DNA from: Nemertoderma westbladi
Lineage: Eukaryota > Animalia > Xenacoelomorpha
NCBI GenBank assembly: GCA_032718475.1
Contig: JAUCBJ010007446.1
Coordinates: 35,335-99,334 of the forward strand
Direction of reading: 5' to 3'
Length of the DNA stretch: 64,000 bases
The notes beneath the pieces are model-generated. The model had not been told where the DNA came from, searched no databases, and saw only the letters and a list, made by a program, of their open reading frames with translations. Each line of letters opens with the position of its first letter. Positions within the stretch are counted from its first letter, which is position 1. Position numbers and translations under genes: made by a program. Positions 1 through 64,000 of the stretch are shown here, one piece after another.

Positions 1-3000
1 TAGGATTAGTAACATCTGTTTGGAGTAGCCGGTACTTGAGACTCGGTTGTAGGAGTTGTCGTTACCAATATAGTTCCTTACCTATAGTAGGATTAGTAAC
101 ATCTGTTTGGAGTAGCCGGTACTTGAGACTCGGTTGTAGGAGTTGGCGTTACGAATATAGTTCCTTACCTATAGTAGGATTAGTAACATCTGTTTGGAGT
201 AGCCGGTACTTGAGACTCGGTTGTAGGAGTTGGCGTTACGAATATAGTTCCTTACCTATAGTAGGATTAGTAACATCTGTTTGGAGTAGCCGGTACTTGA
301 GACTCGGTTGTAGGAGTTGTCGTTACCAATATAGTTCCTTACCTATAGTAGGATTAGTAACATCTGTTTGGAGTAGCCGGTACTTGAGACTCGGTTGTAG
401 GAGTTGTCGTTACCAATATAGTTCCTTACCTATAGTAGGATTAGTAACATCTGTTTGGAGTAGCCGGTACTTGAGACTCGGTTGTAGGAGTTGTCGTTAC
501 CAATATAGTTCCTTACCTATAGTAGGATTAGTAACATCTGTTTGGAGTAGCCGGTACTTGAGACTCGGTTGTAGGAGTTGTCGTTACCAATATAGTTCCT
601 TACCTATAGTAGGATTAGTAACATCTGTTTGGAGTAGCCGGTACTTGAGACTCGGTTGTAGGAGTTGTCGTTACCAATATAGTTCCTTACCTATAGTAGG
701 ATTAGTAACATCTGTTTGGAGTAGCCGGTACTTGAGACTCGGTTGTAGGAGTTGTCGTTACCAATATAGTTCCTTACCTATAGTAGGATTAGTAACATCT
801 GTTTGGAGTAGCCGGTACTTGAGACTCGGTTGTAGGAGTTGGCGTTACGAATATAGTTCCTTACCTATAGTAGGATTAGTAACATCTGTTTGGAGTAGCC
901 GGTACTTGAGACTCGGTTGTAGGAGTTGGCGTTACGAATATAGTTCCTTACCTATAGTACGATTAGTAACATCTGTTTGGAGTAGCCGGTACTTGAGACT
1001 CGGTTGTAGGAGTTGTCGTTACCAATATAGTTCCTTACCTATAGTAGGATTAGTAACATCTGTTTTGAGTAGCCGGTACTTGAGACTCGGTTGTAGGAGT
1101 TGGCGTTACGAATATAGTTCCTTACCTATAGTAGGATTAGTAACATCTGTTTGGAGTAGCCGGTACTTGAGACTGGGTTGTAGGAGTTGGCGTTACGAAT
1201 ATAGTTCCTTACCTATAGTAGGATTAGTAACATATGTTTGGAGTAGCCGGTACTTGAGACTCGGTTGTAGGAGTTGTCGTTACCAATATAGTTCCTTACC
1301 TATAGTAGGATTAGTAACATCTGTTTGGAGTAGCCGGTACTTGAGACTCGGTTGTAGGAGTTGTCGTTACCAATATAGTTCCTTACCTATAGTAGGATTA
1401 GTAACATCTGTTTGGAGTAGCCGGTACTTGAGACTCGGTTGTAGGAGTTGTCGTTACCAATATAGTTCCTTACCTATAGTAGGATTAGTAACATCTGTTT
1501 GTGGAGGGAGTAGCCGGTACTTGAGACTCGGTTGTAGGAGTTGGCGTTACGAATATAGTTCCTTACCTATAGTAGGATTAGTAACATCTGTTTTGAGTAG
1601 CCGGTACTTGAGACTCGGTTGTAGGAGTTGTCGTTACCAATATAGTTCCTTACCTATAGTAGGATTAGTAACATCTGTTTTGAGTAGCCGGTACTTGAGA
1701 CTCGGTTGTAGGAGTTGTCGTTACCAATATAGTTCCTTACCTATAGTAGGATTAGTAACATCTGTTTTGAGTAGCCGGTACTTGAGACTCGGTTGTAGGA
1801 GTTGTCGTTACCAATATAGTTCCTTACCTATAGTAGGATTAGTAACATCTGTTTGGAGTAGCCGGTACTTGAGACTCGGTTGTAGGAGTTGTCGTTACCA
1901 ATATAGTTCCTTACCTATAGTAGGATTAGTAACATCTGTTTGGAGTAGCCGGTACTTGAGACTCGGTTGTAGGAGTTGTCGTTACCAATATAGTTCCTTA
2001 CCTATAGTAGGATTAGTAACATCTGTTTGGAGTAGCCGGTACTTGAGACTCGGTTGTAGGAGTTGGCGTTACGAATATAGTTCCTTACCTATAGTAGGAT
2101 TAGTAACATCTGTTTGGAGTAGCCGGTACTTGAGACTCGGTTGTAGGAGTTGGCGTTACGAATATAGTTCCTTACCTATAGTACGATTAGTAACATCTGT
2201 TTGGAGTAGCCGGTACTTGAGACTCGGTTGTAGGAGTTGTCGTTACCAATATAGTTCCTTACCTATAGTAGGATTAGTAACATCTGTTTTGAGTAGCCGG
2301 TACTTGAGACTCGGTTGTAGGAGTTGGCGTTACGAATATAGTTCCTTACCTATAGTAGGATTAGTAACATCTGTTTGGAGTAGCCGGTACTTGAGACTGG
2401 GTTGTAGGAGTTGGCGTTACGAATATAGTTCCTTACCTATAGTAGGATTAGTAACATATGTTTGGAGTAGCCGGTACTTGAGACTCGGTTGTAGGAGTTG
2501 TCGTTACCAATATAGTTCCTTACCTATAGTAGGATTAGTAACATCTGTTTGGAGTAGCCGGTACTTGAGACTCGGTTGTAGGAGTTGTCGTTACCAATAT
2601 AGTTCCTTACCTATAGTAGGATTAGTAACATCTGTTTGGAGTAGCCGGTACTTGAGACTCGGTTGTAGGAGTTGTCGTTACCAATATAGTTCCTTACCTA
2701 TAGTAGGATTAGTAACATCTGTTTGTGGAGGGAGTAGCCGGTACTTGAGACTCGGTTGTAGGAGTTGGCGTTACGAATATAGTTCCTTACCTATAGTAGG
2801 ATTAGTAACATCTGTTTTGAGTAGCCGGTACTTGAGACTCGGTTGTAGGAGTTGTCGTTACCAATATAGTTCCTTACCTATAGTAGGATTAGTAACATCT
2901 GTTTTGAGTAGCCGGTACTTGAGACTCGGTTGTAGGAGTTGTCGTTACCAATATAGTTCCTTACCTATAGTAGGATTAGTAACATCTGTTTTGAGTAGCC

Positions 3001-6000
3001 GGTACTTGAGACTCGGTTGTAGGAGTTGTCGTTACCAATATAGTTCCTTACCTATAGTAGGATTAGTAACATCTGTTTGTGGAGGGAGTAGCCGGTACTT
3101 GAGACTCGGTTGTAGGAGTTGGCGTTACGAATATAGTTCCTTACCTATAGTAGGATTAGTAACATCTGTTTGGAGTAGCCGGTACTTGAGACTCGGTTGT
3201 AGGAGTTGTCGTTACCAATATAGTTCCTTACCTATAGTAGGATTAGTAACATCTGTTTGGAGTAGCCGGTACTTGAGACTCGGTTGTAGGAGTTGTCGTT
3301 ACCAATATAGTTCCTTACCTATAGTAGGATTAGTAACATCTGTTTGGAGTAGCCGGTACTTGAGACTCGGTTGTAGGAGTTGTCGTTACCAATATAGTTC
3401 CTTACCTATAGTAGGATTAGTAACATCTGTTTTGAGTAGCCGGTACTTGAGACTCGGTTATAGGAGTTGGCGTTACGAATATAGTTCCTTACCTATAGTA
3501 GGATTAGTAACATCTGTTTGTGGAGGGAGTAACCGGTACTTGAGACTCGGTTGTAGGAGTTGGCGTTACCAATATAGTTCCTTACCTATAGTAGGATTAG
3601 TAACATCTGTTTTGAGTAGCCGGTACTTGAGACTCGGTTGTAGGAGTTGGCGTTACCAATATAGTTCCTTACCTATAGTAGGATTAGTAACATCTGTTTG
3701 GAGTAGCCGTTACTTGAGACTCGGTTGTAGGAGTTGGCGTTACGAATATAGTTCCTTACCTATAGTAGGATTAGTAACATCTGTTTTGAGTAGCCGGTAC
3801 TTGAGACTCGGTTGTAGGAGTTGTCGTTACCAATATAGTTCCTTACCTATAGTAGGATTAGTAACATCTGTTTTGAGTAGCCGGTACTTGAGACTCGGTT
3901 GTAGGAGTTGTCGTTACCAATATAGTTCCTTACCTATAGTAGGATTAGTAACATCTGTTTGTGGAGGGAGTAGCCGGTACTTGAGACTCGGTTGTAGGAG
4001 TTGGCGTTACGAATATAGTTCCTTACCTATAGTAGGATTAGTAACATCTGTTTTGAGTAGCCGGTACTTGAGACTCGGTTGTAGGAGTTGTCGTTACCAA
4101 TATAGTTCCTTACCTATAGTAGGATTAGTAACATCTGTTTTGAGTAGCCGGTACTTGAGACTCGGTTGTAGGAGTTGTCGTTACCAATATAGTTCCTTAC
4201 CTATAGTAGGATTAGTAACATCTGTTTTGAGTAGCCGGTACTTGAGACTCGGTTGTAGGAGTTGGCGTTACCAATATAGTTCCTTACCTATAGTAGGATT
4301 AGTAACATCTGTTTTGAGTAGCCGGTACTTGAGACTCGGTTGTAGGAGTTGTCGTTACCAATATAGTTCCTTACCTATAGTAGGATTAGTAACATCTGTT
4401 TTGAGTAGCCGGTACTTGAGACTCGGTTGTAGGAGTTGTCGTTACCAATATAGTTCCTTACCTATAGTAGGATTAGTAACATCTGTTTGTGGAGGGAGTA
4501 GCCGGTACTTGAGACTCGGTTGTAGGAGTTGGCGTTACGAATATAGTTCCTTACCTATAGTAGGATTAGTAACATCTGTTTTGAGTAGCCGGTACTTGAG
4601 ACTCGGTTGTAGGAGTTGTCGTTACCAATATAGTTCCTTACCTATAGTAGGATTAGTAACATCTGTTTTGAGTAGCCGGTACTTGAGACTCGGTTGTAGG
4701 AGTTGTCGTTACCAATATAGTTCCTTACCTATAGTACGATTAGTAACATCTGTTTGGAGTAGCCGGTACTTGAGACTCGGTTGTAGGAGTTGTCGTTACC
4801 AATATAGTTCCTTACCTATAGTAGGATTAGTAACATCTGTTTGGAGTAGCCGGTACTTGAGACTCGGTTGTAGGAGTTGTCGTTACCAATATAGTTCCTT
4901 ACCTATAGTAGGATTAGTAACATCTGTTTGGAGTAGTCGGTACTTGAGACTCGGTTGTAGGAGTTGGCGTTACCAATATAGTTCCTTACCTATAGTAGGA
5001 TTAGTAACATCTGTTTGGAGTAGCCGGTACTTGAGACTCGGTTGTAGGAGTTGGCGTTACGAATATAGTTCCTTACCTATAGTAGGATTAGTAACATCTG
5101 TTTGGAGTAGCCGGTACTTGAGACTCGGTTGTAGGAGTTGGCGTTACCAATATAGTTCCTTACCTATAGTAGGATTAGTAACATCTGTTTGGAGTAGCCG
5201 GTACTTGAGACTCGGTTGTAGGAGTTGTCGTTACCAATATAGTTCCTTACCTATAGTAGGATTAGTAACATCTGTTTGGAGTAGCCGGTACTTGAGACTC
5301 GGTTGTAGGAGTTGGCGTTACGAATATAGTTCCTTACCTATAGTAGGATTAGTAACATCTGTTTGGAGTAGCCGGTACTTGAGACTCGGTTGTAGGAGTT
5401 GGCGTTACCAATATAGTTCCTTACCTATAGTAGGATTAGTAACATCTGTTTGGAGTAGCCGGTACTTGAGACTCGGTTGTAGGAGTTGTCGTTACCAATA
5501 TAGTTCCTTACCTATAGTAGGATTAGTAACATCTGTTTTGAGTAGCCGGTACTTGAGACTCGGTTGTAGGAGTTGTCGTTACCAATATAGTTCCTTACCT
5601 ATAGTAGGATTAGTAACATCTGTTTGGAGTAGCCGGTACTTGAGACTCGGTTGTAGGAGTTGTCGTTACCAATATAGTTCCTTACCTATAGTAGGATTAG
5701 TAACATCTGTTTGGAGTAGCCGGTACTTGAGACTCGGTTGTAGGAGTTGGCGTTACCAATATAGTTCCTTACCTATAGTAGGATTAGTAACATCTGTTTG
5801 GAGTAGCCGGTACTTGAGACTCGGTTGTAGGAGTTGTCGTTACCAATATAGTTCCTTACCTATAGTAGGATTAGTAACATCTGTTTTGAGTAGCCGGTAC
5901 TTGAGACTCGGTTGTAGGAGTTGGCGTTACCAATATAGTTCCTTACCTATAGTAGGATTAGTAACATCTGTTTGGAGTAGCCGGTACTTGAGACTCGGTT

Positions 6001-6600
6001 GTAGGAGTTGTCGTTACCAATATAGTTCCTTACCTATAGTAGGATTAGTAACATCTGTTTGGAGTAGCCGGTACTTGAGACTCGGTTGTAGGAGTTGTCG
6101 TTACGAATATAGTTCCTTACCTATAGTAGGATTAGTAACATCTGTTTGGAGTAGCCGGTACTTGAGACTCGGTTGTAGGAGTTGTCGTTACCAATATAGT
6201 TCCTTACCTATAGTAGGATTAGTAACATCTGTTTGGAGTAGCCGGTACTTGAGACTCGGTTGTAGGAGTTGTCGTTACGAATATAGTTCCTTACCTATAG
6301 TACGATTAGTAACATCTGTTTGGAGTAGCCGGTACTTGAGACTCGGTTGTAGGAGTTGGCGTTACGAATATAGTTCCTTACCTATAGTAGGATTAGTAAC
6401 ATCTGTTTGGAGTAGCCGGTACTTGAGACTCGGTTGTAGGAGTTGTCGTTACCAATATAGTTCCTTACCTATAGTAGGATTAGTAACATCTGTTTTGAGT
6501 AGCCGGTACTTGAGACTCGGTTGTAGGAGTTGTCGTTACCAATATAGTTCCTTACCTATAGTAGGATTAGTAACATCTGTTTGCGGAGTTTCCGGTACTT
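1..6600. repeat. 87-bp minisatellite (~75 copies, runs off the window start) derived from the 3' end of the neurexin stalk exon plus its splice donor
   Basis: Unit TAGGATTAGTAACATCTGTTTGGAGTAGCCGGTACTTGAGACTCGGTTGTAGGAGTTGTCGTTACCAATATAGTTCCTTACCTATAG, with occasional 93-bp variants. It grades into unique exon sequence at ~6580-6640. Confidence 0.97.
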
Positions 6601-6733
6601 GAGAGACGGTTGTAGTTGTTGTTACGAATATAGTTCCATCGCCGCTAGAATATTCGCAGTCGTCGTCCTCGTTGTCATAGTAATCACAGTCAGCCGACGC
6701 CGTTGTAGATATTATATCACCGCCTTGCCAAAA
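6556..6733 (-). CDS. NRXN: Neurexin exon: stalk with acidic Cys-loop and Ser-Gly (heparan sulfate-type) site, then a Thr-rich stretch
   Basis: ttgcag|TTTTGG...ATAG|gtaagg; 178 nt, phase 0 to 1. FWQGGDIISTTASADCDYYDNEDDDCEYSSGDGTIFVTTTTT resembles vertebrate neurexin [26 protein letters not shown]. Confidence 0.88.
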
Positions 6734-6819
6734 CTGCAAATATAAATTATTGTATTTGCATGTAACTATACAACCAATATACCAATAACAATGTCTTATT
6801 TGAGTTGCCAAATTGTTAT

Positions 6820-7388
6820 AAAAAAACCTCTACATACCGCCAATTACTTTATTTTAGTGGCCCATAAAAACCTCTACATACCGCCAATTACTTTATTTTA
6901 GTGGCCCATAAAAACCTCTACATACCGCCAATTACTTTATTTTAGTGGCCCATAAAAACCTCTACATACCGCCAATTACTTTATTTAGTGGCCCATAAAA
7001 ACCTCTACATACCGCCAATTACTTTATTTAGTGGCCCATAAAAACCTCTACATACCGTCAATTACTTTATTTTAGTGGCCCATAAAAACCTCTACATACC
7101 GTCAATTACTTTATTTAGTGGCCCATAAAAACCTCTACATACCGCCAATTACTTTATTTAGTGGCCCATAAAAACCTCTACATACCGCCAATTACTTTAT
7201 TTTAGTGGCCCATAAAAACCTCTACATACCGCCAATTACTTTATTTAGTGGCCCATAAAAACCTCTACATACCGCCAATTACTTTATTTAGTGGCCCATA
7301 AAAACCTCTACATACCGCCAAATACTTTATTTAGTGGCCCATAAAAACCTCTACATACCGTCAATTACTTTATTTTAGTGGCCCATAA
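6820..7388. repeat. 43-44-bp intronic minisatellite (~13 copies)
   Basis: Unit AAAAACCTCTACATACCGCCAATTACTTTATTTTAGTGGCCCAT. Confidence 0.95.
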
Positions 7389-7641
7389 ATTGTCTTTTAT
7401 ATGATAATAAAATTCTAAAAAGTTATTTTGGTCGATTATTATGCAGAACTTAATGGCGAAGGATGTTTAGTTTTGGAGATATGACGATTTTACATGTTTC
7501 TATTACAATCAAATTAACATTTCATTTGTTCGTTTCATTTGTTTTTAATCTTCAAAAAAACCCGAGGAATCTCAAAAAATGTAAAGCACTTGCTATCCAT
7601 TGCTATTGCACACCAATACCAAAGCTAATGCTTAAACTTAC

Positions 7642-7883
7642 AGGGTCATCGCTAGGTGGTCCGTCTGTAGACACCGGTATTGGTGTGCTGACTAGGTACA
7701 TGGGCCCATGTACACCTACGTTCTCGTCCCCTACAGCAGCTAAGTCCAATGGGAAGATCCCGTTATAGAACAATCCCGCCATGTATCCGGTAAAGAGATC
7801 GTACAATGGTTGCTCCTCAGGGGACATTGCCATGGCGATGTAGATCGTTCGTTGTTTGTCAAAATCCGTCAATGTTGATTTAT
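7642..7883 (-). CDS. NRXN: Neurexin exon: C-terminal part of LNS6 (laminin G) domain, the exon following splice site 4
   Basis: cgcccag|ATAAAT...GACCCT|gtaagt; 242 nt, phase 1 to 0. (D)KSTLTDFDKQRTIYI...FTGYMAGLFYNGIFPLDLAAVGDENVGVHGPMYLV matches neurexin RQLTIFNSQATIII...[35 protein letters not shown]. Confidence 0.9.
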
Positions 7884-8423
7884 CTGGGCGGTAATATAAA
7901 TAATGACAGATACATAATATATTATAACATATTATAACATAAGTAATGACACATACATAACATATTATAACATAAGTAAAGACAGATACATAACATATTA
8001 TAACATAAGTAATGACAGATACATAACATATTATAACATAAGTAATGACAGATACATAACATATTATAACATAATTAATGACAGATACATAACATATTAT
8101 AACATAAGTAATGACAGATACATAACATATTATAACATAAGTAATGACAGATACATAACATATTATAACATAAGTAATGACAGATACATAACATATTATA
8201 ACATAAGTAATGACAGATACATAACATATTATAACATAAGTAATGACAGATACATAACATATTATAACATAAGTAATGACAGATACATAACATATTATAA
8301 CATAAGTAATGACACATACATAACATATTATAACATAAGTAATGACACATACATAACATATTATAACATAAGTAATGACAGATACATAACATATTATAAC
8401 ATAAGTAATGACACATAGATAAC

Positions 8424-8425
<2 letters not shown>

Positions 8426-8455
<30 letters not shown>

Positions 8456-8696
8456 TTGGTTATTCATATAGCGCTTTTCTACGCTCAGCATACTCAAAGC
8501 GCTTTTATTATCATTACCCCAGCAAAGCCAGGTTCCCATTATACCGCTGGGTTGGCGTAGGCACTAATGTCTAATGTGTCTTGCCTAGGGACACAACAGT
8601 GCGAAATTTCTACAGCCTTTAGTCGGATTCGAACCTGCACCACCAAACACTATTGTGTAAGCAGTTCAGGCGCCGTATCCACTCGGACACTGCGAC
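8426..8696 (-). mobile_element. tRNA-derived SINE with V-SINE-like core and L2-like 3' tail, copy 1
   Basis: Minus strand: A box AGTGTCCGAGTGG, B box GGTTCGAATCC, core TTGTGTCCCTAGGCAAGACAC, tail AAAGCGCTTTGAG...AAAAGCGCTATAT, then (TAT)n. Confidence 0.85.
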
Positions 8697-9211
8697 ATAA
8701 TAATAATAATTATAATTTAATAATTAATTATAATAATCATTATAACATAATATAATAACATAAGTAATGACAGATACATAACATATTACAACATAAGTAA
8801 TGACACATACATAACATATTATAACATAAGTAATGACAGATACATAACATATTATAACATAATTAATGACAGATACATAACATATTATAACATAAGTAAT
8901 GACAGATACATAACATATTATAACATAAGTAATGACAGATACATAACATATTATAACATAAGTAATGACAGATACATAACATATTATAACATAAGTAATG
9001 ACAGATACATAACATATTATAACATAAGTAATGACAGATACATAACATATTATAACATAAGTAATGACAGATACATAACATATTATAACATAAGTAATGA
9101 CACATACATAACATATTATAACATAAGTAATGACACATACATAACATATTATAACATAAGTAATGACAGATACATAACATATTATAACATAAGTAATGAC
9201 ACATAGATAAC

Positions 9212-9213
<2 letters not shown>

Positions 9214-9243
<30 letters not shown>

Positions 9244-9484
9244 TTGGTTATTCATATAGCGCTTTTCTACGCTCAGCATACTCAAAGCGCTTTTATTATC
9301 ATTACCCCAGCAAAGCCAGGTTCCCATTATACCGCTGGGTTGGCGTAGGCACTAATGTCTAATGTGTCTTGCCTAGGGACACAACAGTGCGAAATTTCTA
9401 CAGCCTTTAGTCGGATTCGAACCTGCACCACCAAACACTATTGTGTAAGCAGTTCAGGCGCCGTATCCACTCGGACACTGCGAC
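9214..9484 (-). mobile_element. tRNA-derived SINE, copy 2 (tandem duplicate)
   Basis: Same sequence as 8426-8696, offset +788. Confidence 0.85.
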
Positions 9485-9999
9485 ATAATAATAATAATTA
9501 TAATTTAATAATTAATTATAATAATCATTATAACATAATATAATAACATAAGTAATGACAGATACATAACATATTACAACATAAGTAATGACACATACAT
9601 AACATATTATAACATAAGTAATGACAGATACATAACATATTATAACATAATTAATGACAGATACATAACATATTATAACATAAGTAATGACAGATACATA
9701 ACATATTATAACATAAGTAATGACAGATACATAACATATTATAACATAAGTAATGACAGATACATAACATATTATAACATAAGTAATGACAGATACATAA
9801 CATATTATAACATAAGTAATGACAGATACATAACATATTATAACATAAGTAATGACAGATACATAACATATTATAACATAAGTAATGACACATACATAAC
9901 ATATTATAACATAAGTAATGACACATACATAACATATTATAACATAAGTAATGACAGATACATAACATATTATAACATAAGTAATGACACATAGATAAC

Positions 10000-10001
<2 letters not shown>

Positions 10002-10031
<30 letters not shown>

Positions 10032-10272
10032 TTGGTTATTCATATAGCGCTTTTCTACGCTCAGCATACTCAAAGCGCTTTTATTATCATTACCCCAGCA
10101 AAGCCAGGTTCCCATTATACCGCTGGGTTGGCGTAGGCACTAATGTCTAATGTGTCTTGCCTAGGGACACAACAGTGCGAAATTTCTACAGCCTTTAGTC
10201 GGATTCGAACCTGCACCACCAAACACTATTGTGTAAGCAGTTCAGGCGCCGTATCCACTCGGACACTGCGAC
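10002..10272 (-). mobile_element. tRNA-derived SINE, copy 3 (tandem duplicate)
   Basis: Same sequence as 8426-8696, offset +1576. Confidence 0.85.
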
Positions 10273-10930
10273 ATAATAATAATAATTATAATTTAATAAT
10301 TAATTATAATAATCATTATAACATAATATAATAACATAAGTAATGACAGATACATAACATATTACAACATAAGTAATGACACATACATAACATATTATAA
10401 CATAAGTAATGACAGATACATAACATATTATAACATATTATAACATAAGTAATGACAGATACATAACATATTATAACATAAGTAATGACAGATACATAAC
10501 ATATTATAACATAAGTAATGACAGATACATAACATATTATAACATAAGTAATGACACATAGATAACATATTATAACATATTATAACATAAGTAATGACAG
10601 ATACATAACATATTATAACATATTATAACATAAGTAATGACACATAGATAACATATTATAACATATTATAACATAAGTAATGACAGATACATAACATATT
10701 ATAACATATTATAACATAAGTAATGACACATACATAACATATTATAACATAAGTAATGACAGATACATAACATATTACAACATAAGTAATGACACATACA
10801 TAACATATTATAACATAAGTAATGACACATAGATAACATATTATAACATATTATAACATAAGTAATGACAGATACATAACGTATTACAACATAAGTAATG
10901 ACACATACATAACATATTATAACATAAGTA

Positions 10931-13900
10931 ATCAAACACATTGTAGATTGGTTTACCTTGCGAACTGGTTACAGTAGTTCCAACTTCCTAGTAAACATCA
11001 AACACATTGCAGATTGGTTTACCTTGCGAACTGGTTACAGTAGTTCCTACTTCCTACATCAAACACATTGCAGATTGGTTTACCTTGCGAACTGGTTACA
11101 GTAGTTCCTACTTCCTACATCAAACACATTGCAGATTGGTTTACCTTGCGAACTGGTTACAGAAGTTCCTACTTCCTACATCAAACACATTGCAGATTGG
11201 TTTACCTTGCGAACTGGTTACAGTAGTTCCAACTTCCTACATCTAACACATTGCAGATTGGTTTACCTTGCGAACTGGTTACAGTAGTTCCTACTTCCTA
11301 CATCTAACACATTGCAGATTGGTTTACCTTGCGAACTGGTTACAGAAGTTCCTACTTCCTACATCAAACACATTGTAGATTGGTTTACCTTGCGAACTGG
11401 TTACAGTAGTTCCTACTTCCTACATCAAACACAATGTAGATTGGTTTACCTTGCGAACTGGTTACAGTAGTTCCTACTTCCTACATCAAACACATTGCAG
11501 ATTGGTTTACCTTGCGAACTGGTTACAGTAGTTCCTACTTCCTACATCAAACACATTGCAGATTGGTTTACCTTGCGAACTGGTTACAGAAGTTCCTACT
11601 TCCTACATCAAACACATTGCAGATTGGTTTACCTTGCGAACTGGTTACAGTAGTTCCAACTTCCTACATCTAACACATTGCAGATTGGTTTACCTTGCGA
11701 ACTGGTTACAGTAGTTCCTACTTCCTACATCTAACACATTGCAGATTGGTTTACCTTGCGAACTGGTTACAGAAGTTCCTACTTCCTACATCAAACACAT
11801 TGTAGATTGGTTTACCTTGCGAACTGGTTACAGTAGTTCCTACTTCCTACATCAAACACATTGTAGATTGGTTTACCTTGCGAACTGGTTACAGTAGTTC
11901 CTACTTCCTACATCAAACACATTGCAGATTGGTTTACCTTGCGAACTGGTTACAGTAGTTCCTACTTCCTACATCTAACACATTGCAGATTGGTTTACCT
12001 TGCGAACTGGTTACAGAAGTTCCTACTTCCTACATCAAACACATTGTAGATTGGTTTACCTTGCGAACTGGTTACAGTAGTTCCTACTTCCTACATCAAA
12101 CACATTGCAGATTGGTTTACCTTGCGAACTGGTTACAGTAGTTCCTACTTCCTACATCAAACACATTGTAGATTGGTTTACCTTGGGAACTGGTTACAGT
12201 AGTTCCTACTTCCTACATCAAACACATTGTAGATTGGTTTACCTTGCGAACTGGTTACAGTAGTTCCTACTTCCTACATCAAACACATTGTAGATTGGTT
12301 TACCTTGGGAACTGGTTACAGTAGTTCCTACTTCCTACATCAAACACATTGCAGATTGGTTTACCTTGGGAACTGGTTACAGTAGTTCCTACTGCCTACA
12401 TCAAACACATTGCAGATTGGTTTACCTTGCGAACTGGTTACAGTAGTTCCTACTTCCTACATCAAACACATTGCAGATTGGTTTACCTTGCGAACTGGTT
12501 ACAGTAGTTCCTACTTCCTACATCAAACACATTGCAGATTGGTTTACCTTGGGAACTGGTTACAGTAGTTCCTACTGCCTACATCAAACACATTGCAGAT
12601 TGGTTTACCTTGCGAACTGGTTACAGTAGTTCCTACTTCCTACATCAAACACATTACAGATTGGTTTACCTTGCGAACTGGTTACAGTAGTTCCTACTTC
12701 CTACATCAAACACATTGCAGATTGGTTTACCTTGCGAACTGGTTACAGTAGTTCCTACTTCCTACATCTAACACATTGCAGATTGGTTTACCTTGCGAAC
12801 TGGTTACAGTAGTTCCTACTTCCTACATCAAACACATTGTAGATTGGTTTACCTTGCGAACTGGTTACAGTAGTTCCTACTTCCTACATCAAACACATTG
12901 CAGATTGGTTTACCTTGCGAACTGGTTACAGTAGTTCCTACTTCCTACATCAAACACATTGCAGATTGGTTTACCTTGCGAACTGGTTACAGTAGTTCCT
13001 ACTTCCTACATCAAACACATTGTAGATTGGTTTACCTTGCGAACTGGTTACAGTAGTTCCTACTTCCTACATCAAACACATTGCAGATTGGTTTACCTTG
13101 CGAACTGGTTACAGTAGTTCCTACTTCCTACATCAAACACATTGCAGATTGGTTTACCTTGCGAACTGGTTACAGTAGTTCCTACTTCCTACATCAAACA
13201 CATTGCAGATTGGTTTACCTTGCGAACTGGTTACAGTAGTTCCTACTTCCTACATCAAACACATTGTAGATTGGTTTACCTTGCGAACTGGTTACAGTAG
13301 TTCCTACTTCCTACATCAAACACATTGCAGATTGGTTTACCTTGCGAACTGGTTACAGTAGTTCCTACTTCCTACATCAAACACATTGCAGATTGGTTTA
13401 CCTTGCGAACTGGTTACAGTAGTTCCTACTTCCTACATCAAACACATTGCAGATTGGTTTACCTTGCGAACTGGTTACAGTAGTTCCTACTTCCTACATC
13501 AAACACATTGTAGATTGGTTTACCTTGCGAACTGGTTACAGTAGTTCCAACTTCCTACATCAAACACATTGCAGATTGGTTTACCTTGCGAACTGGTTAC
13601 AGTAGTTCCTACTTCCTACATCAAACACATTGCAGATTGGTTTACCTTGCGAACTGGTTACAGTAGTTCCTACTTCCTACATCAAACACATTGCAGATTG
13701 GTTTACCTTGCGAACTGGTTACAGTAGTTCCTACTTCCTACATCAAACACATTGCAGATTGGTTTACCTTGCGAACTGGTTACAGTAGTTCCTACTTCCT
13801 ACATCAAACACATTGCAGATTGGTTTACCTTGCGAACTGGTTACAGTAGTTCCTACTTCCTACATCAAACACATTGTAGATTGGTTTACCTTGCGAACTG

Positions 13901-14168
13901 GTTACAGTAGTTCCTACTTCCTACATCAAACACATTGCAGATTGGTTTACCTTGCGAACTGGTTACAGTAGTTCCTACTTCCTACATCAAACACATTTTA
14001 GATTGGTTTACCTTGCGAACTGGTTACAGTAGTTCCTACTTCCTACATCAAACACATTGCAGATTGGTTTACCTTGCGAACTGGTTACAGTAGTTCCTAC
14101 TTCCTACATCAAACACATTGCAGATTGGTTTACCTTGCGAACTGGTTACAGTAGTTCCTACTTCCTAG
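10931..14168. repeat. 61-bp minisatellite (~53 copies) in the neurexin SS4-equivalent intron
   Basis: Unit CATCAAACACATTGCAGATTGGTTTACCTTGCGAACTGGTTACAGTAGTTCCTACTTCCTA. Confidence 0.97.
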
Positions 14169-14750
14169 AACATCGTATTTTACAAATTTGATTTAATTAA
14201 CATTTTGATTTCCTAACAATTTATTGAAGTAGGCCTACGTACCGGTAGCAGACGGAACACACCACAGTATATTAAATGAAATTAGTTTCATTATTACTCT
14301 TCAAAGAACTTTGTGGGTCGAAATAAAATATGATTATCAGAGCAAATCTTCCTCCCTTATATCGATAGATACTAAGAGGTGCGAATTGAATTGAGTTTCA
14401 CAAATAATAGAATTAGTGAAGTCATCAAGTCCAGCGAATAGCATTACTCACTGGACTGGTTGTATCGAACTATCTGTTACAAATCAGCATTAATAAACAT
14501 TTAAAACTGAAATATATTCGCTATGTTGGCGATGTGATGTTGAAGCGGTTAGGTTGTAGAATATTCAATATTCTGTATCGCAAACACAATGACCGCTACT
14601 GTAATAGTGTCTAAAAATCATATAATTAAATTTAAAACATAAAGTAAAGGAGCAGGTTACAGTGGCGGTGTTTTCTAACCAAAACAATAAACGAAGCCTT
14701 ACTTCACTTGCGCCACTATTTGACCGGTCTACCATCTATACTCAACTCAC

Positions 14751-14925
14751 CAGCTTCCGGCTCAATATAATTGGGTTTTGAACTATCGACCTGTAACGAC
14801 GCCTTTATTCCTGTTCTTACAAACTGTATAACGTGATATCCTTTGTCGGATATTCTAATTAAATTGTCAGATATGGTGTAATCATCACCACCCAGATTGT
14901 AAGTAGCTTTGGCGTACCCGTCGCT
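14751..14925 (-). CDS. NRXN: Neurexin exon: middle of LNS6, ending at the splice-site-4 position (too short for the ORF track)
   Basis: ttccttag|AGCGAC...GCTG|gtgagt; 175 nt, phase 0 to 1. SDGYAKATYNLGGDDYTISDNLIRISDKGYHVIQFVRTGIKASLQVDSSKPNYIEPEA matches neurexin [57 protein letters not shown]. Confidence 0.92.
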
Positions 14926-15041
14926 CTAAGGAAAGTAAATGTAACATATTTCAATCACCAAAAACATTTAATAAAGAAATTATACATATCGACGAATTAT
15001 ATTACTATAACAGCGAATTTATTAGCTTAAAATTTAAATTA

Positions 15042-16758
15042 CTACTACTACTAGGTCGAGCGAACTCGGACAGTGGAAATAAGATCCTTCCAGGCTTCCC
15101 GATTCTCCAACTACTACTAGGTCGAGCGAACTCGGACAGTGGAAATGAGATCCTTCCAGGCTTCCCGATTCTCCAACTACTACTAGGTCGAGCGAACTCG
15201 GACAGTGGAAATGAGATCCTTCCAGGCTTCCCGATTCTCCAACTACTACTAGGTCGAGCGAACTCGGACAGTAGAAATGAGATCCTTCCAGGCTTCCCGA
15301 TTCTCCAACTACTACTAGGTCGAGCGAACTCGGACAGTGGAAATGAGATCCTTCCAGGCTTCCCGATTCTCCAACTACTACTAGGTCGAGCGAACTCGGA
15401 CAGTGGAAATGAGATCCTTTCAGGGTTCCCGATTCTCCAACTACTACTAGGTCGAGCGAACTCGGACAGTGGAAATGAGATCCTTCCAGGCTTCCCGATT
15501 CTACTACTACTACTAGGTCGAGCGAACTCGGACAGTAGAAATGAGATCCTTTCAGGGTTCCCGATTCTCCAACTACTACTAGGTCGAGCGAACTCGGACA
15601 GTGTAAATGAGATCCTTCCAGGCTTCCCGATTCTCCAACTACTACTAGGTCGAGCGAACTCGGACAGTGGAAATGAGATCCTTCCAGGCTTCCCGATTCT
15701 CCTACTACTACTAGGTCGAGCGAACTCGGACAGTGGAAATGAGATCCTTCCAGGCTTCCTAATTCTCCAACTACTACTAGGTCGAGCGAACTCGGACAGT
15801 GGAAATGAGATCCTTCCAGGCTTCCCGATTCTACTACTACTACTAGGTCGAGCGAACTCGGACAGTGTAAATGAGATCCTTCCAGGCTTCCCGATTCTCC
15901 AACTACTACTAGGTCGAGCGAACTCGGACAGTGGAAATGAGATCCTTCCAGGCTTCCCGATTCTCCTACTACTACTAGGTCGAGCGAACTCGGACAGTGG
16001 AAATGAGATCCTTCCAGGCTTCCTAATTCTCCAACTACTACTAGGTCGAGCGAACTCGGACAGTGGAAATGAGATCCTTCCAGGCTTCCTAATTCTCCAA
16101 CTACTACTAGGTCGAGCGAACTCGGACAGTAGAAATGAGATCCTTCCAGGCTTCCCGATACACCAACTACTACTAGGTCGAGCGAACTCGGACAGTGGAA
16201 ATGAGATCCTTCCAGGCTTCCCGATTCTCCAACTACTACTAGGTCGAGCGAACTCGGACAGTAGAAATGAGATCCTTCCAGGCTTCCCGATACTCCAACT
16301 ACTACTAGGTCGAGCGAACTCGGACAGTGGAAATGAGATCCTTCCAGGCTTCCCGATTCTACTACTACTACTAGGTCGAGCGAACTCGGACAGTGGAAAT
16401 AAGATCCTTCCAGGCTTCCCGATACTCCAACTACTACTAGGTCGAGCGAACTCGGACAGTGGAAATGAGATCCTTCCAGGCTTCCCGATTCTCCAACTAC
16501 TACTAGGTCGAGCGAACTCGGACAGTAGAAATGAGATCCTTCCAGGCTTCCCGATACTCCAACTACTACTAGGTCGAGCGAACTCGGACAGTGGAAATGA
16601 GATCCTTCCAGGCTTCCCGATTCTACTACTACTACTAGGTCGAGCGAACTCGGACAGTGGAAATAAGATCCTTCCAGGCTTCCCGATTCTCCAACTACTA
16701 CTAGGTAGAGCGAACTCGGACAGTGGAAATAAGATCCTTCCAGGGTTCCCGATTCTCC
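15042..16758. repeat. 66-bp tandem array (~26 copies) made of the LINE's last codons, stop codon and (TAG)n tail
   Basis: Unit CTACTACTAGGTCGAGCGAACTCGGACAGTGGAAATGAGATCCTTCCAGGCTTCCCGATTCTCCAA, continuous with the ORF end ENREPWKDLISTVRVRST*. Confidence 0.95.
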
Positions 16759-17130
16759 ATAGTTGTCGCAATTTCGTTTCTCCCAAGTTCAGTATCCCTT
16801 TCAAGTTGATCTATATATGTTATGGCTGGTCGTCCACGACTACGCTTTCCATGAGTTGGTTGCCAGAGAAGTAGATCTGGTATGACCTCGTCTTTACTTC
16901 GCCAGCAGTGCCCACTGAATCTTAATCTGCGTTCACGGAGGGTGGTTGATACAGGTGGTATTGTACCATAAAGCTCGGCGTTTGTCATGTGTTGTCTCCA
17001 GCTGATGTTTAGGGCTGCCCTTAGTAGTCTTGTGTTGCAACCATCAATTCGTTGTTCAAGTGATTTAGTCAGTGTCCAGGTCTCACCCCCGTATAAAAAT
17101 ACACTTTCCACTGTGGCTCGATTTAAATGG
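15042..17130 (-). mobile_element. 5'-truncated RTE-like LINE whose 3' end is tandemly amplified
   Basis: 16701-17120 encodes RATVESVFLYGGETWTLTK...RRLRFSGHCWR...GKRSRGRP, a typical RTE-type C-terminus. (TAG)n tail. Candidate TSD AATTTAAATTA at 15031-15041 and 17131-17141. Confidence 0.85.
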
Positions 17131-17286
17131 AATTTAAATTAATTGGATTATAACATTGTTATTTATACATTTATAGATTAACTGTATAAGGGGGCATTCA
17201 TAAAGTATGCCACGCACTAGGGGGGTCGAGCTTGAGTGACACTTTGTGACCCCCCATGTCACAGTGACTTTTTTTTTTTTTTTTTT

Positions 17287-18528
17287 TGTAAAAGCCTTTG
17301 CTGAATTGCCCCGTTATTTTTATTAACTTTTACATTAAAATACTCTGTAGTTGATTTAATAAGTGTAAGAGACCGTATTATTGCTGTATCGGTGTTTTTA
17401 GAGGATCTAAGACCTATTTCCTCCGTATGTGTACTGTGAAAGGCACATTTTGTGATTCTATGGCAATTCGTGACGCAAAGGGGTGATAGCTACTCTTGAA
17501 CAGTAGTTACTATGACTACGGTTAACAGCTGACATTCATACGTGTTGATTTCCTTTGTTCTATGGCGTCTCTCAGTTCAGTCAGCCAATGAGAGCGTTTT
17601 TGTGGCTCCTTGTACAGAAAATTTCCGAGAAATGACGCAATGCCTATGTGCAGTGTTTACATTCAGTCTTGAGCCAAAGAAAGAACGGCTTGGAAGTATT
17701 TTGTGCTGTACTGTTTTTTAGTCGTACACTAGTAGGTTTAATTATAAAGGGCATATATCCTTTAACTGACCTGCAATTTAACATACCTGATGACTGCAAA
17801 CTGACTACTTGAATATCTCATGCCTATGTGCACTGACATACCGGTACTGACTTGTTGTTTTATACTGCTATTTGCCGTCAGTTCTTCATAATATGGTTGA
17901 TGAATAATTATATTTGGAATAACGATAAATAACCCCGCAACCCAATATTCTTGATATACCGAAGGTAAGAGAGAAAGGTTACTAATAACGATTGTGACTT
18001 ATGTTAAAGTGGTTTGAAGTGAATCTAATGTTATTTGATAGACCCTACATGAGTCAGCCTGTGTTCCTTTTATATGTGACTAAAATCAGTGAAGATTGGC
18101 AGATTAGTGTGCAGTATTGTGCAGCATAGTGTATGAGTGAGTCTGTTAAAGAAGCAATTCCTAAAGAATGCGCCATATATGTGGATTATAATTAAGCCAT
18201 ATCGTTGCGAGTAGTTTAAGTCATAACTCTGTTTATGTAGATAAAGCGCCACGTCCTAAAGGAACTGTTAATATTACCGAAGGTGAATAATATTGTCAGA
18301 GATTATATAATACTGTCAGTCGAATAATACATTAGGCTTACATAGCAATAAAAATTAAACCGTCGAACCCAATCTCCCGGGAATATCCAGCGGGTGAATG
18401 GTCGCGCACGGATTGGTTTCGACTAGTGTAGTGAATCAAATACTTGTCATAGACTAAAAAGCGATTTATTATCTAGAAGACATTCTAATTTGGCGGGTTA
18501 AACTGCCAAAGGTCTGAAAGCGCGAACA
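17287..18528 (+). repeat. 5' LTR
   Basis: TGTAAAAGCC...GCGCGAACA; AATAAA at ~18348; repeated at 27819-29060. Confidence 0.95.
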
Positions 18529-18540
18529 TTAAAGGATATA
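18529..18540 (+). promoter_or_regulatory. Non-tRNA primer-binding site, complementary to LTR 17754-17765 (putative self-priming)
   Basis: TTAAAGGATATA directly follows the LTR, with no TGG. Its exact reverse complement TATATCCTTTAA lies inside the LTR. Covaries in the copy at 44197-44206/44956-44965. Confidence 0.75.
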
Positions 18541-20689
18541 GCTTCTTTATTGCAGTAAGCAATAAAGTCGAAAGTACCGGTCGACCGGTAACCAGTAGGC
18601 CTGACTGCCTGATCATCCGGACCGGTACTTACTTCCGTATAAGTACAGCAGTATTATTCGATTTGATTATATATGCCGGTAGGTCTTAATAATTAATCGG
18701 GGACGCCTGGTTTTTATTGGGATTTTACTTAGGCCTATTTCTGTCAGTTTTATTTGTTTGTAGGCCAGTATTGAACAGAAGGCGTGTAAACCTGATCAGA
18801 TTGTACAGACAATTTGTAGGCTGAGCTGTTGTCTGATTGCTGTTAAGTCCGAACGAATTGCAGTGTGTGTAGAGCACTTGTCCGATTAAGTACGGTTAGG
18901 AAGTAGGGGCAGCCACGCTGTAAGGTAAACCCCCAACTAAAGAATAAGTCGCACTACTGGGTTAGAGCGCATACTCCCTAATCATTTCGGAGTCTGCATG
19001 TCCTGTAGTTTATTTAGGCTTGAGAGTAGTCTGCCATCGTTTAGTCTGTACTTTGTTTGTGTAAGTCTGTACGGGTAGCGTATAATTTTATTTAGATAAT
19101 TTGTAGGCTGGATAGTTGTCTGGCTGTTATTAGGTCTGAACGGATTGCCGCGTGTGTAGATCATCTGTCCGATTAAGTACGATTAGGCAGTAGGGGCAGC
19201 AACGCTGTAAGGTAAACCCCCAACTAAAGAATAAGTCGCACTACTGGGTTAGAGCGCATACTCCCTAATCATTTCGGAGTCTGCATATACCGTAGTTTGT
19301 TTAGGCTTGATGGTAGTCTGTCAGTGTTCGGTCTGTATTTTATTTGAGTAGTTTGTACGCGTAGCGTAATATTTATTATTCAGAGTTTATGCGATTATTC
19401 GCAACATTCATTCCCTAAGTTTGTTCCTACAGTAATTGTGTTTGTTATACATACCGTTATAGTTAAATTAACCCCGGTACTATACGGGCTGCTTGGCGTA
19501 GGTAAAGACTGGTGATTTTGTGCATCGGTCACTCCAGCAGATGCCGTGGTTCTTTTAGCTGTTCAAGTATATTTAACTACTGATTATTTGTTGTACAAGT
19601 ACTCGTACCTAATTTAGGGTTTAGTGTACAGTGCTTTCCCGAAGTAATTATTGTAGCCATTATATTTGTGTTGTAAAGTGGTTGATAGGCACATTCGATT
19701 AGCTCTATTAACTTCTAGGTAGGAACACTCCGTGATACATAACGTAGAACCTATAGCGATACGGCTATAGGTCGTCAGGCGGTGGTATTTTCCTATCTAG
19801 ACAACGCAGTGTATTTGCTACTACTTATTATTTCAAATACCGTAGTACCCTGTCCGCTGTAATAATCAGTTTTCTAACCCTTTGTTAGGCTGGTTTGTAG
19901 ACTTCTTGTAAAATTACCCTAAAAATTCGTATTTGTGTTTTTGTAAAATTTTGTGTTTATTTAGAGATTGTAATCTCAACCCAAATTGTACGTAATTTGT
20001 AGTATTAAGTAACTTAGGTAAATTAGTATTATTTGTTTTAGTGTCCTGTACGTAACACTTCACTGAAAGCGCACCGCTTTGTGTAGTGATTACTCCCCAG
20101 AAATAATAACATTTATTTCAAACATTGACAAAACCCATTAAAACGGGTATATATATATTATAAATCAAATCTAACGATTTATAAATCGTAGGCCTACCAT
20201 ACAACCATTAGGTCTCAATATAAGTTGGATTACTGCTCAAATAACGGTAATAAAGTAAGTAAAGTAACCAAGTAACCCTAAAGTAACAGAAAGTCAATTA
20301 TTTGAAATAATTGATATACCGGTATTTACGATAGGCCTATTATCTTTACTTCTATAAATCTAGGCTGAAATTATACCGGTACTTGTAATTAATTCTATTT
20401 CAGAATTATATATACTACAAACTGTAAGCTGTATATACCGGTATTCCGATAGGCCTATTATATTTTTATATATATTTGTGCTAAAATTATACCGGTATTC
20501 TGTGATAAACCTAGTCTGTAATAATAGTTATATATACTATAAGCATACCGGTATTCTAATATATTATATATATCACGCTACACTGAGTAGCAGTACCGGT
20601 AATTAATTACTAGGCTAGCAGTTAATACTGAGTTACTAGACTTGCTCAGACTGTAATACAGCAGTAGACATTCAACTGTACACATAAGC

Positions 20690-23600
20690 ATGTCGGACGC
20701 AAAGCAGAATCTGTCAGACAGTCTACTAGATACAACCGAGAGCGAAGTGACAGCAGAGAAACCGCATAAGAAGGATGCCATTGATATCTATCTGTCTGAC
20801 TATCAGCGTTTTTTGGGAGATGAAGAGTTGAGGAGAAGGTTAGAGGGACTTAGCCCTAATAGCGAAGGAGCCAAACTCGTGTTAGATGCAATTGATGTGG
20901 ATAGGTTAGCGGCGAACCAAGCTAAATTCGATGAACAACTCCGCCTGACAAGAGTCAAAGAAGAACAAGTAAAGAAAAAACGTATAGAAGACAGAAAGGC
21001 AGCGGCAGTAGCAGCAGCAGCTGCAGAAGCAGAAACAAAGGCAGCAGCGGCAGAGGCAGCGGCAGAGGCAAAAGCGGCAGCGGCAGAGGCAAAAGTGGCA
21101 GAGGCAGCGGCAGAGGCAAAAGCGGCAGAAGCAGAAAGAAAGGCGGCAATGGCAGCGACCGAAGCGGAAAGAAAGGCGGCAGAGGCAGTGGCAGAAGCAG
21201 AACGGAGGGCATCTGAAGAGGCAACCCAAATAGAGTTGGAAAATCTTCAAGAGAGGCAAGACAACTTCAATAAACAGTTAACAGCGAGCAATATGCAGAT
21301 GATGAGTCGATCTACTCCCAAGAGACAGGGGTATACATCATCTGAGGAAGGCGATACCACCGACACCGAAGGCGGAGGAAATCGATCTCGCCTAAGCAGA
21401 CGTAAAAGAACATTCCACCGGCAGAAATTGCCTGATTTGCCTCCAGCTGTTAGAAGGCAACTAAATAACACCAAAATAGGTAGTACAGAGCCCACAGACC
21501 AAATAATTAAAATAGAAAGACTCCCTACTATAGTAGATGAGCCTGAAATAATTAGGCCTGTTCTTGAAATCACCCCTTCGGTGATAGACGCACATGTGCT
21601 CCCTGAAACTACCTCTAAATTCCCTCTGCATAGCACTAAGCTACCTGTGCCCCGCAGAACTGCCCAAGAGACAGTTCAGGTCCTGGACCCCGAGCGAAAT
21701 ATTCACAATTTGTCGCCCGTTGTCCCTCGTCCGCCCGCTACAACGTTGGCGACTCCCGCTTCGGCGGTCGAATGGGTGGACAGGGGACGGCGGGGGATGG
21801 ATATCCTGCTCGGGCAGATGCAGGAGACTGTCCAGCAATTCAAGGGCACAGTAAGGGAAAGTAGGCTAGAGTTGCAAGAAGTGCAGCAAAGTATCGCGCT
21901 AGAACGCGATAAATTAGTAAATACCCAAAAGGGTATACCACCACCCTCTGTAACAATGTGTCAACCTGTTAGGTCTGAAGTATTGCATGCGCAAGGTGTG
22001 GAGCCTACACGCATATATACTGCTAGCGAAGTAGAAACTCCTATAGTGAACCCTATTAAGGGTAATTATAGACCTGTTGATAATGATATTCCCTATAGAA
22101 CTGATCATAATCCGAGAAATTTATATACCGATAACTCGATATTAAATAACACGATGGCCCAAGAAAGTTTTACGCGTCAAATGGCTAGAACCGAAGCCCG
22201 GCAAGCGGTAAAGGTTGGAGAGATCGTCAAGTTCAATGGAGATGAGATGAAGTGGTTACCTTTTAATGAATATTACAAAGATAACATACAGAACTCTGTA
22301 CTATCTAATGGAGAAAAACTTAGATACCTCATCGAGTGCTTGGAAGGATCTCCCAAGTTAATGGCGTTAAGGTTTATTGGACATCCAGACGGATTAAGAC
22401 AAGTTTGGGATACACTAAACATCAGGTATGGTAATAGGAATAACATAGCTGGGTATTTGTATGCAAAGTTGGTAGCGCCCCGAAAGTTTATTAGCAGCGG
22501 GATTATAGAGTTTTCCGATGAAATTCAGGAGATCTGCAGACAATTAGATTGGCTAGGTAAGTCTCATGAGTATCAGAGTGCTATGGTTATTAGAGCAGTG
22601 GCTTCTACTTTACCGAAGGGTGGAGTAGGTACACGCTGGGATAAGAAAGTGTTATATATGATGGAACAACAACGACGAGACCCTACCATGGCTGATCTCA
22701 TGTCATTCTTAGATGGAGAAGTGAAATTACAGCTCCTAAGGCAGTCCAGAGAGAAGACATTGGAAAACAAGGTAAGTGAGAAACCCGTTTCTAGGAGAAG
22801 GGTAATACCAGTATGTTATACCGACGACGGTGAAAGCCAAACTTCTCAAGGAGAGGACAGCGGGAAAGACACTGACAGATCTTATGTCAATAAAATGCCT
22901 AAAGATCAGGTAAGTAAATCCAAGTCTCGACCCAATGACAGAAGGGAACCGGTACAAAAAACCCCTCCTACGTCTCCTAAAAGAACTCAGGTGAGAAAGC
23001 CCGAGGAAAGAACAAGTGTGCACCACATAGCACAGGTTAAAGTAAGTAACATCAAGCCCAAATGTGTGCTGTGCGACGGGCCCCACCGTTTAAATGCGTG
23101 TGATAAATTCCTGAGGAAATCACTAAAGGATAGACGTGAAGTCATGTGGGATAAGCGGTTGTGTTATAATTGCCTCAGACGAGGACACCAACGGCGAACC
23201 TGTAACTCCGACGCAAGGTGTGCAAAGTGCGGCGCAAAACATCATATCTTGTTGCACACGGAATTCGAACGAAACAGCCAGAGTCAGGTAAGTGAGTCCG
23301 AACTACATGTCCAATTCAGTGATGTGAACGATACTGATCAATCTGAGATGGAAGGATTCTATACGGACGAGTTCTCCGACCAAAACGAATCCTGTTACCT
23401 AATAAACACCACCGCAGTGTATCGAGTACTCGTGCATGAGGAAGACACAGACAGCGACCTTACCTTAACTACTTCCGATCAACAACCATCTTGGAAAGCG
23501 CCAACTTCCAATATAGGAATCCGAGAATTTCCTGTAGTCCAGTTACGGGTCCACGGACCTCAGAAGAGCTATATAGTGAACGCCCTCCTGGACTCCGGTA

Positions 23601-24802
23601 GCACAGGAACATTCGTCGATAAAGAACTAGCCGAAGTCATCTTTGCTGGACAACCCAAGTTCCGAACCAAGCTAAACATGTCAGGGATCATGCAGGTTTG
23701 GAATTCTACTGTAGCTGCCGACTATTATATAGGTGAGTTGTCCACCCCCCAGGACGAACTAGGAGAACATAGCATCAGGTCAGTGAAAATGGTGGCTATA
23801 AAGAACTTCGCTACTACTCAAGCAGACCTTTATAATTGGGACGAGGATGAGAGCATCCAACATCTTAACATACCTCGATTCCAGACTGATTATCCTGGAG
23901 TGCAAATACTCATCGGCCAAAACGCGCATGAGGCGCTGGAGACATTAGAGAAACGGCCTGCTCAACCGCAGCCACTACAGACCTATGCGGTAAGAACTAG
24001 AGTAGGTTGGTACCTTACTGGACCTTCCCGTAGAACGCTCAGGGAAAGACTGCTTCAAGATCGCGTCTGCCAGGTGAGTGAATGGGAAGATGATACTAGT
24101 GAGGGAGACGACCCAACTGAGGGAACACCACACTCCTCAGATAATGACAATCTTAGCTCCAATGTAGATCAATGGAGATATTGCCCCAAGAAGTTTAATC
24201 CAACGGACATCGCTTCCAGAGGAGCAACTCCTCAAGAACTGACAGATACTATAGACCGGTTAGGTGAACCCGACTTCCTGAGTAAGGAGAATGAATGGCC
24301 TCCCCATCTTACTCCGACTGAGATTAGACCAGCCAAGGGAGCGGAGAAAGTCGAACCTGAAACCCGGACGGGTGGATCGGAGTTATTTGAACCCGGGATA
24401 GATCTGTCGGTATTACATGTTGCCAGGGACGACGCCGTGGATCTGGGCTTCCCCTCCGCGAGTGGATCCTTCATGAAGATCAGAGAGAGCGATTGGAGCT
24501 CTGGAACATCAGACGTCTCGCAGGGACTCTCACCTCTCCTGCAGAGAGCGACGGACCACTATAGCTCCTGGAATCGGCTTTGTGACGCCGTCATATACTT
24601 TGAGCGATGTTTCTATCGTCACTATTCCAGGACGAAGAGGAAACCTGGAATTGTATTCAGGATGCAGCGACTCAATCACCCAGTCGGTCGTTTGTGTTTA
24701 TCGGAAGGAAATGGAGGACTCTCCGGAAACTGTGGAAGGCAAGATTCTCTTCCCACGACCACCTCCCTAATCCTTCAAACATCTAGGGACTCCATAACGT
24801 AA
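20690..24802 (+). CDS. BEL/Pao Gag-protease polyprotein with an RNase H C-terminal remnant (1370 aa)
   Basis: Pao-type Gag core (KFNGDEMKWLPF...EKLRYLIECLEG...LNIRYG). Three zinc knuckles (CVLCDGPHRLNAC, CYNCLRRGHQRRTC, CAKCGAKHHILLH). Protease ALLDSGS...ILIG...AVRTRVGWYLTGP. Then WRYCPKKFNPTDIASRG...PDFL...WP. No YVDD motif or integrase core. Confidence 0.92.
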   Translation: MSDAKQNLSDSLLDTTESEVTAEKPHKKDAIDIYLSDYQRFLGDEELRRRLEGLSPNSEGAKLVLDAIDVDRLAANQAKFDEQLRLTRVKEEQVKKKRIEDRKAAAVAAAAAEAETKAAAAEAAAEAKAAAAEAKVAEAAAEAKAAEAERKAAMAATEAERKAAEAVAEAERRASEEATQIELENLQERQDNFNKQLTASNMQMMSRSTPKRQGYTSSEEGDTTDTEGGGNRSRLSRRKRTFHRQKLPDLPPAVRRQLNNTKIGSTEPTDQIIKIERLPTIVDEPEIIRPVLEITPSVIDAHVLPETTSKFPLHSTKLPVPRRTAQETVQVLDPERNIHNLSPVVPRPPATTLATPASAVEWVDRGRRGMDILLGQMQETVQQFKGTVRESRLELQEVQQSIALERDKLVNTQKGIPPPSVTMCQPVRSEVLHAQGVEPTRIYTASEVETPIVNPIKGNYRPVDNDIPYRTDHNPRNLYTDNSILNNTMAQESFTRQMARTEARQAVKVGEIVKFNGDEMKWLPFNEYYKDNIQNSVLSNGEKLRYLIECLEGSPKLMALRFIGHPDGLRQVWDTLNIRYGNRNNIAGYLYAKLVAPRKFISSGIIEFSDEIQEICRQLDWLGKSHEYQSAMVIRAVASTLPKGGVGTRWDKKVLYMMEQQRRDPTMADLMSFLDGEVKLQLLRQSREKTLENKVSEKPVSRRRVIPVCYTDDGESQTSQGEDSGKDTDRSYVNKMPKDQVSKSKSRPNDRREPVQKTPPTSPKRTQVRKPEERTSVHHIAQVKVSNIKPKCVLCDGPHRLNACDKFLRKSLKDRREVMWDKRLCYNCLRRGHQRRTCNSDARCAKCGAKHHILLHTEFERNSQSQVSESELHVQFSDVNDTDQSEMEGFYTDEFSDQNESCYLINTTAVYRVLVHEEDTDSDLTLTTSDQQPSWKAPTSNIGIREFPVVQLRVHGPQKSYIVNALLDSGSTGTFVDKELAEVIFAGQPKFRTKLNMSGIMQVWNSTVAADYYIGELSTPQDELGEHSIRSVKMVAIKNFATTQADLYNWDEDESIQHLNIPRFQTDYPGVQILIGQNAHEALETLEKRPAQPQPLQTYAVRTRVGWYLTGPSRRTLRERLLQDRVCQVSEWEDDTSEGDDPTEGTPHSSDNDNLSSNVDQWRYCPKKFNPTDIASRGATPQELTDTIDRLGEPDFLSKENEWPPHLTPTEIRPAKGAEKVEPETRTGGSELFEPGIDLSVLHVARDDAVDLGFPSASGSFMKIRESDWSSGTSDVSQGLSPLLQRATDHYSSWNRLCDAVIYFERCFYRHYSRTKRKPGIVFRMQRLNHPVGRLCLSEGNGGLSGNCGRQDSLPTTTSLILQTSRDSIT

Positions 24803-27800
24803 CAACATATGGAGTGGGCGTGTGACTCTATTATTTTATGTTATTATTATTATTTTTATATTTATGTATGTATTACTAGGTAATTTTATTATAATCGTTT
24901 TATTTAATTTAGTAGAATATTATTTAGCGATTATTTTGTAGAATAGTGCAATATATTCGTGTTTATTATGTACATACTTACTTATATTATATTTAGTGCG
25001 ACGGCGAAGAAATAATTATTTTTCTCTTCCTTACTGTCCGTATTATATTATAAATACGTAACTACAGTAAGATGAAATGTCTGTACTTATTGAGGTACAA
25101 TAAAGCCACTACTATATTTAAGTATTATTGGTAGGCAGAGTATTAGGAATGCAAAGTTCAGATCCTCGTGTCTCGGCTAAACCAAGCTCTGGGTAGACCT
25201 TGGAAACGACTTGCCTCTTCACACTGACATTGCTTCGTGCGATATTGCTCTCATACCGTATATTAAATAATACATATAGTAGCGTGATGTCCCTTTAACA
25301 GTAGCGTATAACGCAAAATAAATCTGTTAAACCCTTTGACTATCTGTAATTCTAGTCGATTAAGATATCGTGGCACCCACCGATATACTTGAAAGACAAA
25401 TTCTAGAATCAGTGGTTAACGTCCCCAGACAAGTTCTGGAATAAATTGGTGCCCATCTCAAATATTAATTATTTAATATTTGCAAATCTAATACGTCAAA
25501 ATCTGTAAAATTCAGATCCTTCAACAATTCTAGTCAATTAAGATATCGTAGCATTTACCGATATTCTTAAAAAGACAATTGTCATAGAATTAAGGATCTT
25601 GTGTCCCCAGACATGTTCTGGAATCCAAATATGTCCATTTAATTATCAAATAATAAAATTTCAGGGAATCAATTTAAATTCATGCCTTTTAATGAATTTA
25701 ATAAATTGCCATTTTTACGCAATTTATAAAGTTCCCAAAATTCCATTAATTAATAGATCAAGGGAGCGGAGATTTATCTTATCATGCGTATGAGTGTGTG
25801 AAAGTCTCCCAAACATAGTCAATAGCCGATAAAATTCATAAAGTCATGTATAAAACAGAACATTGACTATTAAAGAATTACTATTAAATAACATCCCAGA
25901 TCTGTATGCATTGGAATCACCCTAATTCTACCGCTAGCTTTGCATAATGTCACCATAGCAACAACCACGCTAGAATTAGAATTGAGTTAAAAGAACAATA
26001 GAAAGCTTGTCCCATTGAATAGCATAGGGAATAAATAGTGCACTGATAGTATCCAAGGATACATAATAATACAGTGACATTCTGGAAGGCATTGACTAAC
26101 GGACAAGTGACCCGAGTGTGTGTAATTTGTGACAAGTTGTGTGTGTGGTATTTGTGAGTTTATAGGTGAATGTTACTGCTAAGGTGTGTTTACAGTAGCT
26201 AGTCGCAATCGTAAAAGTAACCTAACTCTCCAAGGAAACCTGAAGTACATCTAAGCCTTTGGGACGGACAGTTGAGTGACTTGTGCCGGTTGTCGTTGTC
26301 GTTGTGCGGCTACGTCGTTGGCGAAAGTACAGCGGCGACGACACATCGGCGCTGAGGATCTCGTACTGTCCGGGGGTTGATTGAAGTAGGCAGCGACGCC
26401 CGCTCGCCTAAATGTGGACTCATTATAATATGGATAAACTCATATATAGCAGATATGACGGAGTTGATAGAAGATGGTCTTGGTATCGGGGAGCGATATA
26501 CTCTACTTTTACAAGCGCTTGTTGATAGCTTAATACGCGGCGACGTTAGTCCAACTGCTGCGGAGGACGATGGTCGTTATATCGAACCGCCAATGTCCCA
26601 AGAGCAGCTCACGCGTGAGTTGGACTATAGAAAATTCGCTGCTCGATATACGCGGCGCAATGGTACGTATATGGGCTTCTTAACTACTGGTCATCCTATC
26701 GATTTACACAATACGGACTATGTCGACTATATATCCTGCCCAGCGGAGTCGGAACCATAAACGGAAATTCGAATGCGAAAATTCTATTCGAAATCGACTC
26801 GAAAGAAAAGACACTTAAGAAACAAATGGACGCGGTGACTCCAACGTATATTTGGAATTCTTGATAGAAGCATTGTAACAACAAATAAATATCGCCCGCG
26901 TTTACCCCATCAGACGTGCGTCTTTGGTATTATTACGATAAATGCCCTAGACCCAACTAATAAACGGAAAGACATAAACATCCACGTAAACCGAAACTTG
27001 TTGACGTATCACCTATGCTCACTCGGCTCGAACGATCCTGGAGTAAACCTACGATCAGAGTCCCGGAATACTCGGTCAAACCTCCTCATTCCTTAGTTGG
27101 ACCTCAGACCTGCGATCTTGGTGGTGTCGCGGATCCTCGCGGACTGTATTCACTGTTCAAAGATCTAGTGCTACCCTAACAATTAATCGGTAACACTCCG
27201 GCAGTGATTTCTAGCTAGCCGCCCATCTTACCTAGCCAGATTGTGACGCGGACACCTAATATCACTATCCAACCGTATGGTCGTCCACGTTTAACGCGAT
27301 ACAACCCCTCATCACGGTGAAGGAGAGCGTTGTACGAAACGAGTTAAACGCTATTTTATAAAGATCAAAAGGGAAACCTGCGTTTGTTCAGATAAACGTA
27401 AGTTATACCAGTGAGTCCAATCGATAAACGAATTGGCCTTATCTCAATTCAATTGAGAAATCCAGAATCTCTAAGAAGTTATCGAACTTGGACGATCCTA
27501 TTCTCTGCGAGAGTTTTTGGATGAACGTATCCAGCTACGAGCGGAGGAAAATCAGCTCGAGGAGAAGCATATCGAAACGGCAGATACCTCGACCACAATC
27601 CTACACCTTCTGATGCAATCATATTGCACCCTTCACCCAGGAGTTATGGCCCTCCTAGTAAAGTGGCTCCCCCCAAAGAGAAAAAGACTCTTGCTAGCCT
27701 CAAAAAACTGCGTAAACGCCGTCTGCGCAAGAAAGACTAACTGTTTAGAGTATCTTTGTGTTTTAGAAACTGTGATTTTTATATTTTATGGACTGAAAAT

Positions 27801-27818
27801 CCCATTTTCTGGGAGCGG

Positions 27819-29060
27819 TGTAAAAGCCTTTGCTGAATTGCCCCGTTATTTTTATTAACTTTTACATTAAAATACTCTGTAGTTGATTTAATAAGTGTAA
27901 GAGACCGTATTATTGCTGTATCGGTGTTTTTAGAGGATCTAAGACCTATTTCCTCCGTATGTGTACTGTGAAAGGCACATTTTGTGATTCTATGGCAATT
28001 CGTGACGCAAAGGGGTGATAGCTACTCTTGAACAGTAGTTACTATGACTACGGTTAACAGCTGACATTCATACGTGTTGATTTCCTTTGTTCTATGGCGT
28101 CTCTCAGTTCAGTCAGCCAATGAGAGCGTTTTTGTGGCTCCTTGTACAGAAAATTTCCGAGAAATGACGCAATGCCTATGTGCAGTGTTTACATTCAGTC
28201 TTGAGCCAAAGAAAGAACGGCTTGGAAGTATTTTGTGCTGTACTGTTTTTTAGTCGTACACTAGTAGGTTTAATTATAAAGGGCATATATCCTTTAACTG
28301 ACCTGCAATTTAACATACCTGATGACTGCAAACTGACTACTTGAATATCTCATGCCTATGTGCACTGACATACCGGTACTGACTTGTTGTTTTATACTGC
28401 TATTTGCCGTCAGTTCTTCATAATATGGTTGATGAATAATTATATTTGGAATAACGATAAATAACCCCGCAACCCAATATTCTTGATATACCGAAGGTAA
28501 GAGAGAAAGGTTACTAATAACGATTGTGACTTATGTTAAAGTGGTTTGAAGTGAATCTAATGTTATTTGATAGACCCTACATGAGTCAGCCTGTGTTCCT
28601 TTTATATGTGACTAAAATCAGTGAAGATTGGCAGATTAGTGTGCAGTATTGTGCAGCATAGTGTATGAGTGAGTCTGTTAAAGAAGCAATTCCTAAAGAA
28701 TGCGCCATATATGTGGATTATAATTAAGCCATATCGTTGCGAGTAGTTTAAGTCATAACTCTGTTTATGTAGATAAAGCGCCACGTCCTAAAGGAACTGT
28801 TAATATTACCGAAGGTGAATAATATTGTCAGAGATTATATAATACTGTCAGTCGAATAATACATTAGGCTTACATAGCAATAAAAATTAAACCGTCGAAC
28901 CCAATCTCCCGGGAATATCCAGCGGGTGAATGGTCGCGCACGGATTGGTTTCGACTAGTGTAGTGAATCAAATACTTGTCATAGACTAAAAAGCGATTTA
29001 TTATCTAGAAGACATTCTAATTTGGCGGGTTAAACTGCCAAAGGTCTGAAAGCGCGAACA
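27819..29060 (+). repeat. 3' LTR
   Basis: Direct repeat of 17287-18528, preceded by a polypurine tract at 27811-27818. Confidence 0.95.
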
Positions 29061-29208
29061 GGGGTGGGGTATACATTTTTTTTGTGACAGGGGGGGGGGG
29101 GGGGGGGTTGGGGGTCAAAAAACTGGAAAATTTGCGTGACATACTTTATGAACGCCCCCTAATATTGAGTAACTAAACACGAATAAAACATCCAATCAGA
29201 CAACCCAC

Positions 29209-29390
29209 CAGACTTATTTGGATGAAATCTCCCTGGTCGTCCTTCTCTCCAACCACCTTGACTAGTACGGTGTCATCGAGGGTGGTCGCTACCCCCACAG
29301 CTAATCGGTCGTACTTCCTCGAACGACGTTGAGATTCCGGGTAATTATATTCCAGTCGTCCGGGTAACTGGAAATACCATCTGGTACTCA
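29209..29390 (-). CDS. NRXN: Neurexin exon: start of LNS6 (first exon shared by alpha and beta forms in vertebrates)
   Basis: cccatttag|TGAGTA...AGTCTG|gtgggt; 182 nt, phase 1 to 0. STRWYFQLPGRLEYNYPESQRRSRKYDRLAVGVATTLDDTVLVKVVGEKDDQGDFIQISL matches [60 protein letters not shown]. Confidence 0.92.
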
Positions 29391-29443
29391 CTAAATGGGG
29401 GAAAATAAAATCAATAGAAAAATCAAATATATAAGTATTAATT

Positions 29444-29549
29444 TATAAGCGCCCTCGTTATATAGCCTCCTACTATAAGCGCCCTCGTTATATAGCCTCC
29501 TACTATAAGCGCCCTCGTTATATAGCCTCCTACTATAAGCCTCACTCGT
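29444..29549. repeat. 30-bp tandem repeat, ~3.5 copies
   Basis: TATAAGCGCCCTCGTTATATAGCCTCCTAC. Confidence 0.85.
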
Positions 29550-29676
29550 TCACCTTAGAGGTGATTATTAATTACATTATCTGTAACAAAGATGACACAT
29601 CAATCGTATAGGCCGTGAGTTCCTCTGTAGATTGGTCGATCAGTGATTGACAAGGTGGGTTGAATAGCCATTACAT

Positions 29677-32235
29677 ACTACTACTAGGATCGGCATGCTG
29701 CATTGCAGCTGCATTTGCTGCTGCAATGCAGCATTTGCTTGTAGACAAAATTGCGCCGCCACAACTCTCTATCACCCATAACATTTGCAAGATCATCCGC
29801 ATCTTCAAGGCCAGTGTCCTTTAAGATGCGTCTCAAGAAAGTCATGGGCTGTCCACCATGCTTATTCACTCCATGAGGCTGCCAAAGTACAAGATTATGC
29901 ACTGGCTGGTCCTCACGGCGAAAGTAATGTCCTGCAAAGCGGATGCGATTTTGTTCTAGTGTCAAGCTTGGGGGAACTAATGAGACACCTCCAATGTTAT
30001 ATAGTGTCTGGTTGGAGATGTGTGCATTGCCGTTGACACAATGAACCCGGCGTAGCATTCTTGTGAAAGTGCCATCCAGAGATTTGGTGTCCTCAGCAAT
30101 TAGAGCCCAGCATGGACTCCCATAGAGGAGTACTGGAACTACTGCTGCTCTAAATAATCGGACATTAATTTTCCGATTAATTCTCGGTGACTTCCAAATC
30201 CTGGAAAGCCTATTCAAGGCTGCCCATGCCTTTCCCTTACGTATTCGAAGGTCCTCACCTGACTTCCGGATCCATGATCCCAGGTAACAGAAGTCGTCCA
30301 CATGCTCAAGCATACCATCCTTTGAGCTTATGTTCATCCGATCAGAGACTTGCTGAGGACTTTCAAAGTTAACTGTCAAAATTTTGGTCTTTCTGGAGTT
30401 AATAAAAAGAGCAACACTAGAAGCAGCATGTTCTAATGAGCTGAGGAGCGGTTGGGCTCCCTCTAGTGATTCTGAGAGTACTCCTAAGTCATCAGCAAAG
30501 TCTAGATCAGTTAGGTACTTGGCAGGATTTCCTCGACTTCTGGAGCCAGTAGATGGAGTTATCATCACTCCATCATCATTATGATGATCTAAGGACATGC
30601 GTAAAACATAGTCAACCACAATTATGAACAAGAATGGTGCAAGTGTGTCTCCCTAGAGGATGCCCCATAACACTTCAAATGGTTCTGTGTCACCGTCAAC
30701 AGTAGACACAAATGTTGTCGAACCATCGTATACTGATCTGATTGCTGCAATAATTTCATCAGCAATCCCATATAATGAAAGTATGCTGAACATACGTGAA
30801 CGAGATACTGAATCAAAGGCCTTGAAGAAGTCAACAATGATAACAGCCAGATTCCTGTCTTTCCTTTTTGATAACTCTTCAATTATCCTTCTAAGTGCCA
30901 AAATGGGCTCCATGATCCCACGACCTTTACGGAACCCATTCTGATTTCCACGGAGCAGTCTCTCAATGGGATCCCTGCGATTTAATAGAATTCTATTGTA
31001 TAGCTTTGCAGCAATCGAGATCAATGAGATTCCCCGAAAAGAACCATAGAGTGTTAGGTTGGCCTTCTTGGGAACTGGCACCAACTTATTTGTTTTCATT
31101 TCTTGTGGGACTCTTGTTGTTCGGTACATGTCTTCTATGATGGGATAGATGAGCTTTTCAAGTATTTTAAAGACCTCAGGGGGAACACCATCTAATCCAC
31201 TGGCATGATTGGTCTTAATGCTCTTTGCAGCAGCCTTCACTTCTGCAAAGGAGATATCGCCAATGGGAATATCTGGGAGTACAGACTCAGACACTTTTAC
31301 TTCTATAAAGTTATCAGGCAATACCCTGTCATTATTGAGGAGCTTTTCAAAGTGGGCTTTCCAACCATTGAGGCGATCGGCTGGTGATTCAGCCTTAACC
31401 TTGGTGGTTGGTTGGCTTTTCCGCCCAGTAAGCAAGTTGATCGATTTCCATGCCTGGGATGATTGCCTGCTGTCGTCAGCATCATTGATGGCATCAACCT
31501 GTTGGTTTATTAGCTCCTGTAAATTAACAGAGTACTGCCTGTTCAGGGACCTAGATGCAGCCTTGACTGCATTCTTGGCCGCTGTAGTCTGTTTGAGTCG
31601 GGACTATTTCTGCACCTTATAGAGGTAATTTCGGCACTTCTGAATTTTGTTGTCAGTCCAGAGGGCCCTTTTCCTGTTTCGAGGGTATACAGGAACTGTT
31701 TCTGCAGCTGCTAACTTAACTGCTTCTGTGAAGGCAGTATAGCGCTCACAGTGATCTGCCGCCTCAGAGGCAAGAACCTCGTACCTGTTGCTCTGCTGTA
31801 GTGTGAAGCTGGATCTCACACTTGGCTGTTGCAACAGAGAGGACCAGTCATGCCGCGACAAGGCAGATTTCGTTGTTCTGCTAGCACGCAGACTAAGTCT
31901 TACCTTGGCCACAATAAGGCGGTGATCACTCGAGAAGGGTCGAAGTGTAAATGCATTACAGTCTTGCATAGAGCTCCTATATTTCCTACGAAACAGAATA
32001 TGGTCTATCTGGGACTTGTGACCACTGGGTCCCACCCGAAACACCCGAAAACAATCCATTTCCAGAGATAAAATCCTGAAGATGGACGGAATTTCGGTTA
32101 ACACTATTGCTATAGACCCAGGGCAATGTAGGTGATTGATGCAGACTTGCATTAAAGTCTCCCAGGAATGTTAAGAATGCATGCTGATCCACTCCATCAG
32201 TAGCTGCTTGTAGATTGTGGTATATTGGTGTCCGT
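29677..32235 (-). mobile_element. Degenerate 5'-truncated RTE-like LINE (APE endonuclease end + reverse transcriptase), frameshifted
   Basis: GDFNA, SQIDHIL, SDHRLI (APE); FRGISLISIAAKLYNRIL, QNGFRKGR, DFFKAFDSV, DLDFADD (RT). (TAG)n tail at 29677-29686. Candidate TSD TAGCCATT(A/G)CAT at 29665-29676 and 32236-32247. Confidence 0.92.
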
Positions 32236-32287
32236 TAGCCATTGCATGAATGGCTAACGGTAGAAGTAGGGTGAGAGAGTGATAACT

Positions 32288-32435
32288 AGAGACTAAAGGC
32301 AACCAATAGGGAGTAATGGTGGGTATAGGATAGAGACTAAAGGCAACCAATAGGGGGTAATGGTGGGTATAGGATAGAGACTAAAGGCAACCAATAGGGA
32401 GGGGGTAATGGTGGGTATAGGATAGAGACTGAAGG
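32288..32435. repeat. ~44-48-bp tandem repeat, ~3 copies
   Basis: TAGAGACTAAAGGCAACCAATAGGGAGTAATGGTGGGTATAGGA repeated. Confidence 0.8.
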
Positions 32436-32884
32436 ATATAGCATAAAGAGGTATATAATAAGCGATAAATATGTAGATGTATGATAAATATTAATATATG
32501 TATATGTATGATAAATATTAATATATGTATATGTATGTACTATCTATATATATTTATATTGCACCAACAACAACAAAACAAAAGATTCCACCACAACAAT
32601 ATCCATCAAAAGAAATAAAATAAATTTAGTATAAATAGTTCCGAATGTTACGTATCAATACAATCAATAATTCCTATCAGTGGCAGATATCTGGGGGACG
32701 TAATTATTAATCATAAAAATAAGGCACAACTAGTGTATCAATAAAGATATGTTGGCCCCTATTGGTTTATAATGTAGTAACCAACCACGGTGGGTTTACT
32801 GTGTAAAAATGTAAAACCAAATTACTAAATCATAAAAAACCCATAACCCATCTCTAGAGATTTAACCCTAAATAGAACTCCTAG

Positions 32885-34054
32885 TTACATATCTGTTTCC
32901 TCTTCCGACTCTAACAGAGCCTCAGTATCTTCTGTTTCTAACTGAGTCGACCTGTTTCTCTTCCTCTTCCATTCGATGTCTTCCCGATAATAATAGGCCT
33001 TGAATGCGACGTGCATGGCCACCCCAGCGACACAGACCATCATCCCTACGATATTCAGTGGCGACAACCTGCTGTCTCCACCGTAAAGACTCGCCAAAGT
33101 CAGAGTCAATATCTCTTTAATGACTCCGCTCACGCAGAAGCCAATGCTCGATATTCTAGAAACAAAAAGAAACTCGGACATCTCGAGAAAAAAAGCGATA
33201 AAAGCGCCGCCACTAAACTTCGTAAGGGAAAGCAGGATAATATCTAATGGCTGGTCAAACGATATAGAAGATGTAAACAGTTTACTCTCAAAAACAGCGG
33301 CTAAAGGTAACAAACCCACAATCATTATTGGTTGTACCACGAATATAACATCTAAAGGATTGCTGAGTCCGAAGTCGGCTCTTTGGGTCACCACTTGAGC
33401 CAAAGTCCATCGGATTCCGCTTAAAATGGACGCGGAAAGAACCAAAATAAAGCCGAAAACGTTAACATCCGTCTTCTTGTAGGTGAACATAAATAAACCG
33501 CCGGCTATAAGGAGCACAACGATAAGTATAGAGATGCGAGGTTTCTCTAGTTTTAGGATCAACGCGCATCCCAGAATCCATATAATAACGGTACTCTTAG
33601 ACATCGTGTATAGAGTTATTGTTATAAACATAATACTCCAGTTGGATAATCCGATATCCCAGGCGGCCGCCAAGCCGGTGGGTAGAATGGACCAGCAGTA
33701 CTGCTTACAGGATAATCCTACGGGTTGGTAACCACAACAACGGATCCTTACACAACGGGACACAGCTGCCAAAATAAATTTAATTACTAAATGATAACAA
33801 GTCATAATTAGTGGATATTTGAAGTCGCGTAGAACCCATTTGTTATAGAAGGTGAGACCTATAGAACAGCTGTAGTAGAATAAAACTAAACAGAAGACGA
33901 ATATCCCCCGATTACAGAGTTCCTTGCAGGATGGTCTATTGATGGAAGAGTCGCGAGAAATGTTGTGTTTCAGTTTAATTTTAGTTTCCCTAACAACCCG
34001 TTTGGCTTGGCGTCTGAAGTTACGCGGTTCATTGTCACTTTTAATAACAACCAT
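32885..34054 (-). CDS. SLC35C2: Solute carrier family 35 member C2-like (nucleotide-sugar/triose-phosphate transporter family), single coding exon, 389 aa
   Basis: SIGLTFYNKW, PTGLAAAWDIGLSNWSIMFITITLYTMSKST, LSGIRWTLAQ, GLSNPLD, SEFLFVSRISS...GVIKE; multiple hydrophobic segments. Probable 5'UTR intron acceptor (ttcgttgcag) at ~34171. Confidence 0.92.
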   Translation of the reverse strand: MVVIKSDNEPRNFRRQAKRVVRETKIKLKHNISRDSSINRPSCKELCNRGIFVFCLVLFYYSCSIGLTFYNKWVLRDFKYPLIMTCYHLVIKFILAAVSRCVRIRCCGYQPVGLSCKQYCWSILPTGLAAAWDIGLSNWSIMFITITLYTMSKSTVIIWILGCALILKLEKPRISILIVVLLIAGGLFMFTYKKTDVNVFGFILVLSASILSGIRWTLAQVVTQRADFGLSNPLDVIFVVQPIMIVGLLPLAAVFESKLFTSSISFDQPLDIILLSLTKFSGGAFIAFFLEMSEFLFVSRISSIGFCVSGVIKEILTLTLASLYGGDSRLSPLNIVGMMVCVAGVAMHVAFKAYYYREDIEWKRKRNRSTQLETEDTEALLESEEETDM

Positions 34055-35629
34055 TATTATTATATTGAGTTATTATTCATCGTACCAGTCTGCCAGTAGC
34101 CCTATCTGCCCATAGAATTAACCTATCGTCTTGGGGATGAATCATAATTAATTTAAGTGGCACAATGATGCTGCAACGAAACAGAACACATAAATTTAAA
34201 AATAAAAATATATACCGGTACTTAGGCTGTTAGGCTAGGCCTATGTCCCCTCAATAGGCCTACTGAAATAACTGAATCCTACCGGTACCTAATATACTAT
34301 TGTAATTTAAAGTCGACTTGATTGACGCGATACACTTAAATACAATACAACAATACACTTAATTTAATAGCCTACTGTAATAAGGAAATTTAAAAAAAAA
34401 AATACAAATTCTTTTACAAATATTAAATTCCAATAAAAAGTCGACCGAAAAGTGAAAACCTGGTCGGCGGTACATACTGACAGACTCTGAGACTGCTGTC
34501 TGGATGTAGCTGCCGATATAAATTATAAATAAATCATAAACTGCCCTACATCCTGACATCAGGCTCACAAATTAAGGTCACCTACGATTCCTACCTAGCA
34601 GGCTACCGGTATGTCCGCACTGTCATAAGGACAGTAGGATTACCGGTAGCGGTAACTAGGCGACTAGGCCTACCGAATCGAAATAATCTATATTCCTAAA
34701 ACTGTAAAAAATGCTGATAGGCCTGCTGCAATACCAGAAGGTATTAACGTGTTTGGGCAGTTGGGGGCCTCCACATAATACAGTAGGCTAATACTGTAGG
34801 CCTACTGCTGTAGGCCTAATATAAGTAACACACGTCATAAACCAATTGAGGGAAAGGAGCAGGCAGGCAGGTTACAGAACCAGGATTTTCTAACCAAAAC
34901 AATAAACGACAGAACAGAAACAGCTTTAGAAACAGCACAGCCTGACAGTAGACAAAGAATGTCGTGATACAGCATACAGCTGCTGGCTGCACAGTGTACA
35001 TGGTGTATGTCAATATGGTGTACGTAGTAGCCTACGTCTGTACGTACGTCAGTACGTACTGTACAGCCGTACCAGAAAGGCTTCATGTACAATACAGCAG
35101 TATGCAGTACAGCAGTACAGGCTGACAGGCAACAGGGACAGGCAGATTCTGGATTCTGAGATTCGATAGATTGATTTAGTTGTCGTCAGATTGTAATTTA
35201 AATTTACCGCCATTATTAAATCAGTTAATGGCAGTGATTTTTATGTCCTTTTATTTGACTTTTTGTCCTCCTTTTTTTTTACGAATTTGCATAATGAGTT
35301 TTGTTGTCCCTTTAATGACCTTTGTTGTCCTTTAATGACTTTTTTATGTATGTATTTCTTCAAACTGTCAGACCGATGATTTCTGGACTGTCAGATAGTT
35401 GATTTCAACATGCCTATGCCAAAACATTCAAAATTTGTTGATTTCTGGTCTGTCGGACAGTTGGTTTCACTATGCCTGTGCCAAAACATTCAAAATTCCA
35501 TGATTTATAGACTATGAGCTAGATTTCCATATGCGCCTGTGGTAAAAGACTCTAAATTTAATAGTTTGTGGTTGTTGTCGATAATCGATTACCACATGAC
35601 GTAGGAAAACACTCTTTTTTATAGCCAAA

Positions 35630-36190
35630 AACAATTACCAATTGATGGAAAGGAGCAGGTTAAGGCCGGATTTTCTAACCAAAACAATAAACAGTCACTT
35701 TACCAAATGAAGGAAAGGAGCAGGTTACAGAGGCTACCCTTTCTAACCAAAACAATAAACGGTCACTTTACCAAATCAGGGAAAGGAGCAGGTTACAGTG
35801 GCGGGATTTCCTATTCTTATATTTTCTAACCAAAAGAATAAACAATCACTTTACTAAATGAAGGAAAGGAGCAGGTTACAGAGGCGGGCCTTTCTAACCA
35901 AAACAATAAACGATCACTTAACTAATTGAGGGAAAGGAGTAGGTTACAGAGGAGGGATTTTCTAACCAAAACAATAAACGATCACTTAACTAATTGAGGG
36001 AAAGGAGCAGGTTACAGAGGCGGGATTTTCTAGCCAAAACAATAAACAGTCACTTTACTAAATGAAGGAAAGGAACAGATTACAGAGGCGGGCCTTTCTA
36101 ACCAAAACAATAAACGGCCACTTTACCAATTCATGGAAAGGAGCAGGTAACAGAGGCGGGATTTTCTAACCAAATCAATAAACTATGTCA
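35630..36190. repeat. Degenerate ~60-65-bp tandem repeat with dispersed single copies at ~14645-14695 and ~34840-34910
   Basis: GGAAAGGAGCAGGTTACAGAGGCGGGATTTTCTAACCAAAACAATAAAC motif. Confidence 0.85.
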
Positions 36191-37129
36191 TGAACATAAC
36201 AATAAACTATGTCATGAACATTTGATGGAATGGGACAGCTTAAAGAGAGAGCATCATTGACCTACCATTACCGTATTTAAATGGTAGGCTACACAGTAGG
36301 CCTACAGCAGTACCGGTGCCGATACCGGTACTAAAATACCTAAAATACCTGCTTTATACCTACATCTGTACATACAATACAGCAATACTGCAAAATAGTG
36401 CTCTATATACTAATACCGGTACTGATAGACTGAGAGAACAGCAGTAGACAAACCGGTAGCATGGAACCTAACGGTAAATTTCTGGAGGACATAAAAAGTA
36501 AAAAAAAAAGGTCATCATGAGTGATTTAAAAGGAAAATAAAAATTATTGCGATAATTAATTATAAGAAGGCAAAAATGAAATTAATCACAATGTCATTGC
36601 CAGTCAAGTCTCCCACCCAACCAGGTACCCGTTTCGACCTCACTGGGTCTCCTCTACTTTATGGTGTCGGATTTGACACATTTTGTGCACAACCCTGTTA
36701 AAAAGTACGCATGTGATGCTGATGAGATTAGTCGTACAATGTATTGTAAAACAAAGTATTTTCGGTAATTAAATTAATGATATAAACAAATATATATACG
36801 TACTCACTCATATTCATATTTTCTACTCAATCTTAATTGTAGGAGATAGGGGATATTTTCCGTTATGCAATACAATATGTGTCAGTGCATATAGAAACCC
36901 GACTTGAGGGTCACGTGTCAGTTTTAGAGTTATATAGAGTACACCAGTAGAAGCTCAATTTAATTGTGGTTGGTTCAGATGCAACAACAACCAATTCGAT
37001 TCGATCATCCGTTCAAAAGTTAGTAATCAAAGAGTGTAATTGAATATATTAAAAATTTTGATGATACAAATTATAAATATCTCTATAAAGGTAAATAAAA
37101 CAGCGTCACAAATAATTAGAGAAATTAGA

Positions 37130-37870
37130 GTTGCCATTGTCTGTTTGTCAGTTTGTCTGCCAGCATACCACCAACCTGAAATGTTGGCAATGGGGGTTTT
37201 CTTGGTCGGTGAATTCATGAAATTTTTCATGCAGTTTGTACATTTAGTTACGTTTTATGAAATCTACACTGTCGGTTTGTCCGTCTTTCCGTCCGTTTGT
37301 CTGTCAAAAATCTAAGGAAGCATAACATCAGCCTGAAATTTTGGTTATGGGATTTTCTTGGTCGGTGATTTCACTTTTTACGTTTGATAAAATATTATCC
37401 CACTGTTTTATGAGTATTTTGGTTTAGTGTTTTTGTTAGGTTGGTTGCGGCACGAAAAATACAAGTACTGTAGCACAAATTTGATAATCAACAATCGTGA
37501 CCAAATCAATCTCATTTTTAGTCATTATGGGTTTTCTAGGACGCTGATTACGAATATGACACTCAAAAATAACGTATTATCCAACCAAATTCAATTTTTG
37601 CGTTTGAAATATTACTCCACTTGTATATTTTGATAGCTGCGTTACCACGAATGATTTTTAACAAGTTGTATCGTGATCAGCAACCTTGAAAACCCGTATA
37701 GCTTCAGAATTACCAAACCAAACGCAAAATTTAACTAATTTATAATTTTACGCTACTTGTTATTTTCGTTCTGGGGCACCAGAATGGCACCAAAATTGGG
37801 TTTGCATTTAGTAGAAATAATTATAACTAGTTGTATCGTGATCAGCGACATCGAAAACACGTACAGTCGG
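37130..37870. mobile_element. Degenerate Helitron/Helentron-associated (DINE/HINE-like) remnant
   Basis: (TGTC/CGTC)n microsatellite followed by CCTGAAATTTTGG...TTCTTGGTCGGTGA repeats and repeated GTTGTATCGTGATCAGC. Family assignment is inference. Confidence 0.4.
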
Positions 37871-38510
37871 GGTCTCAAAGTGCATCTGTTCTTTGAGATT
37901 TTCTCAAAGTTTTTCTAAAAGTGTCTAAAAGTCATTACATTACTCCCAACGGTCGCTTTGAATTCTTGTAGACACTTTTAGTTGGGAATCTCAAAGTGAT
38001 TTCCTGCTTTTAGGCACTTTTAATTCTTTGAGAAATGTCACTTTGAGGTAGTTTGCGGCACTTTTAATTCTTTGAGAAAATAAACTCCGAGGTATTCCTG
38101 ATTGACAGCTCGTGGTAGGTTAACTGAGAGGCAGAGGCATTCTCGGGGAACAATATTATGCGGGCAACAAAGTGATACTTGTGTGTTGGCCAGTTGTTGC
38201 ATAGAAGCTATATTCCCATTAATTTATCAAATTGAGGTTCCTGAGGTCATTACAGGATGGGTTTTCGGTCGCAAGTACAAATTGAATTTACGGCACCCTA
38301 AAGTCTTTCTAAAAAACATTCATTCAAATAATACATGAAACATAATTTGTGAAACAAGATTAATGCTTGACAAGATTGATTATTTTAATAACATAATACA
38401 ATATCAGATTAACAATTAATATAAGAGAAACTTCTCTGTAGTTTCTCTGTGTATACGCAGTTTCATTATAATGACCTAAAGAAGCCCTGTTGGGAGAAAG
38501 CTTGTAATAA

Positions 38511-41500
38511 CACGAAGTGGGGCCTTCGCGCAGCAAGTGACTTAAATTTAATTTAAGTACTAATTCGAAAGTATTACTGTATTAGCAAATTTTAAGCAGA
38601 TTTCGCCTAATCACTTTTTACCTCTTTCATTTCTATTCAGACATTTCTGACTCAGCGGTATAGTGAGAACTGAAGATGAATTAGGATCTCCAGCCCCACA
38701 AAGACACAGCCTATGGATGAATAGTACATACGTACATCGGCCAAGTTTCATCTTGAATAACGGATAACGAAATGAGAGACGGATCTCACTTTCAGAAATT
38801 TCGTCGTATAGCGGCAGACCGATTAAATCTCCCCCCCCCCCCCCCCCCCCACAAAGACGCAGCATGTGGTCCAGAATATATGGCAAGATTCAGCTTAAAC
38901 TGATTAAAATCAATGAGACGGGAGAATCTATTCACTTTCAGGCATAAAGTAGTCCTATAGCGGGTGACTGTTGAACTGATTTTCAACAAAACAAATTTTC
39001 AACTTGGCAGCTTTAAATTCGACAAAGTTATAAGCATGTCAATATCATAACGACGACAACGATTTCACTTTCAGACATTTGGCCCTCTAGCGGCAGACTG
39101 GAGAACTGCAGATGGATTCGCCTCCTTTGAAAGTCACAGCTAATGGTCTAATACATATCTGCCAAGTTTCAGCTTAAACGGATTAAAAGCAAAGAAATGG
39201 GAGGGCATTTAATGTTTAGACATGTGGCCCTCTAGCGGGAGACCATTGCACTGATGGTGTCTGAAAGTCTCTCAAAAATCTCAACTTTAGCTCATATTGA
39301 TACCTACAAATTTTAAACTTGGCAGCTTTAAATCCGACAAAGTTATTAGCATGTCAAAATCGTAACGACGACAACGATTTCACTTTCAGACCTTTGGCCC
39401 TCTAGCGGCAGACTGGAGAACTGCAGATGGATTCGCCTCCTTTGAAAGTCACAGCTAATGGTCTAATACATATCTGCCAAGTTTCAGCTTAAACGGATTA
39501 AAAGCAAAGAAATGGGAGGGCATTTAATGTTTAGACATGTGGCCCTCTAGCGGGAGACCATTGCACTTTTGGTGTCTGAAAGTCTCTCAAAAATCTCAAC
39601 TTTTGCTCATATTGATACCTACAAATTTTCAACTTGGCAGCTTTAAATCCGACAAAGTTATTAGCATGTCAAAATCGTAACGACGACGACGACGACAACG
39701 ACGACGACGACGACAACGACGACGACGACAACTATTTGCATAAATTGACCCACCCCCTAACAGTGTCAATTCGCTAAGGCTCCACCAACTTCGTGGCTTG
39801 CCCCACATTATTTTGTTATTCATTTCATTAGTCACCTCAGGTCAAACCGTACTACCTTTACTGTTTATTTAATATGATAACTATGTTGACGAGAGCGCGA
39901 GAATTCCTTCTTAAAAACTAAGAAAGGCTTTCGACTTTCAAGTACGATAGAACGGCTACACGAAGTGGGGCCTTCGCGCAGCACGTGACTTAAATTTAAT
40001 TTAAGTACTAATTCGAAAGTATTACTGTATTACCAAATTTTAAGCAGATTTCGCCTAATCACTTTTTACCTCTTTCATTTCTATTCAGACATTTCTGACT
40101 CTAGCGGTATAGTGAGAACTGAAGATGGATTAGGGTCTCCAGCCCCACAAAGACACAGCCTATGGATGAATAGTACATACGTATATCGGCCAAGTTTCAT
40201 CTTGAATAACGGATAACGAAATGAGAGACGGATCTCACTTTCAGAAATTTCGTCGTATAGCGGCAGACCGATTAAATCTCCCCCCCCCCCCCACAAAGAC
40301 GCAGCATGTGGTCCAGAATATATGGCAAGATTCAGCTTAAACTGATTAAAATCAATGAGACGGGATAATCTATTCACTTTCAGGCATAAAGTAGTCCTAT
40401 AGCGGGTGACTGTTGAACTGATTTTCAACAAAACAAATTTTCAACTTGGCAGCTTTAAATTCGACAAAGTTATAAGCATGTCAATATCATAACGACGACA
40501 ACGATTTCACTTTCAGACATTTGGCCCTCTAGCGGCAGACTGGAGAACTGCAGATGGATTCGCCTCATTTGAAAGTCACAGCTAATGGTCTAATACATAT
40601 CTGCCAAGTTTCAGCTTAAACGGATTAAAAGCAAAGAAATGGGAGGGCATTTAATGTTTAGACATGTGGCCCTCTAGCGGGAGACCATTGCACTGATGGT
40701 GTCTGAAAGTCTCTCAAAAATCTCAACTTTAGCTCATATTGATACCTACAAATTTTCAACTTGGCAGCTTTAAATCCGACAAAGTTATTAGCATGTCAAA
40801 ATCGTAACGACGACAACGATTTCACTTTCAGACCTTTGGCCCTCTAGCGGCAGACTGGAGAACTGCAGATGGATTCGCCTCCTTTGAAAGTCACAGCTAA
40901 TGGTCTAATACATATCTGCCAAGTTTCAGCTTAAACGGATTAAAAGCAAAGAAATGGGAGGGCATTTAATGTTTAGACATGTGGCCCTCTAGCGGGAGAC
41001 CATTGCACTGATGGTGTCTGAAAGTCTCTCAAAAATCTCAACTTTAGCTCATATTGATACCTACAAATTTTCAACTTGGCAGCTTTAAATCCGACAAAGT
41101 TATTACCATGTCAAAATCGTAACAACGACAACGATTTCACTTTCAGACCTTTGGCCCTCTAGCGGCAGACTGGAGAACTGCAGATGGATTCGCCTCCTTT
41201 GAAAGTCACAGCTAATGGTCTAATACATATCTGCCAAGTTTCAGCTTAAACGGATTAAAAGCAAAGAAATGGGAGGGCATTTAATGTTTAGACATGTGGC
41301 CCTCTAGCGGGAGACCATTGCACTGATGGTGTCTGAAAGTCTCTCAAAAATCTCAACTTTTGCTCATATTGATACCTACAAATTTTCAACTTGGCAGCTT
41401 TAAATCCGACAAAGTTATTAGCATGTCAAAATCGTAACGACGACGACGACGACAACGACGACGACGACGACAACGACGACGACGACGATGACAACTATTT

Positions 41501-43202
41501 GCATAAATTGACCCACCCCCTAACAGTGTCAATTCGCTAAGGCTCCGCCAACTTCGTGGCTCGCCCCACATTATTTTGTTATTCATTTCATTAGTCACCT
41601 CAGGTCAAACCGTACTACCTTTACTGTTTATTTAATATGATAACTATGTTGACGAGAGCGCGAGAATTCCTTCTTAAAAACTAAGAAAGGCTTTCGACTT
41701 TCAAGTACGATAGAACGGCTACACGAAGTGGGGCCTTCGCGCAGCACATGACTTAAATTTAATTTAAGTACTAATTCGAAAGTATTACTGTATTAGCAAA
41801 TTTTAAGCAGATTTCACCTAATCACTTTTTACCTCTTTCATTTCTATTCAGACATTTCTGACTCTAGCGGTATAGTGAGAACTGAAGATGGATTAGGGTC
41901 TCCAGCCCCACAAAGACACAGCCTATGGATGAATAGTACATACGTACATCGGCCAAGTTTCATCTTGAATAACGGATAACGAAATGAGAGACGGATCTCA
42001 CTTTCAGAAATTTCGTCGTATAGCGGCAGACCGATTAAATCTCCCCCCCCCCCCCCCCACAAAGACGCAGCATGTGGTCCAGAATATATGGCAAGATTCA
42101 GCTTAAACTGATTAAAATCAATGAGACGGGAGAATCTATTCACTTTCAGGCATAAAGTAGTCCTATAGCGGGTGACTGTTGAACTGATTTTCAACAAAAC
42201 AAATTTTCAACTTGGCAGCTTTAAATTCGACAAAGTTATAAGCATGTCAATATCATAACGACGACAACGATTTCACTTTCAGACATTTGGCCCTCTAGCG
42301 GCAGACTGGAGAACTGCAGATGGATTCGCCTCCTTTGAAAGTCACAGCTAATGGTCTAATACATATCTGCCAAGTTTCAGCTTAAACGGATTAAAAGCAA
42401 AGAAATGGGAGGGCATTTAATGTTTAGACATGTGGCCCTCTAGCGGGAGACCATTGCACTGATGGTGTCTGAAAGTCTCTCAAAAATCTCAACTTTAGCT
42501 CATATTGATACCTACAAATTTTCAACTTGGCAGCTTTAAATCCGACAAAGTTATTAGCATGTCAAAATCGTAACGACGACAACGATTTCACTTTCAGACC
42601 TTTGGCCCTCTAGCGGCAGACTGGAGAACTGCAGATGGATTCGCCTCCTTTGAAAGTCACAGCTAATGGTCTAATACATATCTGCCAAGTTTCAGCTTAA
42701 ACGGATTAAAAGCAAAGAAATGGGAGGGCATTTAATGTTTAGACATGTGGCCCTCTAGCGGGAGACCATTGCACTGATGGTGTCTGAAAGTCTCTCAAAA
42801 ATCTCAACTTTAGCTCATATTGATACCTACAAATTTTCAACTTGGCAGCTTTAAATCCGACAAAGTTATTAGCATGTCAAAATCGTAACGACGACAACGA
42901 TTTCACTTTCAGACCTTTGGCCCTCTAGCGGCAGACTGGAGAACTGCAGATGGATTCGCCTCCTTTGAAAGTCACAGCTAATGGTCTAATACATATCTGC
43001 CAAGTTTCAGCTTAAACGGATTAAAAGCAAAGAAATGGGAGGGCATTTAATGTTTAGACATGTGGCCCTCTAGCGGGAGACCATTGCACTGATGGTGTCT
43101 GAAAGTCTCTCAAAAATCTCAACTTTAGCTCATATTGATACCTACAAATTTTCAACTTGGCAGCTTTAAATCCGACAAAGTTATTAGCATGTCAAAATCG
43201 TA

Positions 43203-43240
<38 letters not shown>

Positions 43241-43998
43241 AACGACGACGACGACGACAACGACGATGACAACGACGACGACGACGACAACTATTTGCAT
43301 AAATTGACCCACCCCCTAACAGTGTCAATTCGCTAAGGCTCCGCCAACTTCGTGGCTCGCCCCACATTATTTTGTTATTCATTTCATTAGTCACCTCAGG
43401 TCAAACCGTACTACCTTTACTGTTTATTTAATATGATAACTATGTTGACGAGAGCGCGAGAATTCCTTTCTTAAAAACTAAGAAAGGCTTTCGACTTTCA
43501 AGTACGATAGAACGGCTACACGAAGTGGGGCCTTCGCGCAGCACGTGACTTAAATTTAATTTAAGTACTAATTCGAAAGTATTACTGTATTAGCAAATTT
43601 TAAGCAGATTTCGCCTAATCACTTTTTACCTCTTTCATTTCTATTCAGACATTTCTGACTCTAGCGGTATAGTGAGAACTGAAGATGGATTAGGGTCTCC
43701 AGCCCCACAAAGACACAGCCTATGGATGAATAGTACATACGTACATCGGCCAAGTTTCATCTTGAATAACGGATAACGAAATGAGAGACGGATCTCACTT
43801 TCAGAAATTTCGTCGTATAGCGGCAGACCGATTAAATCTCCCCCCCCCCCCCCCCCCACAAAGACGCAGCATGTGGTCCAGAATATATGGCAAGATTCAG
43901 CTTAAACTGATTAAAATCAATGAGACGGGAGAATCTATTCACTTTCAGGCATAAAGTAGTCCTATAGCGGGTGACTGTTGAACTGATTTTCAACAAAA
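38511..43998 (+). mobile_element. Head-to-tail array (3 full + 1 partial) of a 1.45-1.8-kb non-autonomous Helentron-like (HINE-type) element
   Basis: Units start CACGAAGTGGGGCCTTCGCG at 38511, 39959, 41722, 43519. Each has 2-3 internal ~315-bp repeats, a (GAC)n microsatellite, and an imperfect inverted copy of the start (CGCTAAGGCTCCGCCAACTTCGTG) near its end. Confidence 0.65.
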
Positions 43999-43999
43999 C

Positions 44000-45413
44000 T
44001 ACAGTAAATACAGCAGTACCGGTTAGGACAGTTGGGCCTACAGACCTACAGAAGTACCGGTTCTGGCAGTTGGACCTACGGACCTACAGCAGTACCGGTT
44101 CTGGCAGTTGGGCCTACTGACCTACAGAAGTACCGGTTCAGGTTTACCGGTCACTACGGTATTTTGCAACCTTATTGCCTACTGCAATAAGATCGTTAAC
44201 TGTTACTGTTCGCGCTTTTGAAGACCTTTAGCAGTTTAACCTGCCAAAATTTATATGTCTTTTAGTTAATTAAAACACCTTTAGCATACGACAATATTTT
44301 ATGCTAATACACAAAACATTAGCCGAAGTCAGCCCATGCGCGATCATTCACCCGATGGATCTACACCCGGGAGGCTGAATTCGGATGCTTAAATTTTATT
44401 ATTGCAGTGTAAGGTTGCAGTGTAAACCTACTGTATTATTCGATAGATCGTTAATAATTAATTTCTGACAGATATTATTGGCTTTCGGGAAATATTAACA
44501 GTTCCTTTAGGACGTGGCGCTCTATCTATTTAAACAGAACTAGGACTTATACTAAACGCAACGATACCGCTTATGATTAAAGTATAAGGCGTATTCTTTA
44601 GGAAATACTTTGTTACCAATCACAATCATGCACACTATTCTGCCGACCGTCAGTATATTTGATCACACATAAAGAGAGCAGCAATTGACTCATGTAGGGT
44701 CTGCTAAATAACATTAGATTCAATACACACCACATTAATATAAATCGCAATTGTTATATATAGCCTGTCTCTCTAACCTGTAGTGTATCAAGAAAATTGG
44801 GAAATTTGGGTGATTTATCCGTATTCTCCAAAGGGCAATATTTCATCAACAAATAGATACAATTAATAACTGACGGTAAATAACAGTACAAACAATATGA
44901 TTAGTGCAGTTAAATTAAATGATTGAGACTTATTAAGTAAGTTAAGTTGAGTTAGGTAACAGTTATACTTTCGGTAATTTAAGCAGTTTTACTAGAGTTC
45001 TTCCCAAAAGCCGGTGTTATGGCGAAAAATGGGAACATAACAACAGAATCATATGAAGAATCATATGACTAGAATGACTATACGAGGATACCAACTACCC
45101 TTATTCCACGAAGCTCCCGTTCAACACAGAGGATGAGCATAGAGATAGGAAATTCAGTTCAGTAGCTCTGGGATAGGTCGAAATCAACGCCCACTCAAAT
45201 TCTATTGGCCGACACGGACAGCAGGGCAGAGGCAACCTCCCTAAGCTGGTTGGCCGATTAAACTGAGCCCAGATATCTCCGTACAGCACATCAGCCAATA
45301 AGCTGGTAGCTTGCACTATTTTAGTTATAAATCCCTTTGAGAGTATTCTAGCGACCGGGGGGGAACTGGCCAGCAAAGGCAAACGTATCAGTTATCCCAC
45401 AAAAGCTTTTACA
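44000..45413 (-). mobile_element. Diverged relative of the BEL/Pao element: 5' LTR (44207-45413) plus start of the internal leader
   Basis: Minus strand starts TGTAAAAGCTTTTG and ends GCGCGAACA like the intact LTR. Shared blocks include GCGCCACGTCCTAAAGGAACTGTTAATATT, AGACCCTACATGAGTCA and TTGGCRGGTTAAACTGC. Confidence 0.88.
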
Positions 45414-48400
45414 GGTTGTCTCGGTTCCCAATTCCCTATCTGTATTCTACAGGTTGTCTCGGTTCCTACTTCCCTATCTGTATACAGGTTGTCTCGATTC
45501 CCAATTCCCTATCTGTATACTACAGGTTGTCTCGGTTCCCAATTCCATATCTGTATACTACAGGTTGTCTCGGTTCCCAATTCCCTATCTGTATTCTACA
45601 GGTTGTCTCGATTCCCAATTCCCTATCAGTATACTACAGGTTGTATCGGTTCCCAATTCCCTATCTGTATACTACAGGTTGTCTCGGTTCATACTTCCCT
45701 ATCTGTATACAGGTTGTCTCGATTCCCAATTCCCTATCAGTATACAGGTTGTCTCGGTTCCCAATTCCCTATCTGTATTCTACAGGTTGTCTCGATTCCC
45801 AATTCCCTATCAGTATACTACAGGTTGTATCGGTTCCCAATTCACTATCTGTATACTACAGGTTGTCTCGATTCCCAATTCCCTATCAGTATACTACAGG
45901 TTGTCTCGGTTCCCAATTCCCTATCTGTATACTACAGGTTGTCTCGGTTCCCAATTCCCTATATGTATACTACAGGTTGTCTCGGTTCCTACTTCCCTAT
46001 CTGTATACAGGTTGTCTCGATTCCCAATTCCCTATCTGTATACTACAGGTTGTCTCGGTTCCTACTTCCCTATCTGTATACAGGTTGTCTCGGTTCCCAA
46101 TTCCCTATCTGTATGCTACAGGTTGTCTCGATTCCCATTTCCCTATCAGTATACTACAGGTTGTCTCGGTCCCCAATTCCCTATCTGTATACTGCAAGTT
46201 GTCTCGGTTCCCAATTCCCTATCTGTATACTACAGGTTGTCTCGGTTCCTACTTCCCTATCTGTATACAGGTTGTCTCGATTCCCAATTCCCTATCAGTA
46301 TACTACAGGTTGACTCGATTCCCAATTCCCTATCTGTATACAGGTTGTCTCGGTTCCCAATTCCCTATCTGTATACAGGTTGTATCGGTTCCCAATTCCC
46401 TATCTGTATACTACAGGTTGTCTCGGTTCCCAATTCCCCCTCTGTATTCTACAGGTTGTCTCGGTTCCTACTTCCCTATCTGTATACAGGTTGTCTCGAT
46501 TCCCAATTCCCTATCTGTATACAGGATGTATCGGTTCCCAATTCCCTATCTGTATACTACAGGTTGTCTCGGTTACCAATTCCCTATCTGTATACTACAG
46601 TTGTCTCGGTTCCCAATTCCCTATCTGTATACTACAGGTTGTCTCGGTTCCTACTTTCCTATCTGTATACAGGTTGTCTCGATTCCCAATTCCCTATCTG
46701 TATACTACAGGTTGTCTCGGTTCCTACTTCCCTATCTGTATACAGGTTGTCTCGGTTCCCAATTCCCTATCTGTATACTACAGGTTGTCTCGGTTCCCAA
46801 TTCCCTATCTGTATACAGGTTGTATCGGTTCCCAATTCCCTATATGTATACAGGTTGTCTCGGTTCCCAATTCCCTATCTGTATTCTACAGGTTGTCTCG
46901 GTTCCTACTTCCCTATCTGTATACAGGTTGTCTCGATTCCCAATTCCCTATCTGTATACTACAGGTTGTCTCGGTTCCCAATTCCATATCTGTATACTAC
47001 AGGTTGTCTCGGTTCCCAATTCCCTATCTGTATTCTACAGGTTGTCTCGATTCCCAATTCCCTATCTGTATACTACAGGTTGTATCGGTTCCCAATTCCC
47101 TATCTGTATACTACAGGTTGTCTCGGTTCATACTTCCCTATCTGTATACAGGTTGTCTCGATTCCCAATTCCCTATCTGTATACTACAGGTTGTATCGGT
47201 TCCCAATTCCCTATCTGTATACTACAGGTTGTCTCGGTTCATACTTCCCTATCTGTATACAGGTTGTCTCGATTCCCAATTCCCTATCAGTATACAGGTT
47301 GTCTCGGTTCCCAATTCCCTATCTGTATACTACAGGTTGTCTCGGTTCATACTTCCCTATCTGTATACAGGTTGTCTCGATTCCCAATTCCCTATCAGTA
47401 TACAGGTTGTCTCGGTTCCCAATTCCCTATCTGTATTCTACAGGTTGTCTCGGTTCCCAATTCCCTATCTGTATTCTACAGGTTGTCTCGATTCCCAATT
47501 CCCTATCTGTATACTACAGGTTGTCTCGGTTCCCAATTCCATATCTGTATACTACAGGTTGTCTCGGTTCCCAATTCCCTATCTGTATTCTACAGGTTGT
47601 CTCGATTCCCAATTCCCTATCTGTATACTACAGGTTGTATCGGTTCCCAATTCCCTATCTGTATACTACAGGTTGTCTCGGTTCATACTTCCCTATCTGT
47701 ATACAGGTTGTCTCGATTCCCAATTCCCTATCTGTATACTACAGGTTGTATCGGTTCCCAATTCCCTATCTGTATACTACAGGTTGTCTCGGTTCATACT
47801 TCCCTATCTGTATACAGGTTGTCTCGATTCCCAATTCCCTATCAGTATACAGGTTGTCTCGGTTCCCAATTCCCTATCTGTATTCTACAGGTTGTCTCGA
47901 TTCCCAATTCCCTATCAGTATACTACAGGTTGTATCGGTTCCCAATTCCCTATCTGTATACTACAGGTTGTCTCGATTCCCAATTCCCTATCAGTATACT
48001 ACAGGTTGTATCGGTTCCCAATTCCCTATCTGTATACTACAGGTTGTCTCGATTCCCAATTCCCTATCAGTATACTACAGGTTGTATCGGTTCCCAATTC
48101 CCTATCTGTATACTACAGGTTGTCTCGGTTCCCAATTCCATATCTGTATACTACAGGTTGTCTCGGTTCCCAATTCCCTATCTGTATTCTACAGGTTGTC
48201 TCGATTCCCAATTCCCTATCAGTATACTACAGGTTGTATCGGTTCCAAATTCCCTATCTGTATACTACAGGTTGTATCGGTTCCCAATTCCCTATCTGTA
48301 TACTACAGGTTGTATCGGTTCCTAATTCCCTATCTGTATACTACAGGTTGTATCGGTTCCCAATTCCCTATCTGTATACTACAGGTTGTATCGGTTCCCA

Positions 48401-51400
48401 ATTCCCTATCTGTATACTACAGGTTGTCTCGGTTCATACTTCCCTATCTGTATACAGGTTGTCTCGATTCCCAATTCCCTATCAGTATACAGGTTGTCTC
48501 GGTTCCCAATTCCCTATCTGTATTCTACAGGTTGTCTCGATTCCCAATTCCCTATCAGTATACTACAGGTTGTATCGGTTCCCAATTCCCTATCTGTATA
48601 CTACAGGTTGTCTCGATTCCCAATTCCCTATCTCTATACTACAGGTTGTCTCGGTTCCCAATTCCCTATCTGTATACAGGTTGTCTCGATTCCCAATTCC
48701 CTATCAGTATACAGGTTGTCTCGGTTCCCAATTCCCTATCTGTATTCTACAGGTTGTCTCGATTCCCAATTCCCTATCAGTATACTACAGGTTGTATCGG
48801 TTCCCAATTCCCTATCAGTATACTACAGGTTGTATCGGTTCCCAATTCCCTATCTGTATTCTACAGGTTGTCTCGATTCCCAATTCCCTATCAGTATACT
48901 ACAGGTTGTATCGGTTCCCAATTCCCTATCTGTATACTACAGGTTGTCTCGATTCCCAATTCCCTATCTCTATACTACAGGTTGTCTCGGTTCCCAATTC
49001 CCTATCTGTATACAGGTTGTCTCGATTCCCAATTCCCTATCAGTATACAGGTTGTCTCGGTTCCCAATTCCCTATCTGTATTCTACAGGTTGTCTCGATT
49101 CCCAATTCCCTATCAGTATACTACAGGTTGTATCGGTTCCCAATTCCCTATCAGTATACTACAGGTTGTATCGGTTCCCAATTCCCTATCTGTATACTAC
49201 AGGTTGTCTCGATTCCCAATTCCCTATCTGTATACAGGTTGTTTCGGTTCCTACTTCCCTATCTGTATACTACAGGTTGTCTCGGTTCCCAATTCCCTAT
49301 CTGTATACTACAGGTTGTATCGGTTCCCAATTCCCTATCTGTATACTACAGGTTGTCTCGGTTCCCAATTCCATATCTGTATACTACAGGTTGTCTCGGT
49401 TCCCAATTCCCTATCTGTATTCTACAGGTTGTCTCGATTCCCAATTCCCTATCAGTATACTACAGGTTGTATCGGTTCCCAATTCCCTATCTGTATACTA
49501 CAGGTTGTCTCGGTTCCCAATTCCATATCTGTATACTACAGGTTGTCTCGGTTCCCAATTCCCTATCTGTATTCTACAGGTTGTCTCGATTCCCAATTCC
49601 CTATCAGTATACTACAGGTTGTATCGGTTCCCAATTCCCTATCTGTATACTACAGGTTGTCTCGGTTCCCAATTCCATATCTGTATACTACAGGTTGTCT
49701 CGGTTCCCAATTCCCTATCTGTATTCTACAGGTTGTCTCGATTCCCAATTCCCTATCAGTATACTACAGGTTGTATCGGTTCCCAATTCCCTATCTGTAT
49801 ACTACAGGTTGTCTCGGTTCCCAATTCCATATCTGTATACTACAGGTTGTCTCGGTTCCCAATTCCCTATCTGTATTCTACAGGTTGTCTCGATTCCCAA
49901 TTCCCTATCAGTATACTACAGGTTGTATCGGTTCCCAATTCCCTATCTGTATACTACAGGTTGTCTCGGTTCCCAATTCCATATCTGTATACTACAGGTT
50001 GTCTCGGTTCCCAATTCCCTATCTGTATTCTACAGGTTGTCTCGATTCCCAATTCCCTATCAGTATACTACAGGTTGTATCGGTTCCCAATTCCCTATCT
50101 GTATACTACAGGTTGTCTCGGTTCCCAATTCCATATCTGTATACTACAGGTTGTCTCGGTTCCCAATTCCCTATCTGTATTCTACAGGTTGTCTCGATTC
50201 CCAATTCCCTATCAGTATACTACAGGTTGTATCGGTTCCCAATTCCCTATCTGTATACTACAGGTTGTCTCGGTTCCCAATTCCATATCTGTATACTACA
50301 GGTTGTCTCGGTTCCCAATTCCCTATCTGTATTCTACAGGTTGTCTCGATTCCCAATTCCCTATCAGTATACTACAGGTTGTATCGGTTCCCAATTCCCT
50401 ATCTGTATACTACAGGTTGTCTCGATTCCCAATTCCCTATCTCTATACTACAGGTTGTCTCGGTTCCCAATTCCCTATCTGTATACAGGTTGTCTCGGTT
50501 CCCAATTCCATATCTGTATACTACAGGTTGTCTCGATTCCCAATTCCCTATCAGTATACTACAGGTTGTATCGGTTCCCAATTCCCTATCTGTATACTAC
50601 AGGTTGTCTCGATTCCCAATTCCCTATCTCTATACTACAGGTTGTCTCGGTTCCCAATTCCCTATCTGTATTCTACAGGTTGTCTCGATTCCCAATTCCC
50701 TATCAGTATACTACAGGTTGTATCGGTTCCCAATTCCCTATCTGTATACTACAGGTTGTCTCGGTTCCCAATTCCATATCTGTATACTACAGGTTGTCTC
50801 GGTTCCCAATTCCCTATCTGTATTCTACAGGTTGTCTCGATTCCCAATTCCCTATCAGTATACTACAGGTTGTATCGGTTCCCAATTCCCTATCTGTATA
50901 CTACAGGTTGTCTCGGTTCCCAATTCCATATCTGTATACTACAGGTTGTCTCGGTTCCCAATTCCCTATCTGTATTCTACAGGTTGTCTCGATTCCCAAT
51001 TCCCTATCAGTATACTACAGGTTGTATCGGTTCCCAATTCCCTATCTGTATACTACAGGTTGTCTCGGTTCCCAATTCCATATCTGTATACTACAGGTTG
51101 TCTCGGTTCCCAATTCCCTATCTGTATTCTACAGGTTGTCTCGATTCCCAATTCCCTATCAGTATACTACAGGTTGTATCGGTTCCCAATTCCCTATCTG
51201 TATACTACAGGTTGTCTCGATTCCCAATTCCCTATCTCTATACTACAGGTTGTCTCGGTTCCCAATTCCCTATCTGTATACAGGTTGTCTCGATTCCCAA
51301 TTCCCTATCAGTATACAGGTTGTCTCGGTTCCCAATTCCCTATCTGTATTCTACAGGTTGTCTCGATTCCCAATTCCCTATCAGTATACTACAGGTTGTA

Positions 51401-54000
51401 TCGGTTCCCAATTCCCTATCAGTATACTACAGGTTGTATCGGTTCCCAATTCCCTATCTGTATTCTACAGGTTGTCTCGATTCCCAATTCCCTATCAGTA
51501 TACTACAGGTTGTATCGGTTCCCAATTCCCTATCTGTATACTACAGGTTGTCTCGATTCCCAATTCCCTATCTCTATACTACAGGTTGTCTCGGTTCCCA
51601 ATTCCCTATCTGTATACAGGTTGTCTCGATTCCCAATTCCCTATCAGTATACAGGTTGTCTCGGTTCCCAATTCCCTATCTGTATTCTACAGGTTGTCTC
51701 GATTCCCAATTCCCTATCAGTATACTACAGGTTGTATCGGTTCCCAATTCCCTATCAGTATACTACAGGTTGTATCGGTTCCCAATTCCCTATCTGTATA
51801 CTACAGGTTGTCTCGATTCCCAATTCCCTATCTGTATACAGGTTGTTTCGGTTCCTACTTCCCTATCTGTATACTACAGGTTGTCTCGGTTCCCAATTCC
51901 CTATCTGTATACTACAGGTTGTATCGGTTCCCAATTCCCTATCTGTATACTACAGGTTGTCTCGGTTCCCAATTCCATATCTGTATACTACAGGTTGTCT
52001 CGGTTCCCAATTCCCTATCTGTATTCTACAGGTTGTCTCGATTCCCAATTCCCTATCAGTATACTACAGGTTGTATCGGTTCCCAATTCCCTATCTGTAT
52101 ACTACAGGTTGTCTCGGTTCCCAATTCCATATCTGTATACTACAGGTTGTCTCGGTTCCCAATTCCCTATCTGTATTCTACAGGTTGTCTCGATTCCCAA
52201 TTCCCTATCAGTATACTACAGGTTGTATCGGTTCCCAATTCCCTATCTGTATACTACAGGTTGTCTCGGTTCATACTTCCCTATCTGTATACAGGTTGTC
52301 TCGATTCCCAATTCCCCATCTGTATACTACAGGTTGTCTCAGTTCCTATTTCCCTATCTGTATACTACAGGTTGTATCGGTTCCCAATTCCCTATCTGTA
52401 TACTACAGGTTGTCTCGATTCCCAATTCCCTATCTGTATACAGGTTGTTTCGGTTCCTACTTCCCTATCTGTATACTACAGGTTGTCTCGGTTCCCAATT
52501 CCCTATCTGTATACTACAGGTTGTCCCGGTTCCCAATTCCCTATCTGTATACAGGTTGTCTCGGTTCCCAATTCCCTATCTGTATACTACAGGTTGTATC
52601 GGTTCCCAATTCCATATCTGTATACAGGTCGTATCGGTTCCCAATTCCCTATCTGTATACAGGTTGTCTCAGTTCCCAATTCCCTATCTGTATACAGATT
52701 GTCTCGGTTGCCAATTCCCTATCTGTATACTACAGGTTGTATCGGTTCCCAATTCCCTATCTGTATACAGGTTGTCTCGGCTCCCAATTCCCTATCTGTA
52801 TACTACAGGTTGTCTCAGCTCCCAATTCACTATCTGAATACAGGTTGTCTCAGCTCCCAATTCCCTATCTGTATACAGGTTGTCTCAGCTCCCAATTCTC
52901 TATCTGTATACAGGTTGTCTCGATTCCCAATTCCCTATCTGAATACAGGTTGTCTCAGCTCCCAATTCCCTATCTGTATACAGGTTGTCTCGGTTCCTAA
53001 TTCCCTATCTGTATACTACAGGTTATCTCGGTTCCCAATTCCCTATCTGTATACAGGTTGTCTCAGCTCCCAATTCTCTATCTGAATACAGGTTGTCTCA
53101 GCTCCCAATTCTCTATCTGTATACAGGTTGTCTCAGCTCCCAATTCTCTATCTGTATACAGGTTGTCTCGATTCCCAATTCCCTATCTGTATACAGGTTG
53201 TATCGGTTCCCAATTCCCTATCTGTATACAGGTTGTCTCGGTTCCTAATTCCCTATCTGTATACTACAGGTTATCTCGGTTCCCAATTCCCTATCTGTAT
53301 ACTACAGGTTGTATCGGTTCCCAATTCCCTATCTGTATACTACAGGTTGTATCGGTTCCCAATTCCCTATCTGTATACTACAGGTTGTATCGGTTCCCAA
53401 TTCCCTATCTGTATACTACAGGTTGTCTCAGTTCCTATTTCCCTATCTGTATACTACAGGTTGTCTCGGTTCCCAATTCCCTATCTGTATACTACAGGTT
53501 GTATCGGTTCCCAATTCCCTATCTGTATACTACAGGTTGTCTCAGTTCCTATTTCCCTATCTGTATACTACAGGTTGTCTCGGTTCCCAATTCCCTATCT
53601 GTATTCTACAGGTTGTATCGGTTCCCAATTCCCTATCTGTATACTACAGGTTGTATCGGTTCCTAATTCCCTATCTGTATACTACAGGTTGTATCGGTTC
53701 CCAATTCCCTATCTGTATACTACAGGTTGTATCGGTTCCCAATTCCCTATCTGTATACTACAGTTGTATCGGTTCCTAATTCCCTATCTGTATACTACAG
53801 GTTGTATCGGTTCCCAATTCCCTATCTGTATACTACAGGTTGTCTCGGTTCCCAATTCCCTATCTGTATACAGGTTGTCTCAGCTCCCAATTCCCTATCT
53901 GTATACAGGTTGTATCGGTTCCCAATTACCTATCTGTATACAGGTTGTCTCGGATCCCAATTACCTATCTGTATTCAGGTTGTATTGGTTCCCAATTCTT
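45411..54000. repeat. 38/35-bp satellite (~230 copies) with a local 152-bp (4-mer) higher-order period
   Basis: Unit ACAGGTTGTCTCGGTTCCCAATTCCCTATCTGTAT(ACT). The CCATATC variant recurs every 152 bp from 49371 to 50283. Confidence 0.97.
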
Positions 54001-55189
54001 GGTCACTTATATACTAAAAGGCAGTTCGTTAGCAATTTAATTCTATTAGATAATTTATAAAAATACCGTCAAACATAAATTAGTTGTAATTAACCGTAAG
54101 CACTGGCTGGACACAGACCACAGACAGTACCGGTAGTCAGGGAAGATTCTACAATTTTTCCTTTTTTTGTTCCGACCAACATTCTACAAAGTTAAGTAAA
54201 GATTGTAATAAGTAACCATAAAATTTATAATTAAATACATTTCTAAATGGCACTACAACACCATGGCACTTGTATGACACACGATAGTTGGAAATGTATA
54301 GGGTATAATAGTATGGTGGCCTTCTGGCCTTTACCACGCTACATAATATTAAATATTATTACAGTAGGCTAGTGTTGATGTAAAAAAACGCGCACAAAAG
54401 GATACTAAACTAGAATAGAATATTATATTACATTTTACGATGATAAAATAGTTCATTTTAAATAAGTGTCGCTAAGCATTGTAACGCAAATATCCGCATT
54501 GCAGCCAGAAGTAGCAGACTACATGATTTATAATGTTTACAGTACTAAGGCCTAATAGGCCTACACAAAACAAATACAGTAGGCCTACATATACTAGGCC
54601 TAGTGTACCTGAGAATACAATGTTTACAGTGAACTGATGAAGCCACGAATAATTTTAATATTACAAACACCTACGTTTGTTGAGTGCTTAGATTTTCTCA
54701 AGTATGTTCTTATAATACCGTTATACTATTATTTATAGAAAAGTCTAAAATAACCTGATAAATTACTTAGATAATTAATTATAGGATGGAACAATAACCA
54801 TATAGGATAAAACAAAGACGGAATTTAAAGCGCCTTGAAAGTGAATGAAAGTTTATACGTGGCAAAGTTAGGCAACTTCGTGAGTAACTTGGTGTTCCAC
54901 TCAGGATGCTTATTATATTTCTTCGTGTAAATATAAAGTTGTCAAAAAGTTGCAATAAAGGTTGCTCAAAGCTCAAATTGTCAACTTTTTGGGTAAATTT
55001 AAAGAATTTTCATGGGGGACTTAAAAAAACTGAAAAATTAAATTATATAATTTAGATAAAATTAAATATGTTGAGGACCAAGTAAAACGAAGACGTTGAC
55101 GTATAAACAAACAACAAGCAATTAAGTTGTTCAATACATTGAGAACTGATTTACACAATTAATAGGTTGCCACGTGTAAACAAAACGGT

Positions 55190-58100
55190 TTAATTTCGGG
55201 GAGTCATTTTCACCCAGATGCCATTCTTCGGTGTGTAGAATCCTATCCCTGTAACTGGACAAGGAACTTCTGTCTTCTCGGATCTACCAAAAAAAGTTAA
55301 AGGTATAAAGTACCGGTAAATACTCGTATTGTTCGCTAAATATAGTAATACTCGCTGTATAAAGTATTAGGCAAACCTGTTGTATAAAGTATTAGGCATA
55401 CCTGTTGTATAAAGTAAAACTTTCTGAATAAAGTAATCTTGCTTTAGCAGTAAATTAAGCTATTTAATAGGCCTACATTGAAAACAACTTAGTGTTTATT
55501 CCCAACGAATGCGATTACTTATGATAGTGTTGTACATAATTATACATACATAATGTACAGAATATTACAGGGTTAAACAAATAATTAAAATCAGTTTACC
55601 GACAGGGGCGTTTCTTCATAACGATAATCACTCATCATCCAAGTCTAAGGGGAGATTCAACTGTTAGTTGGGAAACTGAGTCGGACATCATTTTGAAATA
55701 TTCACTAGCCCGCCTTATGATGTCTAATTTGGTTTAATTCTTACGTTACAGTATAATAGATTACACTTAGATCCACGCCGTTAACTTACCTTACAATGGT
55801 ATAGCTCTGGAGTATCTTCACAAGTGCCACCTTGACTTCCAACAATGCGAATCGGGTTGCCAGGCAATTTCTTGGACCGAGACCAAAAGGCGCGTAAGCA
55901 TAAGGGTTTCGTTTCTTCTTTTCTTCCGGGAGGAATCTGTAGAAGTAAATGCAATATTAGGGGGTCGTCCTTAAATTACCCAACACTTTGTAGGATGAAT
56001 TTTGTCCCCCCCTTTCCCCTATGTCACGTCACGCAATATGTTACTAATAACTTTATATTAATCGTAGCAATATGTTATTAATAACTTTATATTAATCATA
56101 GCAATATGTTATTAATAACTTTATATTAATCATAGCAATATGTTATTAATAACTTTATATTAATCACAGCAATATGTTACTGTATTAATAAGTTTATATT
56201 AATCATAGTTAAATCATGACCATGAAATACTGTATTTTGTTCTTGTTCATTACGCGTATTGGTCAGCATAAGTAGAAGGTTCAGTTTAGGCGATAGGCTA
56301 AGGCTATATATAATAGGTCTAGCCATATCATACAGTAGATATAATTTACCTACCGTTCACTGTAATATACAATAATGTGGTAGTCATACTACAGTAGCTG
56401 AAGAGGTTGACTATGGCTGGGCACCAAACTGAAACTTTTTAGAATTTCAATTAGATTTATGTCACAAACTGTCCCTATAAGTTTAAAACCCTACTCCACC
56501 CATCTTGCATTACGTAATTTAAGGATGACGCATAATTAACTATAAATAAATGGAAAAAAAAGACCAATATGAAACTGATATTAATACAAGTAGGCCTGCA
56601 TAATAATGTACAGTTGTACATACATATTGGAAAATGTACCTACATTATAAAGGTAAGTCTGTTGGGTCTGATTCTGATTTACGTCTATCATTCCGGCTGT
56701 TTCGCACAAAAATGTTTACGGTATATTGTAATAGTGGTGAATGGTGTATCAAAGGAGGTTTAAAGATACTGTATTACTGTATATACAATAAAATAAAGCT
56801 ATTACTGCAGTTAAATACAATATGAACGACCTACCGATCTGGGTTAAACTCTTCTGGGTTGGGCCAATGTTCGGGATCTCTGTGCAACACGTATATCGAC
56901 CCGTATACGACCATGCCCTCCCGCATCGGTACCCCTTCTATAACACAATCCTCTCCACAAGATCTCTCGATTCTCACGGCAGGGGAACACAGCCGGAGAG
57001 TCTCAGAAACAAAACGATCCAGGTATTCTAGTTTCTGAACTATTTCATATGTAACTGGCTAGAATGGAATAGCAACATGTATTATTTACTGGGGAAATGG
57101 GCAAGTTAACAAAAGATTGTCCTTCACCTCTTTCTAAATCATCTTTCAGATCTTTCTCAGTCCAGCACAAAATAAGTGATTAAGGGCAGTGTGTGGTCAG
57201 TAGCTAAGGGGATTAATCAGTTCATTGAATACGAATCTCCACACGAGTTTGTGCTTATATGACATGATACGAAATACGAATGCAAGACAGACGATACATC
57301 AAAGATATGGTTCCATTCACAATATTTATTGTTAAATGTAGGCCTACAGCTGCAGCATAGCACAACAGTTCCTACCTTATCTTTATCAGTAAGTTCATCC
57401 AATTCATCAATGACCTTATCTTGAATATCTGGATTAAGTGCTAAATAGTAGCAGCACCAACATAATGTATTCGACGTTGTTTCATAACCTTTAAAATAAA
57501 GATTATATTATATTATTACAATTAGGCCCCTACCACCTTAAACTGCAAAATATTCTACTGCAGTTAGTTATTCATGGAATACCAAATATTTAGTGTCCCA
57601 TCTAGTCATCGATGTTTACTTGCATCTACATGCACCTCTTTAATCTTTTCTTGGCGATCGGGCATCGAAGGAAGTTGAGTTTAAAATTTTGAAATAAGTG
57701 GTGGTAGCTCTTTGACGTTGTGCCGCCGCAGCGCAGGCGGCGGAAACCAAAAGCTTAAAACAAGTGAAGTTATAAATCATTCGCTAGGCGAGTTAGTTGT
57801 CGTTAAATATTGTATTAGTGATCAGTACGTATAACCCATGAACATTAAATATTGTTAGAGTGCGACAAAGTGCCACGTTTATTGACATTTAGTTGGTTGT
57901 GGATAGGTTTACATACCTGCAAGAAAGAATAGAAAACTCTGGGCAAACACCTCATTATGAGTCATTCCGACTTTATTTAGAGCCGAGTGACCTGGTTGAA
58001 TTTTCTCGTAAGAATTTAGCATTGTTTGCATAAAATCAACTCTCTAAAAAAATTGAAAATATTCTTCATTATTAAATTATTATTTACATCCATTAGTCTT

Positions 58101-59279
58101 ATAATCTTTCACGTTATAAAAATTTTTCTCTGGCAAGAACGGTGGTTTTTAGAAAATGGAAATATTTAATTTTCTTTGGGCTTTGGGCAGAATACAGATG
58201 GTGCTGCTTAAAAGTACCGAACCAATAATTGCCGTTATATCGTTATTGTTTTGTTTACATTCCCTATCGACATAGGTACACAGATACTGTAAAACATGAT
58301 AAAGTAATTGGTTCTCTACCTCAAAATTTTTCTCCAATGTTGTGCTGTAAACTGCCGTATAAAGTTATACTGTATAGTATTATATACATCTGTTCTACTG
58401 TAACTAGGGAATTATTTTACATAATGTATACAAATTTAACAGTGTTATTAGCCATGTTAGACAATAATTACTTAATAAGTTATAACTTACCCCTTTGAAT
58501 TCTTCCGAATTGTGTCTCTTTTTAATAATATCATCTATTAAGTTATTGAAAAACCCAAAAGAGTCTTTTGGAAAAAATGAAAAACTTAGTTTACCGAGTG
58601 TAAGTTCAGCTGCGCGCGGAAACATAACTGTAATAAAAACAAAATAACTGTAATATAAACAACATCAATGTAATATAAACAAAATAACTGTAATATAAAC
58701 AAAATAACTGTAATATAAACAAAATACGGACCGGTAAAAGTTGTAAAAATTACAGTAAAGAGTTGGGTGTAATGTTGATCGTCTGTAGTCTGTATGTCAA
58801 TTAATTTCTATGTTGATCTGTCGCATGTCTCAACTTTAGTCTGCCTTTGACTCTTTGTCAGTCGGCGTTATTCTTTCTGTATGTCAGTATGTCTCATATG
58901 TCCCTATGTCTCTATTATACCAGCCGGCCTCTATTCCAGTCTGCCTCTTCCCGTTCTCAATTATTATGAGGAACAGTATTCTAACAGTTCGCCAAAGTGC
59001 GCCAGTTAGGAACGGACTGAAACATGCGGAAGATAACTCACGGACAAATAGAAGGAACGGGTTAAAGAAGTTAGTAATAAAGGATTTCCGGACGTGGTAT
59101 ATGAAAGGGTCTTTCTCATCTGCACCAGCATCAACTCTAACACTAAATCCGCATTCCGCTATAACGTTGATACTAAAAGACCCAAATAAGGATTTAACCT
59201 CAACTGATTCATCGTTTACGGCCGCCTTCGCAAGAATTGTGTTGAGACTCCCAGCGCAGTGGTCTACCAGCGAACTCAT
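55190..59279 (-). CDS. Cytochrome P450, clan 3 (CYP3A-like), last seven coding exons: 59042-59279, 58491-58627, 57917-58043, 57376-57488, 56835-57058, 55790-55936, 55190-55283; 5' exons lie beyond the window
   Basis: All junctions are GT-AG with compatible phases. I-helix FFLAGYETTS, K-helix ETLR, PERF-like FNPDRF, heme motif PFGLGPRNCLA, stop TAA at 55190. Confidence 0.93.
55960..56532. mobile_element. Probable Harbinger-type MITE in a CYP intron, with an internal 36-bp tandem repeat
   Basis: GGGTCGTCCTTAAATTAC ... GTAATTTAAGGATGACGC imperfect TIRs with TTA/TAA flanks; AATAACTTTATATTAATCATAGCAATATGTTATT-type repeats at 56030-56210. Confidence 0.55.
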
Positions 59280-59304
59280 CTACAAATATAAAAACATTGT
59301 TTTT

Positions 59305-62300
59305 GTTTCAGGTTATTCCAACTACCAACCTGTTTCAGTTTATTCCAACTACCAACCTGTTTCAGTTTATTCCAACTACCAACCTGTTACAGTTTTTTCC
59401 AAATAATGTTTCACTTTATTCCAACTACCAACCTGTTTCAGTTTATTCCAACTACCAACCTGTAACAGTTTATTCTATCCAACTACCAACCTGTTTCAGT
59501 TTATTCCAACTAATGTTTCAGTTTATTCCAACTACCAACCTGTTTCAGTTTATTCCAACTACCAACCTGTAACAGTTTATTCTATCCAACTACCAACCTG
59601 TTTCAGTTTATTCCAACTAATGTTTCAGTTTATTCCAACTACCAACCTGTTACAGTTTATTCCAACTACCAACCTGTTACAGTTTTTTCCAAATAATGTT
59701 TCACTTTATTCCAACTACCAACCTGTTTCAGTTTATTCCAACTACCAACCTGTAACAGTTTATTCTATCCAACTACCAACCTGTTTCAGTTTATTCCAAC
59801 TAATGTTTCAGTTTATTCCAACTACCAACCTGTTACAGTTTTTTCCAAATAATGTTTCACTTTATTCCAACTACCAACCTGTTTCAGTTTATTCCAACTA
59901 CCAACCTGTAACAGTTTATTCTATCCAACTACCAACCTGTTTCAGTTTATTCCAACTAATGTTTCAGTTTATTCCAACTACCAACCTGTTTCAGTTTATT
60001 CCAACTACCAACCTGTAACAGTTTATTCTATCCAACTACCAACCTGTTTCAGTTTATTCCAACTAATGTTTCAGTTTATTCCAACTACCAACCTGTTACA
60101 GTTTATTCCAACTAATGTTACAGTTTATTCCAACTACCAACCTGTTACAGTTTATTCCAAATAATGTTTCAGTTTATTCCAACTACCAACCTGTTTCAGT
60201 TTATTCCAACTACCAACCTGTTTCAGTTTATTCCAACTACCAACCTGTTACAGTTTTTTCCAAATAATGTTTCACTTTATTCCAACTACCAACCTGTTTC
60301 AGTTTATTCCAACTACCAACCTGTAACAGTTTATTCTATCCAACTACCAACCTGTTTCAGTTTATTCCAACTAATGTTTCAGTTTATTCCAACTACCAAC
60401 CTGTTTCAGTTTATTCCAACTACCAACCTGTAAAAGTTTATTCTATCCAACTACCAACCTGTTTCAGTTTATTCCAACTAATGTTTCAGTTTATTCCAAC
60501 TACCAACCTGTTACAGTTTATTCCAACTACCAACCTGTTACAGTTTTTTCCAAATAATGTTTCACTTTATTCCAACTACCAACCTGTTTCAGTTTATTCC
60601 AACTACCAACCTGTAACAGTTTATTCTATCCAACTACCAACCTGTTTCAGTTTATTCCAACTAATGTTTCAGTTTATTCCAACTACCAACCTGTTACAGT
60701 TTTTTCCAAATAATGTTTCACTTTATTCCAACTACCAACCTGTTTCAGTTTATTCCAACTACCAACCTGTAACAGTTTATTCTATCCAACTACCAACCTG
60801 TTTCAGTTTATTCCAACTAATGTTTCAGTTTATTCCAACTACCAACCTGTTTCAGTTTATTCCAACTACCAACCTGTAACAGTTTATTCTATCCAACTAC
60901 CAACCTGTTTCAGTTTATTCCAACTAATGTTTCAGTTTATTCCAACTACCAACCTGTTACAGTTTATTCCAACTAATGTTACAGTTTATTCCAACTACCA
61001 ACCTGTTACAGTTTATTCCAAATAATGTTTCAGTTTATTCCAACTACCAACCTGTTTCAGTTTATTCCAACTACCAACCTGTATCAGTTTATTCTATCCA
61101 ACTACCAACCTGTTTCAGTTTATTCCAACTACCAAACTGTTTCAGTTTATTCAAACCTCCAACCTGTTTCAGTTTATTCCAACTACCAACATGTTACCGT
61201 TTATTCAAACTACCAACCTGTTTCAGTTTATTCCAACTACCAACCTGTTTCAGTTTATTCCAACTACCAACCTGTTTCAGTTTATTCCATCTACCAAGCT
61301 GTTACAGTTTATTCCAAATAATGTTTCAGTTTATTCCAACTACCAACCTGTTACAGTTTATTCCAAATAATGTCTCAGTTTATTCCAACTACCAACCTGT
61401 ATCAGTTTATTCTATCCAACTACCAACCTGTTTCAGTTTATTCCAACTACCAAACTGTTTCAGTTTATTCAAACTACCAACCTGTTTCAGTTTATTCCAA
61501 CTACCAACCTGTTACAGTTTATTCAAACTACCAACCTGTTTCAGTTTATTCCAACTACCAACCTGTTTCAGTTTATTCCAACTACCAACCTGTTTCAGTT
61601 TATTCCATCTACCAAGCTGTTACAGTTTATTCCAAATAATGTTTCAGTTTATTCCAAGTACCAACCTGTTTCAGTTTATTCCAAATAATGTTTCAGTTTA
61701 TTACAACACCAACCTGTTTCAGTTTATTCCATCTACCAACCTGTTTCAGTTTATTCCAACTACCAACCTGTTACAGTTTATTCAAACTACCAACCTGTTT
61801 CAGTTTATTCCAACTACCAACCTGTTTCAGTTTATTCCAACTACCAACCTGTTTCAGTTTATTCCATCTACCAAGCTGTTATAGTTTATTCAAACTACCA
61901 ACCTGTTTCAGTTTATTCCAAATAATGTTTCAGTTTATTACAACACCAACCTGTTTCAGTTTATTCCATCTACCAACCTGTTACAGTTTATTCAAACTAC
62001 CAACCTGTTTCAGTTTATTCCAAATAATGTTTCAGTTTATTCCAACTACCAACCTGTTTCAGTTTATTCCAAATAATGTTTCAGTTTATTACAACACCAA
62101 CCTGTTTCAGTTTATTCCATCTACCAACCTGTTTCAGTTTATTCCAACTACCAACCTGTTACAGTTTATTCAAACTACCAACCTGTTTCAGTTTATTCCA
62201 AATAATGTTTCAGTTTATTCCAACTACCAACCTGTTTCAGTTTATTCCATCTACCAAGCTGTTTCAGTTTATTCCAACTACCAACCTGTTTCAGTTTATT

Positions 62301-64000
62301 CCAACTACCAACCTGTTTCAGTTTATTCCAACTACCAACCTGTTTCAGTTTATTCCAACTACCAACCTGTTTCAGTTTATTCCAACTACCAACCTGTTTC
62401 AGTTTATTCCAACTACCAACCTGTTACAGTTTATTCAAACTACCAACCTGTTTCAGTTTATTCCAAATAATGTTTCAGTTTATTCCAACTACCAACCTGT
62501 TTCAGTTTATTCCATCTACCAAGCTGTTACAGTTTATTCCAAATAATGTTTCAGTTTATTCCAACTACCAACCTGTTTCAGTTTATTCCAAATAATGTTT
62601 CAGTTTATTACAACACCAACCTGTTTCAGTTTATTCCATCTACCAACCTGTTTCAGTTTATTCCAACTACCAACCTGTTACAGTTTATTCAAACTACCAA
62701 CCTGTTTCAGTTTATTCCAAATAATGTTTCAGTTTATTCCAACTACCAACCTGTTTCAGTTTATTCCATCTACCAAGCTGTTTCAGTTTATTCCAACTAC
62801 CAACCTGTTTCAGTTTATTCCAACTACCAACCTGTTTCAGTTTATTCCATCTACCAAGCTGTTATAGTTTATTCAAACTACCAACCTGTTTCAGTTTATT
62901 CCAAATAATGTTTCAGTTTATTACAACACCAACCTGTTTCAGTTTATTCCATCTACCAACCTGTTACAGTTTATTCAAACTACCAACCTGTTTCAGTTTA
63001 TTCCAAATAATGTTTCAGTTTATTCTAACTACCAACCTGTTTCAGTTTATTCCAAATAATGTTTCAGTTTATTACAACACCAACCTGTTTCAGTTTATTC
63101 CATCTACCAACCTGTTTCAGTTTATTCCAACTACCAACCTGTTACAGTTTATTCAAACTACCAACCTGTTTCAGTTTATTCCAAATAATGTTTCAGTTTA
63201 TTCCAACTACCAACCTGTTTCAGTTTATTCCATCTACCAAGCTGTTTCAGTTTATTCCAACTACCAACCTGTTTCAGTTTATTCCAACTACCAACCTGTT
63301 TCAGTTTATTCCAACTACCAACCTGTTTCAGTTTATTCCAACTACCAACCTGTTTCAGTTTATTCCATCTACCAAGCTGTTACAGTTTATTCCAAATAAT
63401 GTTTCAGTTTATTCCAACTACCAACCTGTTTCAGTTTATTCCAAATAATGTTTCAGTTTATTACAACACCAACCTGTTTCAGTTTATTCAAACTACCAAC
63501 CTGTTTCAGTTTATTCCAACTACCAACCTGTTACAGTTTATTCAAACTACCAACCTGTTTCAGTTTATTCCAACTACCAACCTGTTTCAGTTTATTCCAT
63601 CTACCAAGCTGTTACAGTTTATTCCAAATAATGTTTCAGTTTATTCCAACTACCAACCTGTTTCAGTTTATTCCAAATAATGTTTCAGTTTATTACAACA
63701 CCAACCTGTTTCAGTTTATTCAAACTACCAACCTGTTTCAGTTTATTCCAACTACCAACCTGTTACAGTTTATTCCAACTACCAACCTGCTTCAGTTTAT
63801 TCCAACTACCAACCTGTTTCAGTTTATTCCATCTACCAAGCTGTTACAGTTTATTCCAAATAATGTTTCAGTTTATTCCAACTACCAACCTGTTTCAGTT
63901 TATTCCAAATAATGTTTCAGTTTATTCCAACACCAACCTGTTTCAGTTTATTCCATCTACCAACCTGTTTCAGTTTATTCCAACTACCAACCTGTTACAG
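59305..64000. repeat. 27-bp satellite (with 22-bp variants) filling a CYP intron; runs off the window end
   Basis: Unit TTCAGTTTATTCCAACTACCAACCTGT. An 861-bp higher-order duplication is shown by identical ORFs at 59620 and 60481. Confidence 0.97.

Follow-up and report, generated by a model that had tools for sequence, protein, structure and literature searches.

How does an LTR retrotransposon start reverse transcription when the position next to its 5' LTR does not fit the end of a tRNA? The question is raised by element A, a BEL/Pao retrotransposon in the window, i.e. the whole 64,000-nt stretch of DNA analysed here. The ICTV describes the replication of BEL/Pao elements as poorly understood and primed by host tRNAs, with an 18-nt site for tRNA-Arg or tRNA-Gly in Belpaoviridae (PMC8742986), and the BEL/Pao element Achilles has a tRNA-Tyr site (PMC4580426, in part). 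A preliminary description of the locus had proposed instead that element A primes itself, and we discuss here how far this proposal holds.

Element A consists of the following parts:

17287-29060, forward strand: element A, an LTR pair bounding an ORF
17287 to 18528, forward strand: 5' LTR, 1242 nt, TGT...ACA
20690 to 24802, forward strand: single ORF, ATG at 20690 and stop at 24802
within 20690 to 24802, forward strand: BEL/Pao Gag with DUF1759, profile match PF03564
from 23063, 23162 and 23219, forward strand: three Cys-His boxes in the ORF
23585, forward strand: protease motif LLDSGS in the ORF
about 24160-24350, forward strand: short RNase H-end remnant in the ORF (tblastn)
27811 to 27818, forward strand: candidate PPT, a short purine-rich tract before the 3' LTR, from the sequence
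27819 to 29060, forward strand: 3' LTR, with the second copy of the complement discussed below at 28286-28297

The two LTRs, of 1242 nt each, are 100% identical (17287-18528 versus 27819-29060), and element A has thus been copied recently through its primer site. They have the TG...CA ends expected of BEL/Pao elements. The earlier assignment of Gag and protease to the BEL/Pao type was borne out by the PF03564 match (DUF1759; E 1.5e-11, 44.9 bits for a cut-off of 25.4), by the Cys-His boxes and by the families of the relatives. A DUF1759-type Gag with a triple Cys-His box is a hallmark of BEL/Pao (PMC554778, in part). PF05380 occurs in 14 of 15 relatives of the protein and PF03564 in the remaining one; one or the other was found in 18 of the 20 representatives scanned among 150 listed relatives. 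All listed relatives with an assigned family are of the BEL/Pao type, and not of the Ty3/gypsy chromovirus type whose polyprotein characterises the Tf1/sushi lineage. When 15 full-length relatives were compared with element A by tblastn, only Gag, protease and a remnant of the RNase H end (40-87 residues) were recovered; reverse transcriptase (RT), the main RNase H block and integrase gave no match. The element is therefore a non-autonomous derivative for which an RT tree is impossible. Judging from its sequence, then, element A is a recently copied, non-autonomous BEL/Pao derivative. Identity to the relatives is mostly 25-35%, which means that the libraries searched hold no close partner. No autonomous partner was found among viral contigs either, whether with a Gag query (none of 3 stretches confirmed) or with a BEL alignment (1 of 55 confirmed, an integrase end without repeats). 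An LTR motif search of the viral contigs gave no match, and a search of prokaryote genomes returned nothing. The LTR-end motif hit two loci in metagenomes, both discarded as 20-nt bacterial chance matches.

The 2.1-kb leader (18541-20689) contains a 290-nt duplication (18807-19096 and 19094-19384, 86%) and numerous short repeats with ACCGGT. The 3 kb between the ORF and the 3' LTR (24803-27818) have no recognisable coding content; there, frames of 134 aa (26356) and of 71 aa (27525, basic) correspond to no Pfam family, and five short frames past or overlapping the end of the ORF have no Pfam match. Flanks differ at 4, 5 and 6 nt (TTTTT on the left, within a 20-nt run of T, and GGGGT on the right), so that no target-site duplication of the 4-6 bp typical of BEL/Pao surrounds the element. 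Element A is inserted mid-way in a small element with inverted ends (17162-17286 and 29061-29187) and TAA on both sides, which resembles a Harbinger-type MITE. Elsewhere in the window, the reverse strand carries broken reverse transcriptase frames at 29684-31603, probably from a non-LTR element, and an uninterrupted 394-codon frame at 32885-34069 for an SLC35C2-like nucleotide-sugar transporter. Satellite arrays lie at 1-6500, 38510-43999 and 45400-54000; they include an 87-nt unit, a complex array with longer units and a 38-nt unit.

Four features of element A are central to the question of priming:

18529 to 18540, forward strand: primer-binding position, TTAAAGGATATA, not of the tRNA-3'-end type
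17754 to 17765, forward strand: 12-nt complement, perfect reverse complement of 18529-18540 and candidate self-primer
17743 to 17748, forward strand: TATAAA hexamer, present in A only and the basis of two rival readings
18347 to 18352, forward strand: AATAAA, also found at the aligned place (44400) in the sister element B introduced below

The 5' LTR does end at 18528, and the lack of a TGG behind it, already reported in the preliminary description, extends over the next 52 nt; the same is true of element B. Mature tRNAs end in CCA. Hence, the 3' end of a mature tRNA cannot pair at the element A site. Neither A nor B has the 18-nt site complementary to a tRNA 3' end by which the ICTV text describes BEL/Pao (PMC8742986). 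The perfect 12-nt complement inside the LTR was also confirmed, once per LTR: on the forward strand of the whole window the reverse complement of TTAAAGGATATA occurs only at 17754 and at 28286, in the 3' LTR copy. The AATAAA, earlier placed at about 18348, starts one letter before, and the complement does lie upstream of it. An in-silico criterion for self-primers asks for an LTR complement of at least 10 nt to a site starting 0-5 nt after the LTR (PMC6317226, in part). By this measure the match has 12 nt in A and 10 nt in B, both at offset 0.

Might such a match arise by chance? The sequence is rich in A+T, which speaks for it. Yet, among 5000 dinucleotide shuffles of the element A LTR only one gave a complement of at least 12 nt, and none of 9239 control start positions inside element A reached 12 nt. 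Further evidence comes from a sister element that lies in the same window, on the opposite strand:

44207 to 45413, reverse strand: 5' LTR of element B, 1207 nt
44197 to 44206, reverse strand: primer-binding position of B, GTAACAGTTA
44956 to 44965, reverse strand: 10-nt complement in B, 9 nt after AATTA, as in A

The LTR of B sits between two satellite arrays. About 200 nt of leader follow it, the element being truncated near 44000. The B LTR is about 72% identical to that of A over the downstream 700 nt, and the LTR positions of the complements are 449 in B and 468 in A. The preliminary description had mentioned a covarying second copy, and this is what we find: the two primer sites share only 6 of 10 letters, and each is perfectly paired with its own LTR. 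Cross-tests fail, since the A site finds no more than 6 nt in the B LTR and the B site 5 nt in the A LTR. In A as in B, complementarity starts with the base directly behind the LTR and stops at this point. The sequences, their positions and the covariation between the two families can be read directly from the DNA, and the comparison of paired sites is one of two families, A and B. The match in B is short enough for 13 of 5000 shuffles to do as well. The joint chance of paired sites at the same LTR position is about 1e-8, a rough figure from base composition. Given the like place in both elements, a chance match is extremely improbable and we regard it as all but ruled out.

The covariation also bears on whether a host RNA, for example half a tRNA, primes at this site while the pairing serves as a long-range RNA contact (circularisation, an aid to strand transfer or a switch). 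Half-tRNA primers are known in copia lineages (PMC6317226 and PMC5445492, both in part). The end of the B complement fits the anticodon-loop pattern, but the A complement does not, and in the A site only 5 letters of 10 match the internal site for tRNA-Lys in PMC5445492 (in part). This explanation also requires two different host RNAs, one per family, and a helix that would cover the very site needed by the primer. The window contains no tRNA genes. We consider this reading unlikely, and return below to the position of the TATAAA, which is in its favour. Other sources of a primer were discarded. A separate primer RNA encoded by the element finds no candidate, the 12-mer being confined to the LTRs and Rfam giving no family above chance on element A (one weak match, 23 bits for a cut-off of 78). 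A primer built by splicing is not needed, and the best complement spanning a junction has 8 nt over 3601 junctions in A, with none of at least 8 nt over 2158 junctions in B.

If the complement is to serve as primer in the manner of Tf1, it should stand at the front of the RNA. Several observations on the LTRs were counted in favour of a start at the complement. In A and B the complements each start 9 nt after AATTA and follow an A; this shared spacing puts their 5' ends in register, while their lengths differ. Upstream of the complement the two LTRs are 50% identical, against 47% when shuffled, although each of 50 shuffles aligns with a lower score. Downstream the identity rises to 71-74% and the AATAAA is kept. 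We infer from these patterns that the RNA would start at or just before 17753-17754. The TATAAA at 17743 complicates this picture. A TATA box usually lies about 30 nt from the start of transcription. Read in this way, the hexamer would put the start of A near 17773, downstream of the complement, as priming by a host RNA would permit. But TATAAA is absent from the corresponding place in B, and in element A some contigs have the run of A in the hexamer shortened by one base.

The same hexamer admits a further reading, self-priming with another geometry, in which the primer is an internal piece of the RNA or the 3' LTR copy of the complement (28286-28297); an RNA 3' end might be made at the complement, or the piece might be donated by a second packaged RNA. 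The complement is indeed present in both LTRs of A. TATAAA and AGTAAA are both minor poly(A) hexamers, and they lie upstream of the 3' end of the complement, by 17 nt in A (TATAAA, 17743) and by about 32 nt in B (AGTAAA, about 44993). However, both elements have retained a canonical AATAAA 580 nt further downstream, extension would be blocked by a poly(A) tail, it is the 5' ends and not the 3' ends of the complements that are in register with the upstream motif, and the sequence behind the complement is the least conserved block of the LTR, a poor fit to a processing site. Such a geometry is improbable in our view.

The Tf1-like fold itself was examined by structure prediction. Two predicted hairpins frame the helix:

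18489 to 18510, forward strand: predicted hairpin close to the end of the LTR; B retains it despite two one-sided changes
18545 to 18567, forward strand: predicted hairpin of 9 bp downstream of the site; in B it has 8 bp, one pair being lost on both sides

From the candidate start, the helix between these hairpins is predicted at 0.81-1.00 per pair and closes a loop of about 760 nt. With RNAs starting at the complement, its predicted probability is 0.83-0.97 for three of six end points in A and 0.68-0.98 for all four in B. For the other three ends in A (18750, 18800 and 18900) it falls to 0.00-0.06, the fold being 0.2-3.9 kcal/mol behind the best one. A start at least 100 nt upstream leaves 0.00-0.01 in both elements, and a start about 35 nt upstream gives 0.72 or 0.00 in A and 0.11 in B. 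The prediction varies with the RNA ends and is not robust; by it, the helix could form and would gain from an RNA that starts at the complement. Within the conserved LTR stretch there is also a candidate intron of about 76 nt (17966-18041 on the forward strand; about 44780-44701 on the reverse strand in B), with donor-like GTAAGA/GTTAGA and a conserved CTAAT...AG acceptor. No spliced joint for it occurs among the contig joints listed for A or B.

Contigs assembled from public sequencing runs give information on variation between copies. Among 11 runs listed, six, from four studies, hold part of element A, and none is recorded as RNA; X5 may be of RNA, and X1 may be the source sample. Thousands of contigs fall on the LTRs of A and B, which are thus families. 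The leader and complement of the B type are covered by contigs of run X1 and of runs X3 and X4, which come from other studies than X1; B is hence a family and not one decayed copy. This matters because the unusual site might be peculiar to defective copies, the inherited result of an error in copying, while the active partner uses an ordinary tRNA site. Element A does lack RT and integrase, B is truncated, and no partner was seen. Yet, the identical LTRs imply recent copying through the site, no tRNA site is left for replication, and an accident would have had to strike the same spot twice, in two families rich in contigs. We find this explanation very doubtful.

The contigs reveal one region that differs between copies:

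17766 to 17858, forward strand: block differing between copies, from contig joints; candidate strand-transfer region

Copies of A are alike up to the end of the complement and begin to differ immediately behind it. Seven of the ten joints in A, among those listed, start at 17766-17775 and none lies inside the complement; they come together again at about 17800-17853, and the intervening letters are often different (X1, X3 and X5). The block is 48% identical to B, against 71% downstream. This divergence may mark where the cut RNA ends and where the strand is first transferred. If the RNA started near 17773, the transfer point would be almost identical, and the joints do not fully separate the rival readings. 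No variant in site or complement appears in the rows listed (40 of 149 for A, 40 of 47 for B), which proves little, as about 35 variable places in 941 nt predict fewer than one in the 20 nt of B. Most of the depth in B shows another letter at position 13 after the LTR, which lies outside the helix.

Further observations concern the contigs and the repeats of the LTR. A drop in depth behind the B complement (from 138523 to 5781 in X1 and from 65580 to 1525 in X3) was not counted as evidence of transfer; among the joints listed none crosses this bin, for which three small insertions are listed. A patchwork origin of the variable block is unconvincing, with one 13-nt repeat (17640 and 17820) among four LTR repeats. 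Near 44164-44212, one low-depth contig of X5, under another organism label, carries a third type of LTR end and leader, which again starts without TGG; its orientation is ambiguous and its LTR unseen. At 44210, four letters before the end of the B LTR, a different base makes up roughly a third of the X1 depth, which may point to an additional subfamily.

A complement to the very first bases behind the LTR, family-specific yet perfect, is most simply explained by priming of the Tf1 type. We thus favour, with a probability of roughly 0.6, Tf1-like self-priming of the non-autonomous element A from the 5' end of its own RNA; that it primes itself by some geometry or other is distinctly likely. What supports the original proposal is the non-tRNA site, the self-complementarity at the exact primer position and the replaced letters in B. 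The RNA would start at or just before 17753-17754 and its first 12-13 nt would fold onto 18529-18540, closing the loop of about 760 nt between the conserved hairpins. RNase H from an autonomous partner would cut after 17765, and the freed 3' end would be extended into the LTR end by an RT that the partner element also supplies. The first strand transfer would then follow slightly downstream of the cut, in the region that varies between copies. A primer of this kind also templates the next site, so that site and complement would drift together, and this joint drift would explain why A and B differ despite perfect pairing in each. Some points are at odds with Tf1-like priming: the loop is long, the TATAAA is found in A only, folding depends on the RNA ends, and there are two families only, no partner and no target-site duplication.

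If Tf1-like priming is correct, priming without tRNA would occur in all three superfamilies of LTR retrotransposons, shown in gypsy, predicted in copia and proposed here in BEL/Pao. It predicts that the RNA begins at 17753-17754 and that the cDNA carries an RNA of 12-13 nt, and implies that the RNase H of BEL/Pao must cut an RNA-RNA helix. Such elements might no longer depend on the tRNAs of the host and might escape silencing through tRNA fragments. They would be misjudged by programs for which a tRNA site is obligatory. On balance we would suppose that a BEL/Pao lineage in animals swapped tRNA priming for self-priming independently of Tf1/sushi. Its primer would be the front of a very long R, free to change in sequence between families, with the variable block recording the place of strand transfer.

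How new would this be? The main text of a BEL/Pao survey (PMC3118150) never mentions PBS, primer or tRNA, and the accessible part of the Sinbad paper (PMC554778) mentions neither tRNA nor priming. No self-priming in BEL/Pao is reported in the accessible parts of PMC3601003, PMC6934838, PMC13524379, PMC5443660, PMC5445492 and PMC12440569. No title or opening of an abstract in the literature covered claims self-priming in a BEL/Pao element; subscription papers, Repbase entries and supplements were mostly outside this scope, and a prior mention is possible. Self-priming would be new for BEL/Pao in these sources, but it would not be the first beyond Tf1/sushi, as it had already been predicted in the copia TAR lineage (PMC6317226, in part). 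In C. elegans, Cer7 is said to encode its own primer RNA.

Compared with Belpaoviridae as described by the ICTV, element A has the same DUF1759 Gag, three Cys-His boxes, DSG protease and TG...CA LTRs, the length of the latter being at the upper end of the 0.2-1.2 kb given for the family (PMC8742986). Unlike them, it has no tRNA site, RT or integrase. The GalEa elements of fungi (copia) also lack a tRNA site and have a hairpin just after the LTR, the Conserved Hairpin Site (PMC5445492, in part). There, a local palindrome forms the hairpin and no LTR complement was found (same source, in part), whereas element A has its complement in the LTR and its hairpin after the site. The closest parallel is with Tf1 and Tf2 of Schizosaccharomyces pombe, Tj1 and the Tf1/sushi group, in which a site adjoining the LTR is complementary to an LTR segment of 10-12 nt (PMC7175516 and PMC4600332, both in part). 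In Tf1 the RNA folds its 5' end onto the site, and RNase H cleaves behind the helix to free a piece that is then extended (PMC7175516 and PMC5341516, both in part); the primer is the first 11 bases and the cut falls between bases 11 and 12 (PMC7175516, in part). Self-priming was proposed for Tj1 of S. japonicus (PMC4600332, in part). Start and cut are established in Tf1 and proposed for element A, which also differs from the Ty3/gypsy elements of the Tf1/sushi group in its BEL/Pao proteins, its loop of about 760 nt and its lack of autonomy. Self-priming has likewise been predicted for Tcn1 (Ty3/gypsy) and the copia TAR lineage (PMC6317226, in part). For plant Tcn1 and for TAR/Houba/Osr-1 (Ty1/copia), the evidence is of the same kind as ours, and the criterion is the one applied above to A and B (PMC6317226, in part), but they belong to other superfamilies and another kingdom.

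Follow-up and report, generated by a model that had tools for sequence, protein, structure and literature searches.

Two related LTR elements in the window

The window analysed here, a stretch of 64,000 nucleotides of the Nemertoderma westbladi genome, holds two related LTR elements, called A and B. Element A has a pair of LTRs and a long open reading frame (ORF), while element B consists of a single LTR with about 200 nt of leader and lies between satellite arrays; the rest of B is absent. The main features are as follows.

17287-18528, plus strand: 5' LTR of element A, TG...CA, 1242 bp, matching the 3' LTR at 1242 of 1242 positions
20657-24802, plus strand: gag-protease ORF of element A, with DUF1759, three CCHC-like knuckles, a protease motif and a short RNase H tail
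27811-27818, plus strand: purine-rich tract of element A adjoining the 3' LTR, from its sequence the likely PPT
27819-29060, plus strand: 3' LTR of element A, carrying a second copy of the predicted primer site (28286-28297) and of its putative masking partner (28677-28730)
45413-44207, minus strand: LTR of element B, 1207 bp, about 72% identical to that of A across the 3' two thirds
44000-44196, minus strand: leader remnant of element B, with a conserved hairpin (44191-44171) and then 38-bp repeats

To which superfamily do these elements belong? The ORF of element A contains PF03564 (DUF1759) at residues 526-653 (E 1.5e-11). A protein search with this ORF returned 27 matches, all with PF03564 and 26 with the Pao domain PF05380. 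Against a profile built from 28 full-length BEL/Pao relatives the ORF scores 268 bits and aligns to profile positions 163-700 and 1247-1301 of 1820. Positions 700-1247 and the integrase part of this profile have no match in any frame within the window, and in the Pol layout of element A the protease region is followed directly by the RNase H tail (positions 1247-1301). By these matches, element A is a BEL/Pao retrotransposon. Its two LTRs are identical, but it lacks RT, most of RNase H and the integrase; the preliminary description had called the element intact, which is true of the LTRs and not of the coding part. An autonomous relative must therefore supply the missing enzymes in trans.

The assignment rests on the protein, not on the type of primer binding site (PBS). 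BEL/Pao LTRs are defined by a length of 0.2-1.2 kb, TG...CA ends and a purine tract, all of which are found here. With the Belpaoviridae (genus Semotivirus) as described by the ICTV, element A shares a DUF1759 Gag, CCHC-like knuckles, a protease motif, an RNase H tail, TG...CA LTRs of about 1.2 kb and the purine tract; it differs in having neither RT nor integrase. The Tf1/sushi group is recognised by Ty3/gypsy proteins and a chromodomain integrase, whereas the Gag and protease of A are of the BEL/Pao type and its integrase is absent. All protein relatives of A are remote, with no more than 37% identity in the best 150. No relative of its Gag-protease protein was found among viral contigs, and a conserved 20-nt LTR motif had 0 matches in metagenome contigs. 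Among 44 metagenome BEL/Pao Gags, the Gag of A joins by a long branch and has no placement.

No target-site duplication is present at element A: the left flank ends in a T run and the right flank begins with GGGGT, while a duplication of 4-6 bp is given for LTR elements in the available part of one source (PMC8220671). Integrase-free insertion through PBS or PPT homology was considered as an explanation for the missing duplication and rejected, as the flanks resemble neither. Element A lies within a short element with inverted ends, probably a MITE, whose arms (17162-17216 and 29133-29187) are 76% identical; the regions 17162-17286 and 29061-29187 of this inverted-end element flank A on either side. 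The 3 kb between the ORF and the 3' LTR (24803-27818) contain short ORFs; the two that were searched, 26356-26760 and 27525-27740, have no Pfam match, and the second ends in a basic run.

Elsewhere in the window, RVT_1 fragments occur in two consecutive ORFs at 29684-31603 (minus strand); they do not match the BEL/Pao profile and probably belong to a decayed non-LTR element. An SLC35C2-like gene in a single frame lies at 32885-34069 (minus strand), with a long branch and at most about 50% identity to animal relatives. Satellite arrays occupy 1-6637, 10995-14167, 15044-16759, 38510-43999, 45410-53998 and 59304-63996, with units of 87, 61, 66, 38 and 27 bp, besides one tandem block measuring about 1.76 kb; two of these arrays enclose B.

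The PBS and its complement inside the LTR

In both elements, the bases that follow the LTR are the exact complement of a stretch inside the LTR itself.

18529-18540, plus strand: PBS of A, TTAAAGGATATA, 0 nt from the LTR end, no TGG
17754-17765, plus strand: predicted self-primer site of A, complementary to the A PBS at all 12 nt
44206-44197, minus strand: PBS of B, GTAACAGTTA, directly after the B LTR
44965-44956, minus strand: predicted self-primer site of B, exact complement of the B PBS over 10 nt
18545-18567, plus strand: predicted conserved hairpin directly 3' of the A PBS

The arrangement in B, including the PBS on the minus strand and its complement, agrees with the preliminary description. 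The distance from the start of the site to the LTR end had been estimated there at about 775 nt in the plus-strand element and 760 nt in the other, and was measured as 775 nt (A) and 759 nt (B). The claim that the two PBSs differ at 4 of 10 positions, each difference being mirrored in the LTR site, was confirmed for positions 1, 5, 6 and 8. Positional homology had been left to be checked by alignment. Pairwise alignment placed both LTR sites and both PBSs in register in 6 of 6 parameter sets; in a MAFFT alignment the LTR sites are in register but the PBS is shifted by 2 columns. The flanks of the PBS are conserved: A and B have the LTR end GCGCGAACA in common, agree in all of the final 11 LTR bases, and hardly differ in the hairpin on the 3' side. 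The PBS is thus a variable island, a pattern that a fixed tRNA primer would not produce.

Could the match have arisen by chance? The LTRs are AT-rich, and a match equal to that of B arose in 15 of 5000 dinucleotide-shuffled LTRs, or in 9 of 300 under a looser test that allowed offsets and splice joints. Only 1 of 5000 shuffles reached the match of A, and a homologous site is matched in both families with different letters. With four of 10 positions differing, mirroring of every difference by chance has a probability of about 6e-5, and the A PBS finds only 5-6 nt in the B LTR, as does the B PBS in the A LTR. The shuffles, together with the stem listing described below, refute chance complementarity for practical purposes.

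BEL/Pao elements are described as having an 18-nt PBS for tRNA-Arg or tRNA-Gly, and their replication as tRNA-primed and poorly understood (ICTV profile, PMC8742986). Neither A nor B has an 18-nt PBS for the 3' end of either tRNA, and TGG is absent from the first 11 nt after the LTR in both. ARAGORN found no tRNA within the window; Rfam gave nothing at gathering score on the window and nothing on 17600-18700 at E values up to 1. By contrast, the hallmark of Tf1-type self-priming, a PBS that begins at the LTR end and is complementary to an LTR stretch, is present in both elements. When RNA from the site through the leader is folded, the PBS duplex is part of the minimum-energy structure of A and of B, and in RNA that starts at the site its mean pair probability is 0.93-0.98 in five of six folds and 0.72 in the other. 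A primer assembled across a splice joint was also considered for A and B, but such matches (8 and 6 nt) are shorter than the direct ones. Self-priming by LTR-derived RNA is the best reading for A and B, and very probably the correct one.

Comparison with known self-primed elements

Self-priming is a known mechanism, most likely found here in a superfamily that has been described as tRNA-primed. According to the available portions of the Tf1 literature, the RNA's initial 11 bases pair with the PBS and RNase H cuts after base 11 (PMC7175516), the end of the cDNA carries PBS DNA copied from the primer (PMC11042837), and the RNA adopts a 'pretzel' with two flanking duplexes, in which PBS-adjacent sequence pairs with LTR sequence (bioRxiv 2022.12.06.519325). 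Tf1, Tf2 and Tj1 belong to the Tf1/sushi group of Ty3/gypsy chromoviruses. As far as the accessible text of PMC7175516 and PMC4600332 goes, they share with A and B a PBS just after the 5' LTR that is complementary to an LTR stretch of similar length, and the use of no tRNA. A and B differ from this group in their superfamily, as seen from the BEL/Pao Gag, and in that primer and PBS are about 750 nt apart. Where the pretzel would have a flanking duplex, the 3' side of the PBS of A and B is predicted to form a local hairpin; the LTR end is predicted to form a short pairing, with partners that differ between A and B. The primer is 5'-terminal in Tf1 RNA, whereas a 5'-terminal position in A and B is putative.

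Self-priming has also been predicted for the plant Copia lineage TAR (Houba/Osr-1) and for Tcn1 of the Gypsy superfamily by the same kind of test, in which LTR complementarity of at least 10 nt begins 0-5 nt after the LTR; the consulted part of that report (PMC6317226) describes no masking partner for these plant Copia and Gypsy lineages.

How should the mirrored changes between site and PBS be understood? The self-primer would be copied into the PBS in each cycle, as in Tf1, and the mirrored changes therefore need not show selection on the pairing. For the same reason they point to priming, since replication could write a primer mutation into the PBS. The preliminary description had concluded that selection acts on the pairing; this does not follow from the PBS:LTR duplex alone, and is clearer from an internal LTR partner which that description had missed. 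All covariation reported here rests on two families, A and B.

Own-LTR matches in distant BEL/Pao loci

Is the pattern restricted to A and B? A profile search was followed up in 81 loci, namely the best 80 of 554 confirmed metagenome loci and one viral locus. The right end of the LTR was fixed by two copies in 10 loci and open in 9, and 62 loci without a usable LTR pair were dropped. An own-LTR match was found in six of the 10 fixed-end loci, each reached by 0-1 of 300 shuffles. In two of them (L069 and L007) the match is direct and 11 nt long. In the other four (L015, L018, L029 and L037) the PBS match, of 10-15 nt, runs across an exon-exon joint within the LTR, where donors are GTAAG and acceptors are pyrimidine-rich YAG; the donor pattern for this splice-joint test was set after the open-end loci had been scanned. 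Two further loci, L045 and L047, have a TGG-type PBS and no self match. The remaining two are L012 and L038, the latter being the same as L037 at these sites; the LTR end is not a clean ACA in L007, L012 and L038. The nine open-end loci were searched for direct matches only, and one family (L005/L006) has a match of 10 nt, a count that comes without a null.

The trait is thus widespread among BEL/Pao elements, but as these loci are distant and A is not placed among them, homology to the arrangement in A is not implied. The preliminary description had preferred an RNA self-primer over a fixed tRNA. This preference is upheld by the missing TGG, the zero spacing between LTR and PBS, a match that tracks the element's own LTR, and the same pattern in these distant loci.

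An improbable alternative is that the pairing is purely structural, serving circularisation with the 3' copy, dimerisation, packaging or a translation switch, and that a tRNA fragment or another host RNA primes. The LTR does contain other co-varying helices unrelated to the PBS, half-tRNA primers without TGG occur in plant Copia lineages (PMC6317226, available text), and priming in A and B is deduced rather than observed. Nevertheless, the duplex begins at the first base after the LTR, the required seat of the primer 3' end, in A, B, L037 and L069 (the offset is 2-3 nt in the other four elements), and a host primer would keep the PBS constant, yet it is the PBS that varies between conserved flanks.

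A second partner of the primer site

In both LTRs, the primer site has a second possible partner, an internal segment about 390 nt downstream. The site and about 20 nt upstream of it are predicted to pair with this segment by three helices around a hairpin, and this pairing and that with the PBS are mutually exclusive.

18145-18198, plus strand: masking partner in A, from predicted structure and covariation
18145-18151 with 17760-17766, plus strand: helix a of A, predicted
18175-18182 with 17751-17758, plus strand: helix b of A, predicted
18186-18198 with 17735-17747, plus strand: helix c of A, predicted
18154-18171, plus strand: predicted inner hairpin of A, between helices a and b
17735-17753, plus strand: upstream arm of A (helix c and the outer part of helix b), which extends the masking helix
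44566-44617, minus strand: masking partner in B, in segments 44617-44611, 44587-44579 and 44573-44566
18369-18416, plus strand: predicted helix near the R/U5 border, three two-sided changes in 7 pairs

Each of the four primer differences has its mirrored counterpart in the internal segment, and so do two more changes just upstream of the site. In the MAFFT alignment, helix a has two-sided changes in 3 of 7 pairs and helix b in 3 of 8, the latter with one additional G-U change; no pair is broken, and helices a and b together have six two-sided changes in 15 pairs. RNAalifold predicts both helices unprompted. For helix c, which is likewise predicted in A and in B, the MAFFT alignment is out of register. 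When every stem of at least 6 bp that both families can form at aligned columns was listed (n = 99), at least three two-sided changes were found in only three: site:PBS (4/10), helix a (3/7) and the R/U5 helix (3/7). Three stems of at least 7 bp have at least three such changes; among 1500 shuffles of local columns, none produced three such stems and 54 produced one. As A and B are also the two sequences from which the helices were picked, some of the controls are biased in their favour. Primer copying cannot rewrite the internal segment, and selection on the pairing is therefore the simpler reading there.

Energy predictions point to a competition between the two partners. For a 36-nt segment around the site, the best duplex partner in both LTRs is the homologous internal element. 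With the roughly 20 upstream bases included, the internal partner is favoured (-18.0 kcal/mol in A and -20.5 in B, against -12.0 and -13.2 for the PBS); without them, the PBS is favoured (-12.8 and -12.2 kcal/mol, against -6.9 and -9.4). Swapping the internal pairing between the families leaves -3.4 and -4.7 kcal/mol. The masking energy itself is not above that of shuffles, being equalled by 24 (A) and 52 (B) of 400 for the 36-nt segment and by 385 (A) and 54 (B) of 400 for a 23-nt segment; a coarser energy scan came out at 5 of 37 and 9 of 39, with a different window picked in B.

The folds depend on where the RNA starts. With more than 40 nt (A) or 35 nt (B) of RNA upstream of the site, the PBS duplex leaves the best fold and would cost 3-9 kcal/mol; in 12 of 13 such longer folds, the site is paired at the homologous location about 390 nt downstream that A and B have in common. 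With a start at 17665, a candidate initiator, the A site is masked with probability 0.68 and paired with the PBS with 0.19, and from the aligned position in B the values are 0.94 and 0. In folds of the 3' copy, the masking helix forms in B (p 0.69-0.94) and not in A (p 0-0.17), and in a fold of the full U3 and R the primer site of A is in a local hairpin rather than in the masking helix. As a pairing, the internal partner is well supported; as a switch, it is an unproven prediction of these folding models.

A simpler possibility, which is unlikely but the least so of the alternatives, is plain Tf1-type self-priming, in which the transcript starts at the site, its first 10-12 nt are the primer, and the internal helices are ordinary LTR structure without control over priming. 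A perfect match of 10-12 nt suits a primer of that length (11 nt in Tf1, according to the available text of PMC7175516). The minimum-energy fold contains the PBS duplex only for RNAs that begin no more than 40 nt (A) or 35 nt (B) upstream of the primer site, and the shuffle results for the masking energy also agree with this possibility. It does not account for the six two-sided changes in 15 pairs that link the internal segment to the primer letters and the bases upstream of them; the promoter motifs considered below also speak against it.

Several other features of these LTRs were noted. A hammerhead-like reading of the three-way junction was rejected, as a single core-like motif is present in A and absent in B. 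About 29 nt (18245-18273 and about 44522-44494) are identical between A and B in surroundings that are near 72% alike, and a 10-bp long-range helix between 17867-17876 and 18393-18402 is possible in both, with one two-sided and one one-sided change. Among the distant loci, the L069 LTR has a near copy of the PBS near position 315, a possible masking partner equalled by 4, 25 and 139 of 400 shuffles for three segment lengths; the L006 LTR has a long helix near 164-185 that is another candidate (46, 16 and 9 of 400). No masking partner was found in L007.

Transcript start, splicing and polyadenylation signals

Where does the RNA begin and end? Two signals inside the A LTR bear on this question.

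17965-18041, plus strand: predicted short intron in the A LTR; donor, branch-like motif and acceptor are kept in A and B
18347-18352, plus strand: AATAAA, the likely polyadenylation signal, kept in B at 44400-44395

The position of AATAAA, about 570-590 nt downstream of the primer site, places the internal segment inside R, so that the 3' copy would hold the primer, the upstream bases and the partner together. The splice and promoter motifs used here are consensus patterns, not fitted models. In both families the primer site is bracketed by a donor-like GT (17732 in A, 44992 in B), weak in B, and an acceptor-like CAG ending at 17881 (A) or 44870 (B), with a branch-like motif directly after the site. 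Between 17766 and 17881 there are five CTGAY motifs in about 85 nt, and B has similar branch-like repeats; in A, an AG-free stretch of 132 nt ends at the conserved CAG.

Some observations point to a start at the primer site, namely the match length of 10-12 nt and the fold preference. Others point to a start further upstream: the upstream bases needed by helices b and c, the GT/CAG bracket, and the TATATAA motif of some distant loci. This motif lies 124, 135 and 133 nt upstream of the matching site in L069, L018 and L029, respectively (three of nine elements examined), which suggests, as far as a motif can, that their primers are about 100 nt from the RNA 5' end, unlike that of Tf1. A start some 100 nt before the site argues against plain Tf1-type self-priming, as does the lack of a TATA-like motif about 30 nt upstream of the primer site in A and B.

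The splice-like bracket, the branch-like motif and the AG-free stretch in A would also suit a primer from another form of RNA processing, either an excised intron containing the site or the 3' end of a polyadenylated RNA, and four distant loci do match over a splice joint. This origin is very unlikely: no splicing step produces a 3'-OH where the site ends, B has a weak donor, and the conserved AATAAA is found some 570-590 nt further downstream.

A proposed gate on self-priming

The reading preferred here, and judged probable, is that in these two BEL/Pao families a 10-12 nt stretch of the element's own LTR primes in place of a tRNA, and that the co-varying partner masks this stretch. The exact complementarity of PBS and LTR site, co-varying in both families, is the observed starting point. 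With the upstream bases attached, the internal partner is predicted to win; without them, the PBS would. Once the site is paired with the PBS, a cut by RNase H at the 3' end of the site, by analogy with Tf1, would leave a 3'-OH for minus-strand synthesis. Plus-strand synthesis would then copy the primer back into the PBS and so keep the two matched. The masked fold would be the off state, guarding the duplicate primer at the RNA 3' end, or the primer at the 5' end until packaging if transcription starts upstream.

A similar principle is known from Tf2, in which the 5' end of the RNA decides its ability to prime through alternative transcription starts (PMC5341516, in the part available). The short Tf2 RNA simply lacks the primer, whereas A and B are predicted to contain it in a folded, masked form. 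A competing second partner of the primer is predicted for A and B, and none is described for Tf1 in the accessible parts of its literature.

The co-varying masking partner of a self-primer is the new part of the finding. A full-text literature search, whose reach stopped short of Levin's original papers, Butler et al. 2001, Repbase reports and supplements, gave no report of BEL/Pao self-priming or of a masking partner for a self-primer; the same is true of the available text of PMC3601003, PMC6934838, PMC5445492 and PMC5443660. The words primer, PBS and tRNA are absent from the text of PMC3118150, as are PBS and tRNA from that of PMC554778.

More tentatively, and with slightly less than even confidence, it may be proposed that a large branch of BEL/Pao gave up tRNA priming for an RNA primer of its own and keeps it gated; some families would build this primer by splicing, and A and B would fold it into a co-evolving masking helix. 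The LTR would then be an RNA switch with two states, releasing the primer only at the right genome end or after packaging. The two natural families offer ready matched and mismatched pairs, and the switch could thus be tested with short RNA fragments.

If self-priming in BEL/Pao is true, this superfamily joins Gypsy and Copia as the third LTR superfamily with the mechanism, and the failure of searches based on a tRNA-type PBS to find these elements would be explained. Self-primed elements have a problem in common: both RNA ends carry the primer sequence, and cutting it at a wrong position or moment has to be avoided. It is on this problem that the second partner of the primer site bears.
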